Made by a program: the position numbers and the translations under genes
Assembly: GCF_054482595.1 (NCBI RefSeq)
Contig: NZ_CM137008.1
Length of the DNA: 64,000 nt
Reading direction: 5' to 3' (one strand)
Part shown: one piece after another, positions 1-64,000 of the stretch
Position numbering within the stretch: position 1 is the stretch's first letter
How the letters are laid out: the number at the start of each line of letters is the position of its first letter
The notes under the pieces: generated by a model
Seen by the model: only the letters and a program-made list of their open reading frames with translations
The model's database searches: none
Told to the model about the DNA's origin: nothing

Positions 1-161
1 AAGGGGTGACAGAGCAGCGACTGGAAACGGATGTTTATGTGCCGTTAGCGTGATGGGGAATCTTTACCGGAGTGTGAGCCAAATCACTCGCGATAAGTTT
101 GAGCGAACAATGCCACAGGCGTATTGTTGTTGGGCTTATAATTTCTCCGGTAAGGAATACC

Positions 162-1769
162 ATGTATACGCGAAATTTATTATGGCTGGTCAGCCTGGTA
201 AGTGCGGCTCCTCTCTACGCTGCTGACGTTCCCGCCAACACACAGCTCGCCCCGCAACAAGTCTTTCGTTACAACAATCATAGCGACCCAGGTACGCTCG
301 ACCCGCAAAAGGTGGAGGAGAATACTGCTGCGCAGATTGTGCTGGATCTGTTTGAAGGTCTGGTATGGATGGACGGTGAAGGCCAGGTGCAGCCCGCTCA
401 GGCTGAACGCTGGGAGATAATGGACGGCGGCAGGCGCTATATTTTCCATCTGCGTAGCGGTTTGCAGTGGTCCGACGGTCAGCCTCTGACGGCAGAGGAT
501 TTTGTCCTCGGCTGGCAGCGCGCGGTTGACCCGAAAACGGCAAGCCCTTTTGCTGGCTATCTGGCACAGGCGCACATTAACAATGCCGCGGCTATTGTTG
601 CGGGTAAAGCAGATGTTACATCGCTGGGTGTCAAAGCGACGGATGATCGTACTCTTGAAGTTACGCTTGAGCAGCCGGTTCCTTGGTTCACGACGATGCT
701 CGCCTGGCCGACGCTGTTCCCGGTTCCTCATCATGTCATCGCTAAACATGGCGATAGCTGGAGTAAGCCAGAGAACATGGTTTACAACGGTGCCTTTGTG
801 CTTGATCAGTGGGTAGTTAACGAAAAGATTACTGCACGCAAAAATCCAAAGTACCGCGATGCGCAACATACAGTATTGCAACAGGTTGAGTATCTGGCGC
901 TGGATAATTCGGTCACCGGCTATAACCGCTATCGCGCGGGAGAGGTCGATCTCACCTGGGTTCCGGCGCAGCAAATTCCCGCCATTGAAAAATCACTGCC
1001 TGGCGAGCTACGAATTATTCCGCGTCTGAACAGCGAATATTACAACTTCAACCTTGAGAAACCGCCATTTAACGATGTGCGAGTGCGTCGGGCGCTATAT
1101 CTTACGGTTGATCGACAGCTTATTGCGCAAAAGGTACTGGGGTTGAGGACGCCCGCAACCACGCTGACGCCGCCAGAGGTAAAAGGCTTTAGCGCGACGA
1201 CGTTCGATGAACTGCAAAAGCCAATGAGTGAGCGCGTCGCGATGGCAAAAGCCTTGCTGAAACAGGCGGGATACGACGCCTCTCATCCGCTACGCTTTGA
1301 GCTGTTCTACAACAAGTACGATCTGCATGAAAAGACCGCGATAGCGTTGTCTTCCGAATGGAAAAAATGGCTGGGTGCACAGGTGACGCTGCGCACAATG
1401 GAGTGGAAAACCTATCTTGATGCCCGACGAGCCGGTGATTTCATGCTGTCTCGGCAGTCGTGGGATGCGACGTACAATGATGCTTCCAGCTTCCTGAACA
1501 CGCTCAAAAGCGATAGTGAAGAAAACGTCGGTCACTGGAAAAATGCACAGTATGACGCCTTACTAAACCAGGCCACGCAGATCACTGATGCGACAAAGCG
1601 TAATGCGTTGTATCAGCAGGCAGAAGTGATCATCAACCAACAGGCACCGCTGATTCCTATCTACTATCAGCCGTTAATCAAACTGCTTAAACCCTACGTT
1701 GGCGGTTTTCCGCTGCATAATCCCCAGGATTATGTCTACAGCAAAGAGTTGTATATCAAGGCACATTGA
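162..1769 (+). CDS. ygiS: Periplasmic solute-binding protein (oligopeptide/bile-salt binding family, SBP family 5); ORF track start at 99 is probably an N-terminal over-extension, with the likely start at the Met preceding the signal peptide
   Basis: Translation MYTRNLLWLVSLVSAAPLYAADVP is a signal peptide followed by an SBP_bac_5-like body; position immediately upstream of parC matches the E. coli gene order. Confidence 0.85.
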   Translation: MYTRNLLWLVSLVSAAPLYAADVPANTQLAPQQVFRYNNHSDPGTLDPQKVEENTAAQIVLDLFEGLVWMDGEGQVQPAQAERWEIMDGGRRYIFHLRSGLQWSDGQPLTAEDFVLGWQRAVDPKTASPFAGYLAQAHINNAAAIVAGKADVTSLGVKATDDRTLEVTLEQPVPWFTTMLAWPTLFPVPHHVIAKHGDSWSKPENMVYNGAFVLDQWVVNEKITARKNPKYRDAQHTVLQQVEYLALDNSVTGYNRYRAGEVDLTWVPAQQIPAIEKSLPGELRIIPRLNSEYYNFNLEKPPFNDVRVRRALYLTVDRQLIAQKVLGLRTPATTLTPPEVKGFSATTFDELQKPMSERVAMAKALLKQAGYDASHPLRFELFYNKYDLHEKTAIALSSEWKKWLGAQVTLRTMEWKTYLDARRAGDFMLSRQSWDATYNDASSFLNTLKSDSEENVGHWKNAQYDALLNQATQITDATKRNALYQQAEVIINQQAPLIPIYYQPLIKLLKPYVGGFPLHNPQDYVYSKELYIKAH

Positions 1770-1906
1770 TGCCTTTATCGCCGTCGGAGCACGTCCGGCG
1801 GCGCTATTCACGCTGATCTCCTGTGACTCGACGCGGCAGATAATGTAGTATCTCCGGCAATATTGCCCCTTTGAAGGCTGGCGAATAAGTTGAGGAATCA
1901 GAATTA

Positions 1907-4165
1907 ATGAGCGATATGGCAGAGCGCCTTGCGCTACATGAATTTACGGAAAACGCCTACTTAAACTACTCCATGTACGTGATCATGGACCGTGCGTTGC
2001 CGTTTATTGGTGATGGTCTGAAACCTGTTCAGCGCCGCATTGTGTATGCGATGTCTGAACTGGGCCTGAATGCCAGCGCCAAATTTAAAAAATCGGCCCG
2101 TACCGTCGGTGACGTACTGGGTAAATACCATCCGCACGGCGATATCGCCTGTTATGAAGCGATGGTCCTGATGGCGCAGCCGTTCTCTTACCGTTATCCG
2201 CTGGTTGATGGTCAGGGGAACTGGGGCGCGCCGGACGATCCGAAATCGTTCGCGGCAATGCGTTACACCGAATCCCGGTTGTCGAAATATTCCGAGCTGC
2301 TATTGAGCGAGCTGGGGCAGGGGACGGCTGACTGGGTGCCAAACTTCGACGGCACTTTGCAGGAGCCGAAAATGCTACCTGCCCGTCTGCCAAACATTTT
2401 GCTTAACGGCACCACCGGTATTGCCGTCGGCATGGCGACCGATATTCCACCGCATAACCTGCGTGAAGTGGCTCAGGCGGCAATCGCATTAATCGACCAG
2501 CCGAAAACCACGCTCGATCAGCTGCTGGATATCGTGCAGGGGCCGGATTATCCGACTGAAGCGGAAATTATCACTTCGCGCGCCGAGATCCGTAAAATCT
2601 ACGAGAACGGACGTGGTTCAGTGCGTATGCGCGCGGTGTGGAAGAAAGAAGATGGCGCGGTGGTTATCAGCGCATTGCCGCATCAGGTTTCAGGTGCGCG
2701 CGTACTGGAGCAAATTGCTGCGCAAATGCGCAACAAAAAGCTGCCGATGGTTGACGATCTGCGCGATGAATCTGACCACGAGAACCCGACCCGTCTGGTG
2801 ATTGTGCCGCGTTCCAACCGCGTGGATATGGATCAGGTGATGAACCACCTCTTCGCTACCACCGATCTGGAAAAGAGCTATCGCATTAACCTCAATATGA
2901 TCGGTCTGGATGGTCGTCCGGCGGTGAAAAACCTGCTGGAAATTCTCTCCGAATGGCTGGTGTTCCGCCGCGATACCGTGCGCCGCCGACTGAACTATCG
3001 TCTGGAGAAAGTCCTCAAGCGCCTGCATATCCTCGAAGGTTTGCTGGTGGCGTTTCTCAATATCGACGAAGTGATTGAGATCATTCGTAATGAAGATGAA
3101 CCGAAACCGGCGCTGATGTCGCGGTTTGGCCTTACGGAAACCCAGGCGGAAGCGATCCTCGAACTGAAACTGCGTCATCTTGCCAAACTGGAAGAGATGA
3201 AGATTCGCGGTGAGCAGAGTGAGCTGGAAAAAGAGCGCGACCAGTTGCAGGGCATTTTGGCTTCCGAGCGTAAAATGAATAACCTGCTGAAGAAAGAACT
3301 GCAGGCAGACGCGCAAGCCTACGGTGACGATCGTCGTTCGCCGTTGCAGGAACGCGAAGAAGCGAAAGCGATGAGCGAGCACGACATGCTGCCGTCTGAA
3401 CCTGTCACCATTGTGCTGTCGCAGATGGGCTGGGTACGCAGCGCTAAAGGCCATGATATCGACGCGCCGGGCCTGAATTATAAAGCGGGTGATAGCTTCA
3501 AAGCGGCGGTGAAAGGTAAGAGCAACCAACCGGTAGTGTTTGTTGATTCCACCGGTCGTAGCTATGCCATTGACCCGATTACGCTGCCGTCGGCGCGTGG
3601 TCAGGGCGAACCGCTCACCGGCAAATTAACGTTGCCGCCTGGGGCGACCGTTGACCATATGCTGATGGAAAGCGACGATCAGAAACTGCTGATGGCTTCC
3701 GATGCGGGTTACGGTTTCGTCTGCACCTTTAACGATCTGGTGGCGCGTAACCGTGCAGGTAAGGCTTTGATCACCTTACCGGAAAATGCCCATGTTATGC
3801 CGCCGGTGGTGATTGAAGATGCTTCCGATATGCTGCTGGCAATCACTCAGGCAGGCCGTATGTTGATGTTCCCGGTAAGTGATCTGCCGCAGCTGTCGAA
3901 GGGCAAAGGCAACAAGATTATCAACATTCCATCGGCAGAAGCCGCGCGTGGCGAGGATGGTCTGGCGCAACTGTACGTTCTGCCGCCGCAAAGCACGCTG
4001 ACCATTCATGTTGGGAAACGCAAAATTAAACTGCGTCCGGAAGAGCTACAGAAAGTCACTGGCGAACGTGGACGCCGCGGTACGTTGATGCGCGGTTTGC
4101 AGCGTATCGATCGTGTTGAGATCGACTCTCCTCGCCGTGCCAGCAGCGGTGATAGCGAAGAGTAA
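1907..4165 (+). CDS. parC: DNA topoisomerase IV subunit A
   Basis: 752 aa ORF; N-terminus [32 protein letters not shown] and GyrA/ParC breakage-reunion domain with active-site region AAMRYTE. Confidence 0.97.
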
Positions 4166-4172
4166 TATGCCG

Positions 4173-4240
4173 GGGAGGGCGCTGTTTCCTCCCGCTTGCA
4201 AGGAACGCCGGATGAAACGTTAAGTCGTCATCCGGCAGCG
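4173..4240 (+). terminator. GC-rich hairpins downstream of parC (gggagggcgctgtttcctccc and gccggatga...tcatccggc); candidate terminator/REP-like palindrome
   Basis: Inverted repeats read directly from the sequence; no strong T-run. Confidence 0.35.
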
Positions 4241-4398
4241 TATTCAACCCCCGGAAACGATAAAAATTCCCTTGAAACCGTTGTTTATTCATGCGTTGCG
4301 ATTAACAATACGCTTTTCCAGAGAGCGGCTTTTAACAATGCCCTAACCTGATTTCAGGTGACGTACAATGCCAGTCTCTCAGACCTTCAGAGGGTGTT

Positions 4399-5136
4399 AT
4401 GCTATATATCTTTCGTCTTATTATTACCGTGATTTACAGCATCTTAGTCTGTGTATTCGGCTCCATTTACTGCCTTTTCAGCCCGCGTAACCCGAAACAT
4501 GTGGCCACCTTTGGGCATATGTTTGGTCGTCTTGCGCCGCTGTTCGGCCTGAAAGTTGAGTGCCGCAAACCTGCAGATGCTGAAAGCTACGGCAATGCTA
4601 TCTATATCGCTAACCACCAGAACAACTATGACATGGTGACAGCATCGAACATTGTGCAACCGCCGACGGTGACGGTAGGTAAAAAGAGCTTGCTGTGGAT
4701 CCCCTTCTTCGGGCAGTTGTACTGGTTAACCGGCAACTTATTGATCGACAGAAACAATCGCACTAAAGCTCACGGCACTATTGCGGAAGTAGTGAATCAT
4801 TTCAAAAAACGCCGTATTTCCATTTGGATGTTCCCGGAAGGAACCCGCAGCCGTGGTCGCGGCCTGCTACCGTTCAAGACTGGAGCATTTCACGCGGCAA
4901 TTGCAGCAGGCGTCCCGATTATTCCCGTGTGCGTCTCTACAACTTCGAATAAGATTAATCTTAATCGACTGCACAACGGTCTGGTGATTGTCGAAATGCT
5001 GCCGCCAATTGACGTCAGTCAGTATGGCAAAGATCAGGTTCGTGAGCTGGCTGCCCATTGTCGTTCGATAATGGAACAAAAAATCGCCGAGCTCGATAAA
5101 GAAGTCGCAGAGCGCGAAGCCGCCGGAAAAGTTTAA
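4399..5136 (+). CDS. plsC: 1-acyl-sn-glycerol-3-phosphate acyltransferase
   Basis: 245 aa; NHQNNYD (HX4D acyltransferase motif) and FPEGTRS motif visible in the translation. Confidence 0.95.
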   Translation: MLYIFRLIITVIYSILVCVFGSIYCLFSPRNPKHVATFGHMFGRLAPLFGLKVECRKPADAESYGNAIYIANHQNNYDMVTASNIVQPPTVTVGKKSLLWIPFFGQLYWLTGNLLIDRNNRTKAHGTIAEVVNHFKKRRISIWMFPEGTRSRGRGLLPFKTGAFHAAIAAGVPIIPVCVSTTSNKINLNRLHNGLVIVEMLPPIDVSQYGKDQVRELAAHCRSIMEQKIAELDKEVAEREAAGKV

Positions 5137-5210
5137 GTCGGCAATCTGTATTTTTGCGGGGAACACTTTCCTGCACGGTATTACTTTAGCCAGTTTTACA
5201 TGGAGCAAAT

Positions 5211-6623
5211 ATGTCACTCAGTCGGCGTCAGTTCATTCAGGCATCGGGGATTGCACTTTGTGCAGGCGCTGTTCCCCTGAAGGCCAGCGCAGCCGGGCAA
5301 CAGCAACCGCTACCCGTTCCGCCGCTGCTTGAATCTCGCCGTGGGCAACCGCTGTTTATGACTGTACAACGTGCGCACTGGTCATTTACGCCAGGGACAC
5401 GCGCGTCGGTCTGGGGAATCAATGGTCGTTACCTGGGGCCGACTATCCGCGTCTGGAAGGGCGACGATGTTAAGCTTATTTACAGCAACCGCCTGACAGA
5501 AAATGTCTCAATGACGGTGGCCGGGCTACAGGTACCAGGCCCGCTGATGGGCGGTCCGGCACGGATGATGTCGCCAAACGCTGACTGGGCACCCGTACTG
5601 CCTATTCGCCAGAACGCAGCTACTCTGTGGTATCACGCCAATACTCCCAACCGCACGGCTCAGCAGGTCTATAACGGCCTTGCCGGAATGTGGCTGGTGG
5701 AAGATGAAGTCAGCAAGTCGCTGCCTATCCCCAACCATTATGGTGTGGATGATTTTCCGGTCATTATCCAGGATAAACGGCTGGATAACTTTGGTACGCC
5801 AGAATACAACGAACCGGGAAGCGGCGGCTTTGTTGGTGATACGCTGCTGGTTAACGGTGTGCAAAGCCCGTACGTTGAAGTCTCGCGTGGCTGGGTGCGC
5901 TTGCGACTGCTGAACGCGTCGAACTCTCGTCGCTATCAACTACAGATGAGCGATGGTCGCCCGTTACATGTGATTTCTGGCGATCAGGGATTCCTGCCTG
6001 CTCCTGTATCGGTGAAGCAACTTTCGCTGGCACCGGGCGAGCGCCGCGAGATTCTGGTGGATATGAGCAACGGTGATGAAGTGTCGATCACCTGTGGTGA
6101 AGCGGCGAGCATTGTTGATCGTATTCGTGGCTTCTTTGAGCCATCCAGCATTTTGGTTTCTACCCTGGTGCTAACGCTGCGCCCAACCGGCCTTCTGCCG
6201 CTGGTCACAGACAGTCTTCCTATGCGCTTGCTGCCAACTGAAATCATGGCCGGTTCGCCGATTCGCAGTCGCGATATCAGTCTGGGTGATGACCCGGGTA
6301 TTAATGGACAGCTGTGGGACGTCAACCGTATTGATGTCACCGCGCAGCAAGGAACGTGGGAACGCTGGACGGTACGCGCGGACGAGCCGCAAGCGTTCCA
6401 TATTGAAGGCGTGATGTTCCAGATCCGTAACGTGAATGGCGCGATGCCGTTCCCGGAAGACAGAGGCTGGAAAGATACCGTTTGGGTTGACGGACAAGTG
6501 GAGCTGCTTGTTTATTTCGGTCAGCCTTCCTGGGCGCACTTCCCGTTCTACTTCAACAGTCAGACGCTGGAAATGGCGGACCGTGGCTCGATTGGGCAAC
6601 TATTGGTCAATCCGGTACCGTAA
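5211..6623 (+). CDS. ftsP: Cell division protein FtsP (SufI), multicopper-oxidase-like, Tat-exported
   Basis: 470 aa; twin-arginine signal MSLSRRQFIQASGIALCAGAVPLKASA; location between plsC and ygiQ. Confidence 0.95.
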   Translation: MSLSRRQFIQASGIALCAGAVPLKASAAGQQQPLPVPPLLESRRGQPLFMTVQRAHWSFTPGTRASVWGINGRYLGPTIRVWKGDDVKLIYSNRLTENVSMTVAGLQVPGPLMGGPARMMSPNADWAPVLPIRQNAATLWYHANTPNRTAQQVYNGLAGMWLVEDEVSKSLPIPNHYGVDDFPVIIQDKRLDNFGTPEYNEPGSGGFVGDTLLVNGVQSPYVEVSRGWVRLRLLNASNSRRYQLQMSDGRPLHVISGDQGFLPAPVSVKQLSLAPGERREILVDMSNGDEVSITCGEAASIVDRIRGFFEPSSILVSTLVLTLRPTGLLPLVTDSLPMRLLPTEIMAGSPIRSRDISLGDDPGINGQLWDVNRIDVTAQQGTWERWTVRADEPQAFHIEGVMFQIRNVNGAMPFPEDRGWKDTVWVDGQVELLVYFGQPSWAHFPFYFNSQTLEMADRGSIGQLLVNPVP

Positions 6624-6733
6624 TCTTCATACTCGCCCGAGGAGGGCGAGTATGGAATACTTTTCGATTTCTCTTTCGTTCCGGCTTATAATCCCCGGCC
6701 TTTGATTATTTTTTTATCATTTCTGGAAGCAAA

Positions 6734-8953
6734 ATGAGCTCTATCTCCCTGATCCAACCGGATCGCGACCTGTTCTCCTGGCCGCAGTACTGGGCCGCCT
6801 GTTTTGGACCGGCACCGTTTTTGCCGATGTCTCGTGAAGAGATGGATCAACTTGGCTGGGATAGCTGCGACATCATTTTGGTTACTGGCGACGCGTATGT
6901 CGATCACCCAAGCTTCGGGATGGCGATTTGCGGTCGTATGCTGGAAGCGCAGGGCTTTCGCGTTGGGATCATCGCTCAGCCAGACTGGAGCAGCAAAGAC
7001 GATTTCATGCGTCTGGGTAAACCGAATCTGTTTTTCGGTGTTACTGCTGGCAACATGGATTCGATGATCAACCGTTATACCGCCGATCGCCGTTTACGTC
7101 ATGACGATGCCTACACGCCGGATAACGTCGCGGGTAAGCGCCCGGATCGCGCCACACTGGTTTATACCCAGCGTTGTAAAGAGGCGTGGAAAGATGTACC
7201 GGTGATCCTCGGTGGTATTGAGGCTAGTCTGCGCCGTACCGCGCATTATGATTACTGGTCCGATACCGTGCGCCGTTCCGTGCTGGTGGATTCGAAAGCC
7301 GACATGCTGATGTTTGGTAACGGTGAGCGTCCGCTGGTGGAGGTGGCGCACCGTCTGGCGATGGGCGAGCCGATTAGTGAAATCCGCGATGTGCGTAATA
7401 CTGCGATTATCGTAAAAGAGGCGTTGCCAGGCTGGAGCGGTGTGGATTCTACTCGTCTTGATACTCCTGGGAAAATCGACCCGATCCCGCATCCGTATGG
7501 CGAAGATTTGCCGTGTGCGGATAACAAACCTGTTGCTCCGAAAAAGCAGGAAGCGAAAGTCGTAACCGTGCAGCCACCGCGCCCGAAACCGTGGGAAAAA
7601 ACCTACGTGTTGCTGCCTTCTTTCGAGAAAGTGAAGGGCGATAAAGTGCTGTACGCCCATGCTTCGCGTATTCTGCACCACGAAACCAACCCAGGCTGTG
7701 CCCGCGCATTGATGCAAAAACACGGCGATCGCTATGTGTGGGTCAACCCGCCTGCTATCCCGCTTTCTACCGAAGAGATGGACAGCGTTTTTGCGCTGCC
7801 GTACAAGCGCGTGCCGCATCCGGCCTATGGCAATGCCCGTATTCCGGCTTACGAAATGATCCGTTTCTCGGTCAACATTATGCGCGGCTGCTTTGGCGGC
7901 TGCTCTTTCTGTTCTATCACCGAGCACGAAGGGCGCATTATTCAGAGCCGTTCGGAAGATTCGATCATTAATGAGATCGAAGCGATCCGCGACACCGTTC
8001 CTGGTTTTACGGGCGTAATTTCCGATCTCGGTGGGCCAACTGCCAACATGTATATGTTGCGCTGCAAATCGCCACGCGCTGAGCAAACCTGCCGCCGTTT
8101 GTCCTGCGTTTACCCGGATATTTGTCCGCACATGGACACGAACCACGAACCGACGATCAACCTCTATCGCCGTGCGCGTGATCTGAAAGGCATTAAAAAA
8201 ATCCTCATCGCCTCAGGCGTACGTTATGACATCGCCGTGGAAGATCCGCGCTATATCAAAGAGCTGGCGACCCATCACGTCGGCGGTTATCTGAAGATTG
8301 CCCCGGAACATACCGAAGAAGGGCCGTTATCGAAGATGATGAAGCCGGGCATGGGCAGCTATGACCGCTTTAAAGAGCTGTTCGATACTTACTCGAAACA
8401 GGCGGGTAAAGAGCAGTATCTGATCCCGTATTTCATCTCTGCGCACCCCGGTACGCGTGATGAAGATATGGTGAATTTGGCGCTGTGGCTGAAAAAGCAT
8501 CGTTTCCGTCTCGACCAGGTACAGAACTTCTACCCATCGCCACTGGCTAACTCGACCACCATGTATTACACCGGGAAAAACCCGCTGGCGAAGATTGGTT
8601 ATAAGAGTGAAGACGTCTTCGTACCGAAGGGCGACAAACAGCGTCGTTTGCATAAAGCGTTGTTGCGTTACCACGATCCGGCAAACTGGCCGTTAATCCG
8701 CCAGGCGCTGGAAGCGATGGGCAAAAAGCATCTGATTGGCAGCCGTCGCGATTGCTTAGTGCCTGCGCCAACCATTGAAGAGATGCGTGAGGCTCGTCGC
8801 CAGAACCGCAATACCCGTCCGGCGTTGACGAAACATACGCCGATGGCGACCCAGCGTCAGACGCCTGCTACGGCAAAAAAAGCGTCGTCTACGCAATCTC
8901 GTCCGGTGAATGCTGGTGCGAAGAAACGCCCTAAAGCGGCGGTTGGACGTTAA
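6734..8953 (+). CDS. ygiQ: Radical SAM superfamily protein YgiQ (UPF0313)
   Basis: 739 aa; Cys-rich radical-SAM-type region ([13 protein letters not shown]) and basic C-terminal tail. Confidence 0.9.
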
Positions 8954-8994
8954 AAAAAATCCCCGGCAACTGACATGCTGCCGGGGATTTTTTT
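8952..8994. terminator. Bidirectional intrinsic terminator between convergent ygiQ and yqhH
   Basis: A-run, perfect stem atccccggca / tgccggggat, then T-run (aaaaaaaatccccggcaactgacatgctgccggggattttttt). Confidence 0.8.
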
Positions 8995-8995
8995 A

Positions 8996-9253
8996 TCATT
9001 CTGCGTACATACGCAAGCAGCGCAGGCAATCAAAATAGTCCTGTGCATCAAGACGCGTATTGGCTCTGTTAGCTTCGGATTTGGCAGCATAGATTTGTGG
9101 GCGTAGTGCTTTCATATCCTGCTCAAGCCGGGCGATTTTGGCATTTAATGTTTGCACATTGCTCGCCAGCTGATTGACCTTTTGCTCATTGACGCAGCCA
9201 CTGAGCAAGCAGGTTGCCAGAACAACAGCTCCCACGGTGAAAATCGTTTTCAT
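8996..9253 (-). CDS. yqhH: Small outer-membrane lipoprotein, Lpp-like coiled coil
   Basis: 85 aa; signal peptide plus lipobox LLSGC; heptad-like coiled-coil region. Confidence 0.85.
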
Positions 9254-9303
9254 ATAGTGTTCCCTTTTATTTATTGTTCCGGCTAATTGTTATTTAATTC
9301 AGC

Positions 9304-10230
9304 TCATTGTTTTAATCTGGCGGCGGTTTTTGCCTCAATCTGCTTAAGTAGGCTGCCGCTGTTCGGGCGGATAAAATCAGCGATTTCCCACTTACCTTCG
9401 CGCCGTTGTAAAACCAGTTCTTGCTCTTCGTTGTTGCCATTAGTCAGCGTAAAACGAATATGAATGCGGGCGGAATCGGCGGTTTTCTCCAGGACTCGAA
9501 TTTCATCAACGCGTGAAAATAGCGACTCTTCGCCAAAACAGATCGGATTGTCGTAAATAAATTGCCGTTCTATTTGCATATCTTCATCGGGATTGTTGGC
9601 CGCCTTGAAGGTGGTTTTATAGAAGGCATTGACCGCCTGGCGGTAAGAGTCGGAAACCACCCACGTCCACGGCCAGCTATAATCGGCAATATGTTCAAAG
9701 AGTTCGGCAACAAAGGCTTCCGGCTGTTCTTTTTGCAGCGAAGCTAAAGCGGCCAGCGTTTTTTCATTCTCGCTATTAACTGCTTGTAAGACGCTGCCAT
9801 GATTGCTGACAATATCGTCAATGACCCAACGACCATTTTCCGCCACCATTTTCAGTGTCTGCGTGGTCTTTTCTTTATCATCTTTAAAGATACGAAAGCG
9901 CACAACGGCATCGGCATGATCGGCGTCAGTTTCGGTTATCGCTACGCTTTCTAGCACCAGATCGCCAAAATCCTGACAATCACAAACCGGATCATAATCC
10001 AGCCAGCCAATATTGCCCGGCAGCGTAAGATTGTCGTTCAGGGTAAGCGCCTGTTGAATACGCGCAGAAGTTATCGCCCGCTCTCCGGTTTCACCAAAAT
10101 AAGGGGCAGTGGCATCTGATTTATAGTTCTGATAAATATGCCGGACTGTTTGTTCTACGGTCTGTGAGGGGGGCTGTGCGTGCACGGTAAAACTTGCCAG
10201 GGCTGCTAAAAACAGAAGTATTATTTTCAT
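9304..10230 (-). CDS. yqhG: Secreted protein of unknown function YqhG (DUF3828 family)
   Basis: 308 aa with N-terminal signal peptide MKIILLFLAALASFTVHA; conserved position between yqhH and dkgA. Confidence 0.8.
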   Translation of the reverse strand: MKIILLFLAALASFTVHAQPPSQTVEQTVRHIYQNYKSDATAPYFGETGERAITSARIQQALTLNDNLTLPGNIGWLDYDPVCDCQDFGDLVLESVAITETDADHADAVVRFRIFKDDKEKTTQTLKMVAENGRWVIDDIVSNHGSVLQAVNSENEKTLAALASLQKEQPEAFVAELFEHIADYSWPWTWVVSDSYRQAVNAFYKTTFKAANNPDEDMQIERQFIYDNPICFGEESLFSRVDEIRVLEKTADSARIHIRFTLTNGNNEEQELVLQRREGKWEIADFIRPNSGSLLKQIEAKTAARLKQ

Positions 10231-10429
10231 CTGTTTTTCACCTCTCCGTTGCGTTTATCCCGGATATAGATGAGTTGTTCTTTTAAGAGCTTCCGGCTCT
10301 GCATGATGATGTCCTTATATTTGGCATTCCTGAACAAGGAAGAGTAACAACGGGCGGGACGCGAGGGGAATAAATGATTTCTGAAAAGTCCGGTAGCGGA
10401 ACATTACCGCCACCGGGAGAATTTGCACG

Positions 10430-11257
10430 TTAGCCGCCGAACTGGTCAGGATCGGGACCGAGACGCTTGCCCTGATCGAGTTTTGCAATTTCGCCGAGTT
10501 CGTCTTTGTCGAGACGGAAATCCCAGACATCAAAGTTTTCGGCAATACGTGAAGGTGTGACCGATTTCGGGATCACCACCAGGCCGCTATCCAGATGCCA
10601 GCGGATAACAATCTGCGCCGGGGTTTTGCCGTATTTATCTGCCAGATCGCGAATGACTTTCTGATCGAAAACGCCTTTCCCTCCTTGCGCTAATGGGCTC
10701 CAGGATTCGGTCTGGATTTTGTGTGTCGCGTTCCAGGCGTGTAGCTGGCGTTGTTGCATCAGCGGATGAAGTTCGATCTGGTTTATCACAGGCGTCACGC
10801 CAGTTTCATCAATCAGGCGTTGCAGGTGATGGATCTGGAAGTTGCACACGCCGATGCTTTTGATTAATCCCTCTTTTTGCAATTCGATCATGCCTTTCCA
10901 TGCTTCGACATAATGGTCGATAGCGGGAACGGGCCAGTGCATTAAGTAGAGGTCGATATAATCAAGCTGGAGTTTTTTCAGGCTGTCGAGCAGGGCTTCG
11001 CGGGGGCGCTTGTGGTCGTCGTTCCACAGCTTAGTGGTGATGAACAGTTCTTCTCTGTTGACTGAGGCATTTTTCAGGGCTTTGCCGACACCTTCTTCGT
11101 TCTTATAGGCTGTGGCGGTATCAATCGAGCGATAACCCACTTCTAACGCTTTTTGAATGGCGGTGATTACTTCCTCATTACTTGCTTGCCAGACGCCCAG
11201 TCCCAACTGGGGCATGACATTGCCATCCTGTAGCTTAATAACGGTTGGATTAGCCAT
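10430..11257 (-). CDS. dkgA: 2,5-diketo-D-gluconate reductase A / methylglyoxal reductase (aldo-keto reductase)
   Basis: 275 aa; MANPTVIKLQDGNVMPQLGLGVWQ N-terminus typical of AKR family. Confidence 0.93.
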   Translation of the reverse strand: MANPTVIKLQDGNVMPQLGLGVWQASNEEVITAIQKALEVGYRSIDTATAYKNEEGVGKALKNASVNREELFITTKLWNDDHKRPREALLDSLKKLQLDYIDLYLMHWPVPAIDHYVEAWKGMIELQKEGLIKSIGVCNFQIHHLQRLIDETGVTPVINQIELHPLMQQRQLHAWNATHKIQTESWSPLAQGGKGVFDQKVIRDLADKYGKTPAQIVIRWHLDSGLVVIPKSVTPSRIAENFDVWDFRLDKDELGEIAKLDQGKRLGPDPDQFGG

Positions 11258-11361
11258 ACGTTCCTCCTTTATATGAACTCACCGGAGCAGGCTCCGGTGA
11301 GGTGTTGTGAACTTAAGTCTGGACGAAATGCCCGAAAACGAAAGTTTGAGGCGTAAAAAGC

Positions 11362-12525
11362 TTAGCGGGCGGCTTCGTATATACGGCGGCTGACATCCAG
11401 CGTAATGTCATGATTTTCGCCCAGTTGGGTCATGCCGTGCTCTTCCAGTTTTTTCAGCAAAGCCGGGATGGAGCTGCCGTCCAGACCGTAGTCGGAGAGG
11501 TGGGTAGGCACGCCTAATTGCTCAAAGAAATTGCGGGTTGCGGCAATCGCGGCGTCAATACGCTCATCGTCGGAACCTTCAGTGATGTTCCAGACGCGTT
11601 CAGCATATTGCAGCAGCTTAGCGCGCTTGGTATCGCGTTTTTCATTCCACAGTGCAGGCAGGACGATAGCCAGTGTTTGCGCGTGATCCAGACCGTGCAT
11701 CGCAGTCAGTTCGTGGCCCAGCATATGCGTTGCCCAGTCCTGCGGTACGCCAGCGCCAATCAAACCGTTCAGCGCCTGAGTCGCCGCCCACATGACGTTG
11801 GCGCGCACATCGTAGTTTTCTGGCTCTTTCAGGGCTTTCGGACCATCTTCGATCAGCGTCAGCAAAATGCCTTCTGCGAAACGGTCCTGAATTTTGGCAT
11901 CAACCGGTTTGGTAACATACTGTTCCACGGTGTGTACAAAGGCGTCCACTACACCGTTAGCCACCTGACGCGGCGGTAGGGTGTAGGTATAAACCGGATC
12001 GAGCACGGCAAATACGGGCTGAACATGGGCAGAATGGAACGCCTGCTTATCGCCTGTGGTTTTACGGGAGATCACCGCACCGGCGTTGGATTCTGAACCG
12101 GTTGCTGGCAGCGTCAGCACACAGCCCATCGGGATGGCGCTTTTAATCTCTTTACCGCCCGTTTGCAGAATGTGCCACGGATCGATATTTTCCGGATAGT
12201 TAGCCGCTGCGGCGATAAATTTGGTGCCGTCCAGTACAGAACCGCCGCCAACCGCCAGCAGGAAAGTCACTTTCTGTTCGCGAACCAGTTTCACGGCGTT
12301 CATCAGCGTTTCATAAGCCGGGTTTGGCTCAATACCGCCAAATTCCAGCACGTCCATGCCTTTCAGGGCATCCAGAACTTGATCGAGAACGCCGGTTTTT
12401 TTCACGCTGCCGCCACCGTAGGTAATCAATACGCGAGCATCGTGAGGAATTTGTTCGCGTAAACCAGCGATTGCGCCTTTACCAAACAGAATGCGGGTTG
12501 GGGTGTGCAGATTAAAGTTGTTCAT
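11362..12525 (-). CDS. yqhD: NADPH-dependent aldehyde reductase (iron-containing alcohol dehydrogenase family); ORF track start at 12549 is an 8-codon over-extension
   Basis: Translation from [22 protein letters not shown]; Fe-ADH fold motifs; divergent from yqhC. Confidence 0.93.
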
Positions 12526-12661
12526 TACTTGCTCCCTTTGCTGGGCCAATATGAGGGCAGAGAACGATCTGCCTGATGTTTTTCATTGTGATCGCCAGCG
12601 CCCTGGCTCTCAATGCTCATTTCTGCCTATGTCTTGCCTATTTCTCCAGAGTGCTGGAGAA

Positions 12662-13618
12662 ATGCTACAAAATTGCGCACAATCAAATTGCCGCATTATT
12701 CCTAAGAAATTACGCGATATGAAACGTGAAGAGATTTGCCGCTTGCTGGCGGATAAAGTTAATAAACTGAAAAATAAAGAAAATAGTTTGTCAGAACTGT
12801 TGCCCGATGTGCGTTTGTTGTATGGCGAGACGCCTTTCGCACGTACACCGGTGATGTACGAGCCTGGCATCATAATTCTCTTTTCCGGGCATAAAATCGG
12901 TTATATCAATGAACGCGTGTTTCGTTATGATGCCAATGAATACCTGCTGCTGACGGTGCCGTTGCCGTTTGAGTGCGAAACCTATGCCACGTCAGAGGTG
13001 CCGCTGGCAGGGTTGCGTCTCAATGTCGATATTTTGCAGTTACAGGAACTGTTGATGGACATTGGCGAAGATGAGCATTTCCAGCCGTCGATGGCAGCCA
13101 GCGGGATTAACTCCGCCACGTTATCAGAAGAGATTTTATGCGCGGCGGAGCGGTTACTCGACGTGATGGAGCGACCACTGGATGCGCGTATTCTCGGCAA
13201 ACAGATCATCCGCGAAATTCTGTACTACGTGCTGACCGGACCTTGCGGCGGCGCGTTACTGGCGCTGGTCAGTCGCCAGACTCACTTCAGTCTGATTAGC
13301 CGCGTGCTGAAACGGATTGAGAATAAATACACCGAAAACCTGAGCGTCGAGCAACTGGCGGCAGAAGCCAACATGAGCGTATCGGCGTTCCACCATAATT
13401 TTAAGTCTGTCACCAGCACCTCGCCGTTGCAGTATTTGAAGAATTACCGTCTGCATAAGGCGCGGATGATGATCATCCATGACGGCATGAAGGCCAGCGC
13501 AGCAGCGATGCGCGTCGGCTATGAAAGCGCATCGCAATTTAGCCGTGAGTTTAAACGTTACTTCGGTGTGACGCCGGGGGAAGATGCGGCAAGAATGCGG
13601 GCGATGCAGGGGAATTAA
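12662..13618 (+). CDS. yqhC: AraC-family transcriptional activator of yqhD-dkgA; ORF track start at 12491 is probably over-extended, with the likely start at internal Met MLQNCAQ
   Basis: C-terminal AraC-type HTH region; start chosen so that the gene does not overlap the divergent yqhD start. Confidence 0.88.
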
Positions 13619-13657
13619 ATACGTTCCCGGTACAGCAGCCGGGAACGGGGAAAATCG

Positions 13658-14317
13658 TCAGGCGTTACAGTATTTTTTTTTAATCACCACAAACAGCGTG
13701 CCTAACAAGCCAGCGGTTAACAAGGCAATTGGCAGGATCATCAGGAACGTCATTACCTGATCTTCATGGCGTTTAACGAACGGAATCATACTTAAGGCAT
13801 AGCCAAAACTGATTACCACGCTGACCCACAGCAATCCACTTAACCAGTTGAAAAACTGGAAGCGGCGGTTTGGCAGACCGGAAATTCCCGCCATGGTTGG
13901 CAGCAGCGTACGGACAAATGCAAGAAAACGTCCAGCCAGCAGCGCCAGCAGACCGTGGCGGTCAAACATGCAGGTGGCGCGCTGGTGATATTTAGCAGGA
14001 AGCTGTGCCAGCCAGCCTTTCACCGTTTTGGTATTCCCTAACCAGCGCCCCTGAATATAACTTAGCCAGCAGCCCAGACTTGCTGCGGCGGTCAGAATCG
14101 CAATCGTAGGCAGAAAATCCATAACCCCTTGGGCAATCAATGCGCCTGCCAGTATCAACAAGCTGTCGCCTGGCAAAAATGAGGCGGGCAGCAGGCCGTT
14201 TTCTAAAAACAGCGTGGCAAACATGACAAAGTAAACAACGCTAACAATATGAGGATCCGCCAGCGCGGCAAAGTCGTGTTGCCAGAGCGCAGCGATGATA
14301 TCTTGAATAACAGCCAT
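13658..14317 (-). CDS. yghB: DedA-family inner membrane protein
   Basis: 219 aa multi-TM protein with DedA/SNARE-associated signature. Confidence 0.88.
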
Positions 14318-14456
14318 GGACTTTCCTGTGGAACAGCGTTTAAGCCTTTATCTGCCTATTGTACTCCTGATTCGTCCGGGACGCCTTGATCCCGGACGCA
14401 ACAATTTAAGACTTTTCACAATTAAATGTCTGCAAAATTGTCCAAAAGTGGCAATG

Positions 14457-15644
14457 TTATACAATTCGCGCAAAACCGGCGTCCAGATCGGCAATCAGAT
14501 CGTCGACATCTTCCAGACCAATATGCAGGCGAATCAAGGTCCCGCTAAAATCGATCTCGCCTTGGGGGCGAATGGCGGCGATATGTTCTGGTTGATTCGC
14601 CAGGATCAACGATTCATACCCGCCCCACGAGTAGGCCATGCTGAATAAACTGAAGTTATCCAGATAGTTCGCCAGCTCTTCATTATTGAGTTTTTTCTTA
14701 AGCACAAAGGAAAATAGCCCGCTGCTGCCTGTAAAGTCTCGTTTCCAGAATTCGTGGCCTTTACTGCCAGGCAGAGCAGGGTGGTTAACTCGCGCAACTT
14801 GCGGATGTTCTGCCAGCCATTCAGCCACTTTCAGACTGCTTTCATGATGTTGACGCAAACGCACACCTAATGTGCGCAGGCCACGGCTGGTTATATAGGC
14901 GGTATCGGCATCGACCATCTGGCCCATCAGATAGGCGTTTTCCCGTAGCTGCTCCCAGCAACGGGCATTGCACACGGCAGTGCCAATCATCGCATCTGAA
15001 TGCCCAACCAGATATTTGGTGGCGGCTTGAATAGAAACATCGATGCCAAAATCCAGCGCCTTAAACAGCACACCGGCTGCCCAGGTGTTGTCGATCATAA
15101 TGATGGCATCCGGCACCACACTGCGTACGGCGGCAACAATCGCCGGAACGTCGTGGACTTCCATGGTGATGGAGCCTGGCGATTCCAGAAACACGATTTT
15201 AGTGTTTGGCTGCAGATGCTTAACGATATCGGCACCAATCAGCGGATCAAACCACGATGTCGTTACGCCCAGTTTGCTGAGGATTTTGCTACAGAAATCC
15301 TGACTCGGTTCATAGGCGGTGTTGGTCATCAACACATGAACGCCCTGTTCGACAAAAGCAAGAATGGAATTAGCAACCGCTGCCGCCCCGCAGGGAAATA
15401 GCGCGCAGCCTGCGCCACCTTCCAGTTCACACATCGCTTGTTGTAAGGAGAAATGGGTTAACGTTCCGCGCCGTCCATAGAACAACTCGCCATTGGCGCG
15501 ATTGCGCGTCGCGTGCTTTTTGGCTTCCACACTGTCAAAGACCAGCGAAGAAGCGCGCTGAATCACGCTATTTACCGCGCCGAGAGTGTATTTTTTGCTG
15601 CGTCCTGCATTCACCAGTTGAGTATCAAGCTTTTTGTCCGCCAT
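14457..15644 (-). CDS. metC: Cystathionine beta-lyase (PLP-dependent); ORF track start at 15779 is over-extended, with the likely start at [10 protein letters not shown]
   Basis: Cys/Met-metabolism PLP enzyme fold; PLP-lysine region [10 protein letters not shown]. Confidence 0.93.
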
Positions 15645-15662
15645 CTCGGGATTCCTGTTTTT

Positions 15663-15686
15663 ATACGTCTGGATGTCTAAACTAGC
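15663..15686 (-). promoter_or_regulatory. Candidate tandem MetJ boxes in the metC upstream region
   Basis: atacgtct ggatgtct aaactagc resemble tandem 8-bp met boxes (consensus AGACGTCT) just upstream of the metC start. Confidence 0.4.
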
Positions 15687-15807
15687 ATGAATATTCGCGG
15701 GCGCATCCTGAAGAATTGGCATAAAGCAGAAAATTTTCGCAAATGGCGTGCTGGTGACTTTTTTACTGCGTAAACGCAAGGAAAAGAAAGCAAAGGTACG
15801 GCAGTAT

Positions 15808-15838
15808 GCAAATAGTAATGAGAACGACTATCAATTCG
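15808..15838 (+). promoter_or_regulatory. Candidate Fur box / promoter of exbBD
   Basis: gcaaatagtaatgagaacgactatcaatt partially matches the Fur consensus GATAATGATAATCATTATC; exbB is a known Fur-regulated gene. Confidence 0.35.
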
Positions 15839-15895
15839 ACGTCGTTTTGATATTATTATGCGCAGATTTTGTGACTTGCGTCCTGGAGATACACA

Positions 15896-16630
15896 GTGGG
15901 TAATAATTTAATGCAGACGGACCTTTCCGTCTGGGGTATGTATCAGCACGCCGATATTGTCGTTAAGTGCGTGATGATTGGGCTTATTTTGGCCTCCGTA
16001 GTCACCTGGGCAATCTTCTTCAGTAAGAGCGTAGAGTTCTTTAATCAGAAGCGTCGCCTTAAGCGCGAGCAGCAACTGCTGGCTGAAGCGCGTTCCTTAA
16101 ACCAGGCCAACGATATCGCCGCTGATTTTGGTAGCAAAAGCTTAAGCCTGCATTTGCTCAATGAAGCGCAGAATGAGCTGGAACTGTCAGAAGGCAGCGA
16201 CGATAACGAAGGTATTAAAGAACGTACCAGCTTCCGTCTGGAGCGTCGGGTCGCCGCAGTGGGTCGTCAAATGGGCCGCGGTAACGGCTATCTGGCAACC
16301 ATCGGCGCGATTTCTCCGTTCGTTGGTCTGTTTGGTACGGTCTGGGGCATCATGAACAGCTTTATTGGTATCGCGCAAACGCAGACCACTAACCTGGCAG
16401 TCGTTGCGCCGGGTATCGCAGAAGCTCTGTTAGCAACGGCAATCGGCCTCGTGGCAGCGATTCCTGCGGTCGTTATCTATAACGTATTTGCACGCCAGAT
16501 TGGCGGCTTTAAAGCGATGCTGGGTGATGTTGCAGCGCAGGTATTGTTGCTGCAAAGCCGTGACCTGGATCTGGAAGCCAGCGCCGCTGCGCATCCGGTT
16601 CGTGTCGCACAAAAATTACGCGCAGGATAA
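15896..16630 (+). CDS. exbB: TonB-system energizer ExbB
   Basis: 244 aa; MotA/TolQ/ExbB family TM protein. Confidence 0.95.
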   Translation: MGNNLMQTDLSVWGMYQHADIVVKCVMIGLILASVVTWAIFFSKSVEFFNQKRRLKREQQLLAEARSLNQANDIAADFGSKSLSLHLLNEAQNELELSEGSDDNEGIKERTSFRLERRVAAVGRQMGRGNGYLATIGAISPFVGLFGTVWGIMNSFIGIAQTQTTNLAVVAPGIAEALLATAIGLVAAIPAVVIYNVFARQIGGFKAMLGDVAAQVLLLQSRDLDLEASAAAHPVRVAQKLRAG

Positions 16631-16636
16631 TATCCG

Positions 16637-17062
16637 ATGGCAATGCATCTTAACGAAAACCTCGACGATAACGGCGAAATGCATGATATCAACGTGACGC
16701 CGTTTATCGACGTGATGTTGGTTCTGCTGATTATCTTTATGGTGGCGGCACCGTTAGCGACGGTAGATGTGAAGGTGAACTTGCCTGCTTCTACCAGCAC
16801 GCCGCAGCCGCGCCCGGAAAAACCGGTTTATCTGTCGGTGAAGGCAGACAACTCGATGTTTATCGGTAACGATCCGGTCACCGATGAAACAATGATTACG
16901 GCGTTGAATGCGTTAACCGAAGGCAAGAAAGACACCACCATCTTCTTCCGAGCGGATAAAACCGTCGATTACGAGACGTTGATGAAGGTAATGGATACGC
17001 TGCATCAGGCGGGTTACCTGAAGATAGGTCTGGTCGGCGAAGAAACCGCCAAAGCGAAGTAA
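16637..17062 (+). CDS. exbD: TonB-system energizer ExbD
   Basis: 141 aa; single N-terminal TM plus periplasmic domain; immediately follows exbB. Confidence 0.95.
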   Translation: MAMHLNENLDDNGEMHDINVTPFIDVMLVLLIIFMVAAPLATVDVKVNLPASTSTPQPRPEKPVYLSVKADNSMFIGNDPVTDETMITALNALTEGKKDTTIFFRADKTVDYETLMKVMDTLHQAGYLKIGLVGEETAKAK

Positions 17063-17065
17063 AGT

Positions 17066-17290
17066 AGAATTGCCTGATGCGCTACGCTCATCAGGCCTAC
17101 AATATCTATTGCAACATGTTGAATCTTCGTGCGTTTGTAGGCCGGATAAGGCGTTCACGCCGCATCCGGCATTAGGTGCTCAATGCCTGATGCGCTACGC
17201 TTATCAGGCCTATAAAATCTATTGCAACATGTTGAATCTTCATGCGTTTGTAGGCGGATAAGGCGTTTTCGCCACATCAGGTAAGAGTGA
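17066..17290. repeat. REP/BIME palindromic array (two copies of a unit of about 108 bp, each with two REP palindromes)
   Basis: gcctgatgcgctacgctcatcaggcctac at about 17070 repeated at about 17178; gccggataaggcgtt...gccgcatccggca REP palindromes. Confidence 0.85.
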
Positions 17291-17300
17291 ATTCACAATG

Positions 17301-17335
17301 ATGCCCGGTTGCTTTTCACAACCGGGCATTTTTTT
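17301..17335 (+). terminator. Intrinsic terminator of exbBD
   Basis: Stem atgcccggttg / caaccgggcat followed by a run of seven T. Confidence 0.75.
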
Positions 17336-18218
17336 AACCTAAATGCTCGCCGCCGCACACACCGTGCACTTCTGCGGTGACGTAGCTCGACTCCTGACTT
17401 GCCAGATAAACATATACAGGGGCCAGTTCCGCCGGTTGCCCCGCACGCTTCATCGGCGTTTTCTGACCAAACTGCGGGATCTTATCCTGCGTTTGTCCGC
17501 CGGAAATTTGCAGTGCCGTCCAGATAGGGCCTGGCGCGACAATATTCACCCGAATACCTTTCTCCGCGACCTGTTTTGCCAGGCCACGGCTGTAGTTCAG
17601 AATCGCCGCCTTCGTAGCCGCATAGTCCAGTAAATGCGGACTTGGCTGGTATGCCTGGATTGACGAAGTGGTGATGATACTTGCACCTTTCGGTAGCAGG
17701 GGGATCGCTTCCTGGGTTAGCCAGAACAGCGCGAAAACGTTAATGGCAAAGGTCTTTTGAAACTGTTCGCTGGTGAGGTCTGCAATATCCGGAATGGCAA
17801 CCTGTTTCCCGGCGACCAGCGCCATAATATCCAGCCCGCCTAACGCCTTGTGCGCTTCGTGAACCAGCGAACGGGCGAATTTCTCATCGCTTAAATCGCC
17901 TGGCAGCAGAACGGCTTTGCGTCCGCATTCTTCAATGATCTTTTTCACATCCTGAGCGTCTTCTTCTTCCACGGGAAGATAACTGATCGCCACGTCAGCC
18001 CCTTCACGCGCGTAAGCGATGGCGGCAGCGCGACCTATTCCGGAATCGCCCCCTGTCACCAGTGCTTTACGATCTTTCAGGCGACCGCTACCAACATAGG
18101 TTTTCTCGCCGCAATCCGGTACCGGTGTCATCTTCGCCTGGATGCCTGGCGTCGGTTGTTTCTGTTTGGGATATTCACCAGTGTAATACTGCGTGGTCGG
18201 GTCTTTTAAATGAGACAT
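17334..18218 (-). CDS. yghA: NADP-dependent short-chain dehydrogenase/reductase
   Basis: 294 aa; glycine-rich SDR cofactor-binding motif [10 protein letters not shown]. Confidence 0.9.
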
Positions 18219-18339
18219 CGTTTTTCTCCCTTCAGGTTCAACGTCCTTTAAGGGTAGACGCTCTCGATGCGTTGATAAGGGAACCAGGAAGATCCCTAAA
18301 CCTCAGAATTATGCGACAAAGGTTTAACGTATATGTTGA

Positions 18340-18903
<564 letters not shown>

Positions 18904-18942
18904 TCTGATTCGGGCGCGGTTCGCGCGCCCGTTATTAACAGG

Positions 18943-19983
18943 TCATTTATCGGACGACGCCTGCCACAGATTCAGCTCGCCATCGGCGATATGCTGATCA
19001 ATCTGCGCCAGCTCCTCGGTGCTAAATGTCAGATTATTCAGCGCCTGCACGTTCTCCTCAAGTTGCTCCGCGCGGCTGGCACCAATCAATACCGACGTCA
19101 CGCGATCATCTTTCAGCAACCAGCTTAACGCCATTTGCGCCATTGATTGTCCACGCTGCTGTGCCATTTCATTCAATAAGCGCAGGCTGTTGAGGTTGGC
19201 TTCGGTGAGCATTTTCGGCGTCAGGCCACGAACTTTATTCCCTTCACGATGCATCCGTGAATCTTCAGGAATGCCGTTGAGATATTTTCCGGTCAGCAAT
19301 CCCTGAGCCAGAGGAGTAAAGGCAATACAGCCCACGCCGTTATTTTGCAGGGTATCCAGCAGGCCGCTTTTATCCACCCAGCGGTTCAGTAAATTGTACG
19401 AAGGTTGATGAATTAACAGCGGAATTTTCCACTCGTGCAGCAACTCGACCATTTTTTGCGTCCGCTCTGGCGAGTAAGAGGAGATCCCGACATACAGCGC
19501 CTTACCGCTTTGTACCGCATGAGCCAGCGCAGAGGCGGTTTCTTCCATCGGCGTATTTTCATCGACGCGATGAGAGTAAAAGATATCGACATACTCAAGC
19601 CCCATACGCTTCAGGCTTTGGTCGAGGCTGGCGAGCAGGTATTTACGTGAACCGCCAGAGCCGTACGGGCCGGGCCACATATCGTAGCCAGCCTTGGTAG
19701 AGATAATCAGTTCATCGCGATAAGCGGCAAAATCCTCCCGCAGCAGGCGACCAAAGTTCTCTTCTGCGCTTCCTGGAGGTGGCCCGTAATTGTTGGCTAA
19801 ATCAAAGTGCGTAATGCCCAAATCAAACGCTTTACGCAGGATCGCACGCTGTGATTCCAGCGCGTTAACGTGACCGAAATTGTGCCATAAACCGAGCGAT
19901 AACGCGGGCAGGCGTAAACCGCTTTTTCCGCAATAGCGGTATTGCATCTGCCCGTAACGTTCGGGATTCGCTAACCAGACCAT
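18943..19983 (-). CDS. yghZ: L-glyceraldehyde-3-phosphate reductase (aldo-keto reductase)
   Basis: 346 aa AKR family. Confidence 0.9.
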   Translation of the reverse strand: MVWLANPERYGQMQYRYCGKSGLRLPALSLGLWHNFGHVNALESQRAILRKAFDLGITHFDLANNYGPPPGSAEENFGRLLREDFAAYRDELIISTKAGYDMWPGPYGSGGSRKYLLASLDQSLKRMGLEYVDIFYSHRVDENTPMEETASALAHAVQSGKALYVGISSYSPERTQKMVELLHEWKIPLLIHQPSYNLLNRWVDKSGLLDTLQNNGVGCIAFTPLAQGLLTGKYLNGIPEDSRMHREGNKVRGLTPKMLTEANLNSLRLLNEMAQQRGQSMAQMALSWLLKDDRVTSVLIGASRAEQLEENVQALNNLTFSTEELAQIDQHIADGELNLWQASSDK

Positions 19984-20139
19984 GACCTCTCCTTTCCACC
20001 GTTCAATTTCGAAACAATGTTTCTAGTTTAGCGATTCGCCAGCGCGTATCCCGTAGTCTGGCTCACAGAGTGACGAAAAACTGGGCAAAAACACGCGCTT
20101 ATGCTTTGCTTAAAAAAACACCAATTGAGGAGTGCAACG

Positions 20140-21027
20140 ATGCCGCGTTTAACCGCCAAAGATTTCCCACAAGAGTTGCTGGATTACTACGACTATTACG
20201 CTCACGGGAAAATCTCGAAACGTGAGTTCCTCAACCTTGCGGCGAAGTATGCGGTGGGCGGGATGACGGCATTAGCGTTGTTTGATTTGCTCAAGCCAAA
20301 TTATGCGCTGGCGACTCAGGTAGAGTTTACCGACCCGGAGATTGTTGCTGAGTACATCACGTATCCTTCGCCAAATGGTCACGGCGAGGTACGGGGTTAT
20401 CTGGTGAAACCCGCAAAAATGAGCGGCAAAACGCCAGCCGTGGTAGTGGTGCATGAGAATCGTGGACTGAATCCGTATATCGAAGATGTGGCACGGCGAG
20501 TGGCGAAGGCGGGGTATATCGCCCTGGCACCTGACGGCTTAAGTTCCGTTGGAGGTTATCCGGGAAATGATGATAAAGGTCGTGAGCTGCAACAGCAGGT
20601 TGATCCAACCAAACTGATGAATGATTTCTTTGCCGCAATTGAGTTTATGCAACGCTATCCGCAAGCGGCAGGCAAAGTGGGTATTACCGGATTTTGCTAT
20701 GGCGGTGGCGTATCGAACGCGGCGGCTGTCGCGTATCCGGAACTGGCCTGCGCGGTGCCGTTTTATGGTCGTCAGGCACCCACTGCCGATGTGGCGAAGA
20801 TTGAAGCGCCTTTACTACTCCACTTCGCGGAACTGGACACCCGAATCAACGAGGGCTGGCCTGCTTACGAGGCGGCGTTGAAAGCCAATAATAAGGTTTA
20901 TGAGGCGTATATCTATCCGGGGGTTAATCACGGATTCCATAATGATTCCACGCCCCGTTATGACAAATCTGCCGCCGATCTTGCCTGGCAAAGGACACTG
21001 AAATGGTTCGATAAATATCTCTCCTGA
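20140..21027 (+). CDS. yghX: Dienelactone-hydrolase-family protein, intact here (a pseudogene in K-12, from memory); likely start at the Met of MPRLTAKDF, preceded by a GAGGAG Shine-Dalgarno
   Basis: alpha/beta-hydrolase nucleophile elbow GFCYGG; uninterrupted 295-codon frame. Confidence 0.8.
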   Translation: MPRLTAKDFPQELLDYYDYYAHGKISKREFLNLAAKYAVGGMTALALFDLLKPNYALATQVEFTDPEIVAEYITYPSPNGHGEVRGYLVKPAKMSGKTPAVVVVHENRGLNPYIEDVARRVAKAGYIALAPDGLSSVGGYPGNDDKGRELQQQVDPTKLMNDFFAAIEFMQRYPQAAGKVGITGFCYGGGVSNAAAVAYPELACAVPFYGRQAPTADVAKIEAPLLLHFAELDTRINEGWPAYEAALKANNKVYEAYIYPGVNHGFHNDSTPRYDKSAADLAWQRTLKWFDKYLS

Positions 21028-21145
21028 TAGGTTTATCTCTTACTGGATTACGTCTTAAACAAGCATGAAAAAATAGCGTGCGCAAAAGTCGTTCTTTGCC
21101 TAAAATATCGCTATATATGGCGATATATAACGAATGAGGTGAACG

Positions 21146-21433
21146 ATGAATAACCATTTTGGTAAAGGCTTAATGGCGGGATTAAAAGCAACGCATGCCG
21201 ACAGTGCGGTTAATGTGACAAAATTCTGTGCCGATTATAAACGCGGTTTTGTATTAGGCTACTCACACCGGATGTACGAAAAGACCGGAGATCGCCAGCT
21301 TAGCGCCTGGGAAGCGGGTATTCTGACGCGCCGCTATGGACTGGATAAAGAGATGGTAATGGATTTCTTTCGTGAGAATAATTCCTGTTCTACGTTGCGC
21401 TTTTTTATGGCCGGTTATCGCCTCGAAAATTGA
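21146..21433 (+). CDS. yghW: Small protein of unknown function YghW (DUF2623)
   Basis: 95 aa ORF immediately upstream of the hyb operon, conserved position. Confidence 0.75.
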
Positions 21434-21621
21434 TCAAACATACGTATTATCTTGCTTTAATTAATTACACTAATGCTTCTTCCCTTCGTTTTAGCGCCCC
21501 GCCGCAGTATCATGATATCGATAACCATAATAAATGTGTGGTAAATGGCGCATCGATCGCATTATTGATTTTGCGATTGAGGCAAAATATATGCCAGGTC
21601 TTCGCAACGGAATAACTATAA

Positions 21622-22740
21622 ATGACTGGAGATAACACCCTCATCCATTCTCACGGCATTAACCGTCGTGATTTCATGAAGCTTTGTGCAGCATTAGCCG
21701 CCACCATGGGGTTAAGTAGCAAAGCCGCTGCAGAGATGGCCGAATCGGTTACTAACCCGCAGCGTCCGCCAGTTATCTGGATTGGCGCGCAGGAGTGCAC
21801 CGGTTGTACGGAATCTCTGCTTCGTGCAACGCATCCAACGGTAGAAAACCTCGTGCTGGAGACTATCTCTCTGGAGTATCACGAAGTGCTTTCCGCCGCC
21901 TTCGGTCATCAGGTCGAAGAGAACAAACATAACGCACTTGAGAAGTACAAAGGGCAGTATGTGTTGGTTGTGGATGGTTCCATCCCATTAAAAGATAACG
22001 GTATTTATTGCATGGTTGCTGGTGAGCCGATTGTGGATCACATCCGCAAAGCGGCAGAAGGCGCAGCAGCGATTATCGCTATCGGTTCCTGCTCTGCGTG
22101 GGGCGGTGTTGCCGCAGCTGGAGTTAACCCAACTGGCGCAGTCAGCCTGCAAGAAGTTCTGCCAGGCAAAACCGTTATCAATATTCCGGGCTGCCCGCCG
22201 AACCCGCACAACTTCCTCGCGACCGTTGCGCACATCATCACTTACGGCAAACCGCCGAAACTGGATGACAAAAATCGTCCGACCTTCGCCTATGGCCGTC
22301 TGATTCACGAACACTGCGAACGTCGCCCGCACTTCGATGCTGGTCGTTTTGCCAAAGAGTTCGGTGATGAAGGCCACCGTGAAGGCTGGTGCCTGTACCA
22401 CCTCGGCTGTAAAGGGCCAGAAACTTACGGCAACTGCTCAACGCTGCAATTCTGCGATGTTGGCGGCGTGTGGCCGGTAGCGATTGGTCACCCATGCTAT
22501 GGCTGTAACGAAGAAGGTATCGGCTTCCATAAAGGCATCCATCAGCTTGCCAACGTCGAAAATCAGACTCCGCGTTCACAGAAACCGGATGTTAACGCTA
22601 AAGAGGGCGGCAACGTCTCTGCAGGCGCTATTGGTTTGCTCGGCGGTGTGGTTGGGCTGGTTGCCGGTGTCAGCGTGATGGCGGTGCGTGAACTGGGTCG
22701 TCAGCAAAAGAAAGATAACGCTGACTCACGGGGAGAATAA
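21622..22740 (+). CDS. hybO: Hydrogenase 2 small subunit (Tat signal)
   Basis: 372 aa; Tat motif RRDFMK; [NiFe]-hydrogenase small-subunit Cys clusters. Confidence 0.95.
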
Positions 22741-22742
22741 CC

Positions 22743-23729
22743 GTGAACAGACGTAATTTTATTAAAGCAGCCTCCTGCGGGGCATTGCTGACGGGCGCGC
22801 TGCCGTCTGTCAGTCATGCGGCTGCTGAAAACCGCCCGCCAATTCCGGGATCGCTGGGGATGTTGTACGACTCGACCTTGTGCGTAGGCTGCCAGGCTTG
22901 CGTCACCAAGTGTCAGGATATCAACTTCCCTGAACGTAACCCGCAAGGGGAACAGACCTGGTCGAACAACGACAAACTGTCGCCGTATACCAATAACATC
23001 ATTCAGGTGTGGACCAGCGGCACAGGGGTCAACAAAGACCAGGAGGAGAACGGCTACGCGTACATTAAGAAACAGTGTATGCACTGCGTCGATCCGAACT
23101 GTGTCTCTGTGTGCCCGGTCTCTGCGCTGAAAAAAGATCCGAAAACCGGCATTGTCCATTACGACAAAGATGTGTGCACCGGTTGCCGTTACTGCATGGT
23201 CGCCTGCCCATACAACGTGCCGAAGTACGACTACAACAACCCGTTTGGTGCGCTGCATAAGTGCGAGTTGTGCAACCAGAAAGGTGTGGAACGTCTCGAT
23301 AAAGGCGGTTTGCCTGGCTGCGTAGAAGTGTGCCCGGCGGGCGCGGTAATTTTTGGTACGCGTGAAGAGCTGATGGCGGAGGCGAAAAAACGTCTGGCGC
23401 TGAAGCCTGGCAGCGAATACCACTATCCGCGTCAGACGCTGAAATCTGGCGACACTTACCTGCATACGGTGCCGAAATATTATCCGCATCTGTACGGCGA
23501 GAAAGAGGGCGGCGGTACTCAGGTTCTGGTACTGACGGGTGTGCCTTATGAAAATCTCGACCTGCCGAAACTGGACGATCTTTCTACCGGTGCGCGTTCC
23601 GAAAATATTCAACACACCCTGTATAAAGGCATGATGCTACCACTGGCTGTGCTGGCGGGCTTAACCGTGCTGGTTCGTCGCAACACCAAAAACGACCATC
23701 ACGACGGAGGAGACGATCATGAGTCATGA
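22743..23729 (+). CDS. hybA: Hydrogenase 2 4Fe-4S ferredoxin-type subunit (GTG start, Tat signal)
   Basis: 328 aa; [10 protein letters not shown] Tat motif; four CxxCxxCxxxCP ferredoxin motifs. Confidence 0.93.
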
Positions 23730-34669: not shown

Positions 34670-35428
34670 ATGGATGCACTACAAACACAAACTGTTATTA
34701 GTACAACCGCGCCGCAGCCCAACTACATTCCGGGGCTGATTGCGGTGGTCGGGTGTGATGGCACCGGTAAATCCACGCTGACCACCGACCTGGTGAAATC
34801 GCTGCAACAACACTGGCAAACCGAGCGCCGCTATTTGGGGCTGCTCTCCGGCGAAGACGGCGACAAAATCAAACGATTGCCGTTGGTTGGCGTCTGGCTG
34901 GAACGGCGACTGGCGGCCAAATCCTCGAAAACCCAAAGCATGAAAACCAAATCTCCGGCGCTATGGGCGGCGGTGATTATGTACTGCTTCTCGCTGCGAA
35001 GAATGGCGAATCTACGCAAGGTTCAGCGACTGGCGCAAAGTGGCGTTCTGGTGGTCAGCGATCGCTTCCCGCAGGCTGAAATTTCGGGCTTTTATTATGA
35101 CGGACCGGGGATCGGCGTCGAACGTGCGACCGGGAAAATAAGCATGTTTCTGGCGCAGCGCGAACGGCGTTTATACCAACAAATGGCGCAATATCGCCCG
35201 GAATTAATTATTCGCCTGGGCATTGATATTGAGACTGCCATCTCCCGCAAGCCTGACCATGACTATGCCGAGCTGCAGGACAAAATCAGTGTTATGTCGA
35301 CGATTGGCTATAACGGCACAAAAATTCTTGAGATTGATTCCAGAGCGCCCTACAGCGAAGTGCTGGAACAGGCACAGAAGGCGGTTTCTCTGGTTGCCAT
35401 CGTTTCTGACCGCCGAAGTTTAACTTAA
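34670..35428 (+). CDS. yghR: P-loop NTPase, thymidylate-kinase-like fold, function unknown
   Basis: 252 aa; Walker A GCDGTGKST, VSDRFP, SRKPDHD. Confidence 0.8.
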   Translation: MDALQTQTVISTTAPQPNYIPGLIAVVGCDGTGKSTLTTDLVKSLQQHWQTERRYLGLLSGEDGDKIKRLPLVGVWLERRLAAKSSKTQSMKTKSPALWAAVIMYCFSLRRMANLRKVQRLAQSGVLVVSDRFPQAEISGFYYDGPGIGVERATGKISMFLAQRERRLYQQMAQYRPELIIRLGIDIETAISRKPDHDYAELQDKISVMSTIGYNGTKILEIDSRAPYSEVLEQAQKAVSLVAIVSDRRSLT

Positions 35429-35473
35429 GGCTGGCGGGATACTTTTTACTATCAACGATAAGGTCAGGCTGAA

Positions 35474-36823
35474 TTGGCGGGTTTTAACATCAAACATTGG
35501 TTTGCAGATGGCGCGTTTCGCACCATTATTCGCAATAGCGCCTGGTTAGGCTCCAGTAATGTCGTGAGCGCTTTGCTGGGGCTGTTGGCGCTCTCGTGTG
35601 CCGGTAAAGGGATGACGCCCGCCATGTTTGGCGTACTGGTGATTGTGCAATCGTACGCCAAGTCGATCAGCGATTTTATTAAGTTTCAGACATGGCAGCT
35701 GGTGGTTCAGTACGGAACGCCAGCCTTGACCAACAATAATCTGCAGCAATTTCGCAATGTCGTCTCATTTTCCTTCTCGCTGGATATCGTCAGCGGCGCG
35801 GTGGCGATTGTCGGCGGCATTGCCTTACTGCCATTCCTTTCCCATTCATTAGGTCTGGATGACCAAAGCTTTTGGCTGGCGGCGCTGTATTGCACGCTCA
35901 TTCCTTCAATGGCTTCCTCCACGCCGACCGGCATTCTGCGTGCGGTAGATCGCTTTGATTTGATTGCTGTACAGCAGGCGACGAAACCTTTTCTGCGCGC
36001 AGCGGGGAGCGTCGCAGCCTGGTATTTTGACTTTGGTTTTGAGGGTTTTGTTATTGCCTGGTACGTGTCGAATCTGGTTGGCGGCACCATGTACTGGTGG
36101 TTTGCCGCGCGCGAATTACGCCGCAGAAATATCCATAACGCCTTCAAATTGAATCTGTTTGAGTCTGCCCGACACATTAAAGGCGCGTGGAGTTTTGTCT
36201 GGTCAACCAACATTGCCCACTCCATCTGGTCGGCGCGTAACTCGTGCAGCACAGTGTTGGTGGGGATCGTGTTAGGACCCGCTGCCGCCGGGTTATTTAA
36301 AATCGCCATGACATTCTTCGACGCCGCCGGAACGCCAGCGGGTTTGCTGGGTAAAAGTTTTTACCCAGAGGTGATGCGTTTAGATCCGCGCACCACCAGA
36401 CCGTGGTTGTTAGGCGTGAAGTCCGGTTTACTGGCGGTCGGAATCGGTATTCTGGTGGCGCTCGCGGTGTTGATCGTCGGCAAGCCGCTCATTTCGCTGG
36501 TGTTTGGCGTTAAGTATCTCGAAGCGTATGACCTGATTCAGGTGATGCTGGGCGCAATTGTGATCTCGATGCTGGGCTTCCCTCAGGAGTCATTGCTATT
36601 GATGGCGGGAAAACAGCGCGCTTTTCTCGTGGCGCAAACCATCGCCTCAATCGGCTACATCGTATTGCTGTTCATGTTCTGTCATCTGTTTGGCGTGCTG
36701 GGAGCAGCGTTTGCTTACTTCGGTGGGCAATGTCTGGACGTGGCGCTCTCGTTAATTCCAACCTTAAAGGCATTTTTTCAGCGCCATTCCTTGCTTTATA
36801 ACGCAGCCGGAGAGAAATCCTGA
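35474..36823 (+). CDS. yghQ: MOP/Wzx-like polysaccharide or lipid flippase family inner membrane protein; start codon uncertain (ORF track begins at a TTG, first in-frame ATG is 46 codons in)
   Basis: 449 aa polytopic membrane protein; 45 bp after yghR; stop overlaps the start of the next ORF (TGATG). Confidence 0.75.
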   Translation: MAGFNIKHWFADGAFRTIIRNSAWLGSSNVVSALLGLLALSCAGKGMTPAMFGVLVIVQSYAKSISDFIKFQTWQLVVQYGTPALTNNNLQQFRNVVSFSFSLDIVSGAVAIVGGIALLPFLSHSLGLDDQSFWLAALYCTLIPSMASSTPTGILRAVDRFDLIAVQQATKPFLRAAGSVAAWYFDFGFEGFVIAWYVSNLVGGTMYWWFAARELRRRNIHNAFKLNLFESARHIKGAWSFVWSTNIAHSIWSARNSCSTVLVGIVLGPAAAGLFKIAMTFFDAAGTPAGLLGKSFYPEVMRLDPRTTRPWLLGVKSGLLAVGIGILVALAVLIVGKPLISLVFGVKYLEAYDLIQVMLGAIVISMLGFPQESLLLMAGKQRAFLVAQTIASIGYIVLLFMFCHLFGVLGAAFAYFGGQCLDVALSLIPTLKAFFQRHSLLYNAAGEKS

Positions 36824-37647
36824 TGATGAGAAAATATTTCCCGCTTGAGGCGAGCGAGCATCTATTTGTTGCGATTGAGGAAGATGATGTTGTTGATGCC
36901 CAGGTCAGTTTGCCGCCGACTATCGCACTAAGTTGTACCACCGAAATCATCCATGATAATTACGCGTTATGCCTGCAATTCTGGCTCAATGGCGTTGATC
37001 GTCAGGAATTACTTCGTTTAATTCGCAAACAAGCCAAAGGCGATGAGCTGACGACAGACGAGCGTAAACAGTTTAAATACATGCGAGCGCGCTACAAGCA
37101 CCTGCGTTTTGCGCAACGGCTGTATTTAAAGAAGCATCAGGCCGGATTTTTATTCGGCAAAACGACCGTTTTTCTGGGACGTTTTCAGGACGGATTTCGT
37201 AACGGTAAGAAAAATATTGTGTCGTATTACGGCAACCTGTTACGAATTTATTTAAGCTCTCCGGTCTGGTCGTTGGTGAACTATTCATTACGCCATAGCC
37301 AGTTAGAAAGCGTAAGCGGTTTTATTGCCTATCGGCAAAAGCAAATGCATGCCCTGAAAGAGATAATTGCCAAACCGCGACTAACCGGCAGGGAATTTCA
37401 TGATGTGCGAAAAATCATCAGCCAGCAGGTTTCTTATTACGACACCTTAAGATCGCTTGATCCTGAAAATAAAGAGGCGTTACAGATTTCCCGTTTCCTC
37501 GCCGCCATTAATGGCCTGATGGGGGATAAACACGACGACATGGTGGCGGATGATATGGAAAACCGCCAGTCGTATGATGCACCGGTGGCGCTGGATAGCG
37601 ATATTCGCCAGCGCTTAGAGCTGCTGATTTCGCGTTTTCCGCTATAA
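36823..37647 (+). CDS. Hypothetical soluble protein, function unknown
   Basis: 274 aa ORF, no predicted TM segment or signal peptide, start overlaps the yghQ stop; no family recognised from sequence alone. Confidence 0.6.
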   Translation: MMRKYFPLEASEHLFVAIEEDDVVDAQVSLPPTIALSCTTEIIHDNYALCLQFWLNGVDRQELLRLIRKQAKGDELTTDERKQFKYMRARYKHLRFAQRLYLKKHQAGFLFGKTTVFLGRFQDGFRNGKKNIVSYYGNLLRIYLSSPVWSLVNYSLRHSQLESVSGFIAYRQKQMHALKEIIAKPRLTGREFHDVRKIISQQVSYYDTLRSLDPENKEALQISRFLAAINGLMGDKHDDMVADDMENRQSYDAPVALDSDIRQRLELLISRFPL

Positions 37648-37655
37648 CCGGAGCA

Positions 37656-38219
37656 ATGATGTCATCTCGTTTGATTATTGCGCTGATTATCATGCTCTTA
37701 GCCCCGGGTGTGCAGGCACACAATTTCGTCACTGGCAAAACGGTTACCCCTGTTTATATTCAGGAAGGCGGCGAGCTGCTTCTGAATAGCGACGACGAAA
37801 TTCACTACCAAAAGTGGAACAGCACACAATTGGCGGGAAAAGTCCGAATTATCCAGTATATCGCCGGGCGTAAGTCGGCGAAGAAAAAGAACTCACTGTT
37901 AATTAAAGCGGTTGAAGCGGCAAACTTTCCGCAGGATCGTTTTCAGCCCACCACCATTGTGAACACTGATGATGCCATCTTTGGTACTGGCTATTTTGTC
38001 GTTGGCAAAATCGAAAAAAATAAACGGCGCTATCCGTGGGCGCAATTCGTTATTGACGGCAATGGACAGGGACGCGTTGCCTGGCGCTTGCCGGAGCAGA
38101 GTTCAACCATTCTGGTGCTGAATAAAGCTGGGCAAATTCAGTGGGCAAAGGACGGCAGCCTGACGCCGGAAGAGGTAGATCAGGTCATTGCGCTGGCGCA
38201 GAAACTGATCAATGAATAA
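37656..38219 (+). CDS. Secreted/periplasmic protein (possibly YtfJ-family-like)
   Basis: 187 aa; cleavable signal peptide MMSSRLIIALIIMLLAPGVQA; Shine-Dalgarno ccggag upstream; family assignment by recollection only. Confidence 0.6.
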   Translation: MMSSRLIIALIIMLLAPGVQAHNFVTGKTVTPVYIQEGGELLLNSDDEIHYQKWNSTQLAGKVRIIQYIAGRKSAKKKNSLLIKAVEAANFPQDRFQPTTIVNTDDAIFGTGYFVVGKIEKNKRRYPWAQFVIDGNGQGRVAWRLPEQSSTILVLNKAGQIQWAKDGSLTPEEVDQVIALAQKLINE

Positions 38220-38249
38220 AAAACTCAAAGGATTGAGGGCGTTAGTGAG

Positions 38250-39320
38250 ATGAAGCTGGTTGAACACTACATCATGCGTGGTACGCGCCGTCTGGTGCTG
38301 ATTATCGTCGGTTTTCTGATCTTTATTTTCGCCAGCTACTCCGCACAGCGTTATCTGACCGAAGCGGCAAATGGGACATTAGCACTTGATGTTGTGCTGG
38401 ATATCGTTTTCTACAAAGTGCTGATTGCACTGGAGATGTTGTTACCTGTTGGACTGTATGTGTCAGTTGGCGTGACGCTAGGGCAGATGTATACCGACTC
38501 GGAAATTACCGCTATCTCTGCGGCGGGGGGCAGTCCGGGACGCTTGTACAAAGCCGTTCTTTATCTGGCGATACCGCTAAGTATTTTTGTCACCCTTCTG
38601 TCGATGTATGGTCGTCCGTGGGCTTATGCGCAGATTTATCAACTGGAGCAGCAGTCGCAGTCGGAGCTGGATGTTCGCCAGTTGCGGGCAAAGAAATTTA
38701 ACACTAACGATAACGGACGAATGATCCTTTCGCAGACGGTTGATCAGGATAATAATCGCCTGACTGACGCGCTGATTTATACTTCTACTGCCAATCGAAC
38801 CCGCATTTTCCGCGCCCGTTCGGTTGATGTGGTTGACCCATCACCCGAGAAACCGACCGTTATGTTGCACAACGGCACTGCCTATCTTCTCGATCATCAG
38901 GGTCGTGACGACAACGAACAGATCTACCGTAATCTGCAATTACATCTGAATCCGCTGGATCAAAGCCCTAACGTCAAACGCAAAGCAAAATCGGTCACGG
39001 AGCTGGCGCGCTCCGCCTTTCCTGCCGATCATGCCGAACTGCAATGGCGACAAAGCCGTGGCCTGACCGCATTGTTGATGGCGCTGCTGGCCATTTCATT
39101 AAGTCGGGTAAAACCGCGGCAGGGGCGATTTTCAACGTTATTGCCACTGACGTTGCTGTTTATTGCCATTTTTTATGGCGGCGACGTCTGCCGTACGCTG
39201 GTGGCTAACGGCGCGATTCCTCTCATTCCTGGTTTGTGGTTAGTGCCCGGACTCATGCTAATGGGCCTGCTGATGCTGGTTGCACGCGACTTCACTTTGC
39301 TGCAGAAATTTTCCCGATGA
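38250..39320 (+). CDS. LptF-like permease (YjgP/YjgQ family)
   Basis: 356 aa; N-terminal TM bundle, large periplasmic domain, C-terminal TMs; conserved RxGRxS-type segment (RVKPRQGRFSTLLP) typical of LptF/LptG. Confidence 0.7.
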   Translation: MKLVEHYIMRGTRRLVLIIVGFLIFIFASYSAQRYLTEAANGTLALDVVLDIVFYKVLIALEMLLPVGLYVSVGVTLGQMYTDSEITAISAAGGSPGRLYKAVLYLAIPLSIFVTLLSMYGRPWAYAQIYQLEQQSQSELDVRQLRAKKFNTNDNGRMILSQTVDQDNNRLTDALIYTSTANRTRIFRARSVDVVDPSPEKPTVMLHNGTAYLLDHQGRDDNEQIYRNLQLHLNPLDQSPNVKRKAKSVTELARSAFPADHAELQWRQSRGLTALLMALLAISLSRVKPRQGRFSTLLPLTLLFIAIFYGGDVCRTLVANGAIPLIPGLWLVPGLMLMGLLMLVARDFTLLQKFSR

Positions 39321-40396
39321 ATGTTTTCAGTCGCTATTTAATCCGTCATCTCTTTCTCGGTTTTGCCGCCGCCGCAGGGTTATTGCTGCCGCTTTTTACT
39401 ACCTTCAACCTGATTAACGAACTGGATGATGTCAGCCCGGGCGGTTATCGCTGGACTCAGGCGGTGCTGGTGGTGCTGATGACCTTACCGCGTACACTGG
39501 TCGAACTTTCGCCGTTTATCGCCTTATTGGGAGGGATTGTTGGCCTGGGGCAGTTATCGAAAAACAGTGAGCTTACCGCCATTCGCAGCACGGGGTTTTC
39601 TATCTTCCGTATTGCACTGGTGGCGCTGGTTGCCGGGATATTGTGGACTGTTTCGTTAGGCGCGATAGATGAGTGGGTGGCGTCGCCATTGCAGCAACAG
39701 GCGCTGCAAATCAAATCGACCGCCACCGCGTTAGGGGAGGACGATGACATTACCGGCAATATGCTGTGGGCCAGGCGCGGCAATGAATTTGTGACGGTGA
39801 AATCGCTGAATGAACAGGGCCAGCCGGTGGGCGTGGAGATTTTTCATTATCGTGACGATCTCTCGCTCGAATCCTACATTTATGCACGCAGTGCCACCAT
39901 TGAAGACGACAAAACGTGGATCCTGCATGGTGTGAATCATAAAAAATGGCTGAATGGCAAAGAAACGCTGGAAACATTAGATAATCTTGCCTGGCAATCG
40001 GCCTTCACCAGTATGGATCTTGAAGAGTTATCAATGCCGGGCAATACTTTTTCTGTCCGTCAGCTTAATCATTACATCCATTATTTGCAGGAAACCGGGC
40101 AACCCAGCAGCGAATACCGCCTTGCACTGTGGGAAAAACTGGGGCAACCCATCCTGACCCTGGCGATGATTTTGCTGGCTGTGCCGTTTACCTTTAGCGC
40201 CCCGCGCTCGCCAGGGATGGGTAGCCGTCTCGCTGTAGGCGTCATCGTTGGCTTACTCACCTGGATCAGCTATCAAATCATGGTCAATCTGGGTTTGCTA
40301 TTTGCGTTGAGCGCACCTGTTTTCGCGCTCGGTTTACCGGTAGCGTTTGTGTTGATGGCGTTGAGCCTGGTGTATTGGTATGACAGACAATATTAA
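39317..40396 (+). CDS. LptG-like permease (YjgP/YjgQ family); ORF track start at 39236 is over-extended, with the likely start at the ATG overlapping the upstream stop (ATGA)
   Basis: Translation from MNVFSRYLIRHLFLGF; same architecture as LptG, including a NHYIHYLQETGQ segment comparable to the LptG region around YVKYLKSSGQ. Confidence 0.7.
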   Translation: MNVFSRYLIRHLFLGFAAAAGLLLPLFTTFNLINELDDVSPGGYRWTQAVLVVLMTLPRTLVELSPFIALLGGIVGLGQLSKNSELTAIRSTGFSIFRIALVALVAGILWTVSLGAIDEWVASPLQQQALQIKSTATALGEDDDITGNMLWARRGNEFVTVKSLNEQGQPVGVEIFHYRDDLSLESYIYARSATIEDDKTWILHGVNHKKWLNGKETLETLDNLAWQSAFTSMDLEELSMPGNTFSVRQLNHYIHYLQETGQPSSEYRLALWEKLGQPILTLAMILLAVPFTFSAPRSPGMGSRLAVGVIVGLLTWISYQIMVNLGLLFALSAPVFALGLPVAFVLMALSLVYWYDRQY

Positions 40397-40430
40397 ACCC
40401 GCCGTGGCGCAACACCACAGCGGGCTCACA

Positions 40431-41603
40431 TTACTGCTTCAGAGTAGCAAATGCTTGAATGATGGCATCGATTTGCTCACGACTGTGGGCAGCGTTTACG
40501 CTACAGCGCAGCAGCGTGATGCCTGCAGGCGCGGCAGGTGGCAGGATAAGATTCACATAAACGCCCAGCGAAATAAGCTCGCGCCAGATGCGTAAACCGT
40601 CCTCTTTCGAACCGATTATTACCGGCACTACCGGGCTAATATGTGAACTTAACTCATAACCCAGTTTTTGCAGACCGTCATACAGATGGTTGGCATTATC
40701 CATCAGCTTTTGCCGCAGCTCTGGTTGTGTGGCAATAGTTCTTAACGACGAGCGCACGGTCGCAATGCAGGACGGAGAAGGAGAGGCGGTAAAAATATAC
40801 GGGCGGCTGCCGTAGCGCAGCACTTCCATCGCTTCCGAACCGACAGCAAAACCGCCAATCGAGGCCAGACTTTTACTGAAGGTGCCAACGATAATATCCA
40901 CATCATCTTCAACGCCAACGGCTTCAGCCAGTCCGCGCCCCGTTGCGCCTAACACGCCAAACGAATGCGCTTCATCGACAATCAAATAACCACCGAGACG
41001 ACGTTTGATATCAACAATTTCCGCCAGCGGCGCAACGTCACCGAGCATGCTGTAGATACCCTCAACGATGATAATCGCCTCTTTCGCCCGTTCACCGAGG
41101 CGAACCATGCGCCGTTCCAGATCTTTAGCATCGTTATGGCGGAAACGAATAATTTCCGCGCCACCGAGAGAACAGGCGTCATAAATACTGGCGTGGCTGT
41201 CGGCATCCAGTAACACCACGGCGTTATGGTCGGCAAGTGCGCTGATGACGCCTAAATTAGCGGTATAACCGGTTGAAAAAACGATAGCGGTAGGGCGATT
41301 GAAAAACTCGGCAATCTCTTTCTCTAACGCCAGGTGCGGCGCATAACTGCCGTTTGCCATACGAGAACCGGTGGTGCCGGTGCCTTGGGCCGCTAACGCT
41401 GCCTGACCTTCGGCGATGGCATCATGATTAAAGGTTAAACCGAGGTAATTATTGGTCCCGGCCAGAATCACTTTTTTATTGCCGATCCGGCCTTCGGTGG
41501 CGGAATACACTTCATCAATACAGGTGCCAAACGGTGTTAACCCGTTGTCACTAAATTGCAGTCGCTCGCCAGCAAGGCGCGCATATTTATCGTATAGCCC
41601 CAT
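40431..41603 (-). CDS. Alpha-oxoamine synthase (PLP-dependent), serine-palmitoyltransferase-like
   Basis: 390 aa; PLP-lysine motif GTFSKS, RPYIFTAS, GVYVN, PPAAPAG, LLRCS motifs resembling bacterial SPT more than BioF. Confidence 0.8.
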   Translation of the reverse strand: MGLYDKYARLAGERLQFSDNGLTPFGTCIDEVYSATEGRIGNKKVILAGTNNYLGLTFNHDAIAEGQAALAAQGTGTTGSRMANGSYAPHLALEKEIAEFFNRPTAIVFSTGYTANLGVISALADHNAVVLLDADSHASIYDACSLGGAEIIRFRHNDAKDLERRMVRLGERAKEAIIIVEGIYSMLGDVAPLAEIVDIKRRLGGYLIVDEAHSFGVLGATGRGLAEAVGVEDDVDIIVGTFSKSLASIGGFAVGSEAMEVLRYGSRPYIFTASPSPSCIATVRSSLRTIATQPELRQKLMDNANHLYDGLQKLGYELSSHISPVVPVIIGSKEDGLRIWRELISLGVYVNLILPPAAPAGITLLRCSVNAAHSREQIDAIIQAFATLKQ

Positions 41604-41851
41604 TATTTATTCTCCAGCCATGGAAGTAGAGTTTCCATTAATTGCGCAGGGGTTTTGACATCCAGCAGAATATTAATAGGAATGGAAATATCGAATCTGT
41701 CTTCCAGCATCATTAAGAGATCCATCACTTTGATCGACTCCAGGCCAAGATCGTTGACGAGATCGCTGTCGGGCTTAATTTCCACACCGTTTTCGACCAA
41801 ATCCTGTAAACAGGAAAGGATGTAATCCATTACTATTTCACGATTTACCAT
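41603..41851 (-). CDS. Dedicated acyl carrier protein
   Basis: 82 aa acidic protein with phosphopantetheine-attachment-like motif DLGLESIKVMDL; 1-nt overlap with the downstream synthase. Confidence 0.75.
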   Translation of the reverse strand: MVNREIVMDYILSCLQDLVENGVEIKPDSDLVNDLGLESIKVMDLLMMLEDRFDISIPINILLDVKTPAQLMETLLPWLENK

Positions 41852-41882
41852 AGAAACGTTAACACACCTTTAAACAAGACAA

Positions 41883-42797
41883 TCAAAATAGCCCGTTGCG
41901 TAATGCGTGTTCCAGGCTAATCCCGGGAAACCAATTAATATCTTCAGAAATACGGTTATTACTTGCCGACCAGTCAACATGGGTTAATTCACCCAATTTC
42001 GAGCGGGTCAGCATGGGTTCTTTACCTGCCAGGCGACTCAATGCGGTACTGATATCCGCAAGGCAGGTGAGTACCGGCAGAGGAATACCAACCATTCGCA
42101 CGGAACCACAACGGGCGTCGGCGGCAAGCTGTCGTACGCGCTGCCAGTCATAGCCGCCGGGGACGCCATCGCATAATTCATAGGTTTGCGTCTGTACAGT
42201 TTCGGCGCTTAACCACTGACCCACTGCTTGCGCAAAATCGGTGACGTGCAGGAAAGAGAGTTGTGTATCTGGCGCACCAAGTCGTGGCAGCAGGCCGCGC
42301 AGCATCCAGTCAAACAGCGGTTTTAACTCTTTATCGCCGGGACCATACACGGCTGTCGGGCGAAAAACGCCCAGCGTAATTTTGTCAGCCATTGCAGTCA
42401 GCCGTTGTTCGGCGACGTATTTGGAATTTGCGTACCAGGAGAGTTCGGGATGGCGCGCCGCCAGCGAAGAGATAAACAGAAAACGTTGGCAAAAGCCGCT
42501 CTCTTTTGCTGCTTGCATCAGGCGCAGGCTGCCGTCAACGTTACAGTGGGTAAAAATCTCTTCTTTGTGTCCGCGCACTTGCCCGGCGCAATGGACCACC
42601 GCGCTGGCTCCGGCAACCAGTTCGCTAAGCGAATGTGTATCTTCCAGCGAACCGCGCACCCAAGTAAGATTATCATTGACGTGAGCGCGGGCAGTACGCG
42701 TCAATGCGCGAACGTGAAAGCCGCGGGCGAGCAGGTTATCGATAATATATTTACCGATAAACCCGGTAGCGCCCGTCACCGCGACAGTTTGATTCAT
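41883..42797 (-). CDS. NAD(P)-dependent epimerase/dehydratase-family reductase
   Basis: 304 aa; Rossmann motif VTGATGFIG at the N-terminus. Confidence 0.75.
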   Translation of the reverse strand: MNQTVAVTGATGFIGKYIIDNLLARGFHVRALTRTARAHVNDNLTWVRGSLEDTHSLSELVAGASAVVHCAGQVRGHKEEIFTHCNVDGSLRLMQAAKESGFCQRFLFISSLAARHPELSWYANSKYVAEQRLTAMADKITLGVFRPTAVYGPGDKELKPLFDWMLRGLLPRLGAPDTQLSFLHVTDFAQAVGQWLSAETVQTQTYELCDGVPGGYDWQRVRQLAADARCGSVRMVGIPLPVLTCLADISTALSRLAGKEPMLTRSKLGELTHVDWSASNNRISEDINWFPGISLEHALRNGLF

Positions 42798-44515
42798 GCC
42801 AGGGATTCCTGCACATGAAGACTGGCAGCATAAGCCTTCTGATAACGTTTTTTCGCTTCCGCACGGGCAGGCTTGCCGGAGGACGTTCGGGGAATACTGT
42901 GGGGCGGCAACAGATCGATAGCCGCGGTCACGCCAAATTCGCTTTGGATCCGTGCCGCCAGCGCGTGGATAAGCTGCCCGCGACGTTCTTCATCGCTGAT
43001 CCGACACTGGATCTGCAAAATGATTTTTTCCTGGGCGGTAACAAAAGCAATCGCATCGCCAGAATGAATTTCCGGTTCCTGTTCCGCAATATATTCAATA
43101 TCCTGCGGCCAGATATTACGGCCACGAATAATAATCAGATCTTTAATGCGTCCGGTGACATACAGATAACCGTCCAGCAGATAACCGAGGTCGCCAGTGT
43201 CTAACCAGCCCGTCGCGGCAATCTCGTCTTGCGAAGCCTGGTCGCCAAAGTAACCGCTCATCAGACTGGGACCGGAGATGCAAATATGGCCTACCACACG
43301 TTCCGCGACCGGCATACCTGCTTCATTGCGGATTTCAATACCATGTTCCGGCAACGCTTTGCCGCAGTTGACGAAAGTCGATACGGCGCGTGTCTCTGCA
43401 CCCGGCGCGACGGCTTTACCCTGATATTCGAGGATGTCGCGATCCACTTCGTTAACCACAACCCCGGAGGCTTCATCAGAGAAGCTGACAGCCAGCGCAT
43501 TTTCTGCCAGTCCGTAGCACGGCATGAAAGTTTTATTGTCAAAGTTAACCTGACGGAAACATTCAGCGAATTGATGGAGTTGTTCTGCGGAGATGGGTTC
43601 TGCACCAATACCAGCGACGCGCCAGCAGGAAAGATCCAGTTCAGCGAGATCTTTTTCATTCACGCGGCGCTGGCACAATTCATAGCCAAACGGCGGCGCA
43701 ACGGAAACGGTGCCGCGATTTTTACTGATCAATTTAAGCCATTGCAGAGGACGCATGGCAAAATCCTGAGTGCGCAAATAATCTACTGAAAGCTGCGTGG
43801 CGACCGGGGTCAGGAGAAAGCCGACCAGTCCCATATCATGGTAGAAAGGCAGCCAGGAGACGCAGCGGTCGCCAGGGCGTAATTTAATGCCGTCGTGGCT
43901 TATAGCACGTAGATTAGCCATCACTTCGCGATGGGTGATAATGACGCCACGGGGAAAACGGGTGCTGCCGGAGGTGTACTGGAGGTAGGCGATATCGTTC
44001 GGAACTGGACGCTGGAGCGCAACATCGGCTTCCGGTAATGCCTTATACCAGGCGTGGCTTAATACATGCAATTCGGGGTTGTTATGCGTGGCGGCATTGA
44101 CCAGCGGCAACCACTCATCACCAGTGATAATGGCAGCGGGCTGGCAACTTGCCAGTAAACCCTGCAGTTTGGCGCTCCAGGAATCCCGCTGACCGACGCC
44201 CATTGGAATCGCCAACGGGACGGCGACTAAGCCGGCATACTGGCAGGAAAAAAAAGCCTCTACGAACCCGCTACTGGTTTCGGCAATCAGTGCCACGCGA
44301 TCGCCTTTTTTCAGGTTCAGCGATAACAACCGCTTCGCACCAGCTTCGGCACGCGCTTTTAACGTCTGATATTCCAGTTGATCTTCAAGTTGGCAACGTC
44401 TGTCATAAAAATTCATTCCAGCGCTACTCAGAGCGGCGTAGTCCAAAGCATCAACCAGCGTTGGAAAATCGGCATAGCGCATAGGTAGGGAATGCGTAAA
44501 GATTTTATTAGACAT
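42794..44515 (-). CDS. Fatty-acyl-AMP ligase / acyl-CoA (acyl-ACP) synthetase family; start uncertain (44515 ATG preferred over 44542 TTG and 44482 ATG)
   Basis: About 573 aa ANL-superfamily adenylating enzyme; AMP-binding motif YTSGSTRFPRGV; 4-nt overlap with the downstream reductase. Confidence 0.75.
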   Translation of the reverse strand: MSNKIFTHSLPMRYADFPTLVDALDYAALSSAGMNFYDRRCQLEDQLEYQTLKARAEAGAKRLLSLNLKKGDRVALIAETSSGFVEAFFSCQYAGLVAVPLAIPMGVGQRDSWSAKLQGLLASCQPAAIITGDEWLPLVNAATHNNPELHVLSHAWYKALPEADVALQRPVPNDIAYLQYTSGSTRFPRGVIITHREVMANLRAISHDGIKLRPGDRCVSWLPFYHDMGLVGFLLTPVATQLSVDYLRTQDFAMRPLQWLKLISKNRGTVSVAPPFGYELCQRRVNEKDLAELDLSCWRVAGIGAEPISAEQLHQFAECFRQVNFDNKTFMPCYGLAENALAVSFSDEASGVVVNEVDRDILEYQGKAVAPGAETRAVSTFVNCGKALPEHGIEIRNEAGMPVAERVVGHICISGPSLMSGYFGDQASQDEIAATGWLDTGDLGYLLDGYLYVTGRIKDLIIIRGRNIWPQDIEYIAEQEPEIHSGDAIAFVTAQEKIILQIQCRISDEERRGQLIHALAARIQSEFGVTAAIDLLPPHSIPRTSSGKPARAEAKKRYQKAYAASLHVQESLA

Positions 44516-44878
44516 ATACACCACGAAAAAATTGGATATCAAAAATAAAATGACAATAATGCGGTGGATTATATAGGTATAAAAGATAAATGAGATAGTA
44601 TTTTCATTGGTGTGATATTGAACATTGATTAAAATAATGCTTTAAATCTTAACTCTGTTTATTGTGAATAATATTTAATTTATGAATATATTAAGATAAT
44701 GCCCTGGTGGGTCGCATTAAATCCACAATAGTCATGTTGATCGGCTAACGGTGGCGCTGGTGTATCGTAATTATTCATAAATATTATTTTATTTTTCCTT
44801 ATATTCATTGCGTGGATAGTTAAGGTACCGTCCGTTGCTGTTTATTTTCAGCATTAATTATTTGTTATCCACTAAGCT

Positions 44879-46021
44879 ATGGAACGCGATCTGCTGATGA
44901 TTAAAATTGAAAAAGTAATAAATAAAAACGACTTAAAGGCATTTATCGCTTTTCCGTCATTACTTTATCCCGACGATCCAAACTGGATACCCCCTTTATT
45001 CATTGAACGCAACGAGCATTTGTCTGCGAAAAATCCGGGGACGGACCATATCATCTGGCAGGCGTGGGTGGCAAAAAAAGCGGGGCAGATAGTTGGGCGT
45101 ATTACCGCGCAAATAGATACCTTGCACCGCGAGCGTTACGGCAAAGATACCGGTCATTTCGGCATGATTGACGCCATTGATGATCCGCAGGTTTTTGCCG
45201 CGTTGTTTGGCGCAGCGGAAGCGTGGTTGAAGTCACAAGGTGCAAGTAAGATCAGCGGTCCTTTCAGCCTGAATATCAATCAGGAAAGCGGATTACTGAT
45301 TGAAGGTTTCGATACACCACCCTGTGCGATGATGCCGCACGGTAAACCGTGGTATGCCGCGCATATTGAACAATTGGGTTATCACAAAGGCATTGATTTA
45401 CTGGCGTGGTGGATGCAGCGAACCGATCTCACTTTCTCTCCGGCGCTAAAAAAACTGATGGATCAGGTGCGCAAAAAGGTGACCATTCGCTGCATCAATC
45501 GCCAGCGGTTTGCCGAAGAGATGCAGATCCTGCGTGAGATTTTCAACTCTGGCTGGCAGCACAACTGGGGATTTGTGCCGTTTACCGAACATGAATTCGC
45601 GACCATGGGCGACCAACTTAAATATCTGGTGCCGGACGATATGATCTACATCGCTGAGATTGATTCTGCACCCTGCGCGTTTATTGTCGGCTTGCCGAAC
45701 ATCAACGAGGCGATTGCCGATCTGAACGGATCGCTCTTTCCCTTCGGCTGGGCAAAATTGCTGTGGCGTTTGAAAGTCAGCGGTGTGCGAACTGCGCGAG
45801 TACCGCTGATGGGCGTGCGCGACGAGTATCAGTTCAGCCGCATCGGCCCGGTGATTGCGCTGTTATTGATTGAAGCCTTACGCGATCCGTTTGCCCGCCG
45901 GAAGATCGATGCGCTGGAGATGTCATGGATCCTCGAAACCAATACAGGCATGAATAACATGCTGGAACGCATTGGGGCGGAGCCGTACAAGCGTTACCGA
46001 TTGTATGAAAAGCAGATTTAA
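44879..46021 (+). CDS. yghO: GNAT-like acyltransferase-family protein (intact here; an IS5-disrupted pseudogene in K-12, from memory)
   Basis: 380 aa uninterrupted ORF divergent from the synthase operon across a 336-bp AT-rich region; GNAT assignment is tentative. Confidence 0.65.
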   Translation: MERDLLMIKIEKVINKNDLKAFIAFPSLLYPDDPNWIPPLFIERNEHLSAKNPGTDHIIWQAWVAKKAGQIVGRITAQIDTLHRERYGKDTGHFGMIDAIDDPQVFAALFGAAEAWLKSQGASKISGPFSLNINQESGLLIEGFDTPPCAMMPHGKPWYAAHIEQLGYHKGIDLLAWWMQRTDLTFSPALKKLMDQVRKKVTIRCINRQRFAEEMQILREIFNSGWQHNWGFVPFTEHEFATMGDQLKYLVPDDMIYIAEIDSAPCAFIVGLPNINEAIADLNGSLFPFGWAKLLWRLKVSGVRTARVPLMGVRDEYQFSRIGPVIALLLIEALRDPFARRKIDALEMSWILETNTGMNNMLERIGAEPYKRYRLYEKQI

Positions 46022-46027
46022 TACCAG

Positions 46028-46792
46028 CTAACTCAGGTTCATCTCCAGCGGCACCGCCGAGCGAATCAAATGGTGGCCTTCCAGCTCGATATCGTGGAGA
46101 TTCTTTTTCACGGTCCGCACATGATCGCGTGCTGCGCGCTGGGCGACGTGCGGCAGCCGCTGCAACACCGCGTTGTAGATCCGCGCATGCTGGCGATCGA
46201 TCTGCTTTTTTTGCTGTGGTCGATGGTAGAGATTATTTACGCTGGCAAACACTGAATTAAACATCAGGTCGGTCAATGATTGCAGCGTAAACACCAGCAC
46301 CTGATTGTGAGAAGCCTGACAAATGGCGAGATGGAAAGCGTGATCCAACTGCGCATGTTCGATCAGCGAAATCTCTTTGTTGTTCTCACTGGCGGCGAGC
46401 ATTTTTTCATAACAGCGGGTTATCACAACAAAATCAGCCTGCGTTCCCAGCGTTGCCGCAAGCCTTGCCGATTCGCCCTCCAGTAATGCGCGAACGTCGA
46501 GCAGATCGTACAGCGTTCGCGGCTGCGTACTGAACAGATGGATCAGCGGGCTGGTGTCCTGCACCCGATTAAGCCGTGCGACACGAGAATCGCGACCCTG
46601 CGCCGTTTCAATAATCCCGCGCCCGCGCAGCACGGTCAGCCCTTCACGCAGTGCGGAGCGTGAGAAGCCGAGCTTTTCACACAGTCGACGTTCCGAGGGA
46701 AGCGGCTGACCGACCTTCAGTACGCCGTCGATAATTAACCGTTCGATACTCTCTGCAACCACTTCGCAAATAGGGCGACGTTCATCTTTCAT
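46028..46792 (-). CDS. glcC: GntR-family transcriptional activator of the glc operon; ORF track start at 46852 is over-extended
   Basis: Translation from MKDERRPICEVVAESIERLIIDG; GntR HTH plus FCD domain; divergent from glcD. Confidence 0.92.
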   Translation of the reverse strand: MKDERRPICEVVAESIERLIIDGVLKVGQPLPSERRLCEKLGFSRSALREGLTVLRGRGIIETAQGRDSRVARLNRVQDTSPLIHLFSTQPRTLYDLLDVRALLEGESARLAATLGTQADFVVITRCYEKMLAASENNKEISLIEHAQLDHAFHLAICQASHNQVLVFTLQSLTDLMFNSVFASVNNLYHRPQQKKQIDRQHARIYNAVLQRLPHVAQRAARDHVRTVKKNLHDIELEGHHLIRSAVPLEMNLS

Positions 46793-47042
46793 TCCCGGAC
46801 CTCGTGCACAGGTAGGACCAATTTTTCTGTACTTAACTCGCAAAACACGCACATCACGTAAGTGATTATGTTACATCAATTTAACATTGAGTTAACCAAG
46901 ACAAGGTCACAGAGCTGGAAAAAAAATGGTCTGACCGGTAGCTAAAGAGATAGACGAAAACGAAAAGCCCGCTTAATAACTGTTCACAGAAGCAGCGCGC
47001 AAAAATCAGCTGCCACACAACACAACAAAGCGAAGCCTACTC
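46793..47042. promoter_or_regulatory. Divergent glcC / glcDEFGBA control region
   Basis: 250-bp intergenic between divergently oriented glcC and glcD. Confidence 0.6.
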
Positions 47043-48542
47043 ATGAGCATCTTGTACGAAGAGCGTCTTGATGGCGCTTTACCCGATGTCGACCGCACAT
47101 CGGTACTGATGGCACTGCGTGAGCATGTCCCTGGACTTGAGATCCTGCATACCGATGAGGAGATCATTCCTTACGAGTGTGACGGGTTGAGCGCGTATCG
47201 CACGCGTCCATTACTGGTTGTTCTGCCTAAGCAGATGGAACAGGTGACATCGATTCTGGCTGTCTGCCACCGCCTGCGTGTACCGGTGGTGACCCGTGGT
47301 GCAGGCACCGGGCTTTCTGGTGGCGCGCTGCCGCTGGAAAAAGGTGTGTTGTTGGTGATGGCGCGCTTTAAAGAGATCCTCGACATTAACCCCGTTGGTC
47401 GCCGCGCGCGCGTGCAGCCAGGCGTGCGTAACCTGGCGATCTCCCAGGCCGTTGCACCGCATAATCTCTACTACGCACCGGACCCTTCCTCACAAATCGC
47501 CTGTTCCATTGGCGGCAACGTGGCAGAAAATGCCGGCGGCGTCCACTGCCTGAAATATGGTCTGACCGTACATAACCTGCTGAAAATTGAAGTGCAAACG
47601 CTGGATGGCGAGGCACTGACGCTGGGATCGGATGCGCTGGATTCGCCTGGTTTTGACCTGCTGGCGCTGTTCACCGGATCGGAAGGTATGCTCGGCGTGA
47701 CCACCGAAGTAACGGTGAAGCTGTTGCCGAAGCCGCCCGTGGCGCGGGTTCTGTTAGCCAGCTTTGACTCGGTAGAAAAAGCCGGACTTGCAGTTGGTGA
47801 CATCATCGCCAATGGCATTATCCCCGGCGGGCTGGAGATGATGGATAACCTGTCGATCCGCGCGGCGGAAGATTTTATTCATGCCGGTTATCCCGTCGAC
47901 GCCGAAGCGATTTTGTTATGCGAGCTGGACGGCGTGGAGTCTGACGTACAGGAAGACTGCGAGCGGGTCAACGACATCTTGTTGAAAGCGGGCGCGACTG
48001 ACGTCCGTCTGGCACAGGACGAAGCAGAGCGCGTACGTTTCTGGGCCGGTCGCAAAAATGCGTTCCCGGCGGTAGGACGTATCTCCCCGGATTACTACTG
48101 CATGGATGGCACCATCCCGCGTCGCGCCCTGCCTGGCGTACTGGAAGGCATTGCCCGTTTATCGCAGCAATATGATTTACGTGTTGCCAACGTCTTTCAT
48201 GCCGGAGATGGCAACATGCACCCGTTAATCCTTTTCGATGCCAACGAACCCGGTGAATTTGCCCGCGCGGAAGAGCTGGGCGGGAAGATCCTCGAACTCT
48301 GCGTTGAAGTTGGCGGCAGCATCAGTGGGGAACATGGCATCGGGCGAGAAAAAATCAATCAAATGTGCGCCCAGTTCAACAGCGATGAAATCACGACCTT
48401 CCATGCGGTCAAGGCGGCGTTTGACCCCGATGGTTTGCTGAACCCTGGGAAAAACATTCCCACGCTACACCGCTGTGCTGAATTTGGTGCCATGCATGTG
48501 CATCACGGTCATTTACCTTTCCCTGAACTGGAGCGTTTCTGA
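47043..48542 (+). CDS. glcD: Glycolate oxidase FAD-binding subunit
   Basis: 499 aa FAD-linked oxidase. Confidence 0.95.
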   Translation: MSILYEERLDGALPDVDRTSVLMALREHVPGLEILHTDEEIIPYECDGLSAYRTRPLLVVLPKQMEQVTSILAVCHRLRVPVVTRGAGTGLSGGALPLEKGVLLVMARFKEILDINPVGRRARVQPGVRNLAISQAVAPHNLYYAPDPSSQIACSIGGNVAENAGGVHCLKYGLTVHNLLKIEVQTLDGEALTLGSDALDSPGFDLLALFTGSEGMLGVTTEVTVKLLPKPPVARVLLASFDSVEKAGLAVGDIIANGIIPGGLEMMDNLSIRAAEDFIHAGYPVDAEAILLCELDGVESDVQEDCERVNDILLKAGATDVRLAQDEAERVRFWAGRKNAFPAVGRISPDYYCMDGTIPRRALPGVLEGIARLSQQYDLRVANVFHAGDGNMHPLILFDANEPGEFARAEELGGKILELCVEVGGSISGEHGIGREKINQMCAQFNSDEITTFHAVKAAFDPDGLLNPGKNIPTLHRCAEFGAMHVHHGHLPFPELERF

Positions 48543-49594
48543 TGCTACGCGAGTGTGATTACAGCCAGGCGCTGCTGGAGCAGGTGAATCAGGCAATTAG
48601 CGATAAAACGCCGCTGGTGATTCAGGGCAGCAATAGCAAAGCCTTTTTAGGTCGCCCTGTCACCGGGCAAACGCTGGATGTGCGTTGTCATCGCGGCATT
48701 GTTAATTACGACCCGACCGAGCTGGTGATAACCGCTCGTGCCGGAACGCCGCTGGTGGCGATTGAAGCGGCGCTGGAGAGCGCCGGGCAAATGCTTCCCT
48801 GCGAGCCGCCGCATTATGGTGAAGAAGCCACCTGGGGCGGGATGGTCGCCTGCGGGCTGGCGGGGCCGCGTCGCCCGTGGAGCGGTTCGGTCCGCGATTT
48901 TGTCCTCGGCACGCGCATCATTACCGGCGCTGGAAAACATCTGCGTTTTGGTGGCGAAGTGATGAAAAACGTTGCCGGATACGATCTCTCACGGTTAATG
49001 GCCGGAAGCTACGGTTGTCTTGGCGTGCTCACTGAAATCTCAATGAAAGTGTTACCGCGACCGCGCGCCTCCCTGAGCCTGCGTCGGGAAATCAACCTGC
49101 AAGAAGCCATGAGTGAAATCGCCGAGTGGCAACTCCAGCCATTACCCATTAGTGGCTTATGTTACTTCGACAATGCGTTGTGGATCCGCCTTGAGGGCGG
49201 CGAAGGATCGGTAAAAGCAGCGCGTGAACTGCTGGGTGGCGAAGAGGTTGCGGGTCAGTTCTGGCAGCAATTGCGTGAACAACAACTGCCGTTCTTCTCG
49301 TTACCAGGTACCTTATGGCGCATTTCATTACCCAGCGATGCGCCGATGATGGATTTACCCGGCGAGCAACTGATCGACTGGGGCGGGGCGTTACGCTGGC
49401 TGAAATCGACAGCCGAGGACAATCAAATCCATCGCATCGCCCGCAACGCTGGCGGTCATGCGACCCGCTTTAGTGCCGGAGATGGTGGCTTTGCCCCGCT
49501 ATCGGCTCCTTTATTCCGCTATCACCAGCAGCTTAAACAGCAGCTCGACCCTTGCGGCGTGTTTAACCCCGGTCGCATGTACGCGGAACTTTGA
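48542..49594 (+). CDS. glcE: Glycolate oxidase FAD-binding subunit GlcE
   Basis: 350 aa; ATGA overlap with glcD. Confidence 0.93.
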   Translation: MLRECDYSQALLEQVNQAISDKTPLVIQGSNSKAFLGRPVTGQTLDVRCHRGIVNYDPTELVITARAGTPLVAIEAALESAGQMLPCEPPHYGEEATWGGMVACGLAGPRRPWSGSVRDFVLGTRIITGAGKHLRFGGEVMKNVAGYDLSRLMAGSYGCLGVLTEISMKVLPRPRASLSLRREINLQEAMSEIAEWQLQPLPISGLCYFDNALWIRLEGGEGSVKAARELLGGEEVAGQFWQQLREQQLPFFSLPGTLWRISLPSDAPMMDLPGEQLIDWGGALRWLKSTAEDNQIHRIARNAGGHATRFSAGDGGFAPLSAPLFRYHQQLKQQLDPCGVFNPGRMYAEL

Positions 49595-49604
49595 GGAGCA
49601 GGCT

Positions 49605-50828
49605 ATGCAAACCCAATTAACTGAAGAGATGCGGCAGAACGCGCGCGCGCTGGAAGCCGACAGCATCCTGCGCGCCTGTGTTCACTGCGGATTTTGTACC
49701 GCAACCTGCCCAACCTATCAGCTTCTGGGCGATGAACTGGACGGGCCGCGCGGGCGCATCTATCTGATTAAACAGGTGCTGGAAGGCAACGAAGTCACGC
49801 TTAAAACACAGGAGCATCTCGATCGCTGCCTCACTTGCCGCAATTGTGAAACCACCTGTCCTTCTGGTGTGCGCTATCACAATTTGCTGGATATCGGGCG
49901 TGATATTGTCGAGCAGAAAGTGAAACGCCCACTGCCGGAGCGAATACTGCGCGAAGGATTGCGCCAGGTAGTGCCGCGTCCGGCGGTCTTCCGTGCGCTG
50001 ACGCAGGTAGGGCTGGTGCTGCGACCGTTTTTACCGGAACAGGTCAGAGCAAAACTGCCTGCTGAAACGGTGAAAGCTAAACCGCGTCCGCCGCTGCGCC
50101 ATAAGCGTCGGGTTTTAATGCTGGAAGGCTGCGCCCAGCCTACGCTTTCGCCCAACACCAACGCGGCAACTGCGCGAGTGCTGGATCGTCTGGGGATCAG
50201 CGTCATGCCAGCTAACGAAGCAGGCTGTTGTGGCGCGGTGGACTATCATCTTAATGCGCAGGAGAAAGGGCTGGCGCGGGCGCGCAATAATATTGATGCC
50301 TGGTGGCCCGCGATTGAAGCAGGTGCCGAGGCAATTTTGCAAACCGCCAGCGGCTGCGGTGCGTTTGTCAAAGAGTACGGGCAGATGCTGAAAAGCGATG
50401 CGTTATATGCCGATAAAGCGCGTCAGGTCAGTGAACTGGCGGTCGATTTAGTCGAGCTTCTGCGCGAGGAACCGCTGGAAAAACTGGCAATTCGCGGCGA
50501 TAAAAAACTGGCCTTCCACTGCCCGTGTACCCTACAACATGCGCAAAAGCTGAACGGCGAAGTGGAAAAAGTGTTGCTTCGTCTTGGATTTACCTTAACG
50601 GACGTTCCCGACAGCCATCTGTGCTGCGGTTCAGCGGGAACATATGCGTTAACGCATCCCGATCTGGCACGCCAGCTGCGGGATAACAAAATGAATGCGC
50701 TGGAAAGCGGCAAACCGGAAATGATCGTCACCGCCAACATTGGTTGCCAGACGCATCTGGCGAGCGCCGGTCGTACCTCTGTGCGTCACTGGATTGAAAT
50801 TGTAGAACAAGCCCTTGAAAAGGAATAA
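49605..50828 (+). CDS. glcF: Glycolate oxidase iron-sulfur subunit; ORF track start at 49458 is over-extended
   Basis: Translation from MQTQLTEEMRQNARALE; CxxCxxCxxxCP 4Fe-4S motifs (CVHCGFCTATCP, CLTCRNCETTCP). Confidence 0.93.
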   Translation: MQTQLTEEMRQNARALEADSILRACVHCGFCTATCPTYQLLGDELDGPRGRIYLIKQVLEGNEVTLKTQEHLDRCLTCRNCETTCPSGVRYHNLLDIGRDIVEQKVKRPLPERILREGLRQVVPRPAVFRALTQVGLVLRPFLPEQVRAKLPAETVKAKPRPPLRHKRRVLMLEGCAQPTLSPNTNAATARVLDRLGISVMPANEAGCCGAVDYHLNAQEKGLARARNNIDAWWPAIEAGAEAILQTASGCGAFVKEYGQMLKSDALYADKARQVSELAVDLVELLREEPLEKLAIRGDKKLAFHCPCTLQHAQKLNGEVEKVLLRLGFTLTDVPDSHLCCGSAGTYALTHPDLARQLRDNKMNALESGKPEMIVTANIGCQTHLASAGRTSVRHWIEIVEQALEKE

Positions 50829-50832
50829 AAAA

Positions 50833-51237
50833 ATGAAAACTAAAGTCATTCTTAGCCAGCAAATGGCGAGTGCAATTATTGCCGCAGGTCAGGAAGAGGC
50901 GCAGAAAAATAACTGGTCTGTTTCCATTGCTGTTGCCGATGACGGCGGTCATCTGCTGGCGTTAAGTCGCATGGACGATTGCGCGCCGATTGCGGCTTAC
51001 ATCTCTCAGGAGAAAGCGCGTACCGCCGCGCTGGGGCGTCGTGAAACTAAGGGCTATGAAGAGATGGTGAACAACGGACGTACCGCGTTCGTGACTGCGC
51101 CGTTATTAACGTCGCTGGAAGGCGGCGTACCGGTTGTTGTTGATGGGCAAATTATTGGTGCCGTGGGCGTTTCTGGTTTAACCGGAGTACAGGATGCGCA
51201 GGTCGCGAAAGCGGCAGCAGCGGTGTTGGCGAAATAA
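50833..51237 (+). CDS. glcG: GlcG protein (DUF336/heme-binding-like); ORF track start at 50815 is over-extended
   Basis: Translation from MKTKVILSQQMASAIIAAGQ. Confidence 0.9.
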   Translation: MKTKVILSQQMASAIIAAGQEEAQKNNWSVSIAVADDGGHLLALSRMDDCAPIAAYISQEKARTAALGRRETKGYEEMVNNGRTAFVTAPLLTSLEGGVPVVVDGQIIGAVGVSGLTGVQDAQVAKAAAAVLAK

Positions 51238-51258
51238 GCGAAAACGAGGAGAGAAACA

Positions 51259-53430
51259 ATGAGTCAAACCATAACCCAGGGCCGTTTACGCATTGACGCC
51301 AATTTTAAACGTTTTGTGGATGAAGAAGTTTTACCGGGAACAGGGCTGGACGCTGCGGCGTTCTGGCGCAATTTTGATGAGATCGTTCACGATCTGGCAC
51401 CAGAAAATCGTCAGTTGCTGGCAGAACGCGATCGCATTCAGGCGGCGCTTGATGAGTGGCATCGCAGCAATCCGGGGCCGGTAAAAGATAAAGCGGCCTA
51501 TAAATCTTTCCTGCGTGAACTGGGCTACCTGGTGCCGCAACCGGAGCGCGTGACGGTGGAAACCACGGGCATTGACAGCGAAATCACCAGTCAGGCGGGG
51601 CCACAGCTGGTGGTTCCGGCAATGAACGCCCGCTACGCGCTGAACGCGGCGAACGCTCGCTGGGGCTCACTGTACGATGCGTTATACGGCAGCGACATCA
51701 TCCCGCAGGAAGGGGCGATGGTCAGCGGCTACGATCCGCAACGCGGTGAGCAAGTTATCGCCTGGGTTCGGCGTTTCCTCGATGAATCTCTACCGCTGGA
51801 AAACGGCAGCTATCAGGATGTGGTGGCGTTTAAGGTGGTCGATAAACAATTACGCATCCAGTTGAAAAATGGTAAAGAAACCACGTTACGTACCCTGGCG
51901 CAGTTTGTCGGTTACCGTGGCAATGCCGATGCGCCGACCTGCATTTTGCTGAAAAATAACGGCCTGCATATTGAGCTACAAATCGATGCCAACGGGCGTA
52001 TTGGCAAAGACGATCCGGCGCACATCAACGATGTTATCGTCGAAGCGGCCATCAGTACCATTCTCGACTGCGAAGATTCGGTCGCGGCGGTTGATGCGGA
52101 AGATAAAATCCTGCTGTACCGCAATCTGCTGGGCCTGATGCAGGGGACTCTGCAAGAGAAAATGGAGAAAAACGGTCGGCAAATCGTGCGTAAATTGAAT
52201 GACGATCGTCAGTACACCGCCGCCGATGGCTCTGAAATTTCTCTGCACGGACGCTCGTTGCTGTTTATCCGCAACGTGGGTCATTTGATGACCATTCCTG
52301 TGATTTGGGACAGCGAAGGTAATGAAATACCGGAAGGCATTCTTGATGGCGTCATGACTGGCGCGATTGCCCTCTATGATTTAAAAGTGCAGAAAAACTC
52401 GCGCACTGGCAGCGTCTATATTGTGAAACCGAAAATGCACGGTCCGCAGGAAGTGGCGTTCGCCAACAAACTGTTTACCCGCATTGAGACAATGCTCGGT
52501 ATGGCACCGAATACCCTGAAAATGGGCATTATGGATGAAGAACGTCGGACCTCGCTGAACTTGCGTAGCTGTATCGCTCAGGCGCGCAACCGCGTGGCGT
52601 TCATCAATACCGGTTTCCTCGACCGTACCGGCGATGAAATGCATTCGGTGATGGAAGCTGGCCCGATGCTGCGTAAAAACCAGATGAAATCGACGCCGTG
52701 GATCAAAGCCTACGAACGTAATAACGTGCTTTCCGGTCTGTTCTGTGGGCTGCGCGGTAAAGCGCAAATTGGTAAAGGCATGTGGGCAATGCCGGACCTG
52801 ATGGCAGACATGTACAGCCAGAAGGGCGACCAACTGCGTGCCGGGGCAAACACAGCCTGGGTTCCGTCACCAACCGCTGCTACGCTCCATGCGCTGCACT
52901 ACCACCAAACCAACGTACAGAGCGTGCAAGCCAACATTGCCCAGAGCGAGTTCAATGCTGAATTTGAACCGCTGCTGGACGATCTGCTGACTATTCCGGT
53001 TGCTGAAAACGCTAACTGGTCGGCGCAAGAGATCCAACAAGAGCTGGATAACAACGTGCAGGGGATTCTGGGGTACGTGGTGCGCTGGGTGGAGCAGGGG
53101 ATTGGTTGTTCAAAAGTGCCGGATATTCACAATGTGGCGCTGATGGAAGACCGCGCAACGCTGCGTATCTCCAGCCAGCATATCGCCAACTGGTTACGTC
53201 ACGGTATTCTGACCAAAGAACAGGTGCAGGCGTCGCTGGAGAATATGGCGAAAGTGGTTGATCAGCAAAACGCTGGCGATCCGGCTTATCGTCCGATGGC
53301 GGGGAATTTCGCTAACTCGTGTGCTTTTAAAGCTGCCAGCGATTTGATCTTCCTCGGCGTGAAACAGCCAAACGGTTATACCGAACCGTTATTACACGCC
53401 TGGCGTTTACGCGAAAAAGAAAGTCATTAA
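51259..53430 (+). CDS. glcB: Malate synthase G
   Basis: 723 aa; [27 protein letters not shown]. Confidence 0.96.

Positions 53431-64000: not shown

Follow-up and report, generated by a model that had tools for sequence, protein, structure and literature searches.

The 64,000-nucleotide stretch of E. coli DNA analysed here (the window; NCBI RefSeq assembly GCF_054482595.1, contig NZ_CM137008.1) carries the well-known yqhC / yqhD-dkgA aldehyde-detoxification module, in which comparative sequence evidence places the translation start of yqhC most probably at the ATG at 12719 (299 aa), 57 bases downstream of the ATG at 12662 that is used in K-12 and had been chosen in an earlier note on this DNA. 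Because yqhC probably starts at 12719, the divergent control region is more likely to span 193 bp (12526-12718) than 136 bp. The module is otherwise known biology, and the yqhC start is the sole correction to it. We hold the explanation as a whole, comprising the module, its activation by YqhC, translation of yqhC from 12719 and the 193-bp control region, with considerable confidence.

The yqhC / yqhD-dkgA module has become a workhorse of metabolic engineering, with yqhD employed in 1,3-propanediol, isobutanol and furfural-tolerance work, while YqhC and the yqhD promoter serve as aldehyde biosensors. Published sensor and expression constructs are built on the 318-aa ORF, with 12662-12718 taken as coding sequence. 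Were yqhC to start at 12719, these 57 bp would instead be promoter or leader DNA overlapping the YqhC-binding palindrome, which would matter for the design of promoter parts, knock-outs and fusions; otherwise the finding is an ordinary one.

Gene content and layout of the module

The genes of the module and their flanking signals are as follows:

10384..10416, minus strand: dkgA intrinsic terminator, stem CCGGTGGCGG / CCGCTACCGG followed by ACTTTT
10430..11257, minus strand: dkgA coding sequence, 275 aa, with the same coordinates in PGAP and K-12
11267..11263, minus strand: dkgA Shine-Dalgarno (SD) sequence GGAGG, anti-SD duplex -11.6 kcal/mol
11362..12525, minus strand: yqhD coding sequence, 387 aa, ATG start
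11362..12549, minus strand: yqhD long ORF, 395 aa, TTG start, with the internal ATG at 12525
12536..12532, minus strand: yqhD SD sequence GGGAG
12491..13618, plus strand: yqhC long ORF, 375 aa, with in-frame ATGs at 12662 and 12719
12719..13618, plus strand: yqhC coding sequence from the conserved start, 299 aa
about 12800-13252, plus strand: AraC_N domain of YqhC (Pfam)
about 13355-13582, plus strand: two helix-turn-helix motifs of YqhC (Pfam)
13622..13647, unstranded: hairpin CGTTCCCGG-N8-CCGGGAACG between the convergent yqhC and yghB, from a scan and the sequence

Several E. coli chromosomes match the region with 100% identity, and it is found in 5423 of the 5426 complete E. coli genomes. 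Locus and gene order are those of K-12 yqhC-yqhD-dkgA (b3010-b3012; Lee et al. 2010, Turner et al. 2011), with window positions converted as K-12 = 3167880 - window. YqhD is identical to its K-12 counterpart, while YqhC and DkgA each differ by one residue (A49T in the latter). The divergent arrangement of an AraC-type yqhC and the yqhD-dkgA reductase pair, as described in the earlier note, is borne out by family models and by synteny across 80 species of Enterobacteriaceae, yqhC being divergent from yqhD-dkgA wherever the flank is present.

YqhD is an NADPH-dependent, Zn-containing group III (Fe-ADH fold) aldehyde reductase according to the equivalog model NCBIfam PRK15138 (843.8 bits, cut-off 645), of which positions 1-387 align with residues 9-395 of the long ORF. 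It matches PDB 1OJ7 and 4QGS with 871 bits, and all four metal ligands, which we take to be D194, H198, H267 and H281 following the numbering of PDB 1OJ7, are present. DkgA is an NADPH-dependent aldo-keto reductase / methylglyoxal reductase (NCBIfam equivalog PRK11565, 574.7 bits, cut-off 425, aligned over residues 1-274 of 275; PDB 1MZR, 625 bits). It retains the aldo-keto reductase motifs DTA, AYKNE, TTKLW and LMHWP, in line with the catalytic Asp/Tyr/Lys/His tetrad.

YqhC is an activator of the AraC/XylS family, with an AraC_N sensor domain (PF06719, 138 bits, profile positions 2-149 of 150 on residues 28-178 of the 299-aa form) and two C-terminal helix-turn-helix motifs (HTH_18/HTH_AraC: PF12833, 81 bits, cut-off 33.6; PF00165, 66.7 bits, cut-off 26.6). 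Its identity as the orthologue of K-12 YqhC follows from the single residue that separates the two proteins and from divergent synteny in 80 species. A sigma-54 ChIP site within yqhC was considered and discarded, being without conservation outside Escherichia. The hairpin beyond the 3' end of yqhC has a U-rich tail on the yghB (minus) side only.

The translation start of yqhC

The two longest ORFs run head-to-head into each other, as had been noted previously; they share 59 bp (12491-12549), and the choice of internal starts abolishes this overlap. That both long ORFs are real, with yqhC read from 12491 (375 aa, the original ORF_f375) and yqhD from the TTG at 12549, has next to no chance of being correct. 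Both exist in the ORF list, and entries for EDL933, Shigella and the first K-12 annotation still give yqhC as 375 aa, but neither start has an SD sequence (duplexes of +0.4 and +0.6 kcal/mol), neither extension is conserved, the family models begin at the internal ATGs, and the yqhC extension would cross the yqhD promoter and the YqhC-binding block. Errors of this kind have already been costly: according to the literature, the Keio yqhC deletion, built on the 375-aa annotation, took out part of yqhD. The longest-ORF reading is thus effectively refuted on the sequence comparisons, and its rejection in the earlier note was justified.

Of the two start choices made in that note, the one for yqhD stands while the one for yqhC probably does not. 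The ATG at 12525 is retained in all 76 yqhD loci together with a conserved AGGGA SD sequence, while a start codon at -24, the position of the TTG, occurs in only five of the 76, and in-frame stops lie close upstream of the yqhD ATG in many species. The starts of yqhD (12525) and dkgA (11257) are solid. For yqhC, the ATG at 12662 agrees with the curated K-12 record, and the interval between it and the ATG at 12525 does measure 136 bp (12526 to 12661); this figure holds only if 12662 is accepted as the start. The K-12 record thus annotates the equivalent of 12662 (318 aa), whereas the comparative evidence and the RefSeq PGAP annotation favour 12719 (299 aa).

At 12719, the aligned codon reads ATG in 80 out of 80 Enterobacteriaceae species/loci; an ATG corresponding to 12662 is present in only nine of the 77 distinct sequences. 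In 59 of the 80 loci an in-frame stop lies 0-16 codons ahead of the conserved ATG. The three codon positions are conserved at 0.90/0.90/0.62 after 12719 and at 0.66/0.66/0.57 before it; codon periodicity and coding-type conservation begin at 12719 and are missing from the preceding sequence. Seven distinct changes are seen in the 19-codon extension within Escherichia, one synonymous and six non-synonymous, the latter including the loss of the start codon (ATG to ATA) and a TGA nonsense codon, as against 269 synonymous and 46 non-synonymous changes in the yqhC coding sequence. A TGA occurs naturally at extension codon 17 in E. coli NCTC9064, in which the 299-aa ORF is intact. Among the complete E. 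coli genomes, nothing matches the E69-type variant of the extension, and the locus carrying it (L003) therefore represents a divergent Escherichia lineage rather than a typical E. coli.

It is quite improbable that YqhC is translated mainly from 12662 in E. coli as a 318-aa protein behind a 136-bp control region. This start is nevertheless the curated one in K-12 (NC_000913.3), UniProt-type entries likewise give 318 aa, and the ATG with its open frame is present in about 98% of E. coli genomes. In the literature, a GFP fusion exactly at 12662 with native upstream sequence is expressed and responds to yqhC mutations, and recombinant 318-aa YqhC is functional (including PMC6115493). The Reg-Seq footprints lie at 12618-12638, where K-12 has a sequence that fits an extended -10 (TGcCAATGT), and suggest promoter activity upstream of 12662; if this -10 is used, with a +1 near 12640, the AUG at 12662 would lie on the mRNA. 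A GGAG is located just upstream of 12662, but its spacing of 2 nt is too short, and both it and the AUG are held in the 10-bp stem of the palindrome (-13 to -15 kcal/mol). This start codon also overlaps an invariant DNA element. The RNA around 12719 is predicted to be unstructured (-3.4 kcal/mol, z = +0.77). A consensus SD sequence, GGAG, is found at 12706-12709 in other genera, where E. coli has GAAA, and the SD sequence for 12719 in E. coli is weak (UAAG..., duplex -1.3 kcal/mol).

The use of both starts in Escherichia, giving a lineage-specific form 19 aa longer besides the 299-aa form, is likewise improbable. In its favour, activity of the K-12 upstream promoter (extended -10 at 12624-12632) would place both AUGs on the mRNA, Escherichia keeps the frame open, and the GFP fusion at 12662 is expressed. 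The same handicaps of structure and spacing at 12662 apply, however, the extension bears no sign of protein-level selection, and chance alone would leave a frame of 19 codons open in about 40% of cases. Broad literature searching on the yqhC start codon returned nothing relevant, and no transcription start site, ribosome-profiling or N-terminal peptide data for yqhC were found in the literature search.

A 48-codon upstream ORF (12576-12722), which overlaps the ATG at 12719 in an ATGA, was also considered. ORFs of this kind, with an ATG start, 15 codons or more and the same overlapping stop, are present in 38 of the 80 loci and are attributed to chance; the TGA is automatic because codon 2 is Asn or Lys.

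The divergent control region and activation by YqhC

The following elements are located between yqhD and yqhC:

12555..12574, minus strand: stem-loop GGCAGA...UCUGCC near the 5' end of the yqhD leader, from a scan
12585..12613, minus strand: yqhD sigma-70 promoter, -35 TTGAGA (12613..12608), 17-bp spacer, -10 CACAAT (12590..12585), from a scan
12614..12645, plus strand: three direct repeats TGCyyATkTCT (about 11 bp each; first bases 12614, 12624 and 12635), from a repeat search and invariant columns
12640..12663, unstranded: perfect 24-bp palindrome ATTTCTCCAG-AGTG-CTGGAGAAAT, from an inverted-repeat search
12655..12690, plus strand: candidate yqhC promoter, -35 TGGAGA (12655-12660), 17-bp spacer, -10 CACAAT (12678-12683), predicted +1 G at 12690

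The -35 and -10 hexamers of yqhD are invariant or nearly so among the 77 sequences, and transcription probably initiates at the C at 12578; PMC6115493 credits Lee et al. 2010 with these hexamers and with a start at a C. These hexamers and the palindrome are shared between the window and K-12, and a single base, 12628, distinguishes the 136-bp K-12 spacer from that of the window. The window strain carries a rare T here (A12628T): over a 44-nt stretch including this position, the window allele is matched exactly in 17 genomes and the K-12 allele in 4170. The stem-loop at 12555..12574 reads on the plus strand as a terminator-like hairpin followed by TGTTTTT; it is partially conserved, and alifold returned no consensus structure for it.

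The palindrome is the one reported in the YqhC-bound yqhD promoter region (PMC6115493), and it ends on the A and T of the ATG from which K-12 yqhC is annotated (12662-12664). Little or nothing changes in its right arm, CTGGAGAAA, whereas the left arm has variable inner positions for which the right arm offers no compensating change. A conserved RNA hairpin was accordingly rejected, the palindrome behaving as a DNA site. The three direct repeats adjoining the yqhD -35 are candidate YqhC contact sites on the basis of their sequence. A single YqhC site, in the yqhC-yqhD spacer, has been identified by gSELEX, and EMSA with the yqhC-yqhD control region has been reported.

The presence of a conserved promoter for yqhC, TGGAGA-17-CACAAT with its +1 near 12690, is suggested by a -10 hexamer of which positions 2 (A) and 6 (T) are invariant in 77 of 77 sequences, by a purine at 12690 in 76 of them, and by a constant distance between the palindrome arm and the ATG at 12719 in 75. 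The -10 mirrors that of yqhD as an inverted repeat, and the hexamers together match at 8 of 12 positions, which is below the scan threshold. Reg-Seq points to another, K-12-type upstream -10 for yqhC rather than to this one. A 'SoxS-like' sequence in the yqhD promoter is mentioned in PMC6115493. No full marbox was found by hand in the control region; between GCAC at 12677-12680 and the next CAAA there are 4 nt, as opposed to 8 nt in the consensus, and this GCAC appears to fit better as part of the -10 hexamer.

On the proposed working of the module, YqhC would bind the conserved block of about 50 bp at 12614-12663, made up of the three repeats and the palindrome directly upstream of the yqhD -35, and on exposure to aldehydes (glyoxal, furfural, glycolaldehyde, glutaraldehyde) would activate the weak sigma-70 promoter TTGAGA-17-CACAAT. 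The resulting yqhD-dkgA transcript would supply two NADPH-dependent reductases converting aldehydes to alcohols. YqhC binding, activation and the inducers are taken from the literature (including PMC6115493). The candidate yqhC promoter would overlap the right arm of the palindrome, an overlap by which YqhC would have the means to regulate its own gene.

As in the araC-araBAD, rhaSR-rhaBAD and melR-melAB systems, the regulator is divergent from its target operon, with repeated sites at helical spacing adjoining a weak -35 and a DNA-binding domain of two helix-turn-helix motifs. Unlike those systems, YqhC has an N-terminal domain of the AraC_N type (PF06719) rather than an arabinose-binding cupin, its effector may act indirectly and it has a single target by gSELEX. 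The helix-turn-helix domain of the marbox regulators SoxS, MarA and Rob is homologous to that of YqhC (weak NCBIfam and PDB matches), while the large sensor domain belongs to YqhC.

The spacer between yqhD and dkgA

The genes yqhD and dkgA lie on one strand with a spacer of 104 bp, which contains three elements:

11278..11301, minus strand: RNA hairpin CUCACCGGAG-CCUG-CUCCGGUGAG, about 10 nt upstream of the dkgA SD sequence, with no U-tract after it
11296..11359, minus strand: match to Rfam RF02753 (ES173, sRNA candidate), 99 bits, gathering score 90, full model 1-64
11312..11344, minus strand: near-invariant 33-nt core CTTTCGTTTTCGGGCATTTCGTCCAGACTTAAG, from sequence comparison

No canonical terminator separates the two genes. 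Term-seq records a 'primary' 3' end of dkgA at K-12 3157494, corresponding to window position 10386, and none in the spacer (PMC7815308 and its supplement); co-transcription of yqhD and dkgA is reported in the literature (including PMC6115493). The hairpin at 11278..11301 (predicted dG -18.8 kcal/mol, z = -4.9) shows compensatory changes in nine of its 11 pairs, with 94% of cells paired in 51 sequences, and its covariation score was reached by none of 500 shuffles. It is not an intrinsic terminator: the G+C-rich stem is present, but what comes after it is UUCAUAUAAAGG in E. coli and, in other genera, sequence lacking any U run, and the terminator scan did not report it.

The core is recognisable in 74 of the 80 loci and has a median of one matching place per E. 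coli genome. Its mean majority fraction of 0.90, versus 0.68 at synonymous third positions of yqhD and dkgA, indicates strong purifying selection. Together with the ES173 match above the gathering score, this lends some weight to the view that dkgA is not simply co-transcribed, the core and hairpin forming an independent promoter/operator or a stand-alone sRNA gene (ES173). We regard this as rather unlikely, however. On inspection of the consensus, neither strand offers a pair of hexamers acceptable for sigma-70, sigma-E or sigma-54, and the 3' end of yqhD shows no rise in conservation at synonymous sites. The single gSELEX site for YqhC lies in the other spacer, and term-seq records no 3' end in this one. 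The secondary structure of ES173 also finds no support in covariation among 50 distinct sequences (81.7% paired versus 81.2% in shuffles, with 118 of 500 shuffles scoring as high); the covarying element is the hairpin just downstream, half of which is covered by the model. The ES173 family may represent an operon read-through signal clipped at the gene borders. The core was also considered as a second YqhC site, an idea that was dropped: ATTTCGTCCAGA aligns with the palindrome arm ATTTCTCCAGA only across a gap of 1 bp, and a single site is given by gSELEX.

It is tentatively possible that the core (11312-11344) and hairpin (11278-11301) constitute a dedicated post-transcriptional element, conserved across the Enterobacteriaceae, and not inert operon spacer. 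Such an element might act on processing or stability as a switch by which DkgA output is uncoupled from that of YqhD, or might form the body of a 3'-UTR-derived regulatory RNA (ES173). In favour of an operon, some Citrobacter and Kluyvera carry insertions of ERIC elements, typically found in transcribed spacers, between yqhD and dkgA.

Identity of the locus

The module, in which the AraC-type regulator gene yqhC is divergent from the yqhD–dkgA reductase pair, is the K-12 yqhC/yqhD–dkgA system itself and was rightly recorded as known biology in the earlier note.

Open reading frames of the module
10430-11257, minus strand: dkgA (ORF list)
11362-12549, minus strand: long yqhD ORF opening at TTG 12549; internal ATG, 12525 (ORF list and sequence)
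12491-13618, plus strand: long yqhC ORF opening at ATG 12491; further in-frame ATGs, 12662 and 12719 (ORF list and sequence)

The module stretch is found in 5423 of the 5426 complete E. coli genomes, several chromosomes being 100% identical to it. The region is missing from three of the 5426, at least one genome has two copies and one record carries a plasmid-borne region. YqhD is identical to its K-12 counterpart (NC_000913.3), YqhC and DkgA each show a single residue change (G45E in 318-aa numbering and A49T, respectively), and the 136-bp spacer differs by one base, at 12628. YqhD scores 843.8 bits against the NCBIfam equivalog PRK15138 (cut-off 645), matches PDB 1OJ7 and 4QGS and has all four metal ligands, while DkgA, at 574.7 bits, exceeds the PRK11565 cut-off of 425, matches PDB 1MZR and contains the aldo-keto reductase tetrad motifs. 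YqhC comprises Pfam AraC_N and HTH_18/HTH_AraC domains, and the PDB comparison found no solved structure for this protein. In four loci of the comparison set (L009, L047, L075 and L080) the tblastn matches of yqhD, and in some also dkgA, are N-terminally truncated, and these may be pseudogenes or split alignments.

Translation starts

The two longest ORFs of yqhD and yqhC do run into each other, as had been noted, with an overlap of 59 bp. The starts then chosen for yqhD (12525) and dkgA (11257) are correct. Position 1 of PRK15138 aligns with the Met encoded at 12525, and the aligned codon is ATG in 76/76 orthologous loci, preceded by a conserved AGGGA Shine-Dalgarno (SD) sequence. The anti-SD duplex at this codon (-7.6 kcal/mol) is absent at TTG 12549, where only five of the 76 loci have a start codon, and in-frame stops occur a few codons upstream of the ATG in many species. 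At the dkgA start the SD is strong (-11.6 kcal/mol), and the PRK11565 alignment begins at residue 1. An upstream extension of the type seen at yqhC and yqhD also occurs in the metC ORF (14457-15779, minus strand), which has a TTG start and 440 aa in the mechanical ORF list, the annotated metC (395 aa) being 45 codons shorter.

Starts assigned to yqhC (plus strand)
12491: 375 aa; original K-12 'ORF_f375', EDL933 and Shigella
12662: 318 aa; current K-12 record and the earlier note's choice
12719: 299 aa; RefSeq PGAP, 'MULTISPECIES ... [Enterobacteriaceae]'

Start 12662 thus agrees with the curated K-12 record but not with RefSeq PGAP, and was not borne out when the locus was taken from 80 Enterobacteriaceae species, giving 77 distinct sequences in the alignment. 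All 80 loci have ATG at the codon corresponding to 12719, whereas only nine of the 77 distinct sequences have ATG at the position of 12662, and an equivalent of the latter is excluded in 59 of the 80 loci because an in-frame stop lies 0-16 codons upstream of the conserved ATG. Averaged over the 15 codons following 12719, conservation at the three codon positions is 0.90/0.90/0.62; over the 19 codons preceding it, the profile is flat at 0.66/0.66/0.57. Within Escherichia, this 19-codon extension shows seven distinct substitutions, one synonymous and six non-synonymous, the latter including ATG>ATA and TGC>TGA in a lineage labelled E. coli E69; the yqhC CDS shows 269 synonymous versus 46 non-synonymous changes. 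The bona fide E. coli strain NCTC9064 (locus L083) carries TTA>TGA at extension codon 17 (T>G at the equivalent of 12711) with the 299-aa ORF intact, an observation that is anecdotal only, as it is a singleton among 5412 genomes. A GGAG is present before ATG 12662 with a gap of only two bases, and a perfect 10-bp stem (-13 to -15 kcal/mol) includes both of them in its 3' arm, while the RNA around ATG 12719 is unstructured (-3.4 kcal/mol, z = +0.77). In genera beyond Escherichia and Citrobacter a consensus GGAG occurs 9 nt before the conserved ATG; the versions in these two genera are degenerate. As Citrobacter lacks both a good SD and any alternative start further upstream, a weak SD is normal for the clade.

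Initiation at 12662 is favoured by the presence of the ATG and an open frame in ~98% of E. coli genomes and by literature reports that expressed 318-aa YqhC is functional and that a GFP fusion exactly at 12662 gave expression. Weighed against the cross-species alignment and the predicted RNA folding, the principal start in E. coli, from which YqhC would be translated, is most likely 12719. This one substantive correction is implied by RefSeq PGAP already, but runs counter to the K-12 curation, to UniProt-type annotation and to published constructs. The 136 bp previously given for the divergent region is the correct length of 12526-12661, but with the start at 12719 the control region would become 193 bp (12526-12718). 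A hydrophobic ORF of 48 codons (12576-12722, plus strand) crosses this region and ends in an ATGA overlapping ATG 12719; it most likely arose by chance, a comparable ORF being found in only 38 of the 80 loci.

The divergent control region

The 77 aligned distinct sequences gave the following anatomy, listed in order starting from yqhD.

Elements of the control region
12536..12532, minus strand: yqhD SD, GGGAG
12555-12574, minus strand: yqhD leader stem-loop
12578, minus strand: C of a conserved CAUC at the putative yqhD +1
12590..12585, minus strand: invariant yqhD -10, CACAAT
12613..12608, minus strand: invariant yqhD -35, TTGAGA
12614, 12624 and 12635: starts of three 11-bp direct repeats, TGCyyATkTCT
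12640-12663: perfect 24-bp palindrome, ATTTCTCCAG-AGTG-CTGGAGAAAT
12655-12690, plus strand: conserved candidate yqhC promoter; -35 TGGAGA (12655-12660), 17 bp, -10 CACAAT (12678-12683), +1 G12690

The yqhD hexamers are attributed to Lee et al. 2010 in a passage of PMC6115493, and the palindrome has been placed within the YqhC-bound region (PMC6115493). By gSELEX the only genomic site of YqhC lies within the yqhC-yqhD spacer, and the published EMSA was done with this control region. The right arm of the palindrome, CTGGAGAAA, is invariant or nearly so among the 77 sequences, while inner left-arm positions vary without compensation, so that the palindrome acts as a DNA site rather than an RNA hairpin. 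The A and T of the K-12 yqhC ATG are common to the palindrome. The cited literature, with the present data, has YqhC binding the repeat and palindrome block adjoining the weak yqhD -35 and, under aldehyde stress, activating sigma-70 transcription of yqhD–dkgA, whose two NADPH-dependent reductases turn toxic aldehydes into alcohols.

AMA1167 and NCTC9064 carry a T>C polymorphism at 12643 in the left arm (ATTTCT > ATTCCT). Differences from the window within 12640-12649, probably at this base, occur in about 800 of 5412 E. coli genomes, a figure obtained as the difference between two variant counts. A sigma-54 ChIP-seq site, IA25 (GTGGCATAGGTTTCGCA, 12974-12990, minus strand; PMC4591121), is located within yqhC on the antisense strand and points towards yqhD; it is not conserved, most other genera having lost its GG and GC dinucleotides.

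In the conserved candidate yqhC promoter, -10 positions 2 and 6 are invariant (77/77), a purine occupies 12690 in 76/77 sequences, and the -10 with four downstream bases mirrors the yqhD -10; the hexamers match at only 8 of 12 positions. In 75/77 the same number of bases separates the palindrome arm from ATG 12719. If this promoter is used, transcription would begin downstream of ATG 12662. A second candidate comes from Reg-Seq, in which only 12503-12663 was mutagenised (its '0', K-12 3155262, is window 12618). The footprints it reports as expression-reducing, 12618-12638 and, for LB, 12627-12631, fit an extended -10 TGcCAATGT (12624-12632) in K-12 with +1 near 12640. Use of this upstream promoter would make the palindrome a 5' hairpin at the mRNA start and place AUG 12662 on the transcript. 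Its -10 hexamer is not conserved, with G at 12628 in 47/77 sequences. This base, position -11 of the extended -10 and within the conserved control block, is T in the window strain and A in K-12 and most E. coli; over the 44 nt of 12596-12639, exact copies of the window allele occur in only 17 complete genomes, compared with 4170 for the K-12 allele. Positive autoregulation of yqhC has been suggested by published data, and either geometry would allow autoregulation, with YqhC predicted to overlap the yqhC promoter.

The yqhD–dkgA spacer

The spacer, absent from the earlier note, is the only part of the module with some potential for novelty.

Elements of the spacer
11258-11361: yqhD–dkgA spacer
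11296-11359, minus strand: match to Rfam ES173 (RF02753), 99 bits (gathering score 90)
11312-11344, minus strand: 33-nt near-invariant core, CTTTCGTTTTCGGGCATTTCGTCCAGACTTAAG
11278-11301, minus strand: hairpin of 10-11 bp just downstream of the core

The core is recognisable in 74 of the 80 loci, with a mean conservation of 0.90 versus 0.68 for synonymous sites in the two neighbouring genes, and its median number of matching places in an E. coli genome is one. No covariation support was found for the published ES173 stem-loop of Rfam, and the core fits no sigma-70, sigma-E or sigma-54 promoter. Compensatory changes occur in 9 of the 11 pairs of the hairpin (-18.8 kcal/mol, z = -4.9), with 94% of cells paired and a covariation score reached by 0/500 shuffles; it is not a canonical terminator, as no U-tract follows. 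In term-seq data (PMC7815308) the only 3' end listed falls past dkgA, at 10386, behind a hairpin at 10390-10416. These data fit co-transcription of yqhD–dkgA with a conserved intercistronic RNA element, possibly acting post-transcriptionally in stability or processing.

In several Citrobacter and one Kluyvera (loci L007, L008, L013, L014, L019, L021, L023 and L071), ERIC-like insertions of ~120 nt lengthen the spacer, which reaches 221-230 nt, and split the core in L019 and L021. Klebsiella, Raoultella and some Enterobacter (loci L018, L022, L024-L030, L032, L035, L037, L040 and L051) have an extra G+C-rich hairpin right after the yqhD stop and spacers of 131-145 nt, in which the same conserved core and the second hairpin come next.

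Follow-up and report, generated by a model that had tools for sequence, protein, structure and literature searches.

A strain-variable REP/BIME array and a predicted intrinsic terminator between the convergent genes exbD and yghA of Escherichia coli

Three kinds of BIME have been described with which the element treated here can be compared (Ton-Hoang et al., PMC3333891). BIME-1 (RIP/RIB) is formed by one z1 and one y REP in inverse orientation around a conserved long linker called L, often with an IHF site, and is found in single copies. BIME-2 is formed by z2 and y REPs with short linkers such as S and is arranged in tandem, and atypical BIMEs are multi-copy chimeras of the y, z1, z2, L, S, s, l and r motifs, the copy number of which varies between strains. 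Tandem BIME copies at one locus have been attributed to local duplication (PMC3333891). At the RNA level, REP325/naRNA4 (Rfam RF02564) has a y-l-z2 arrangement in six units and gives a discrete RNA of 77 nt, and REP mRNA stabilisers (e.g., that of malE-malF) carry their hairpins in 3' UTRs and are degraded by the degradosome and poly(A) polymerase. Moreover, REPs within 15 nt of a stop codon lower the translation of the upstream gene, according to the summary given in PMC12306157 of the work of Liang et al. (2015).

The array under study lies in a 64-kb window, which is the whole stretch of DNA that was analysed. In this window, exbD (16637-17062, + strand) is the upstream flank of the array and converges with yghA (17334-18218, - strand), leaving an E. 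coli intergenic region at 17063-17333. A query of 601 nt across this gap was 100% identical to annotated E. coli chromosomes in which exactly exbD and yghA are the flanking genes. The exbB, exbD and yghA transcripts have been listed as carrying "REP222, 5 REPs", with the EcoCyc names REP222a-e (Murashko et al. 2023, PMC10100675), and as this gap is the only place where exbBD and yghA converge, the present array is REP222. The array is therefore an ordinary and already known element. In full, the gap is very probably the catalogued REP222, a non-coding and strain-variable REP/BIME array with the order z1-L-y-l-z1-L-y*, located between the exbD stop codon and the predicted intrinsic terminator of exbBD, whose T-tract overlaps the yghA stop codon. 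Four REP-family palindromes could be placed here, together with the terminator hairpin, versus the five REPs counted in PMC10100675. The name REP222 was taken from that publication; the MG1655 RefSeq table has no repeat feature at the exbD-yghA gap, and neither gene is mentioned in the RepRanger and TERMITe supplements. A first-pass annotation had assigned a BIME array and a terminator to the gap in which exbD and yghA converge, and this reading was borne out by the flanking genes, the REP matches, the paralogues and the REP222 listing.

From 5' to 3', the array consists of a z1 REP, a 35-nt L linker, a y REP, a 12-nt l-type linker, a second z1 REP, a second L linker and a decayed y REP. The exbD stop codon, TAA (17060-17062, + strand), is followed by a 5' flank of 8 nt (AGTAGAAT, 17063-17070), after which the first REP starts. 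This is z1-a, an iREP (that is, in inverted orientation) with the sequence TGCCTGATGCGCTACGCTCATCAGGCCTACA at 17071-17101 on the + strand, identified by its consensus score, its hairpin and a motif match. L linker a (35 nt, 17102-17136) carries an IHF-like core, ATTCAACATGTTG, at 17112-17124 on the - strand, and leads to REP y-a (GTAGGCCGGATAAGGCGTTCACGCCGCATCCGGCA, 17137-17171, + strand), which has the y consensus and corresponds to the first hairpin of Rfam naRNA4. The 12-nt linker TTAGGTGCTCAA (17172-17183) joins unit 1 to unit 2; it aligns with the linker of the naRNA4 model, AAcGGUGCCGAC, and a similar one, TTCGGTGCTTAA, is present in the allele of the divergent "E. coli" representative L014. 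Unit 2 begins with z1-b, also an iREP (17184-17214, + strand), followed by L linker b (35 nt, 17215-17249), with the same IHF-like core at 17225-17237 on the - strand, and by y-b*, a y copy at 17250-17283 (+ strand) that has decayed through a 1-nt deletion and several substitutions. A spacer of 16 nt (17284-17299) completes the region before the terminator hairpin. Three of the REPs, z1-a, y-a and y-b*, retain the conserved GTAG tetranucleotide of the palindrome foot, and in z1-b it reads ATAG in this strain, K-12 having GTAG at this place.

The repetition is direct. A stretch of 72 nt at 17071-17142 recurs at 17184-17255 with 94% identity and a spacing of 113, and its continuation of 27 nt at 17143-17169 recurs at 17255-17281 with 85% identity and a spacing of 112, so the period of the array is 112-113 bp. 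The two whole units, compared with gaps, share 85% identity. Tandem Repeats Finder made no call across 16900-17500, because a two-copy array with a decayed end scores below its limit. Hence, the two tandem units proposed by the first-pass annotation are present, with a longer period than the unit of about 108 bp that it gave, and its pair of REPs per unit is true by descent, given that the fourth REP (17250-17283) is decayed and only three intact hairpins are left.

Regarding the REP family, the foot motif GTAGGCCKGATAAG, searched with up to 2 mismatches, was found 11 times in the 64-kb window versus 0.37 expected, and 0 of 100 shuffles reached 11. Three of these matches are in the exbD-yghA array, and the rest belong to two other BIMEs of the window (28180-28262 and 60520-60928). 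In a comparison with y, z1 and z2 consensus sequences, z1-a matched the z1 consensus at 29 of 30 positions, z1-b at 29/30 and y-a the y consensus at 35/35, y-b* reaching only 29/35; the z REPs gave only 29 and 28 matches with the z2 consensus over an alignment of 37 columns. Independently of these consensus sequences, the Rfam naRNA4 covariance model (RF02564) scored 68.1 bits at 17140-17210 on the + strand, its gathering score being 59.5. In its alignment the y hairpin is nearly the same as in the model, the linker is related and the apex of the z hairpin is 7 nt shorter, a difference that separates z1 from z2. The match to REP consensus families, by which the first-pass annotation had proposed that the array be checked, was thus obtained for z1-a, y-a and z1-b, and the naRNA4 score agrees with it.

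Folded as RNA, z1-a (-15.3 kcal/mol, z = -5.5), y-a (-20.9 kcal/mol) and z1-b (-13.2 kcal/mol) form canonical hairpins, all three with z of -3.85 or lower and with no shuffle folding as well. The decayed y-b* has no canonical REP hairpin (-9.6 kcal/mol, z = -1.7). The fold of the whole region is also stable, with z scores of -6.4 and -6.0 for the + and the - strand, respectively. The global minimum-free-energy folds join distant REPs in one long super-hairpin; this is regarded as an alternative fold enabled by the complementarity between z and y, and not as a sign of one large structure. The REPs of the array are high-copy, dispersed and extragenic, with a median of at least 34-40 matching places per genome. 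They belong to the dispersed REP family of E. coli and make up two units of the BIME-1 type here.

As to the class of BIME, each unit is like BIME-1 in that its z1 iREP and its y REP are separated by the conserved long linker, which here has about 35 nt. However, the array has two head-to-tail units with a period of 113 bp, joined by a BIME-2-style l linker, and its last y REP is decayed, whereas BIME-1 is a single-copy element. It differs from BIME-2 in that its z REPs are of the short-apex z1 type and the S linker is absent. On the other hand, atypical BIMEs offer no defining difference, as the array mixes motifs of the y, z1, L and l kinds and has several copies, the number of which changes from strain to strain. 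In formal terms it thus belongs to the atypical BIMEs, because its two units, joined by an l-type linker, fall outside the single-copy definition of BIME-1.

Paralogues were searched with unit 1 (101 nt, linker included) in 5,426 complete E. coli genomes. In about 1,700 records without the exbD copy, the best match was a full-length paralogue elsewhere with 80-90% identity, and full-length paralogues of the unit were located at gldA-yijF, gyrB-yidB, rpn-yjiR and rnr-rlmB (85-89% identity). The two L linkers of the array resemble one another more than they resemble those of the paralogues located, and they share private variants (e.g., CAACATGTTGAATCTTC) that are missing from the paralogues, which indicates that the second unit is a local duplicate. 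The core of the L linker, TGCAAnnTnTTGAAT, is conserved at the same four loci; on the opposite strand it reads ATTCAAnAnnTTGCA, which agrees at 12 of 13 positions with the IHF core WATCAANNNNTTR. The IHF-like core ATTCAACATGTTG matches WATCAANNNNTTR at 12/13 in both L linkers, and the core has been kept among the paralogues. IHF-core matches were not enriched in the window (65 found versus 53 expected), so the scan alone is uninformative. From the conserved core, each L linker could be a putative IHF site, with the two putative sites 113 bp apart.

The Rfam match raises the possibility that the y-l-z1 pair at 17140-17210 gives a nucleoid-associated RNA similar to naRNA4, which would bridge cruciform DNA together with HU. 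The junction scores above the gathering threshold and has the same two-hairpin layout, DNA is condensed in vitro by HU with any RNA that has two REP-type hairpins, the naRNA4 antisense included (PMC4550694), and a stable REP-containing RNA of about 300 nt is produced from this locus (PMC10100675). However, the Rfam model practically describes any BIME of the y-linker-z kind, and another BIME in the window scores 78.7 bits with it. The second hairpin here is a short-apex z1 and not z2, there is one such junction versus the six units of REP325, and no promoter-like site was detected inside the exbD-yghA intergenic region. Since 29% of the strains also lack the array, as detailed below, a role of this kind seems improbable, and the catalogued REP222 array remains the preferred description of the locus.

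The repeats also account for the spurious small open reading frames in the exbD-yghA gap. One of 63 aa with a TTG start (17070-17261, + strand) is entirely inside the repeat array, and another of 81 aa with a GTG start (16913-17158, - strand) is antisense to the 3' end of exbD and runs into unit 1. The first-pass annotation had already considered both to be artefactual, with exact coordinates. That the region encodes one or more small proteins, from these two frames or from those at 17077-17175 and 17155-17277, is extremely improbable. The frames do exist, and one annotation of the CDS type was found: in strain FDN-11, whose array is interrupted by IS621, PGAP calls a partial, frameshifted "hypothetical protein" pseudogene, which starts in unit 1 and continues into the left end of IS621. 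Nevertheless, Pfam gave no match for these frames, including the three inside the array, the frames are built of REP repeats that recur at unrelated loci, and they are removed or truncated in the alleles with no unit or one unit. Furthermore, the gap contains no CDS in the MG1655 annotation, in which b3003 is directly followed by b3005, and the same was seen in the other RefSeq genomes with an intact array that were inspected. The frames at 17070-17261 and 16913-17158 are artefacts, given that they are repeat-built, have no Pfam match and no CDS in MG1655, and that 1,575 of the 5,426 genomes have lost or never had the repeat DNA in which they lie.

Downstream of the array there is an intrinsic-terminator-like hairpin for exbBD on the + strand, with a stem at 17300-17311 and 17319-17330 (12 pairs, 7 of them G-C) and a loop of 7 nt. 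It ends in seven consecutive T (17329-17335), which reach into the stop codon of yghA (17334-17336, - strand). The hairpin has -20.5 kcal/mol on the + strand and is the sole terminator-like site in 16600-17800. On the - strand it has -22 kcal/mol and is followed by CAUUGUG, that is, by no U-tract. It is thus predicted to be a canonical terminator for exbBD only and not for yghA. The hairpin with T7 proposed for this place by the first-pass annotation was recovered with a 12-bp stem and seven T; what has to be restricted is its use, as it would serve one of the two convergent units.

The hairpin is single-copy (median of one place per genome). In a comparison of 9 alleles or species, the stem was identical in the two-unit, one-unit, empty and IS621-interrupted alleles, in L014 and L016 (two divergent "E. 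coli" species representatives) and in Escherichia sp. MOD1-EC7003. In E. albertii the stem has one A-to-G change, with a U-G pair still possible, and the T-run has six residues, not seven. The loop varies among the compared alleles and species (CTTTTCA, CTTTTCG, TTTTTCA, CTTTCATA and CTTCACA). The retention of the stem while the loop varies fits selection on the stem, and since the stem is retained in all alleles, the terminator is independent of the repeat array.

RNA 3'-end mapping, the other check named for this region by the first-pass annotation, was covered with public data, in which window position x corresponds to MG1655 coordinate 3167880 - x. The Term-seq data of Adams et al. 2021 (PMC7815308) have no curated 3' end between MG1655 3148973 and 3151150 in three growth conditions, and the predicted exbBD end at 3150545-51 (- strand) is therefore without a listed end in these three conditions, for which low expression or filtering is a possible cause. 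Termination at the hairpin is consequently given here as predicted, and the "textbook" terminator is unconfirmed by the one 3'-end data set consulted. The same Term-seq data list 3' ends inside exbB and exbD (PMC7815308).

BIME-associated attenuation of transcription was reportedly described by Espeli et al. in 2001. At this locus, Rho-dependent regions were taken from DirectRNA-seq with and without bicyclomycin (BCM), evaluated in 800-nt windows and therefore of coarse resolution (PMC7815308, supplementary file 2). In the exbBD sense there is a region at MG1655 3150660 (-), that is, at window position 17220 inside unit 2, where the coverage falls from 161 to 42 without BCM and from 141 to 92 with BCM (p = 2.9e-5). 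In the yghA sense there is a region at MG1655 3151021 (+), window position 16859, antisense within exbD, with a fall from 41 to 9 without BCM and no fall with BCM (70 to 70; p = 9.5e-5). These data agree with yghA transcription crossing the hairpin and the array, with Rho limiting read-through in both directions, and with the hairpin being neither the only nor the main end of exbBD transcripts. Entry of yghA transcripts into the array is also indicated by published Northern blots. The hairpin may also be leaky, given that 92 of 141 of the exbBD-sense coverage persists downstream when Rho is inhibited; alternatively, the persisting coverage may come from unrelated antisense transcripts induced by BCM. 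The 3'-end check has thus given no Term-seq end at the hairpin and Rho regions on both strands.

Transcript decay at the locus has been studied for yghA. The half-life is 2.8 min for its full-length mRNA, of about 1,000 nt, and 6.2 min for a decay intermediate of about 300 nt that contains REPs; RNase E-ts mutants and degradosome-scaffold mutants stabilise both RNAs (PMC10100675). On the yghA strand, the array shows the classical behaviour of a REP stabiliser, which is experimental at this very locus (PMC10100675). It is like the known REP mRNA stabilisers in placing REP hairpins in the 3' UTR and in the long-lived yghA intermediate, and it differs from them in that it serves two convergent units and has, in the exbBD sense, a separate predicted intrinsic terminator downstream.

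Regarding the way in which the array could act, exbBD mRNA would contain all four REPs in its 3' UTR, upstream of the predicted terminator of hairpin and U7. For yghA, the lack of a U-tract after the hairpin means that RNA polymerase would enter the array and then the antisense of exbD, where Rho would stop it. In the RNA, the REP hairpins could block 3'-to-5' exonucleases, and on the DNA each L linker may offer a putative IHF site. The first hairpin starts 8 nt past the exbD stop codon and would fall inside the 15-nt range for lowered translation as summarised in PMC12306157. However, the array may leave ExbD translation unchanged, because the empty allele also has a stable hairpin, only 4 nt past the stop.

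The presence of the array was surveyed in the same 5,426 complete E. coli genomes. The two-unit allele, with at least 80% of the 601-nt query in one place, is found in 3,591 of them, so that about 65% have an intact array. The empty site, GCGAAATAAAAATGATGCCCGG, in which the exbD stop codon is followed by 4 nt and then by the hairpin, is found in 1,575 (29%), counted by megablast as genomes covering at least 80% of a junction-spanning query. A single unit of the L002 type, at 90% identity or more, is present in 26 genomes (less than 1%). IS621, which targets REPs (PMC1525189), is inserted in z1-b at ATCAGGCCT^AC, after window position 17211, in 176 genomes (3.2%), as counted with a 233-nt query that includes locus-specific DNA. 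A shorter query of 101 nt over the IS621 junction found 1,150 genomes at 80% coverage and was dropped, as it was not locus-specific. About 84 genomes remain outside the characterised allele classes.

Beyond this survey, a scan of species representatives showed that E. albertii has a single, decayed unit and "E. coli" E69 a single unit, that "E. coli" SCPM-O-B-8794 has four REPs in another order, z2 included, and that the site is empty in Escherichia sp. MOD1-EC7003. S. enterica subsp. diarizonae has a single Salmonella-type REP followed by a T-run. The inner flanks are common to all filled Escherichia alleles (TAAAG..GAAT on the 5' side and AAGAGT on the 3' side), and this suggests that these alleles have a single origin. 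The array is dispensable and unstable, and alleles with no unit, one unit, two units and an IS621 interruption coexist in E. coli. As 29% of the genomes do without it, any function of the array is non-essential and may be nil.

This variation bears on whether the array is nothing more than selfish or neutral repeat DNA that was spread by the REP-associated transposase (TnpAREP/RAYT) or through local slippage, its RNA effects being by-products with no selected role. Escherichia sp. MOD1-EC7003 and 1,575 of the 5,426 genomes lack the array, its copy number goes from 0 to 2 and another arrangement has a z2 REP, and IS621 interrupts it in 176 genomes that retain the flanking genes. Moreover, the terminal y REP is decayed both here and in E. 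albertii, and the GTAG of z1-b is mutated in this strain. Nevertheless, the three inner REPs are near the consensus and still fold, and measurable effects on yghA RNA decay have been published (PMC10100675). We give this neutral origin a little under an even chance. It is largely compatible with the best explanation, the REP222 array described above, from which it differs only on whether the effects on RNA are selected.

With the element catalogued and its effect on yghA RNA decay published, the array in itself has little discovery value. A more far-reaching proposal, which we regard as quite improbable, is that the array works as a two-way buffer between exbBD and yghA, in which tandem IHF bends, REP hairpins and Rho attenuation would act against convergent read-through, blocking the entry of exbBD-sense transcription into antisense yghA and of yghA-sense transcription into antisense exbD, and in which the polymorphism of no, one or two units would tune ExbD or YghA output. 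If this were true, TonB energisation would differ between E. coli lineages. In any case, the empty allele (29%), the one-unit, two-unit and IS621-interrupted alleles form a natural series for the effects of REPs on two convergent mRNAs.

The second z1 REP of the exbD array (z1-b, window 17184-17214) is interrupted by IS621, a member of the IS110 family, in 176 of the 5,426 complete E. coli genomes, exactly at ATCAGGCCT^AC and with CT as the core. The insertion point is equivalent to window 17211/17212 and corresponds to positions 3312/3313 and 4589/4590 of L004, one of the comparison loci from other genomes; it is also found in L019, L020 and L021. In the window's strain, the IS621 target reads ...CCTAT, versus ...CCTAC.

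One of these loci, L020 (strain 120899, positions 1801-3160), also appears to be rearranged. To the right of the IS621 in its exbD array, inverted DNA from downstream of hybG takes the place of yghA and of the remaining part of the array. Two IS621 copies seem to have mediated or bounded this change, apparently by inverting the roughly 11 kb from yghA to hybG that separates them.

Concerning the annotation of the neighboring genes, the exbB product (WP_000527844.1; window 15896-16630, and L001-L004) is named by PGAP as "tol-pal system-associated acyl-CoA thioesterase", and the curated MG1655 record gives "Ton complex subunit ExbB". The PGAP name appears to be a propagated misnaming. In the exbD-yghA gap of MG1655 (NC_000913.3), the locus tags skip one number, from b3003 (yghA) to b3005 (exbD), as would be expected if the REP array had formerly been annotated with an ORF that was subsequently removed. 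Regarding transcript ends, strong Term-seq 3' ends have been reported within exbD and exbB, at window 16730, 16202 and 15949 (MG1655 3151150, 3151678 and 3151931, respectively, - strand), and the same list contains no 3' end for the predicted exbBD terminator (Adams et al. 2021, PMC7815308).

The window carries two further REP arrays. A second BIME, which reads z2-linker-y on the + strand, lies at 28180-28262 and matches the Rfam naRNA4 model on the - strand with 78.7 bits. The third array (60520-60928) consists of about 3.5 tandem units with a 133-bp period, where y REPs alternate with a different short palindrome (ATGCCCGATGCGCAAGCTTATCGGGCCTAC). Moreover, two sRNAs are matched above the Rfam gathering score, both on the - strand: C0719 at 53485-53706 (299 bits) and ES173 at 11296-11359 (99 bits).

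Mixed BIME-1/BIME-2 arrays also occur at other loci, since the flgD-flgE gap of GPEC102 (L011, 601-811) holds a composite array of z1, a short L-like linker, y, l, z2, a linker and y. Downstream of exbD, E. coli SCPM-O-B-8794 (L014) presents a z1/y/z2/y* arrangement at the same insertion site, where E. albertii (L013) has a single, strongly decayed unit. REP turnover at this site has a long history.

Follow-up and report, generated by a model that had tools for sequence, protein, structure and literature searches.

Whether yghX is an intact gene in the DNA analysed here, and what its product would do if so, is the question raised by this locus, as the K-12 reference sequence NC_000913.3 annotates yghX (b4658) as a pseudogene with a 47-aa gene, yqhI (b4755), laid over its 5' end. 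The window, that is, the whole stretch under analysis, comprises 64,000 nucleotides of contig NZ_CM137008.1 (NCBI RefSeq assembly GCF_054482595.1). We are highly confident that the yghX of the window is an intact gene for a cysteine hydrolase of the dienelactone hydrolase (DLH) family, and that the K-12 allele was broken by two deletions. Part of this picture is already known: the pseudogene status in K-12 stands in the reference annotation, and the intact gene has an NCBI family model and a crystal structure. To this, the present analysis adds where exactly the lesions lie and how frequent they are in sequenced E. coli, an allele intermediate between the two states, the relationship of YqhI to YghX, and a Tat-like (KR) signal.

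In the window, yghX occupies one unbroken plus-strand frame of 295 codons followed by TGA (Table 1). The uninterrupted frame and the GAGGAG Shine-Dalgarno sequence of the original prediction were both borne out by reading the sequence. The frame contains no indel and no internal stop, and thus lacks the disruption relative to intact orthologues that defines a pseudogene. It reads as a real gene rather than a chance open reading frame because it matches both PF01738 and NF041440, because the locus was found in 5425 of 5426 complete E. coli genomes with a 1088-bp query (window 20040-21127), and because RefSeq annotates yghX at the same coordinates, as seen in a strain that is 100% identical over that query. 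Among the full-length matches listed, identity ranged from 95.6 to 100%. The gene order exbD, yghA, yqhA, gpr (yghZ), yghX, yghW, hybO-hybA-hybB is identical in K-12, and a 22-kb stretch around yghX is 100% identical in many field isolates of human, poultry, pig and river-water origin.

Table 1 Features of the yghX locus (window coordinates)
Feature	Position	Strand	Basis
Shine-Dalgarno sequence GAGGAG	20127..20132	+	7 nt before ATG 20140; read from sequence
yghX coding sequence, intact, 295 aa + TGA	20140..21027	+	ORF, NF041440, PF01738; RefSeq same span
N-terminal 58 aa, predicted export signal: n-region LLDYYDYYAH, Tat-like motif, h-region, A-L-A before Thr59	20140..20313	+	PF23678, column counts
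S-K-R-E-F-L, aa 26-31, KR variant of S/T-R-R-x-F-L	20215..20232	+	Homologue counts
Tyr37 codon TAT, intact here; site of the K-12 2-bp deletion (TA or AT)	20248..20250	+	Alignment to NC_000913.3
Glu106 in HENRG motif (ClcD Glu36, active site)	20455..20457	+	HMMER alignment to 4u2c
Thr157 codon ACC, intact here; site of the K-12 1-bp deletion (one C of 20609-20610)	20608..20610	+	Alignment to NC_000913.3
Nucleophile elbow G-F-C-Y-G-G, aa 184-189	20689..20706	+	Alignment; Cys186 codon 20695-20697 = ClcD nucleophile position 123
Asp233, triad acid (ClcD Asp171)	20836..20838	+	Alignment; invariant in 33 homologues
His264, triad base (ClcD His202)	20929..20931	+	Alignment; nearly invariant in 33 homologues

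Several other candidates at the locus were rejected. An upstream ATG at 20101, which would give a 308-aa frame, was discarded as the start of yghX, given that the family model, the homologues, RefSeq and the tagged YqhI of K-12 all start at the equivalent of 20140. Antisense and other-frame ORFs inside the gene, such as the 93-aa frame at 20357-20638 on the minus strand, are mechanical and have no support. A preprint uses the name yghX for an antisense gene overlapping modA; this is another locus or another usage of the name, and is irrelevant to the gene described here. A scan of 19900-21650 for promoters and terminators found sites no more frequently than in shuffled sequence, and none usefully placed for yghX. 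Elsewhere in the region, the exbD-yghA intergenic stretch holds overlapping mechanical ORFs at 16913-17158 (minus strand) and 17070-17261 (plus strand). Strain 503025 (NZ_CP025892.1), which is 100% identical over the 1088-bp query, carries an IS1A between yghW and hybO; the window has no such element at the equivalent position, around 21500-21560. One of the approximately 6100 places matching the query is plasmid-borne rather than chromosomal.

The original prediction had described the K-12 copy as a frameshifted pseudogene and proposed an alignment to locate the frameshift. The description was correct, in agreement with the b4658 annotation and with the RefSeq label "frameshifted" on the copy of K-12 ER2796, and the alignment located two lesions rather than one. 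Globally aligned, window positions 20040-21127 and K-12 differ by 15 substitutions and two gaps. K-12 yghX lies at the same locus with the same neighbours (gpr, yghX, yghW and hybO), and its frame is broken at codons 37 and 157. The net loss is 3 nt, with 885 of the 888 nt retained. Instead of an identical intact frame, K-12 has one that is correct up to Lys36, shifts, and stops after 11 foreign residues, for a total of 47. Between the two lesions, residues 38-156 remain encoded in an open +1 frame, and from residue 158 to 295 the reading returns to frame 0. The K-12 inactivation reads as recent because only nine substitutions separate its coding region from that of the window, eight of which are synonymous.

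The assignment of yghX to the dienelactone hydrolase family, also proposed originally, held. The protein scored 585.3 bits against NCBIfam NF041440, "YghX family hydrolase" (cut-off 460; residues 3-294 on profile positions 1-292), and matched the Pfam DLH model PF01738 with an E-value of 5e-48 and 164 bits, against a gathering threshold of 21 (residues 84-294 on profile positions 1-217). Residues 1-36 matched a separate model, PF23678 "YqhI-like", with an E-value of 1.5e-21. The predicted alpha/beta-hydrolase nucleophile motif GFCYGG was found, with a cysteine as the nucleophile and not the usual serine. YghX thus has the Cys-His-Asp triad, with the cysteine in a G-x-C-x-G elbow, by which DLH membership is defined. 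An alpha/beta-hydrolase fold is indicated by the near-identity of its sequence to the solved structure 4ZV9 (E-value 1e-160), which is treated in the literature as a DLH-fold enzyme.

Equivalences to ClcD were taken from an HMMER alignment to the ClcD variant 4u2c, with numbering as in 1DIN. In addition to the residues listed in Table 1, Arg148 aligns with the active-site Arg81 of ClcD, and Asn268 lies opposite Arg206, which is not conserved. In one alignment of 33 full-length homologues, down to 36% identity, D132, G184, G189 and D233 are invariant and C186, H264, H105 and G109 almost invariant; E106 and R148 are likewise invariant or close to it. Thousands of proteins belong to the YghX family, and the catalytic residues are conserved among them. 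YghX would thus be the 295-aa precursor of an alpha/beta hydrolase that uses a Cys186-His264-Asp233 triad. By analogy with the mechanism of the family, the Cys186 thiolate would attack the carbonyl of an ester or lactone, and water would then hydrolyse the resulting thioester acyl-enzyme.

The closest solved structure, 4ZV9, was determined at 2.0 Å for a protein of E. coli O157:H7 Sakai described as uncharacterised, and represents the same gene. It covers residues 60-295 at approximately 99% identity and, within the crystallised part, differs from the YghX of the window only at V69F, S135N and A177T, which are also differences of the O157:H7 allele sampled here. Under the name EcoDLH, the purified protein showed no detectable phosphotriesterase activity, the hydrolysis of paraoxon and of FDDEP being undetectable, and its active-site cysteine was modified or oxidised in the crystal (bioRxiv 10.1101/2025.10.30.685675). 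The next-closest solved structure is KpDLH of Klebsiella pneumoniae (3F67), a putative dienelactone hydrolase of 241 aa that matched with an E-value of 7e-24. It has the same GFCxGG elbow but aligns only to residues 82-293 of YghX, and has no counterpart of the N-terminal region. ClcD of Pseudomonas knackmussii (1DIN, 4U2B-G; EC 3.1.1.45) belongs to the same Pfam family, and the equivalents of its triad, Glu36 and Arg81 are kept in YghX; the match is distant, however (E-value about 1e-14), and ClcD has no N-terminal extension or signal. Arg206 of ClcD is a substrate-binding residue, and YghX has an asparagine in its place. Because E. coli is not known to have a chlorocatechol pathway, the substrate of YghX is probably different from that of ClcD.

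Neighbouring genes were too weak a guide for assigning a substrate. The neighbourhoods of three distant YghX homologues showed no conserved context. Some of the neighbours of the distant homologues are GFA, old-yellow-enzyme or glyoxalase genes, which loosely echo the aldehyde reductases gpr and yghA beside E. coli yghX.

The N-terminal region sets YghX apart from both ClcD and KpDLH. Residues 1-58 read MPRLTAKDFPQELLDYYDYYAHGKI-SKREFL-NLAAKYAVGGMTALALFDLLKPNYALA, followed by TQ. The n-region pattern L-x-D-x-Y-D-x-Y-x-H, upstream of the RR or KR motif, is strongly conserved across the family. The motif is followed by a mildly hydrophobic h-region (residues 33-51; Kyte-Doolittle maximum 1.55), then by K52 and by A56-L57-A58, which together give the layout of a Tat signal. 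In the columns of the 33 homologues, arginine occupies position 27 in 28 and position 28 in 30, F30 is present in 28, A56 in 20 and A58 in 24. The motif was also found in 69 of the best 150 representatives of 50%-identity clusters, 52 of them with RR and 11 with KR. The TAT_signal_seq model TIGR01409 was weakly matched by seven of the 33 homologues, whereas the YghX of the window matched neither TIGR01409 nor PF10518.

Natural KR-type Tat substrates exist, and YghX shares with such signal peptides the S-K-R-E-F-L motif, the mild h-region, the basic residue and the A-x-A. It differs from Tat signals in the extra, unusually conserved n-region of about 24 aa (Pfam "YqhI-like") that precedes the motif. 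Because S-K-R-E-F-L departs from the strict consensus S/T-R-R-x-F-L-K, we call YghX Tat-like rather than listing it among proven Tat substrates. We conclude that the YghX family carries a Tat-type signal, with a KR variant in the enterobacterial branch, and we infer export, cleavage and Tat dependence from it. Tat-dependent export of YghX to the periplasm is somewhat favoured on these grounds. The signal would be cut at A-L-A, releasing a mature enzyme that starts at about residue 59-60 and is most likely periplasmic. By title and abstract, the papers found on dienelactone hydrolase together with the twin-arginine pathway seem to be genome or transcriptome surveys, and none seems to deal with export of the YghX family.

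The N-terminus may instead stay on the protein as a membrane anchor, in the manner of Rieske proteins, whose signals are not cleaved, or form a cytoplasmic domain, which would leave YghX at the membrane or in the cytoplasm. This is possible but the less probable reading. It would account for the KR in place of RR in E. coli, for the lack of a match between the E. coli sequence itself and the Tat-signal models, and for an h-region that is only mildly hydrophobic. The Rieske Tat-signal model PF10399 also matched four of the 33 homologues, weakly, and the near-invariance of residues 1-24 from one enterobacterial genus to another is more than a signal peptide usually shows and goes beyond the needs of targeting. 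It is opposed by the complete Tat layout, in which a basic pair, x-F-L, a mild h-region, K52 and A-x-A follow one another, by the presence of RR in most relatives, and by alanine being the majority residue at both positions 56 and 58. The crystallised structural-genomics construct also lacks the N-terminal 59 residues: the 4ZV9 chain starts with two unaligned residues, then has an alanine opposite Thr59, and its native sequence appears to start at Gln60. Cleavage and export to the periplasm are therefore retained as the preferred reading.

The same N-terminal region connects YghX with YqhI. YqhI has been detected in K-12 by chromosomal epitope tagging, and its published sequence is MPRLTAKDFPQELLDYYDYYAHGKISKREFLNLAAKCGRRDDGISVV. 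It consists of residues 1-36 of YghX followed by the 11 frameshift residues CGRRDDGISVV, an exact match to the product predicted from the shifted frame. The shared part corresponds to window positions 20140-20247, and yqhI lies at 3147597-3147740 in NC_000913.3. By this comparison of sequences, YqhI is the N-terminal stub of the broken hydrolase gene. The match of the tagged protein to the predicted frameshift product confirms that the promoter and the ATG equivalent to 20140 are used. The promoter and start codon have stayed active after the frameshift, so that such strains make only the 47-aa stub.

The expression of YqhI rises under low Mg2+, and the deletion of yqhI causes a growth defect at low Mg2+ that is not complemented by the peptide; the recent study of YqhI at low Mg2+ makes no mention of yghX. 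We consider it rather unlikely that the first 36 or so residues serve for more than targeting, either as an n-region on which a chaperone or proofreading factor docks or as a peptide in its own right, and that YqhI has a residual or new function. If this were true, the frameshift of the K-12 lineage would have left exactly the "YqhI-like" module expressed, and not an inert stub.

The distribution of the two lesions was determined with 44-nt queries centred on each K-12 junction, for which the 28-nt seed of megablast is impossible on the other allele. The K-12-type 2-bp junction was found in 1251 of the 5426 complete E. coli genomes and the 1-bp junction in 1199, counts that are confined to these two lesions; the difference of 52 is a net figure only. 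The undeleted allele of the window was found at the first site in 3631 of the 5426 genomes, while about 540 genomes with nearby SNPs were matched by neither query for that site, as an exact 28-nt seed is needed. The broken allele is present in about 22-23% of complete E. coli genomes and is not specific to K-12. Of 40 evenly sampled genomes with the 2-bp deletion, at least 25 belong not to laboratory derivatives but to isolates of human, pig, dog, poultry, civet, river or wastewater origin, and the allele of the clinical isolate M217 is exactly that of K-12.

A river isolate, AVS0575 (NZ_CP124483.1 803504-804389), lacks the 2 bp but not the 1 bp, and shares the SNP background of the K-12 allele. 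This apparent intermediate suggests that the 2-bp deletion came first and the 1-bp deletion second. In K-12 and a large natural sublineage of E. coli, yghX would accordingly have been killed in two steps, at codon 37 and then at codon 157. A different kind of loss is seen in IAL7255 (NZ_CM130730.1), where only the last 96 or so nt of yghX are left, abutting a defective IS1 and lying beside mdtM and yjiA, which suggests a rearrangement or deletion mediated by IS1.

Intact 888-nt copies are carried by BL21, strain C, an O157:H7 strain and two more divergent strains (97.1 and 95.7% identity). The same allele, with six substitutions, three of which are synonymous, is found in BL21 and strain C, and in the intact strains that differ most, 8/11, 20/26 and 35/41 of the substitutions are synonymous. 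The prevalence of synonymous changes (8/9 in K-12, 35/41 in one divergent strain) indicates that yghX is under purifying selection. All five of these strains and K-12 have threonine at codon 177 (20668-20670), where the window has alanine; Ala177 is probably a derived change of the window lineage.

Beyond E. coli, orthologues of 294-298 aa with 85-92% identity were found in genomes named as Citrobacter koseri, Pseudescherichia vulneris, Enterobacter, Kosakonia and Leclercia. In each, the sequence runs colinear with the YghX of the window through both lesion sites, with Tyr37 and Pro156-x-Lys158 invariant. Because other enterobacterial genera carry such colinear orthologues, the intact form is read as ancestral. 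The original prediction that this strain retains ancestral content lost in K-12 stood with regard to the ancestral form, but not with regard to content, as K-12 lost 3 nt and no gene content.

It could be argued that E. coli can do without yghX and is losing it throughout the species, and that the copy of the window is open merely because too little time has passed, while being unselected or unexpressed. A broken copy is indeed tolerated by about a fifth of the genomes, in one genome nothing but the remnant beside IS1 is left, and the protein has no attributable phenotype, as the defect of the yqhI deletion is not complemented. We nevertheless regard this as very unlikely: synonymous changes dominate even in the divergent strain, full-length orthologues persist across genera, thousands of family members keep the catalytic residues, and translation from this promoter and start site has been demonstrated in K-12. 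A functional gene under selection remains the preferred reading for the copy of the window.

Another proposal concerns the reaction. A review cites a structure-prediction study that named ysgA, ycjY and yghX as candidates on the basis of a GXCXG motif, and YghX would accordingly be a polymerase of short-chain poly-3-hydroxybutyrate (cPHB) rather than a hydrolase. NCBIfam models of PHA depolymerases also gave weak matches (E-value 3e-05), far below their cut-off. The proposal draws only on the motif and on fold resemblance, whereas the best full-length matches of YghX are to the DLH family, with the equivalents of the ClcD triad, Glu36 and Arg81 conserved. The cPHB polymerase activity actually traced in E. 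coli was assigned to YdcS, and K-12 makes cPHB without a functional YghX. A polymerase is thus an extremely improbable identity for YghX, and a DLH-family hydrolase remains the assignment adopted here.

Finally, the idea that sequencing error or mutation in the laboratory produced the K-12 "pseudogene" found no support and can be practically dismissed, as identical deletions occur in MG1655, ER2796, DH1 and MC4100 derivatives and in more than 1000 assemblies, some of them of human, pig, dog, poultry, civet and river isolates, and as the frameshift-encoded C-terminus of YqhI has been epitope-tagged and detected.

The practical value of finding yghX intact is small; the finding is real, correctly interpreted and ordinary. 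The K-12 yghX locus is already in use by metabolic engineers as a neutral pseudogene integration site, and this assumption of neutrality fails to carry over to strains with an intact gene. YghX is absent from K-12, but the gene is intact in BL21, strain C, O157:H7 and most wild isolates. YqhI is to be read as a stub of yghX, which may explain why its deletion phenotype is not complemented by the peptide. With a solved structure and a probable periplasmic location, YghX is a tractable orphan enzyme.

Follow-up and report, generated by a model that had tools for sequence, protein, structure and literature searches.

Escherichia coli K-12 has lost about 8.4 kb of chromosome that most E. coli keep. 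The loss is confirmed, and the missing segment is very likely the core of a chromosomal module of 13 genes for a sphingolipid (a ceramide-type lipid), deleted from K-12 with an IS5 element. The segment is present in the window, the whole stretch of 64,000 nucleotides analyzed here (contig NZ_CM137008.1 of assembly GCF_054482595.1), which is 100% identical to E. coli XH990 (Table 1). As a sequence-only reading of the same DNA had described, the open reading frames of the window, in agreement with the PGAP annotation of XH990, give a yghQ of 449 aa and a yghO of 380 aa, separated by eight intact frames and no transposase. The gene acpR overlaps the start of spt. The region between the divergent aasR and yghO presumably holds both promoters, and a promoter scan of it returns one weak consensus match only.

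Table 1. Genes, intergenic region and deletion breakpoints of the locus, with positions in the window.
Feature	Position	Strand	Remarks
yghT	33059..33751	-	P-loop protein, weak dTMP kinase similarity; stays in K-12; found with spt across Enterobacterales
yghS	33925..34638	+	P-loop protein, weak dTMP kinase similarity; stays in K-12
yghR	34670..35428	+	P-loop protein, weak dTMP kinase similarity; stays in K-12
yghQ	35474..36823	+	MOP-superfamily flippase-like membrane protein, 449 aa; codons 1-355 left in K-12
left breakpoint	36538..36541	+	native TCAG, Gln356 codon CAG at 36539-36541; TTAG in K-12
CHAD-like protein gene	36823..37647	+	274 aa; helical-bundle fold predicted; gone from K-12
YtfJ-family paralogue	37659..38219	+	TIGR01626, 213.5 bits (cut-off 151); gone from K-12
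lptF2	38250..39320	+	LptF paralogue, 29% identity to housekeeping LptF; gone from K-12
lptG2	39317..40396	+	LptG paralogue, 28% identity to housekeeping LptG; gone from K-12
spt, serine palmitoyltransferase	40431..41603	-	NF047599 equivalog, 599.5 bits (cut-off 500); gone from K-12
acpR, specialised acyl carrier protein	41603..41851	-	100% identical to BL21 ECD_02853; gone from K-12
epi, CerR-like NAD-dependent epimerase/dehydratase-family reductase	41883..42797	-	PMC9386255, Fig. 9 legend; gone from K-12
aasR, fatty acyl-AMP ligase (acyl-AcpR synthetase)	42794..44482	-	NF006624, 867.7 bits; gone from K-12
aasR-yghO divergent intergenic region	44483..44878	.	AT-rich, 29.5% GC; gone from K-12
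yghO, tandem-GNAT N-acyltransferase (aca, bCerS-like)	44879..46021	+	380 aa; first 40 nt and promoter gone from K-12
right breakpoint, yghO codons 14-15	44919..44922	+	TAAA in window, TTAA in BL21 and K-12

The K-12 state was read from the ET12567 locus L002 and from MG1655 (NC_000913.3). By BLAST, window positions 30000-36542 correspond to L002 1-6544, and 44921-51998 to 7741-14818. At base level the match ends at 36541/36542 in yghQ and resumes at 44919 in yghO, with 36542-44918 missing from K-12 and one IS5 of 1,195 bp in its place; the missing segment measures 8,377 bp in the window and 8,390 bp in BL21(DE3), which was also aligned to L002 by BLAST. K-12 therefore lacks eight whole genes (those for the CHAD-like protein, the YtfJ paralogue, LptF2, LptG2, Spt, AcpR, the CerR-like reductase and AasR) together with the promoter region and first 40 nt of yghO, and its gene order is a yghQ cut to 355 codons, the 1,195-bp IS5, and a yghO without its native 5′ end. 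The comparison is deterministic; the left junction recurs in 342 independent complete genomes and the right junction in 351. Chance does not come into it.

The sequence-only reading had described such an IS5-scarred junction in K-12, and the alignments to L002 and MG1655 bear it out. It had placed the absent DNA at 36823-44878, which is correct for the gap between yghQ and yghO, but the deletion extends 281 nt further left, within yghQ, and 40 nt further right, within yghO. Its view that exactly the biosynthetic and export core was lost is too sharp: the biosynthetic genes spt, acpR, aasR and the CerR-like reductase gene and the export genes lptF2 and lptG2 are gone, but yghO, the fifth biosynthetic gene, stays behind as an orphan with yghQ, yghR, yghS and yghT. 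Nor is yghO annotated as a pseudogene, as that reading had it, since neither it (b2981) nor yghQ (b2983) carries that flag in NC_000913.3. There, b2981 is a CDS of 390 codons whose first 70 nt lie within IS5, and the first 24 residues of K-12 YghO as annotated are IS5-encoded.

Among 5,426 complete genomes, the segment is present (at least 80% covered, mostly at 95-99% identity, with reading frames inspected in XH990, BL21 and AH02) in 4,063, or about 75%, and the carriers include BL21(DE3), UTI89, ST131, Nissle 1917 and O26. The IS5 scar occurs in 342-351 genomes, and all of those inspected are K-12 laboratory strains. K-12 is not unique in its loss: O157:H7, where the deletion is larger and IS-linked, and several other isolates have lost the locus independently, through other IS-linked deletions. 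The junctions in segment-free genomes, several and distinct and mostly IS-linked, point to repeated IS-linked loss in several lineages.

The absence from about a quarter of the complete genomes and the AT-rich region between aasR and yghO would also suit an ancestral K-12 and an 8.4-kb island gained by the other strains. Such a gain is extremely improbable, and is refuted by the truncated flanking genes of K-12: yghQ and yghO are cut exactly at the IS5 ends there, and both are full length in the other strains, wherever the segment is present. In addition, the segment edges carry no integrase, att site or transposase, the GC content is genome-like (50.2% for the 13-gene module vs. 51.8% for the window), and the junctions of segment-free genomes are of several different kinds. 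The module, from yghT to yghO, is conserved across Enterobacterales, and about 25 genomes of this order keep all 13 genes together in rearranged order. It lies between pitB and glcC in most E. coli, and the same 13 genes adjoin pitB in other Escherichia species and clades, Citrobacter, Pseudocitrobacter and Hafnia. Across Enterobacterales, YghO sequences share 75-82% identity; together with the retention of the segment in 4,063 of the 5,426 genomes, this suggests purifying selection.

The IS5 consensus is 1,195 bp long, with terminal inverted repeats GGAAGGTGCGAATAAG and CTTGTTCGCACCTTCC and YTAR target sites. The K-12 element, annotated as IS5LO or insH9, has this length, IS5 inverted-repeat ends and YTAR sites on both sides. 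Its flanks are not those of a simple insertion, as they differ (TTAG and TTAA) and the native sequence between them, 8,390 bp long, is absent, which makes it an IS5-associated deletion. On the right, IS5 directly abuts the TTAA of yghO, which is native in the BL21 allele. On the left, the TTAG of K-12 contains the stop codon TAG and also forms a YTAR target for IS5; it exists in the T allele only. The same CAG>TAG change at yghQ codon 356 is found, as the T allele, in nine wild isolates that have 45 nt of native sequence downstream of it and whose YghQ residues 1-355 are identical to K-12 YghQ. The K-12 protein ends at this stop and not because of IS5; the stop predates IS5 and generated the IS5 target.

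These flanks also bear on a deletion by some unrelated mechanism, followed by simple insertion of IS5 into the junction as a bystander. As TTAG and TTAA are one base apart, a duplicated TTAA with one point mutation is conceivable, but this course of events is highly unlikely. A simple insertion leaves identical duplications, not IS ends on native sites 8.4 kb apart, and here both flanks are contiguous with native sequence at pre-existing YTAR sites: TTAA is native in yghO, and TTAG is the nonsense allele of the nine wild isolates with their native downstream DNA.

For the IS5-associated deletion, the order and mechanism of events can be proposed from the junctions. The CAG>TAG mutation would first have created the TTAG site, and the IS5 ends would then have joined TTAG and the TTAA of yghO codons 14-15, deleting the 8.4 kb between, either through recombination between a pair of IS5 copies in direct orientation or through intramolecular transposition of IS5. 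A genome search found no intermediate with IS5 at one site only and the neighboring DNA intact. Cases of IS-mediated gene loss in K-12 include the IS5 copies that have been listed at wbbL, yhiS, yhcE and yghO (PMC11677980). The other losses share with this one a full 1,195-bp IS5 at YTAR sites and interrupted genes, whereas the yghQ-yghO junction differs in that its flanking 4-mers are not a duplication, 8.4 kb is absent, and one target site was born from an earlier nonsense mutation.

The system itself is not uncharacterized, as the sequence-only reading had supposed. Spt, AcpR and AasR of BL21(DE3), to which the window proteins are 99.7%, 100% and 98.4% identical, have been assayed biochemically, and yghO has been assigned as the N-acyltransferase (PMC9386255, Padilla-Gomez et al. 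2022); the UTI89 locus has been drawn as a sphingolipid locus (bioRxiv 10.64898/2026.04.12.717747). The BL21(DE3) genes ECD_02850-02854 (yghO/aca, aasR, epi, acpR, spt) are the same locus, in identical order and with proteins 96-100% identical. That study covers these five genes and contains nothing on the K-12 deletion (the term "K-12" occurs 0 times), the remaining eight genes of the module or how the locus is distributed in the population (PMC9386255).

The window has the full set of five dihydroceramide genes, each intact, with the features of a Rhodobacteria-type ceramide locus: an Spt of the proteobacterial subgroup, a dedicated ACP gene directly upstream of spt, a dedicated AasR, a putative reductase of the SDR/epimerase family (epi, CerR-like) that is 34% identical to the syntenic Caulobacteraceae gene, and YghO as a predicted tandem GNAT, the N-acyltransferase type expected. 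YghO has no match among Pfam, NCBIfam or PDB sequences, and its assignment rests on predicted fold, synteny and literature. The Caulobacteraceae locus has aasR-epi-acpR-spt in identical order, with epi between aasR and acpR, and also encodes a full-length YghO homologue. The locus of Caulobacter crescentus (ccna_01212-01226) comprises bCerS, LptG2, LptF2, CpgA-C, Spt, AcpR, CerR and AasR, and a GNAT-type ceramide synthase homologue is common to both loci (41% identity). In the proposed pathway, AasR would load a fatty acid on its dedicated carrier AcpR, Spt would join acyl-AcpR and serine to 3-oxosphinganine, and N-acylation by YghO and reduction by the SDR reductase, in either order, would yield dihydroceramide. 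The E. coli end product and its export route are inferred.

LptF2 and LptG2 score 319 and 306 against the NCBIfam LptF and LptG cut-offs of 230 and 240, and PGAP labels them "LPS export permease LptF/LptG", which is over-specific. Their identity to the housekeeping E. coli LptF and LptG of the lipopolysaccharide extractor LptB2FG is no more than 29% and 28%, and they sit in a lipid-synthesis locus. Both paralogues lie inside the sphingolipid locus without an lptB paralogue, and no ABC ATPase occurs among the 13 genes; the Caulobacter locus likewise holds LptF/LptG paralogues and lacks an lptB paralogue. In Caulobacter, LptF2/G2 have been implicated in sphingolipid export, bind LptB, and cannot be deleted as long as the cells produce anionic sphingolipid (Uchendu et al. 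2026, preprint, bioRxiv 10.64898/2026.04.12.717747). By analogy, E. coli LptF2/LptG2 may pull the lipid out of the inner membrane so that it can be carried to the outer one, with housekeeping LptB as the probable source of power. They are dispensable, as K-12 is viable without both.

The remaining genes set the two loci apart. E. coli has no LptC2, unlike Caulobacter, and its accessory genes, which differ from the Caulobacter head-group genes, encode YghR/S/T, YghQ, the YtfJ paralogue and the CHAD-like protein. YghR/S/T show no homology to CpgB, the DAG-kinase-like ceramide kinase of Caulobacter, of which E. coli has no homologue, and the CHAD-like protein, predicted to have a fold like that of CHAD, a polyphosphate-binding helical bundle, matches no Pfam or NCBIfam family. 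With this different accessory set, the E. coli head group probably differs from that of Caulobacter, and YghQ, YghR/S/T, the CHAD-like protein and the YtfJ paralogue would probably handle head-group chemistry and flipping.

This unlikeness would also fit a pathway in which an Spt-like alpha-oxoamine synthase serves another product, such as a secreted or signaling amino-lipid, or a silent, functionless relic, and so would the repeated loss of the locus in the wild and the lack, in the literature searched, of any report of a sphingolipid from native E. coli. Extracts of BL21(DE3) with empty vector form no 3-oxosphinganine (PMC9386255); as the BL21(DE3) locus is intact, it may be silent or conditional. 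[quoted passage not shown] For the ceramide-type lipid, it can tentatively be proposed that most wild E. coli are able to make it for the outer membrane under non-laboratory conditions, with a head group made via YghR/S/T, the CHAD-like protein, the YtfJ paralogue and YghQ, and with export by LptF2/G2 and LptB. If so, an envelope component would have been overlooked because K-12 and O157:H7 both lack the locus and because it would be silent in rich medium.

The locus genes are already known from BL21(DE3) and Caulobacter. Added here are the unequal IS5 flanks, the older nonsense allele and the 13-gene module. The evolutionary points, a nonsense mutation that gave rise to the IS5 target and the repeated IS-linked loss in several lineages, are small additions and no new kind of system. 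In practice, K-12 serves as a natural knockout for a lipid pathway that about 75% of the sequenced E. coli possess: studies of envelope biology, lipidomics and antibiotic permeability in K-12 are blind to this pathway, and K-12 work on the leftover genes concerns orphaned fragments. Examples are work on chlorhexidine resistance with Keio and ASKA yghQ (PMC8170033) and a lysine-acetyltransferase study whose listed constructs include an ASKA clone of yghO (PMC6199490). BL21(DE3), which carries the locus, is a ready test host, and for reconstitution K-12 offers a clean recipient.

Between pitB and glcC lies a sphingolipid locus of the dihydroceramide type, a module of 13 genes from yghT to yghO, of which E. 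coli K-12 has lost the central part. E. coli XH990 carries window 33000-49000 in its chromosome at 100% identity, and its PGAP genes match the mechanical ORF list of the window. Both sources agree with the gene picture of the sequence-only reading, in which intact genes lie between full yghQ and yghO frames, and neither contains a transposase among the genes of this region.

Genes and intergenic region of the sphingolipid locus and its borders in the window
Feature	Position	Strand	Remark
pitB	31512-33011	+	PGAP/ORF list
yghT	33059-33751	-	PGAP/ORF list
yghS	33925-34638	+	PGAP/ORF list
yghR	34670-35428	+	PGAP/ORF list
yghQ	35474-36823	+	449 aa
hypothetical protein	36823-37647	+	274 aa
YtfJ-family gene	37659-38219	+	
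lptF paralogue	38250-39320	+	
lptG paralogue	39317-40396	+	
spt	40431-41603	-	
acyl carrier protein gene (acpR)	41603-41851	-	
NAD-dependent epimerase/dehydratase-family gene	41883-42797	-	
fatty acyl-AMP ligase gene (aasR)	42794-44482	-	
intergenic region aasR-yghO	44483-44878		396 bp, 29.5% GC
yghO	44879-46021	+	380 aa
glcC			after yghO in gene list

K-12 is represented by the derivative ET12567 (locus L002) and by MG1655 (NC_000913.3), which alike carry yghT, yghS, yghR, a yghQ of 355 codons, a single IS5 and yghO. BLAST aligns the window with L002 in two blocks, 30000-36542 with 1-6544 and 44921-51998 with 7741-14818. The stretch missing from K-12 measures 8,377 bp in the window (36542-44918) and 8,390 bp in BL21(DE3), a strain with the complete locus that is nearer to K-12 here than the window is (99.4-99.8% identity). 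Gone are eight whole genes, the AT-rich aasR-yghO intergenic region, the final 94 codons of yghQ and the initial 40 nt of yghO, and in their place stands an IS5 of 1,195 bp, from GGAAGGTGCGAATAAG to CTTGTTCGCACCTTCC. The alignment bears out, with refined coordinates, the statement of the sequence-only reading that K-12 lacks about 8 kb of intact genes here and has an IS5-scarred junction of yghO and yghQ. Its statement that yghO is annotated as a pseudogene is incorrect for the MG1655 record, where neither yghO nor yghQ is flagged so. MG1655 yghO (b2981, L065 5044-6216) is annotated with 390 codons and is chimeric, its initial 70 nt lying within IS5; 24 residues encoded by IS5 replace the native N-terminus MERDLLMIKIEKVI, which in the predicted structure removes the first beta-strand. 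The yghO ORF number in W3110 is JW5848, and a lysine-acetyltransferase study (PMC6199490) names an ASKA yghO clone among its strains.

IS5 has the target consensus YTAR. On the right side, the element abuts TTAA, which is native in the BL21 allele at yghO codons 14-15 (ATT AAT; ATA AAT in the window allele). On the left side, it abuts TTAG, where the native sequence is ATT CAG G; the K-12 T at this junction (window 36539) converts Gln356 from CAG to TAG and at the same time TCAG to TTAG, which fits the consensus. A chance SNP right at the junction is unlikely, since BL21 and K-12 differ at just 2 of 1,233 positions on this side. A 67-nt query that has the T allele and, beyond it, the native sequence finds perfect matches in nine wild isolates (LD27-1, L9, YZ22MPE54, TUM12357, A134_1EC, Br_167_kylling, Br_178_kylling, EC-07 and EC06), obtained from chicken, pork, fish, faeces and one human. 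In the three that were inspected (L005-L007, around 12034/10034), yghQ stops at the identical TAG, YghQ residues 1-355 are identical to those of K-12, and 45 nt of native sequence follow the stop before a different deletion joins the locus to gspL. Because the T allele occurs with native downstream sequence in wild isolates, the TAG that truncates K-12 YghQ predates the IS5 and made its target; the 355-aa K-12 protein is the product of a pseudogene allele that was already there, and IS5 did not truncate it. An exact-protein look-up with this protein gave 6,671 blocks; the 24 inspected show only the K-12-type context and the junction of the nonsense allele with truncated gspL, and none of the 24 combines the T allele with an intact locus.

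The IS5 has unlike four-nucleotide flanks, TTAG on the left and TTAA on the right, and native sequence adjoins both without a gap, so this is not a simple insertion. The deletion could have arisen by recombination between two directly oriented IS5 copies or by intramolecular transposition of one copy. Synthetic junction queries for IS5 at the yghO TTAA with an intact locus on the left, and for IS5 at the yghQ TTAG with native sequence to its right, are each covered to at least 80% in 0 of 5,426 genomes. No complete genome has IS5 at a single site with the neighbouring DNA intact, and either route fits the data.

K-12 lost the segment; the other strains did not gain it. In K-12 the IS5 ends coincide exactly with the points where the two bordering genes break off; with the segment present, both genes are always full length. 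The edges of the segment show neither an integrase nor att-like sequence, and its GC content (50.2%) is near that of the window (51.8%). Moreover, the same genes adjoin pitB in other Escherichia lineages, Citrobacter, Pseudocitrobacter and Hafnia.

The survey of presence and absence proposed by the sequence-only reading was run on 5,426 complete RefSeq E. coli genomes, a set skewed to laboratory strains and outbreak pathogens and containing no Shigella. The 8.4-kb segment is at least 80% covered in 4,063 of them (75%), including BL21(DE3), UTI89, an O25b:H4-ST131 strain, an O26 strain and Nissle 1917; identity to the window in these five and the other inspected matches is 95.1-98.1%. The yghQ-IS5 junction is found in 342 genomes and the IS5-yghO junction in 351, nine having the right junction only, and all of the approximately 70 carriers inspected are K-12 laboratory derivatives or K-12-like 'isolates'.

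K-12 is only one among several lineages without the locus. About 590 of the 5,426 genomes have no match to yghT, yghQ or gspL, and those sampled are O157:H7. In O157:H7 (strain 3384, L008 13013-20363), pitB breaks off near its 3' end, at window 32747, and runs into fragments of IS3 and IS66, an IS1203 copy and then a truncated gene for a TcdA/TcdB-type glycosyltransferase; the module is wholly absent, and the loss takes in no less than the glc genes as far as the query end (window 52400). Loss of this type probably accounts for most of the no-match genomes. A junction of truncated yghT with truncated gspL, a further independent loss, was considered as their source and rejected, as it is unique to strain LZHX12. 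Other independent losses, in wild isolates, are an IS26 in the reductase gene of AH02 (L066 14799-15503), an IS1A in the ytfJ paralogue of HCP17S3_I4 (L067 15363-16060), an IS1 that replaces the whole pitB-to-pheV interval, between gss and pheV, in KTa005 (L075 11096-11793), and the deletion to gspL in the LD27-1 clade. The LD27-1 and LZHX12 deletions end at the identical gspL position, between GGG and TTTATGGCTTGCG (L005 12060-12080; L003 6215-6235; L068 5890-5870, minus strand), with just 2-3 nt of microhomology and no IS, which is a hot spot or a coincidence.

The claim that K-12 lost the core for synthesis and export holds. The system had also been called uncharacterised, which it is not: this is a known sphingolipid locus, partly characterised biochemically. 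Spt scores 599.5 bits against a cut-off of 500 for the NCBIfam equivalog of proteobacterial serine palmitoyltransferase, and AasR is a fatty acyl-AMP ligase (867.7 bits in the family scan). The genes yghO/aca, aasR, epi, acpR and spt correspond to ECD_02850-02854 of BL21(DE3), and E. coli AcpR carries 4'-phosphopantetheine and is acylated by E. coli AasR, acyl-AcpR is preferred by E. coli Spt, and Spt, AcpR and AasR together yield a compound migrating like 3-oxosphinganine (Padilla-Gomez et al., 2022; PMC9386255). Identity between the proteins of the window and those of BL21 is 99.7% for Spt, 100% for AcpR and 98.4% for AasR. In a Caulobacteraceae locus, aasR-epi-acpR-spt stand in identical order and YghO has a full-length homologue (41% identity); YghO homologues also adjoin spt in distant phyla.

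The LptF and LptG paralogues share just 29% and 28% identity with their housekeeping counterparts. As both (38250-40396) exceed the LptF and LptG equivalog cut-offs, PGAP names them 'LPS export ABC transporter permease LptF/LptG', an annotation trap across thousands of E. coli genomes. In Caulobacter, the sphingolipid locus encodes LptF2 and LptG2, which associate in a complex, bind to the single LptB and are not deletable while anionic sphingolipid is made; the 2026 preprint with these results (10.64898/2026.04.12.717747) draws the E. coli UTI89 locus in its Figure 2B. The 274-aa protein has no Pfam or NCBIfam match, and its structure is confidently predicted to be a CHAD-like helical bundle, in which the basic motifs YKYIRARYKHLRFAQRLY and FHDVRKIISQQVS are conserved. 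Speculatively, with three P-loop proteins next to it, such a protein might point to phosphate-rich head-group chemistry. YghR, YghS and YghT were rejected as homologues of CpgB, the Caulobacter ceramide kinase, as they are P-loop proteins weakly similar to dTMP kinase and CpgB is DAG-kinase-like with a GGDG motif.

All 13 genes lie at most 10 kb from spt in about 25 Enterobacterales genomes (Citrobacter, Pseudocitrobacter, Hafnia, Sodalis, Serratia, Mangrovibacter, Pluralibacter, Pantoea and Rosenbergiella), in at least three gene orders and varying chromosomal contexts. In Pseudomonas, the loci retain lptF2/G2 and the five genes for synthesis, together with two YghRST-like genes. Since the module exceeds the deleted part, yghT, yghS, yghR and the truncated yghQ and yghO of K-12 are orphaned remnants of the same system, and K-12 yghQ knockouts and clones (PMC8170033) concern a truncated remnant. 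The phosphate transporter paralogue pitB may travel with the module: it directly adjoins yghT in Citrobacter, Pseudocitrobacter and Hafnia (L013, L014, L015, L018, L019 and L027, about 18.5-18.9 kb) and is absent within 10 kb in Serratia, Mangrovibacter and Rosenbergiella. On another contig, Serratia sp. M24T3 carries spt and acpR a second time (80% and 69% identity; L028 vs L017), with no other module genes nearby. A 273-bp low-coverage contig of Alkalicoccobacillus porphyridii (Bacillota; L064) encodes the final 35 residues of Spt, 100% identical to E. coli, and almost certainly stems from E. coli DNA contaminating that assembly.

None of the papers searched reports a sphingolipid made by E. 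coli itself, and none describes the deletion of these genes in K-12. What is new is modest: the exact breakpoints, the non-duplicated IS5 flanks and the nonsense mutation older than the IS5 whose target it made, together with the extent of the 13-gene module, the predicted CHAD-like fold and the O157:H7 loss. Extracts of BL21(DE3) with empty vectors show neither 3-oxosphinganine nor SPT activity (PMC9386255), which, despite an intact locus, suggests that the locus is silent under laboratory conditions. Both divergent intergenic regions of the module (33752-33924 and 44483-44878) have about 30% GC; a promoter and terminator scan of the aasR-yghO region was uninformative, with one weak promoter consensus match. 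That 75% of genomes keep the segment, and that YghO is 75-82% identical across Enterobacterales, suggests that the locus is under selection, and its repeated IS-linked loss shows that it is dispensable in some niches.

What the first reader, a model, noticed from the sequence alone, without database searches (positions are those of the whole stretch)
36823..37647. 274-aa soluble protein of unknown function, translationally coupled to the flippase
Its ATG overlaps the yghQ stop (TGATG). It has no TM segment, no signal peptide and no motif I can recognise from sequence. Its position between a flippase and periplasmic or export components makes it a candidate for an unrecognised enzyme or regulator in the pathway.
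Basis: seen in the sequence. Interest (0 to 1): 0.5.

Follow-up and report, generated by a model that had tools for sequence, protein, structure and literature searches.

The report
Divergent CHAD protein beside sphingolipid flippase
The 274-residue "hypothetical" protein is a real, strongly conserved gene whose predicted fold is a divergent CHAD domain (a phosphate-chain-binding helical bundle), and it is almost always encoded immediately after a candidate lipid flippase in bacterial sphingolipid gene clusters, which points to an unstudied accessory step in making or exporting these lipids.

Summary
A 274-aa ORF lies at 36823-37647 (+). Its ATG shares one base with the stop codon of the 449-aa MOP flippase YghQ (TGATG). 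It has no TM segment and no signal peptide, and no Pfam, NCBIfam or PDB sequence hit. It is a real gene: dN/dS is 0.07-0.08 and it is present in 4165 of 5426 complete E. coli genomes. K-12 lost it through an IS5-associated deletion.

In 78 genome loci from Enterobacterales, Rhodanobacteraceae, Sphingomonadales and Acetobacteraceae, the flippase-to-target order and the stop/start overlap are nearly universal. The pair is accompanied by thymidylate-kinase-like P-loop proteins (YghR/S/T) and often by spt, acpR, cerR, aasR, bCerS and LptF2/G2.

The best reading is a non-catalytic, phosphate-anion-binding accessory of a sphingolipid head-group phosphorylation and flipping module. The fold and the pathway link are well supported. 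The mechanism is inferred. A fused-chain AF2 test for a flippase complex gave no support (pTM 0.56). I found no paper that links CHAD domains to sphingolipids.

The parts
36823..37647 (+). Target CDS: a 274-aa cytoplasmic, basic (pI 9.2), all-alpha protein that forms a divergent stand-alone CHAD-fold domain. Conserved motifs are K85-x2-R88-x3-K92-x2-R95, H105, G119-x2-Q122-D123, H193-x2-R196-K197 and N230-x2-M233-G234-x2-H237-D238.
36809..36814 (+). GGAGAG Shine-Dalgarno sequence for the target, located inside the 3' end of the flippase gene.
   Evidence: read from the sequence
35474..36823 (+). Full-length yghQ, a 449-aa MOP/Wzx-type (Polysacc_synt) flippase. Its stop codon overlaps the target's ATG by one base.
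34670..35428 (+). yghR, a thymidylate-kinase-like P-loop protein.
33925..34638 (+). yghS, a thymidylate-kinase-like P-loop protein and first gene of the + strand operon. A promoter-like site lies at 33847-33875.
33059..33751 (-). yghT, the third thymidylate-kinase-like paralog, transcribed divergently.
37659..38219 (+). YtfJ-family protein with a signal peptide (periplasmic), 11 nt downstream of the target.
38250..39320 (+). LptF paralog (LptF2).
   Evidence: bioRxiv 10.64898/2026.04.12.717747
39317..40396 (+). LptG paralog (LptG2), the last gene of the operon.
40394..40428 (.). Hairpin with a 16-bp stem between the convergent lptG2 and spt genes. It is the only strong terminator-like site in 33600-40600.
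40431..44482 (-). spt, acpR, the epimerase/reductase gene (cerR) and aasR: the ceramide-backbone operon.
   Evidence: PMC9386255
44879..46021 (+). yghO, the bacterial ceramide synthase (bCerS) homolog.
   Evidence: PMC9386255

Best explanation
The gene encodes a cytoplasmic, non-catalytic CHAD-type domain built from two four-helix bundles, with a conserved cluster of Arg/Lys/His residues. It serves as the phosphate-anion-binding accessory of a conserved module made of YghR/S/T (thymidylate-kinase-like P-loop kinases), YghQ (a MOP flippase) and this protein. The proposed mechanism is as follows. It is made in step with the flippase through translational coupling. At the cytoplasmic face of the inner membrane it binds a phosphate-rich ligand, either the phosphorylated head group of the ceramide-based lipid or an oligo/polyphosphate used by the kinases. 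This couples head-group phosphorylation to flipping by YghQ. LptF2/G2 then extract the lipid towards the outer membrane. Status of each step: the fold, the conserved basic motifs, the conserved gene order and coupling, and the restriction of the flippase-linked subfamily to taxa that carry sphingolipid genes are shown. The ligand, the kinase substrate and any physical contact with YghQ or YghRST are inferred.

For: Sequence: the family profile hits the CHAD structure 6qv5 at E 0.0014, with both motif blocks in register. Pfam CHAD matches 15 of 66 members at E<=0.1, with a best value of 2.5e-5. UniProt already names orthologs from Sphingomonas, Acetobacter and Zymomonas 'CHAD domain-containing'.

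Ligand-binding features: the motif K85/R88/K92/R95 and its repeat H193/R196/K197 have the same i, i+3, i+7 spacing as SsCHAD His29/Arg32/Arg36. Mutating these residues reduces polyP binding about 25-fold, and adding Arg69 abolishes it (PMC6537752). The pI is 9.16, the family median is 9.3, and 52 of 66 members exceed 8.

Context: the flippase lies directly upstream on the same strand in 72 of 85 loci, and most of the remainder have too little flank to tell. The stop/start overlap (ATGA, TGATG, TAATG or TAAATG) is kept from Escherichia to Novosphingobium. Thymidylate-kinase-like paralogs are present in 70 of 85 loci and remain nearby even where no flippase is seen (L063, L081, L085).

Domain logic: canonical CHAD domains are fused to or encoded in operons with polyP enzymes and enhance substrate recruitment (PMC6537752). 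A distant branch of this family is fused to an APH-type kinase. YghR/S/T resemble thymidylate kinases (E 2.5e-7), a class that phosphorylates a phosphate acceptor. The published Caulobacter locus has a flippase homolog but neither this protein nor thymidylate-kinase-like kinases.
Against: The E. coli protein itself does not reach any Pfam CHAD threshold. hhalign against E. coli YgiF and against a three-sequence CHAD fragment profile (E 0.03) gave no significant match, so homology rests mainly on structure.

A fused-chain AF2 run of flippase, linker and target with 21 paired orthologs gave pTM 0.56. That is the value expected for two domains with no confident interface.

No ppk, ppx or CYTH gene is nearby, so the ligand need not be polyP. 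No sphingolipid with a pyro- or oligophosphate head group is documented here. Pluralibacter carries a second, unlinked copy (L026, L035). Surface electrostatics could not be computed because no coordinates are available.
Confidence: 0.5

Rival explanations
1. It is an ordinary polyphosphate-granule CHAD protein (a 'phosin') that binds cytoplasmic polyP. Its position next to the flippase would reflect shared regulation, for example by phosphate status, and not a role in the lipid pathway.
For: It has the CHAD fold and the conserved basic motifs. Canonical stand-alone CHAD proteins bind polyP and localise to granules (PMC6537752). In E. coli the phosphate transporter gene pitB lies next to yghT.
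Against: The flippase-to-target order and the overlapping stop/start persist across alpha- and gamma-proteobacterial rearrangements of the locus. No ppk, ppx or CYTH genes lie in the neighbourhoods. The subfamily is confined to taxa that carry sphingolipid genes. The pitB adjacency is seen only in Escherichia-type loci.
Confidence: 0.15
2. It is a structural cytoplasmic subunit or assembly factor of the YghQ flippase, acting as a plug, stabiliser or gate. The conserved basic residues would contact the membrane or the flippase and not a soluble ligand.
For: Translational coupling conserved over large evolutionary distances typically accompanies stoichiometric complexes. The protein is basic and could sit on the anionic inner leaflet.
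Against: The fused-chain AF2 run with paired orthologs gave pTM 0.56, so no confident interface was found. This test has limited power. The protein also occurs without a nearby flippase (L026, L035, L063, L081). The Caulobacter flippase homolog has no such partner in its locus.
Confidence: 0.15
3. It is an enzyme, for example a phosphotransferase or pyrophosphatase acting on the lipid head group, that uses the invariant His and Asp residues (H193, H237, D123, D238).
For: His and Asp residues are invariant across 66 sequences. The E. coli locus otherwise has few candidate head-group enzymes.
Against: The invariant residues are the hallmark CHAD motifs (HxxR and LGxxxD), which are also present in RcCHAD. 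CHAD structures show no conserved metal site or catalytic activity (PMC6537752). The fold is a plain double four-helix bundle.
Confidence: 0.1
4. It is a regulator, for example a sensor of phosphate, polyP or lipid intermediates, that tunes kinase or flippase activity or expression of the locus.
For: It has a ligand-binding fold with no catalytic signature.
Against: It has no DNA-binding or signalling domain. CHAD domains do not bind nucleic acids. Its position within the operon and its translational coupling suit a structural or accessory component better than a regulator.
Confidence: 0.07

Closest known systems
Stand-alone 'long' CHAD domains (Pfam PF05235), such as Ricinus communis RcCHAD (6qv5), Chlorobium tepidum CtCHAD (3e0s) and Streptomyces PptA (6rn5)
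   Different: The E. coli protein falls below the Pfam threshold. His is replaced by Lys in the first motif. There is an extra conserved N-terminal segment (D22, P31). The genomic partners are a MOP flippase, thymidylate-kinase-like kinases and sphingolipid genes, not PPK, PPX or CYTH. PolyP binding has not been tested.
E. coli YgiF (a CYTH triphosphatase fused to a 'short' CHAD domain)
   Same: It is the other CHAD-type domain in the same genome. In YgiF the CHAD domain enhances the activity of the attached phosphate-chain enzyme (PMC6537752). This is the functional analogy used here.
Caulobacter crescentus sphingolipid locus (CC_1152-CC_1168: the Cpg head-group enzymes, the CC_1166 flippase and LptF2/G2/C2)
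   Same: It has the same core genes (spt, acpR, cerR, aasR, bCerS), a Polysacc_synt flippase homolog and LptF2/G2 paralogs.
   Different: The published Caulobacter locus lists no CHAD-like protein and no thymidylate-kinase-like kinases. Its head group is built by a DAGK-type ceramide kinase, a Tam41-like enzyme and a CDP-alcohol transferase. The E. coli locus lacks those genes.

Membership tests
CHAD domain (Pfam PF05235) | Two four-helix bundles with up-down topology, related by pseudo-twofold symmetry. | tested here: met
CHAD domain (Pfam PF05235) | A conserved His/Arg/Lys helix motif (HxxRxxxR/K...R) followed by LGxxxD, present once in each half. | tested here: met
   R88, D123, H193, R196 and D238 are invariant. 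K92, R95, H105, G119, K197, G234 and H237 are at least 90% conserved across 66 sequences. Both blocks align in register to RcCHAD. In the first motif His is replaced by Lys85.
CHAD domain (Pfam PF05235) | A significant match to the family's sequence model. | tested here: not met
   The E. coli protein gives no CHAD hit in Pfam-A. Of 66 family members, 1 matches at E<=0.001 and 15 at E<=0.1. The family profile against the PDB CHAD structure gives E 0.0014. hhalign against YgiF or against a CHAD fragment profile is not significant.
CHAD domain (Pfam PF05235) | A highly basic surface or central cavity. | tested here: inconclusive
   Composition agrees: pI is 9.16 and the family median is 9.3.
CHAD domain (Pfam PF05235) | Specific binding of inorganic polyphosphate. 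| not testable with these tools
   This needs biochemistry, such as GCI, ITC or gel shift with polyP of defined length, as done in PMC6537752.
CHAD domain (Pfam PF05235) | Typical genomic or domain association with polyP enzymes (CYTH/TTM fusion, or PPK/PPX operons). | tested here: not met
   The neighbours in 85 loci are a MOP flippase, thymidylate-kinase-like kinases, Lpt paralogs and spt-cluster genes. No PPK2 Pfam signal was found in YghR/S/T.
Proteobacterial sphingolipid locus component | Conserved co-location with spt, acpR, cerR, aasR and bCerS and with sphingolipid transport genes. | tested here: met
   spt and acpR lie within 10 kb in 50 of 85 loci. The flippase is directly upstream in 72 of 85. 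LptF2/G2 are present in 44-48 of 85. In Sphingomonadales the core genes are known to be scattered (PMC11324152).
Proteobacterial sphingolipid locus component | A genetic or biochemical requirement for sphingolipid synthesis or transport. | not testable with these tools
   I found no published mutant or fitness analysis of this gene.
TPR repeat protein (SEED label 'Conserved hypothetical TPR repeat protein, clustered with yghQ') | TPR repeats (34-residue helix-turn-helix repeats). | tested here: not met
   No TPR family appears in the Pfam scans of the protein or of the 66 relatives. The structural neighbours are CHAD bundles and not TPR solenoids.

The most novel reading that the evidence does not exclude
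The YghR/S/T, YghQ and CHAD-like module makes and exports a sphingolipid whose head group carries a phosphoanhydride chain, that is, a ceramide pyrophosphate or oligophosphate. The thymidylate-kinase-like enzymes add phosphates onto a phosphate acceptor, as dTMP kinase does. The CHAD-like protein holds the growing or finished phosphate chain. The MOP flippase, a family that otherwise flips lipid-pyrophosphate-linked substrates, moves the lipid across the inner membrane to LptF2/G2. This would be a new class of bacterial envelope lipid, and the first CHAD domain to read a lipid-anchored phosphate chain instead of free polyP.
Probability: 0.12. Interest if true: 0.85.

Novelty: new variant of a known kind. 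Interest (0 to 1): 0.5.

Why it matters
How bacterial sphingolipids cross the inner membrane is still open. The 2024 localisation study states that no flippase had yet been identified (PMC11087976), and the 2026 preprint addresses only LptF2/G2 (10.64898/2026.04.12.717747). What head groups Enterobacterales put on these lipids is likewise not described in the papers read here.

This analysis shows that the candidate flippase YghQ has a fixed, translationally coupled partner with a phosphate-chain-binding fold, and that the pair travels with three kinase-like proteins. Together they form a compact, testable module present in about 77% of complete E. coli genomes, including the B strains BL21(DE3) and ETEC B7A (PMC9386255) and UPEC strain UTI89 (locus shown in the 2026 preprint), but deleted in K-12.

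The finding gives concrete residues to mutate and ligands to test. It would extend CHAD domains from polyP storage to envelope-lipid biogenesis.

Tried and rejected
- Direct sequence searches of the protein (Pfam, NCBIfam, PDB phmmer) gave nothing.
- hhalign of the family profile against a single YgiF sequence gave no match.
- I tried to build a canonical CHAD profile by searching with a 73-aa RcCHAD fragment. It returned only two short fragments. The resulting three-sequence profile aligned in register but not significantly (E 0.03).
It succeeded with a 16-sequence alignment.
- I tested for a flippase-target complex with a fused-chain AF2 run (six GGGGS repeats as linker, 21 paired orthologs). 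The pTM was 0.56, so there is no confident interface. This is negative but weak evidence, because only pTM is returned, the MSA is shallow and a monomer model was used.
- I tested the idea that YghR/S/T are PPK2-type polyP kinases. There is no PPK2 signal; thymidylate kinase is the nearest family.
- The SEED 'TPR repeat' label is rejected.
- The contexts of flippase-less copies (L026, L063, L081) and of the exported distant relatives (L089-L091) were uninformative about function.
- Literature searches for yghQ/yghR plus sphingolipid, for Ybl138, and for CHAD plus sphingolipid found nothing on this gene.
Full report
**Observation.** The window is E. coli chromosome and matches strain XH990 at 100%. 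The ORF at 36823-37647 (+) encodes 274 aa. The upstream 449-aa ORF (35474-36823) ends with TGA at 36821-36823. The target's ATG starts at 36823, so the two share one base (TGATG). A GGAGAG ribosome-binding site lies 8 nt upstream, at 36809-36814. RefSeq annotates the same CDS as a hypothetical protein (WP_000984951.1). The strongest 19-residue hydrophobicity window scores 0.82, and the N-terminus is not hydrophobic, so there is no TM segment and no signal peptide. Pfam, NCBIfam and PDB sequence searches return nothing significant.

**It is a real gene.** It occurs in 4165 of 5426 complete E. coli genomes, and 4127 of these cover at least 80% of the query. Its dN/dS against other Escherichia lineages is 0.07-0.08. 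It has full-length relatives down to about 21% identity, with 209 representatives in the 50%-cluster library. AlphaFold2 with a 66-sequence alignment gives pLDDT 97.1 and pTM 0.93. E. coli K-12 lacks the gene. In MG1655 an IS5 element (insH9) lies between yghO and a truncated yghQ, and everything from the 3' end of yghQ through aasR is missing. This explains why the gene has no b-number and no experimental record.

**Context.** The + strand carries yghS, yghR, yghQ (flippase), the target, a YtfJ-family periplasmic protein, and LptF and LptG paralogs. Gaps between them range from -4 to 45 nt. A promoter-like site precedes yghS. The only strong hairpin lies after lptG2. Convergent to this operon are spt, acpR, an epimerase/reductase gene (cerR) and aasR, followed by yghO (bCerS). 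These five genes are the published dihydroceramide pathway of 'Rhodobacteria', and E. coli BL21 was one of the studied cases (PMC9386255). In Caulobacter, LptF2/G2 paralogs in sphingolipid loci were recently shown to be needed for sphingolipid export. The E. coli UTI89 locus is drawn in that preprint, but the target is not discussed there. As of 2024 no sphingolipid flippase had been identified (PMC11087976).

**What the protein is.**
- The family alignment shows two similar motif blocks. The first is F-K-x-x-R-A-R-F/Y-K-H-L-R-F-A ... H ... M/L-G-x-L-Q-D. The second is F-H-x-x-R-K-I-I-S-R ... I-N-G-L-M-G-x-x-H-D. R88, D123, H193, R196 and D238 are invariant.
- A profile of the family hits only one PDB family at a meaningful level: the CHAD domain of Ricinus communis (6qv5, E 0.0014), with both blocks in register.
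- When every member is scanned individually against Pfam, CHAD (PF05235) is the only recurrent family. It matches 15 of 66 members at E<=0.1, with a best value of 2.5e-5.
- Foldseek against AFDB50 shows that UniProt already labels orthologs with 28-42% identity and TM 0.93-0.96 as 'CHAD domain-containing protein'. These come from Sphingomonas, Acetobacter, Komagataeibacter, Zymomonas and others. The E. coli entries remain 'Uncharacterized' or 'Ybl138'.
- The protein is basic, with pI 9.16, and the family median is 9.3.
- The SEED label 'TPR repeat protein' is not supported.

I conclude that the protein is a divergent stand-alone CHAD-fold domain. The homology is strong at the structural level and marginal at the sequence level. 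hhalign against YgiF, and against a poor three-sequence CHAD profile, was not significant.

**What CHAD domains do.** According to PMC6537752, CHAD domains are two four-helix bundles with pseudo-twofold symmetry. Their conserved basic residues form a basic cavity and surface patches that bind inorganic polyphosphate, but not nucleic acids. No conserved metal site or catalytic activity is known. In YgiF the CHAD domain enhances the attached triphosphatase. Mutating His29/Arg32/Arg36 in SsCHAD lowers polyP binding about 25-fold, and adding Arg69 abolishes it. The i, i+3, i+7 spacing of those residues corresponds to K85/R88/K92 in the target's first block, and partly to H193/R196 in the second block. 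This correspondence is inferred from motif spacing and the RcCHAD alignment, not from a direct SsCHAD alignment.

**Conserved partners.**
- A genome scan returned 78 loci. They come from Enterobacterales (Escherichia, Pseudocitrobacter, Hafnia, Serratia, Pantoea, Erwinia, Sodalis, Citrobacter, Rosenbergiella and others), Rhodanobacteraceae (Luteibacter, Rhodanobacter, Dyella), Carnimonas, Sphingomonadales (Sphingomonas, Sphingobium, Novosphingobium, Sphingopyxis), Bombella and two MAGs.
- I ran tblastn with the 13 window proteins against these loci. The flippase is directly upstream on the same strand in 72 of 85 target-bearing loci, and most of the others have too little upstream sequence to tell. 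Thymidylate-kinase-like paralogs are present in 70, spt and acpR in 50, and LptF2/G2 in 44-48.
- The rest of the locus is shuffled between lineages, but the flippase-to-target pair never separates.
- The flippase stop and the target start overlap or abut (ATGA, TGATG, TAATG, TAAATG) from Escherichia to Novosphingobium.
- In Sphingomonadales the conserved unit consists of two thymidylate-kinase-like genes, the flippase and the target.
- A metagenomic relative with 37% identity shows the same kinase-flippase-target triad beside LptF/G, spt, an ACP, a DAGK-type kinase and a PAP2 phosphatase.
- Where no flippase is seen within 10 kb (Carnimonas L063, beta-proteobacterial MAG L081, Lysobacterales MAG L085), a thymidylate-kinase-like gene is still nearby.
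- YghR/S/T form one family with invariant GxDGxGKS, DRYP and ARKPDH motifs. Their nearest solved relatives are thymidylate kinases (E 2.5e-7), and no PPK2 signal was found.
- The published Caulobacter locus has a flippase homolog (CC_1166) but lists neither a CHAD-like protein nor thymidylate-kinase-like kinases. Its head group is built by different enzymes. I could not test whether these genes exist elsewhere in that genome.

**Mechanism.** The shown facts are the fold, the conserved basic motifs, the conserved coupling to the flippase, the co-travelling kinases and the sphingolipid setting. From these I infer a non-catalytic phosphate-anion-binding accessory. It is co-produced with YghQ. At the cytoplasmic face of the inner membrane it binds either the phosphorylated lipid head group or an oligo/polyphosphate used by YghR/S/T. 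This links head-group phosphorylation to flipping, ahead of extraction by LptF2/G2. Domain logic supports the idea. Canonical CHADs accompany enzymes that handle phosphate chains, and a distant branch of this family is fused to an APH-type kinase with two tandem copies of the domain.

One direct in silico test of a flippase complex gave no support. A fused-chain AF2 run with 21 paired orthologs gave pTM 0.56, the value expected without a confident interface. The test is weak, but it means physical association rests on translational coupling alone.

The rivals are an ordinary polyP-granule CHAD protein, a purely structural flippase subunit, an enzyme, and a regulator. Each is weighed in the report sections. 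None is excluded, but each fits the synteny, the motif pattern or the known properties of CHAD domains less well.

**Novelty.** The fold label already exists in UniProt for orthologs, so the family assignment is not new in itself. What has not been described, in the searchable literature, is the following. First, this is a distinct CHAD subfamily: it falls below the Pfam threshold and has a His-to-Lys change and a conserved N-terminal extension. Second, it is a fixed, translationally coupled partner of the candidate sphingolipid flippase and travels with three thymidylate-kinase-like proteins. I found no paper linking CHAD domains and sphingolipids, and none on this gene. I rate it a new variant of a known kind, with moderate interest (0.5).

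The most novel reading not excluded is that the module builds and exports a ceramide pyro- or oligophosphate lipid. Three observations make this coherent. Thymidylate-kinase-type enzymes phosphorylate phosphate acceptors. CHAD domains bind phosphoanhydride chains. From general knowledge, MOP flippases act on lipid-pyrophosphate-linked substrates. I put its probability at about 0.12. If true, it would be of high interest.

Noticed in passing
L088 (NC_000913.3 3130146-3132408), corresponding to window ~36500-44900: In K-12 MG1655 an IS5 element (IS5LO/insH9) sits between yghO and a truncated yghQ (355 aa instead of 449 aa). The target, the ytfJ-like gene, lptF2, lptG2, spt, acpR, cerR and aasR are all absent. 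K-12 therefore carries only remnants of the sphingolipid locus.
   Followed up: partly
window 33059-35428 (yghT, yghS, yghR): RefSeq names YghS and YghT 'dTMP kinase'. YghR, the paralog scanned against NCBIfam, scores 32 bits against that model's cut-off of 83. The three paralogs form their own family with invariant GxDGxGKS, DRYP and ARKPDH motifs and always accompany the flippase and the CHAD-like pair. The name is probably an over-annotation, and their substrate is unknown.
   Followed up: partly
L026 10001-10795 and L035 10001-10804 (Pluralibacter gergoviae and a Pluralibacter MAG): Pluralibacter has a second copy of the target (56-59% identity) away from any flippase, kinase or spt gene. 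In L026 it lies next to a BCCT transporter, an amidohydrolase and an MFS transporter.
   Followed up: partly
P0247, P0262, P0267 (L007 10001-12931, L008); P0123: Distant relatives are fusion proteins. They have an N-terminal hydrophobic segment, an APH-type kinase domain (HGDLKPxNxxxD) and two tandem copies of this CHAD-like domain. P0123 is a plain tandem duplication. None of these lies in a sphingolipid locus.
   Followed up: partly
Alignment A1 members P0157, P0215, P0217, P0219, P0234, P0235, P0240, P0245, P0260, P0263 (L089-L091): About 11 of 66 family members, all with 31% identity or less to the target, carry typical Sec signal peptides. An exported CHAD-like protein could not be binding cytoplasmic polyP. 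Their genomic contexts are unrelated to sphingolipid genes.
   Followed up: partly
window 40394-40428: A hairpin with a 16-bp stem, 9 of the pairs G-C, lies exactly between the convergent lptG2 and spt genes. It is a likely bidirectional terminator.
   Followed up: no
window 31512-33011 (pitB), next to yghT: In Escherichia-type loci the low-affinity phosphate transporter gene pitB lies directly beside the kinase, flippase and CHAD-like module. This may be coincidence, but it is notable given the phosphate-binding fold.
   Followed up: no
P0032: An E. coli protein of 280 aa, 83% identical to the target, is named 'type II secretion system protein GspM' and carries a precomputed PF04612 hit. This is probably a chimeric or mis-called gene model.
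   Followed up: no
L002 3543-20837: A metagenomic locus with a 37%-identical homolog combines the kinase-flippase-target triad with a DAGK-type kinase, a PAP2 phosphatase, an Asp/Arg hydroxylase-like protein, DUF2141 and a CDP-alcohol phosphatidyltransferase. This suggests a richer head-group chemistry than in E. coli.
   Followed up: no

Follow-up and report, generated by a model that had tools for sequence, protein, structure and literature searches.

Caulobacter crescentus encodes a second pair of LptF/LptG permeases, LptF2/LptG2 (CCNA_01214/CCNA_01213, the same genes as CC_1156/CC_1155; PMC11324152; bioRxiv 10.64898/2026.04.12.717747). Sphingolipid transport via LptF2/LptG2 together with LptB was proposed for this organism in 2024 (PMC11324152). 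According to a 2026 preprint, the two permeases bind one another as well as LptB, which was pulled down with them, and they are required for viability only in cells that produce anionic sphingolipid (bioRxiv 10.64898/2026.04.12.717747). The same work reports that lptC2 is restricted to Caulobacter and that Sphingomonas, which has no LPS, keeps a complete Lpt pathway; its Figure 2B shows the locus of E. coli UTI89 drawn beside the Caulobacter locus. Since the model was proposed in 2024 and tested in Caulobacter in the preprint, the central finding for the E. coli locus described here is correct but not new: the principle of a second LptFG pair for sphingolipid export operating with the housekeeping LptB is already known. 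How sphingolipids reach the Gram-negative outer membrane was open until very recently; for the first step, the answer is a second LptFG that has LptB in common with LPS export.

The window, i.e. the whole 64-kb stretch of DNA analyzed, harbors two adjacent genes on the plus strand, lptF2 (38250..39320; 356 aa) and lptG2 (39317..40396; 359 aa). Direct reading of the sequence confirmed the arrangement given in the first-pass annotation, in which the start ATG of lptG2 and the stop TGA of lptF2 share the tetranucleotide ATGA (39317..39320, plus strand). Judged from this overlap, translational coupling of the two genes is likely. Although a longer lptG2 ORF starting with GTG at 39236 exists, both the RefSeq annotation and the N-termini of 26 orthologs favor the ATG at 39317.

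NCBIfam profile searches assigned 319 bits to LptF2 with the LptF profile TIGR04407 (cut-off 230) and 306 bits to LptG2 with the LptG profile TIGR04408 (cut-off 240). Swapping the profiles yielded only 67 and 89 bits, indicating one F-type and one G-type protein. PF03739 matched both proteins from end to end (E values of 4.7e-54 for LptF2 and 3.2e-69 for LptG2). AlphaFold models (pLDDT of 89 for LptF2 and 84 for LptG2) predicted six transmembrane helices in each protein and, inserted between TM3 and TM4, a beta-jellyroll on the periplasmic side, the jellyroll strands comprising residues 150-232 in LptF2 and 150-227 in LptG2. Among solved chains, the LptF2 model resembled LptF best (9dok_F; TM 0.82) and the LptG2 model LptG (6mit_G; TM 0.85), with the full beta-jellyroll included in both comparisons. 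The YjgP/YjgQ (LptF/LptG) architecture claimed in the first-pass annotation is borne out by these profiles and models, and the HMM searches that it had named as a possible refutation placed neither protein outside the LptF/LptG family. lptF2/lptG2 are thus confirmed as a genuine second copy of the LptF/LptG permeases.

Comparison with the housekeeping LptB2FGC system (lptF b4261, lptG b4262) revealed the same Pfam and NCBIfam families and predicted fold, the same F-then-G order, overlapping start and stop codons, coupling glutamates and a non-adjacent ATPase gene. In K-12, too, lptF and lptG overlap, with the common base 4487318. In contrast, identity to the K-12 housekeeping proteins is low (29% for LptF2 with LptF, 28% for LptG2 with LptG), the genomic context is a different one, and the second pair is accessory. 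lptF2/lptG2 occur in addition to a universal housekeeping pair, fall into a separate clade and are missing in K-12, and therefore do not represent the functional equivalent (ortholog) of the LPS exporter.

The lipid locus surrounding lptF2/lptG2 is the E. coli sphingolipid locus, consisting of aasR-cerR-acpR-spt and yghO. NCBIfam profiles, the RefSeq annotation and BL21(DE3) orthologs identified the aasR-cerR(epi)-acpR-spt operon at 40431..44482 on the minus strand. It codes for the fatty acyl-AMP ligase / acyl-ACP synthetase AasR (873 bits with NF006624), the reductase CerR, the specialized ACP AcpR and the serine palmitoyltransferase Spt (597 bits with NF047599; cut-off 500). The BL21(DE3) orthologs ECD_02851-02854 have been characterized biochemically, and E. 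coli AasR, AcpR and Spt yield 3-oxo-sphinganine (PMC9386255). yghO (44879..46021, plus strand) is annotated by RefSeq and in the same study as a candidate N-acyltransferase gene (aca) and thus a candidate ceramide synthase gene; its ortholog ECD_02850 is the counterpart of Caulobacter CC_1154 (PMC9386255). Only 34 nt separate the end of lptG2 from the stop codon of spt, and all five ceramide-synthesis genes lie within 6 kb. Between the convergent stop codons of lptG2 and spt, a pattern scan detected a strong hairpin of 16 pairs (40394..40428), which is likely a terminator. A promoter scan gave results no better than shuffled sequence.

Upstream of the pair, the genes described here are located on the plus strand, except for yghT. 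Directly preceding lptF2 is a gene for a secreted YtfJ-family protein (37656..38219; TIGR01626, 213 bits), which adjoins lptF2 in 11 of 11 pair-carrying spt loci of Enterobacterales; a PDB sequence search with this protein returned nothing useful. The neighboring gene (36823..37647) codes for a conserved 274-aa protein with no NCBIfam match, no precomputed Pfam domain on its orthologs and no PDB sequence match, and is syntenic in Enterobacterales, Luteibacter and Dyella. yghQ (35474..36823) encodes a MOP/Wzx-like candidate flippase of 449 aa, based on a weak MOP flippase match and Pfam Polysacc_synt on orthologs, and is cut short by IS5 in K-12. Three paralogs follow, encoded by yghR (34670-35428), yghS (33925-34638) and, on the minus strand, yghT (33059-33751). 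Each is a P-loop protein with a Walker A motif only and a weak dTMP-kinase-like match, and none is an ABC ATPase. Homology of YghR/S/T to CpgB, the ceramide kinase of Caulobacter, was also considered and rejected, because they are P-loop proteins with weak dTMP-kinase similarity whereas CpgB is DAG-kinase-like with a GGDG motif.

The E. coli and Caulobacter loci share a second LptF/LptG pair beside aasR-cerR-acpR-spt and cerS, a candidate flippase (YghQ and CC_1166, respectively) and the lack of a dedicated lptB, with one housekeeping LptB per genome. They differ in that Caulobacter has LptC2, whereas no LptC homolog is present in the 64-kb window. As lptC2 is restricted to Caulobacter, LptC2 is not a strict requirement. 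Furthermore, the Caulobacter cpg head-group genes are absent from the E. coli locus, which instead contains yghT/S/R and the genes for the 274-aa and YtfJ-family proteins.

Taken with the Caulobacter analogy, the sequence data make it probable that LptF2-LptG2 is a second LptFG-type extractor for the sphingolipid of the neighboring genes, driven by the housekeeping LptB. On the cytoplasmic side of the inner membrane, AasR, AcpR, Spt, CerR and YghO would produce a (dihydro)ceramide, to which enzymes of the locus would attach a head group. The lipid might then be flipped to the periplasmic leaflet by YghQ and extracted by the LptF2-LptG2 heterodimer, with a dimer of the single housekeeping LptB on its coupling helices. 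From there it would pass via the beta-jellyrolls toward the outer membrane, probably across the shared LptC/LptA/LptDE bridge. For E. coli, the lipid carried, the reliance on LptB and the path taken after the inner membrane are inferred.

The last step could be drawn differently, in that the pair only clears lipid from the inner membrane for detoxification or turnover, or hands it off outside the Lpt bridge. The locus holds no paralog of LptC, LptA, LptD or LptE, the Caulobacter evidence reaches the inner-membrane step only, and the constant position of the secreted YtfJ-family gene ahead of lptF2 in Enterobacterales would fit such a hand-off. The predicted structures, however, contain full beta-jellyrolls in both proteins, domains which join the periplasmic bridge in LptFG, and the complete Lpt pathway kept by LPS-free Sphingomonas according to the preprint argues in the same direction. 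We regard clearance or a separate route as improbable.

The first-pass annotation had found no ABC ATPase gene in the locus. This holds for all 64 kb of the window: tblastn with E. coli LptB, LptC and LptA retrieved nothing better than E = 1, and a motif scan detected no combination of Walker A and LSGGQ, Walker A occurring only in YghT, YghS and YghR. The missing gene is not distinctive but normal for the family, since the K-12 housekeeping lptFG operon likewise lacks lptB. For comparison across several phyla, 80 spt-centered loci were gathered with an Spt alignment. All but one of the ABC matches in these loci were fused transporters of 562-749 aa. The exception was an ORF of LptB size (247 aa; 29% identity with LptB) approx. 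9 kb from spt in a locus (L026) without an LptF/G pair; on the basis of these loci, a hidden LptB2 beside lptG2 in other taxa was rejected.

Alignment placed E85 of LptF2 at the position of LptF E84 and E85 of LptG2 at that of LptG E88, the glutamates that couple the permeases to LptB. The LptF2 residue was invariant in 41 LptF2-like sequences, and conservation of the LptG2 residue was 90% or higher among 27 sequences. In the coupling-helix region, 11 of 21 residues are identical between LptF2 and LptF, compared with 30% over the entire proteins. An extractor dedicated to the lipid of the locus and using LptB in trans, as suggested in the first-pass annotation, is supported by paralogy, spt linkage, the coupling glutamates and the Caulobacter analogy, while its second suggestion, function without ATP, is disfavored by the conserved coupling helices. 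That the pair would employ a non-LptB ATPase from elsewhere or work in an ATP-free, passive or proton-driven manner is very unlikely. The absence of an ATPase gene from locus and window, which would fit this, is uninformative given that housekeeping lptFG also lie apart from lptB, and against it stand the conserved LptB-docking glutamates, the pull-down of LptB by Caulobacter LptF2/LptG2 and the fact that an LptB-sized ATPase together with LptF/G was found in 0 of 80 spt loci.

Among 5426 complete E. coli genomes, housekeeping lptFG were present in 5425 and lptB was single-copy in 5425; for both, the median number of sites per genome was one. The second pair occurred in 4131 genomes (76%) and spt in 4186, and the entire 12-kb locus was intact in 4050. 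Carriers include BL21(DE3) and UPEC strains; K-12, which lacks lptF2/lptG2, has lost the locus core via an IS5-associated deletion. lptF2/lptG2 are gained or lost jointly with spt in E. coli. They are also under purifying selection, with a dN/dS of 0.05 for both genes, similar to the values for spt (0.025) and yghQ (0.046). As the locus, with a proposed extractor of its own, is intact and under purifying selection in approx. 75% of complete genomes, a surface sphingolipid in E. coli is plausible. In the literature, we found no report of E. coli making or exporting sphingolipid in vivo under natural expression; on phenotypes of the locus there was only a K-12 knockout screen, in which yghQ/R/S/T were without effect, and a search for bCerS/CerR in E. 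coli yielded nothing relevant.

Of the 80 spt-centered loci, 36 had an LptF/G pair no farther than 10 kb from spt, and yghO was found in 47. In Enterobacterales, every pair-carrying case had lptF2/lptG2 within the spt locus. The set yghT/S/R-yghQ-hyp-ytfJ-lptF2-lptG2 plus aasR-cerR-acpR-spt was kept despite rearrangements in Serratia, Hafnia, Citrobacter, Mangrovibacter and Rosenbergiella. Not every spt locus contains the pair, as 18 betaproteobacterial loci (Nitrosomonadales and related) showed no LptF/G pair within 10 kb. It is hardly credible that lptF2/lptG2 form a redundant or alternative LPS exporter, e.g. for modified LPS: both proteins pass the equivalog cut-offs and both carry the RefSeq name 'LPS export ABC transporter permease', but they share no more than 28-29% identity with the housekeeping proteins, always reside in the spt locus in Enterobacterales with spt linkage across phyla, come and go with spt in E. 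coli and are absent from K-12, which is not known to have an LPS defect on that account. Because of the shared name, analyses of lptFG that address essentiality, drug targets or pangenomes can be misled. In most clinical strains, antibiotics against LptB or LptFG may have a second client complex to contend with.

In a neighbor-joining (NJ) tree of LptF, the non-alphaproteobacterial spt-linked proteins and E. coli LptF2 formed one clade in 200 of 200 bootstraps, separate from gammaproteobacterial housekeeping LptF. The corresponding clade in the LptG tree was weakly supported (77 of 200 bootstraps). The alphaproteobacterial Caulobacter-type pair (L065) belonged neither to the E. coli-type clade nor to the gammaproteobacterial housekeeping clade, in a tree with gammaproteobacterial housekeeping sequences for comparison, and shares only approx. 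20-24% identity with E. coli LptF2/LptG2. Because of this low identity and the tree placement, the Caulobacter results are carried to E. coli by shared context and not by demonstrated orthology. Tentatively, the E. coli-type spt-linked clade of Enterobacterales, other Gammaproteobacteria and Nitrospirota might not be orthologous to the Caulobacter pair, so that LptFG would have undergone duplication and recruitment for sphingolipid export on at least two occasions, with an enterobacterial cargo whose head group is made by YghT/S/R, the 274-aa and the YtfJ-family proteins. We regard this as possible but doubtful; if true, the capacity to form such a lipid would extend to about three in four E. 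coli strains, yet we found no report of it.

The substrate cavity of LptG2 was considered as a cargo signature. The cationic E. coli LptG residues K34, K40, K41 and R133 contact LPS in LptB2FG-LPS structures. LptG2 carries N, D, D and L at these positions, which would suggest a loss of LPS-phosphate contacts. As the TM1 lysines are missing from P. aeruginosa housekeeping LptG as well, the difference is not diagnostic and was dropped.

The spt-linked pairs of Nitrococcus, Halieaceae and Nitrospira MAGs belong to the same clade as E. coli LptF2 and, as in E. coli, adjoin aasR-cerR-acpR-spt and yghO-like genes. They usually lie beside an MsbA-like fused ABC exporter, whereas E. coli has the MOP-family YghQ, and their loci lack the YtfJ, 274-aa and YghRST genes of E. 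coli. The contigs of the two nearest non-enterobacterial LptF2 representatives were too short for gene context. On one metagenome contig, an LptF2 with 37% identity adjoins an spt operon.

Two adjacent plus-strand genes, lptF2 (38250-39320, 356 aa) and lptG2 (39317-40396, 359 aa), encode the second LptF/LptG-type permease pair. The lptG2 start overlaps the lptF2 stop in an ATGA at 39317-39320; a longer lptG2 reading frame would start with GTG at 39236, and the ATG at 39317 is favoured by the RefSeq annotation of identical DNA and by the N-termini of 26 orthologs. LptF2 matched the NCBIfam model of LptF (TIGR04407) with 319 bits (curated cut-off 230) and LptG2 that of LptG (TIGR04408) with 306 bits (cut-off 240), while swapping the models gave far lower scores. 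Pfam PF03739 spans both proteins end to end. AlphaFold models built from homolog alignments (pLDDT 89 for LptF2 and 84 for LptG2) displayed six long helices and, inserted between the third and the fourth, a beta-sheet domain; their best structural matches were solved LptF chains (TM 0.82, 9dok_F) and solved LptG chains (TM 0.85, 6mit_G), respectively. As family matches and fold models agree, the first-pass annotation had described the pair and its overlap correctly.

The lipid locus harboring the pair is the E. coli sphingolipid (ceramide) locus, since the BL21(DE3) versions of exactly its genes have been characterised, namely AasR (ECD_02851), epi (ECD_02852), AcpR (ECD_02853) and Spt (ECD_02854), with YghO (ECD_02850) given as N-acyltransferase and acyl-AcpR preferred by E. 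coli Spt in 3-oxo-sphinganine synthesis (Padilla-Gomez et al., PMC9386255). Downstream of lptG2 and convergent with it lies aasR-cerR(epi)-acpR-spt, next to which stands yghO. Spt scored above the serine palmitoyltransferase equivalog cut-off (597 vs 500 bits) and AasR passed the fatty acyl-AMP ligase model. Where the stop codons of lptG2 and spt face each other across 34 nt, a strong, GC-rich hairpin of 16 pairs (40394-40428) fills the space and is plausibly a bidirectional terminator. Upstream of lptF2, yghS, yghR, the MOP-family gene yghQ, a gene for a 274-aa protein and one for a secreted YtfJ-family protein apparently form one operon with the pair. The last two (36823-38219) directly precede lptF2 in 11 of 11 Enterobacterales spt loci with the pair. 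The YtfJ-family protein matched TIGR01626 with 213 bits, the 274-aa protein had no family or PDB match, and both may assist synthesis or transport as accessory factors.

At 33059-35428, yghT (minus strand), yghS and yghR (both plus) encode three paralogous P-loop proteins with the Walker A motif GxDGxGKST and weak similarity to dTMP kinase. They accompany the sphingolipid locus in Enterobacterales, Luteibacter and Dyella. Considered as relatives of the Caulobacter ceramide kinase CpgB, they turned out to be unrelated, so that the E. coli-type head-group chemistry is not given by the Caulobacter model, whose head-group genes are absent from the E. coli locus.

The window belongs to the hyb/pitB/glc region of the E. 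coli chromosome and is 100% identical to several strains. The housekeeping lptF/lptG of K-12 are located elsewhere, adjoining pepA, and their products share 29% (LptF) and 28% (LptG) identity with the window proteins; judged by sequence, the second pair is a paralog and not the housekeeping pair. Among 5426 complete E. coli genomes, housekeeping lptFG and lptB, the latter as a rule in one copy, were each matched in 5425, lptF2G2 in 4131 (4105 near full length), the spt operon in 4186 and the whole 12-kb locus at a coverage of at least 80% in 4050. Between two divergent lineages, dN/dS was 0.05 for both lptF2 and lptG2 (spt 0.025, yghQ 0.046), which indicates purifying selection on the pair. 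In K-12, an IS5 stands in place of everything from the yghQ 3' end to aasR, which accounts for the pair being little known from studies of K-12. In MG1655 (K-12 coordinates 3129043-3132408, compared with window 35474-46021), IS5 lies between yghO and a truncated yghQ; missing are the 274-aa gene, the ytfJ-like gene, lptF2, lptG2, spt, acpR, cerR and aasR, and K-12 yghQ/R/S/T/O are remnants of the sphingolipid locus. Because the equivalog cut-offs are exceeded, the NCBI pipeline names the pair (38250-40396; 20001-22147 of the RefSeq-annotated locus L001) 'LPS export ABC transporter permease LptF/LptG', so that one product name covers two differently functioning gene pairs in about 4100 E. coli genomes. 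One further protein, P0018, carries 72% of LptG2 (100% identical) fused to a GspC domain under the name 'type II secretion system protein GspC'; this fusion is probably artefactual, from assembly or rearrangement.

The earlier observation that the locus lacks an ABC ATPase gene holds. Across all 64 kb, tblastn searches with E. coli LptB, LptC and LptA found no homolog, the best match having E = 1, and Walker A motifs occur only in YghT, YghS and YghR, all devoid of an ABC signature. Such a gap is not unusual in the LptF/LptG family, because the housekeeping lptFG operon is likewise free of an ATPase gene; lptB belongs to the kdsD-kdsC-lptC-lptA-lptB cluster, at a distance of about 1.1 Mb. Published genetics and structures place LptF E84 and LptG E88 in the coupling helices that dock into LptB. 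Both glutamates are conserved in the alignment as LptF2 E85 and LptG2 E85. The former is invariant in 41 of 41 LptF2-like representatives, the latter at least 90% conserved in 27 sequences, and the LptF coupling region is identical at 11 of 21 positions compared with 30% overall. Of the two mechanisms proposed for a dedicated extractor, the conserved glutamates, the single lptB and the lack of a dedicated ATPase thus favour sharing of housekeeping LptB in trans and argue against an ATP-independent device.

The beta-jellyrolls are complete in both models, consistent with lipid hand-off into a periplasmic bridge. Since the locus contains no paralog of LptC, LptA, LptD or LptE, the steps downstream of LptF2G2 would need sharing of these components or another route. 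The LPS-contacting cationic residues of LptG differ in LptG2; they are not diagnostic of cargo, since P. aeruginosa LptG also departs from E. coli LptG there.

LptG2 orthologs with 63-75% identity were found across Enterobacterales, including Hafnia, Shimwellia, Citrobacter, Serratia, Pantoea, Erwinia, Sodalis and Pluralibacter; Serratia and Hafnia possess the same gene set in a different arrangement. On a metagenome contig, an LptF2 with 37% identity is encoded beside an aasR-epi-acp-spt operon. We scanned 80 spt-centred loci (Spt homologs of 53-98% identity, one genome per species) for locus genes, and at least 36 carried an LptF/G pair within 10 kb of spt. Counts per group are lower bounds, as many contigs are truncated: at least 11/14 in Enterobacterales, 13/20 in other Gammaproteobacteria, 6/9 in Nitrospirota, 3/4 in Alphaproteobacteria and 3/8 in unclassified Proteobacteria and others. 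Within 10 kb, none was found in Betaproteobacteria (Nitrosomonadales and related; 0/18), Desulfuromonadota/Desulfobacterota (0/5) and Gemmatimonadota (0/2). In none of the 80 loci did an LptB-sized ATPase occur together with LptF/G. All ABC matches but one were fused transporters of 562-749 aa; the exception, a 247-aa ORF 29% identical to LptB, lies about 9 kb from spt in a locus without the pair (L026).

Sixty LptF/LptG sequences were placed in a neighbour-joining tree: the spt-linked proteins and the housekeeping ones of E. coli, V. cholerae and P. aeruginosa, the latter two sets copied from PDB alignments. All non-alphaproteobacterial spt-linked LptF sequences formed one clade with E. coli LptF2 (200/200 bootstraps), separate from a housekeeping LptF clade (189/200); the corresponding spt-linked LptG clade was weakly recovered (77/200). 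Alphaproteobacterial spt-linked pairs, sharing only about 20-24% identity with the E. coli proteins, fell outside both clades (200/200). Among them is a Caulobacter MAG (L065) with the gene order of the published CC_1166-CC_1154 map. As the housekeeping sequences in this tree are all gammaproteobacterial, the E. coli-type and Caulobacter-type pairs may go back to one duplication or to two.

In Caulobacter, CC_1156 (LptF2), CC_1155 (LptG2), CC_1168 (LptC2) and the candidate flippase CC_1166 were proposed to carry phosphosphingolipids to the outer membrane, analogous to LPS (Olea-Ozuna and colleagues, PLoS Pathog 2024, PMC11324152). There, deletion of lptF2, lptG2 or lptC2 succeeds only where spt or cpgB is absent, LptF2 and LptG2 co-purify mutually and with the single LptB, and no lptB duplicate exists; many alpha- and gammaproteobacterial sphingolipid loci carry lptF2 and lptG2, and the E. 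coli UTI89 locus is drawn in Figure 2B (Uchendu, Isom and Klein, April 2026, bioRxiv 10.64898/2026.04.12.717747). As the first study proposed and the second tested this scheme, the extractor hypothesis of the first-pass annotation, LptB in trans included, is essentially the published model. A dedicated LptFG-type extractor for the locus lipid is supported by experiment in Caulobacter, and in E. coli by inference from spt linkage and the coupling glutamates.

MsbA-like exporters (about 570-600 aa) were present in 20 of the 80 spt loci, and in Enterobacterales the MOP protein YghQ takes their position, which suggests that two types of flippase can stand in for each other upstream of LptF2G2. These candidates fit a two-step route, in which the lipid would be flipped by YghQ or the MsbA-like protein and then extracted by LptF2G2. 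Outside Enterobacterales, the fused exporter (562-593 aa) typically adjoins spt or lptG2 (loci L009, L023, L025, L037, L043, L047, L050, L057, L058, L066 and L074). In the metagenome locus L009, a sulfotransferase-family gene (12441-13361) directly follows lptG2, which hints that lineages differ in the anionic head group on the exported sphingolipid.

Follow-up and report, generated by a model that had tools for sequence, protein, structure and literature searches.

In the 64,000-nucleotide window analysed here, which is part of an Escherichia coli chromosome and 100% identical to strain XH990, five genes very probably encode the proteobacterial ACP-dependent route to dihydroceramide. In the first step of this route, the fatty acyl-AMP ligase AasR (EcFAAL) would adenylate a free fatty acid and load it onto the phosphopantetheine arm of the acyl carrier protein AcpR rather than onto CoA. 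The PLP-dependent synthase Spt would then condense acyl-AcpR with L-serine under loss of CO2, yielding 3-oxo-sphinganine. YghO, judged by sequence and structural model to be a tandem-GNAT orthologue of bCerS, would N-acylate the amine, and an extended SDR orthologous to CerR is predicted to reduce the 3-oxo group to give dihydroceramide; the relative order of the YghO and SDR steps is debated in the literature. The first two reactions have been shown experimentally, in published work, for near-identical E. coli proteins, and the YghO and SDR steps are proposed on the basis of orthology to Caulobacter enzymes, fold and conserved gene neighbourhood. The flippase candidate YghQ and paralogues of LptF and LptG would probably be responsible for lipid transport to the outer membrane.

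The genes, their assignments and the first two reactions were present in the literature and in RefSeq before this analysis and are not a discovery. The first-pass annotation of the window had treated the locus as new and regarded its products as uncharacterised in E. coli; both points have to be corrected, since the five-gene cluster including yghO is already drawn in Fig. 9 of PMC9386255 and Spt, ACP and ligase of BL21(DE3) were expressed and assayed in the same study. A modest new lead is the observation that yghT, yghS, yghR, yghQ, an orphan gene, a YtfJ paralogue and the LptF/LptG paralogues travel together with the core genes across Enterobacterales.

Organization of the core locus

Four genes lie on the minus strand: spt (40431-41603), encoding a PLP-dependent alpha-oxoamine synthase of 390 aa; acpR (41603-41851), encoding a dedicated acyl carrier protein of 82 aa with a pI of 4.05; a cerR-like gene (41883-42797) for a Rossmann-fold extended SDR of the epimerase/dehydratase family (304 aa), a predicted 3-oxo reductase; and aasR (42794-44515), encoding the AcpR-loading fatty acyl-AMP ligase, which has 573 aa when read from the ATG at 44515. 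The bCerS-type N-acyltransferase orthologue yghO (44879-46021, plus strand, 380 aa) is transcribed divergently. All five ORFs were found intact where the first-pass annotation had placed them, and its description of yghO as an intact, divergent gene of 380 codons is borne out. The overlaps of 1-4 nt that it had reported among the minus-strand genes exist at two of the three junctions, the acpR stop overlapping the spt start by 1 nt and the SDR and ligase genes overlapping by 4 nt, whereas a 31-nt spacer separates the ACP start from the reductase stop.

The divergent aasR-yghO intergenic region (44516-44878) is AT-rich with about 30% G+C (fraction 0.295 over 44483-44878, 0.304 in the composition profile) and is the presumed site of the promoters that serve yghO and the FAAL operon; a consensus promoter scan of this region gave no score above chance and an Rfam search of it no match. 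Where lptG2 and spt converge, a terminator scan revealed a hairpin (40394-40428) between the two stops, with a 16-bp stem including 9 G-C pairs and a 3-nt loop; it is a probable two-way terminator.

The synthase

The motifs GTFSKS, RPYIFTAS, PPAAPAG and LLRCS, from which the synthase had been suspected to be closer to serine palmitoyltransferase than to BioF or Kbl, were all located in its translation, and the profile searches bear the suspicion out. The protein passes the NCBIfam Spt equivalog NF047599 (599.5 bits, cut-off 500) and stays below the curated cut-offs for bioF (333.8 vs 426), Kbl (297 vs 460), CqsA (221 vs 428) and ALAS (219 vs 339). Among the solved relatives, Sphingomonas SPTs rank first with about 376 bits, followed by Kbl (203), E. 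coli BioF (175) and CqsA (125). In the alignment with S. paucimobilis SPT (2JG2, 376.7 bits), DADSHAS, VDEAHS, GTFSKS with the lysine and LLRCS with the arginine are kept, and the catalytic His, Asp-x-x-His, Lys and Arg are aligned. BioF, Kbl, HemA/ALAS and CqsA share with Spt the fold-type I PLP architecture, the Lys/His/Asp constellation and a Claisen-type decarboxylative condensation; Spt differs from them by its dedicated acyl-ACP thioester donor and by passing the Spt equivalog. RefSeq annotates the protein as "spt: serine palmitoyltransferase", and together these comparisons support its prediction as a bacterial serine palmitoyltransferase.

Direct evidence comes from the BL21(DE3) enzyme; the window Spt is 99.7% identical to a B-strain copy. 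Co-expression of AasR-Ec, AcpR-Ec and SPT-Ec of BL21(DE3) gave a compound migrating as 3-oxo-sphinganine, and in assays with L-[14C]serine SPT-Ec preferred acyl-AcpR to acyl-CoA (Padilla-Gómez et al. 2022, PMC9386255). That the synthase is instead a BioF or Kbl isozyme and its neighbours an unrelated fatty-acid activation set, as an older automatic annotation ('8-amino-7-oxononanoate synthase'), the common fold and motifs and the E values against BioF (1e-99) and Kbl (1.7e-88) could suggest, has a negligible probability in view of the sub-cut-off scores, the ranking of the solved structures and the biochemically demonstrated Spt activity.

The position corresponding to Arg378 of S. paucimobilis SPT is occupied by leucine in the window synthase. 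This arginine contacts the serine carboxylate in the Sphingomonas enzyme. A different product could therefore be envisaged, namely a CqsA-type alpha-amino- or alpha-hydroxy-ketone autoinducer or a 1-deoxy base built from alanine or glycine and acylated by YghO, the more so as alpha-oxoamine synthases are flexible in their substrates, SPTs weakly accept alanine and glycine (PMC10196870), and the FAAL has been characterised with C12 rather than C16 chains. We nevertheless regard such a non-sphingolipid amino lipid or signal as very improbable: the CqsA model falls far short of its cut-off while the Spt equivalog is passed, the label of L-[14C]serine was incorporated by SPT-Ec into the product co-migrating with 3-oxo-sphinganine (PMC9386255), and a hydrophobic residue stands at the Arg378 position in 33 of 33 ACP-linked Spt homologues examined, including that of the proven ceramide producer Caulobacter.

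Acyl carrier protein and fatty acyl-AMP ligase

AcpR matches ACP models with scores under the housekeeping cut-offs and is, as expected of a sphingolipid-dedicated ACP, small, acidic, encoded directly upstream of spt and distinct from AcpP. It is 100% identical to the B-strain protein, both being WP_000248097.1, and the BL21(DE3) protein carries 4'-phosphopantetheine and is acylated in vivo by AasR-Ec (PMC9386255).

The ligase scores 873 bits against NF006624 (cut-off 600) and 1296 bits against the crystallised E. coli FAAL (PDB 3PBK), to which it is near-identical over ORF residues 10-582; by these comparisons it is assigned to the FAAL subfamily of fatty acyl-AMP ligases. The longest ORF opens at a TTG at 44542 and PGAP places the start at the ATG at 44482; as 3PBK matches from ORF residue 10 to residue 582, the ATG at 44515 is taken as the start, which almost certainly lies downstream of the first TTG. 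EcFAAL transfers a C12 acyl group to EcACP and rejects CoA (PMC8460268). Because the published crystals contained lauroyl-adenylate and the assays used C12 (PMC8460268), no chain length can be assigned to the base with certainty.

YghO and the reductase

Sequence searches of Pfam, NCBIfam and the PDB with YghO gave no match. An AF2 model of high confidence (pLDDT 95.7, pTM 0.92) was grouped by Foldseek with the tandem-GNAT proteins 2WPW, 5KF1, 7Q3A and MshD (E values 1e-11 to 2e-15), so that the acyltransferase fold, whose absence had been named beforehand as grounds for abandoning the ceramide reading, is present in the predicted structure. Residues 8-380 are 44% identical to the product of the Caulobacter sp. 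gene at the corresponding position; for CC_1154 (bCerS), 44% identity at 98% coverage (E 1e-107) has been reported, and yghO/ECD_02850 was named the aca orthologue of this gene (PMC9386255). Sequence and model thus support YghO as an orthologue of bCerS and a predicted N-acyltransferase.

The reductase translation contains GATGFIG at residues 9-15 and YANSK (YxxxK), the motifs of an extended SDR. Its NCBIfam matches are weak and all below the cut-offs, NDUFA9-like proteins are its best PDB relatives, and its orthologues carry the Epimerase/3Beta_HSD Pfam families. Over 290 aa, it shares 36.7% identity with the product of the Caulobacter sp. gene adjoining acp-spt; the published comparison with CC_1164 gave 34% (E 7e-38), and ECD_02852 was listed as the epi orthologue, corresponding to Caulobacter CerR (PMC9386255). 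Orthology and operon position support the assignment as a CerR orthologue, predicted to catalyse the 3-oxo reduction.

Comparison with known sphingolipid loci

The locus of BL21(DE3), ECD_02850-ECD_02854 (yghO/aca, aasR, epi, acpR, spt; PMC9386255), is the same locus, in the same order and likewise between lptG2 and glcC. Compared with a B-strain copy, the window proteins are 99.7% (Spt), 100% (ACP), 96.1% (SDR), 98.4% (FAAL) and 99.5% (YghO) identical; the differences are allelic changes only, the SDR carrying 12 substitutions, the FAAL 9, and Spt and YghO 1-2, and judged from the sequences there is no sign of functional change.

In Caulobacter crescentus, the ceramide genes are spt (CC_1162), acpR (CC_1163), cerR (CC_1164), aasR (CC_1165) and bCerS (CC_1154), as attributed in later papers to Olea-Ozuna 2021 and Stankeviciute 2022. 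The same five families occur there, with spt-acpR-cerR-aasR in the same order as in E. coli, and a candidate flippase as well as LptF/LptG paralogues are encoded in the vicinity. The E. coli proteins share 53% (Spt), 38% (ACP), 37% (SDR) and 44% (bCerS) identity with those of a Caulobacter sp. locus. Each member of the Caulobacter five-gene toolkit has a counterpart in E. coli, as the first-pass annotation had proposed; profile, structure and orthology evidence supports this reading, and none of the outcomes named there as refuting it was observed. The systems differ in that Caulobacter is a proven natural producer of the lipid, whereas the E. coli system is known from genes and over-expressed proteins. 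They differ also in their surroundings: the E. coli locus lacks homologues of the Caulobacter ceramide kinase and phosphoglycerate head-group genes CC_1158-1161 (with the ceramide kinase CC_1160) and CC_1152/1153 and also of LptC2, and has instead yghR/S/T, the orphan gene of 274 codons and the YtfJ paralogue. Between pitB and glcC, neither a ceramide kinase (YegS/DAGK-like, GGDG) nor a phosphoglycerate-transfer gene was found, and the YghR/S/T proteins have thymidylate-kinase-like and not DAGK-like folds. Since such head-group genes are missing, the E. coli locus is not classed as a Caulobacter-type phosphosphingolipid (CPG) system, and its sequence does not reveal the final lipid.

Phosphosphingolipid clusters of gammaproteobacteria are known from Azotobacter vinelandii and Pseudomonas luteola (PMC11324152). 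The closest non-enterobacterial relative found was Pseudomonas marginalis L004, whose proteins are 57-76% identical to those of E. coli and whose spt-acp-SDR-FAAL genes are likewise divergent from a yghO homologue followed by LptF2-LptG2. This strain carries two YghRST-like genes and, in contrast to the E. coli locus, a YegS-type lipid kinase, a nucleotidyltransferase, an OlsC/LpxO-like hydroxylase, an MsbA-like ABC exporter and a CptA-like transferase.

Conservation, loss and expression

Among 80 loci from many phyla retrieved via YghO homologues, spt was linked, i.e. located within 10 kb of the YghO homologue, in 34, acp in 32, the SDR gene in 36 and the FAAL gene in 35; linked loci include those of Caulobacter, Nitrospira, Pseudomonas and Geobacter. 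Intact copies of the locus also occur in Serratia, Pantoea, Pluralibacter, Hafnia, Sodalis and Rouxiella, and the gene set is retained in at least seven enterobacterial genera with shuffled order and in different chromosomal contexts. The locus is present at 96-100% DNA identity and with intact ORFs in 4050 of 5426 complete E. coli genomes (about 75%). In the comparison of the window with the B-strain copy, i.e. of two E. coli strains, dN/dS was 0.07-0.17 for four core genes, the ACP being identical, and 0.03-0.09 for the neighbouring genes. Since each of the five genes also has strong family matches or orthologues, they are real genes and chance ORFs are excluded.

About a quarter of the complete E. 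coli genomes, K-12 among them, are devoid of the locus. In K-12, 8.4 kb have been lost by an IS5-associated deletion, which truncates yghQ at window position 36542; other independent losses in E. coli comprise IS5- or IS1-flanked gaps, an ISVsa5 insertion in the FAAL gene and larger deletions. Moreover, no product was detected in BL21(DE3) when Spt was over-expressed by itself or together with AcpR but without plasmid-borne AasR, despite the full chromosomal locus of this strain (PMC9386255), which argues that the native genes were silent or weakly expressed under those conditions; they appear to be poorly expressed in laboratory culture. The literature searched yielded no report that unmodified E. 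coli produces a ceramide or a sphingoid base, nor any assay of the E. coli reductase or YghO. These losses, the failure of the chromosomal copy to complement missing plasmid genes and the lack of a reported native product would fit a cryptic, decaying relic whose proteins work when over-expressed and whose lipid is never made by E. coli in nature. We consider this unlikely, because intact ORFs in three quarters of the genomes, low dN/dS in core and neighbours and retention across genera indicate selection for function. The locus is real and probably functional. If most natural E. coli strains place a ceramide-type lipid in their envelope, the textbook lipid composition derived from K-12 is incomplete and a host-relevant class of bioactive lipids has an unappreciated enterobacterial source. 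The practical value of the finding is that of a pointer.

Accessory genes and a possible wider island

Beyond the 3' end of spt, on the plus strand, lie genes for paralogues of LptF (LptF2, 38250-39320) and LptG (LptG2, 39317-40396). Like the components of the LptB2FG extractor, they pass TIGR04407 (319 bits) and TIGR04408 (306 bits), respectively, and are of similar length, but they are divergent, scoring just 94 bits against E. coli LptF (6MHU_F) and 146 bits against LptG (6MHU_G), and the locus contains no LptB or LptC gene. LptF2 was found beside bCerS in 38 and LptG2 in 41 of the 80 loci, and Caulobacter LptF2/G2 have been proposed to export sphingolipid (PMC11324152). LptF2 is a probable sphingolipid transport component, and the RefSeq designation 'LPS export permease LptF/LptG' is probably an over-annotation.

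The adjacent YtfJ-family periplasmic protein paralogue (37659-38219, plus strand, 186 aa; TIGR01626, 213.5 bits) occurs in the island of E. coli, Pluralibacter, Hafnia and Sodalis. It is preceded by the orphan gene (36823-37647, plus strand, 274 aa), which always lies 3' of yghQ; its product matched no NCBIfam or Pfam family and has only 343 homologues, of which those with a named source all stem from Enterobacterales, and in six other genera the gene adjoins yghQ and the spt operon. Full-length yghQ (35474-36823, plus strand, 449 aa) encodes a MOP/Wzx-type flippase candidate with a weak MOP flippase match and Polysacc_synt Pfam hits on its orthologues, analogous to the candidate flippase CC_1166 of Caulobacter.

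The P-loop protein YghR (34670-35428, plus strand) shows a thymidylate-kinase-like fold and a weak dTMP-kinase match; GxDGxGK[ST]T, DR[YF]PQ and RKPDH are invariant in the family alignment, and orthologues with 69-70% identity adjoin spt in Serratia and Pantoea. Its paralogue YghS (33925-34638, plus strand; AF2 pLDDT 80.6) has thymidylate and deoxynucleoside kinases as best folds (TM about 0.55) and orthologues in the same islands. The third paralogue, YghT (33059-33751, minus strand), also has a weak dTMP-kinase match, and its orthologues in the Serratia and Pantoea islands are 65-70% identical.

These genes, together with LptF2 and LptG2, are candidates for head-group modification and transport; a literature search found no paper that connects sphingolipids with the orphan gene or with yghR/S/T. 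It is possible, albeit tentative, that yghT, yghS, yghR, yghQ, the orphan gene, the YtfJ paralogue, LptF2, LptG2, spt, acpR, cerR, aasR and yghO form one 13-gene island of about 13 kb (33059-46021) which makes, flips and delivers a modified sphingolipid to the outer membrane. YghR/S/T might then catalyse the head-group step, e.g. a phosphorylation, unlike the ceramide-phosphoglycerate route of Caulobacter. If this reading is correct, yghO, yghQ, yghR, yghS and yghT of K-12 are stranded remnants left behind by the IS5-associated deletion.

The five-gene cluster and its published counterpart

The five-gene system of the window is already known: it is annotated, it has been drawn as a cluster, and three of its five proteins have been biochemically demonstrated in E. 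coli. The gene order is pitB, yghT, yghS, yghR, yghQ, a hypothetical gene, a YtfJ-family gene, "lptF" and "lptG", followed on the opposite strand by spt and the genes encoding an acyl carrier protein (ACP), an epimerase/dehydratase-family protein (SDR) and a fatty acyl-AMP ligase (FAAL), and then by yghO, glcC and glcDEFGBA. Both 38000-46900 and the longer stretch 33000-46900 are 100 % matches to E. coli XH990, a urine isolate. The five ORFs of the first-pass annotation were all found in place; its observation is confirmed, and its interpretation as a sphingolipid/ceramide-type module is supported. Of the 1-4 nt overlaps described there, those between spt and acp (1 nt) and between the SDR and ligase genes (4 nt) exist, but the SDR and ACP genes lie 31 nt apart.

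In essentially all genomes listed, the synthase gene carries the RefSeq/PGAP label "spt: serine palmitoyltransferase", and Spt has been described for E. coli B (ETEC B7A, BL21(DE3)) (Padilla-Gómez et al. 2022, PMC9386255). The same study showed that the BL21(DE3) carrier protein ECD_02853 (AcpR) takes up β-alanine and hence carries 4'-phosphopantetheine, that co-expression of ECD_02851 (AasR), ECD_02853 and ECD_02854 (Spt) yields a compound migrating as 3-oxo-sphinganine, and that E. coli Spt assayed with L-[14C]serine favours acyl-AcpR over acyl-CoA (PMC9386255). The statement that the products are uncharacterised in E. coli therefore does not hold. ECD_02852 and yghO (ECD_02850) were listed as orthologues of CC_1164 (34 % identity, E 7e-38) and CC_1154 (44 % identity, E 1e-107), respectively, and of the strains compared, C. 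crescentus and E. coli BL21 alone had the five genes in a cluster (PMC9386255, Fig. 9 and Table S2 for the orthologues). Independently, EcFAAL was found to load its cognate EcACP with a C12 acyl chain and to reject CoA (Patil et al. 2021, PMC8460268). Since the proteins of the window are 96.1-100 % identical to those of the B-lineage strain T7Express (Spt 99.7 %, ACP 100 %, SDR 96.1 %, FAAL 98.4 %, YghO 99.5 %), the published results carry over to the window.

Properties of the encoded proteins

The identity of the synthase rests on curated HMM cut-offs, a ranking of PDB bit scores and the published enzymology, which together were judged stronger than a phylogenetic tree. The protein exceeds the cut-off of the NCBIfam equivalog NF047599 for serine palmitoyltransferase (599.5 bits vs. 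500), whereas it stays below those of the models for BioF (333.8 vs. 426), Kbl (297 vs. 460), CqsA (221 vs. 428) and ALAS (219 vs. 339), which bears out the proposal of an SPT-like enzyme rather than BioF or Kbl. Among solved structures, the Sphingomonas SPTs rank first (374-377 bits), followed by Sphingobacterium SPT (264), Kbl (203), E. coli BioF (175) and CqsA (125), and in the alignment to 2JG2 the catalytic histidine, the DEAHS motif, the PLP lysine of GTFSKS and the arginine of LLRCS are all kept. Within residues 366-376 (NLILPPAAPAG, window 40476-40508), a leucine takes the place of S. paucimobilis SPT Arg378, a residue that contacts the serine carboxylate. All 33 ACP-linked Spt homologues examined, including that of Caulobacter, have L, I, V or F here, and such a hydrophobic residue seems to be a clade feature of the Spt enzymes that use acyl-ACP.

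The ACP (82 aa, pI 4.05) matches ACP models with scores under the housekeeping cut-offs. The ligase scores above the cut-off of the FAAL subfamily model (873 bits vs. 600) and is essentially the same protein as the crystallised E. coli FAAL (PDB 3PBK, 1296 bits). Three starts for its minus-strand gene lie within 44482-44542: TTG 44542 gives the longest ORF, ATG 44482 is the start chosen by PGAP and has no Shine-Dalgarno-like sequence, and ATG 44515, which is preceded by a weak GGTG, fits 3PBK, the alignment to which begins at residue 10 of the ORF. The predicted reductase belongs to the extended SDRs and has GATGFIG and YxxxK motifs, its best solved relatives being NDUFA9-like proteins.

Sequence-profile searches of YghO against Pfam, NCBIfam and PDB sequences gave no match, so that structure prediction was needed. 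An AlphaFold2 model based on 56 diverse homologues was highly confident (pLDDT 95.7, pTM 0.92), and its best fold matches were tandem-GNAT acyltransferases (E down to 2e-15), in agreement with the GNAT-like character assigned to yghO, for which lack of such a fold had been named as counter-evidence. Taken protein by protein, the Spt models, FAAL, SDR and the YghO fold thus provided none of the observations that the first-pass annotation had listed as speaking against its reading.

Distribution and conservation

A full-library search for YghO relatives returned 6442 cluster representatives, 1110 of them at E <= 1e-30. In a scan with one genome per species, at least 80 loci were obtained from Alpha-, Beta- and Gammaproteobacteria, Nitrospira, Desulfobacterota and others, with no Enterobacterales among the matches listed; enterobacterial contexts were gathered separately from contigs encoding relatives of YghO or of the orphan protein described below. 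No more than 10 kb away from the YghO homologue, the 80 loci listed contain homologues of the window's Spt in at least 34 cases, ACP in at least 32, SDR in at least 36, FAAL in at least 35, and paralogues of LptF and LptG in at least 38 and 41, respectively, these counts being lower bounds because many loci are short contigs. In a Caulobacter sp. locus, about 8 kb separate SDR-acp-spt from the YghO homologue, and the identities to the E. coli proteins (SDR 37 %, ACP 38 %, Spt 53 %, YghO 44 %) agree with the published figures.

Within E. coli, 4050 of the 5426 complete genomes contain at least 80 % of 38000-46900 at 95-100 % identity. In K-12 strains (C600 was checked), IS5 stands in place of 36543-44920 (8,378 bp): yghQ is truncated, eight genes are gone, and the promoter and first 14 codons of yghO are replaced, which accounts for the yghQ pseudogene and the different YghO N-terminus of K-12. 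Other E. coli genomes have gaps flanked by IS5 or IS1, a FAAL gene interrupted by ISVsa5, or larger deletions. YghO orthologues of about 80 % identity occur in Serratia, Pantoea, Erwinia, Pluralibacter, Kosakonia, Citrobacter amalonaticus, Mangrovibacter and Pseudocitrobacter. The dN/dS values for the window against the B strain (spt 0.07, SDR 0.15, FAAL 0.17, yghO 0.07), which come from one strain pair and small counts, are consistent with purifying selection.

Putative control signals and the question of native production

What remains of value is the question of native production in E. coli, together with the conserved accessory genes. The literature searched contained no paper reporting that unmodified E. 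coli makes a sphingoid base or ceramide. When only Spt was expressed, or AcpR and Spt without plasmid-borne AasR, BL21(DE3) formed no product despite the chromosomal locus (PMC9386255), from which we infer poor expression of the native operon in rich medium at 30 °C. The stretch of 396 bp that separates yghO from the PGAP start of the ligase gene has a G+C content of 29.5 %, and xenogeneic silencing would fit so AT-rich a divergent control region. The convergent stops of lptG2 (+) and spt (-) flank a hairpin with a 16-bp stem including 9 G-C pairs (40394-40428), which is likely a bidirectional terminator. A promoter scan of 40300-46100 gave 6 sites vs. 6.7 expected, and an Rfam scan of 33000-47200 gave 0 matches. 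The Caulobacter cluster contains genes for a ceramide kinase and for phosphoglycerate transfer, whereas the E. coli locus is without them, so that the head group, if there is any, cannot be read from the locus.

Neighbouring accessory genes

The genes to the left of the core look like parts of the same system, although the evidence from this neighbourhood is suggestive rather than proof of function, and we regard the conserved accessory genes as a tentative lead. In Serratia, Pantoea and Pluralibacter (reached via YghO) and in Hafnia, Sodalis and Rouxiella (via the orphan protein), the same genes recur in shuffled order and varied chromosomal contexts, namely YghR, YghS, YghT, YghQ, the orphan protein, the spt operon and yghO; YghR, YghS and YghT are not visible in the Pluralibacter locus, which ends early. 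LptF2/G2 are present in all six genera except Serratia and Pantoea, and YtfJ is present in four genera. The orphan protein (274 aa, 36823-37647) belongs to no NCBIfam or Pfam family and has 343 detectable relatives only, those named by source being all from Enterobacterales; its gene directly follows yghQ in every case, near the spt operon, and one source labels it "TPR repeat protein, clustered with yghQ".

The LptF/LptG paralogues (38250-40396) are named LPS export ABC transporter permease LptF/LptG by PGAP. They are divergent paralogues, with scores of only 94 and 146 bits, respectively, when compared with the LptF and LptG chains of E. coli in 6MHU, they are found together with bCerS (bacterial ceramide synthase) in about half of the 80 loci, which come from many phyla, and the naming is probably an over-call. 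No LptB or LptC gene is present in the E. coli locus. The Caulobacter sphingolipid region likewise has LptC2, LptF2, LptG2 and a candidate flippase, and a putative role in sphingolipid export has been proposed for this set (PMC11324152).

The products of yghT, yghS and yghR (33059-35428) are three P-loop paralogues of 34-46 % mutual identity, and the family alignment shows invariant GxDGxGK[ST]T, DR[YF]PQ and RKPDH motifs. A model of YghS (pLDDT 80.6) loosely resembles thymidylate/deoxynucleoside kinases (TM about 0.55), a P-loop type with 0 genes in the Caulobacter cluster. Orthology to the Caulobacter ceramide kinase CpgB was rejected, CpgB being of the DAGK/YegS type with a GGDG motif. In Serratia, Pantoea, Hafnia, Sodalis and Rouxiella, the three genes accompany the spt operon, and family members also occur in a Pseudomonas marginalis island and one betaproteobacterial island. 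Among all fetched loci, the family HMM matched L004 (P. marginalis), L020, L084 (Serratia) and L085 (Pantoea), and weakly L040 (E 7e-6), of which only L004, L020 and L040 came from the genome-wide YghO scan. So few positives among the non-enterobacterial loci of bacterial ceramide synthase (bCerS) indicate a lineage-specific accessory rather than a universal bCerS partner. No paper linking yghR/S/T/Q to sphingolipids was found in the literature searched.

In P. marginalis, whose cluster is the closest non-enterobacterial one among the loci obtained (57-76 % protein identity to E. coli), two YghRST-like genes occur together with an MsbA-like exporter, a lipid kinase of the YegS type and a hydroxylase resembling OlsC/LpxO. 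The yghO orthologue of Hafnia paralvei is adjoined by a gene for a 4'-phosphopantetheinyl transferase (4PPT_N and ACPS domains; L087, 19785-20513), an enzyme which could prime the dedicated ACP; the E. coli locus has no such gene. Directly downstream of the yghO orthologue, a gene for a DgkA-type (DAGK_prokar) lipid kinase of 119-120 aa is located in Serratia (L084, 11354-11716), Pantoea (L085, 11242-11604), Sodalis (L088, 17823-18182) and Rouxiella (L089, 17950-18309), whereas in E. coli this place is occupied by glcC.
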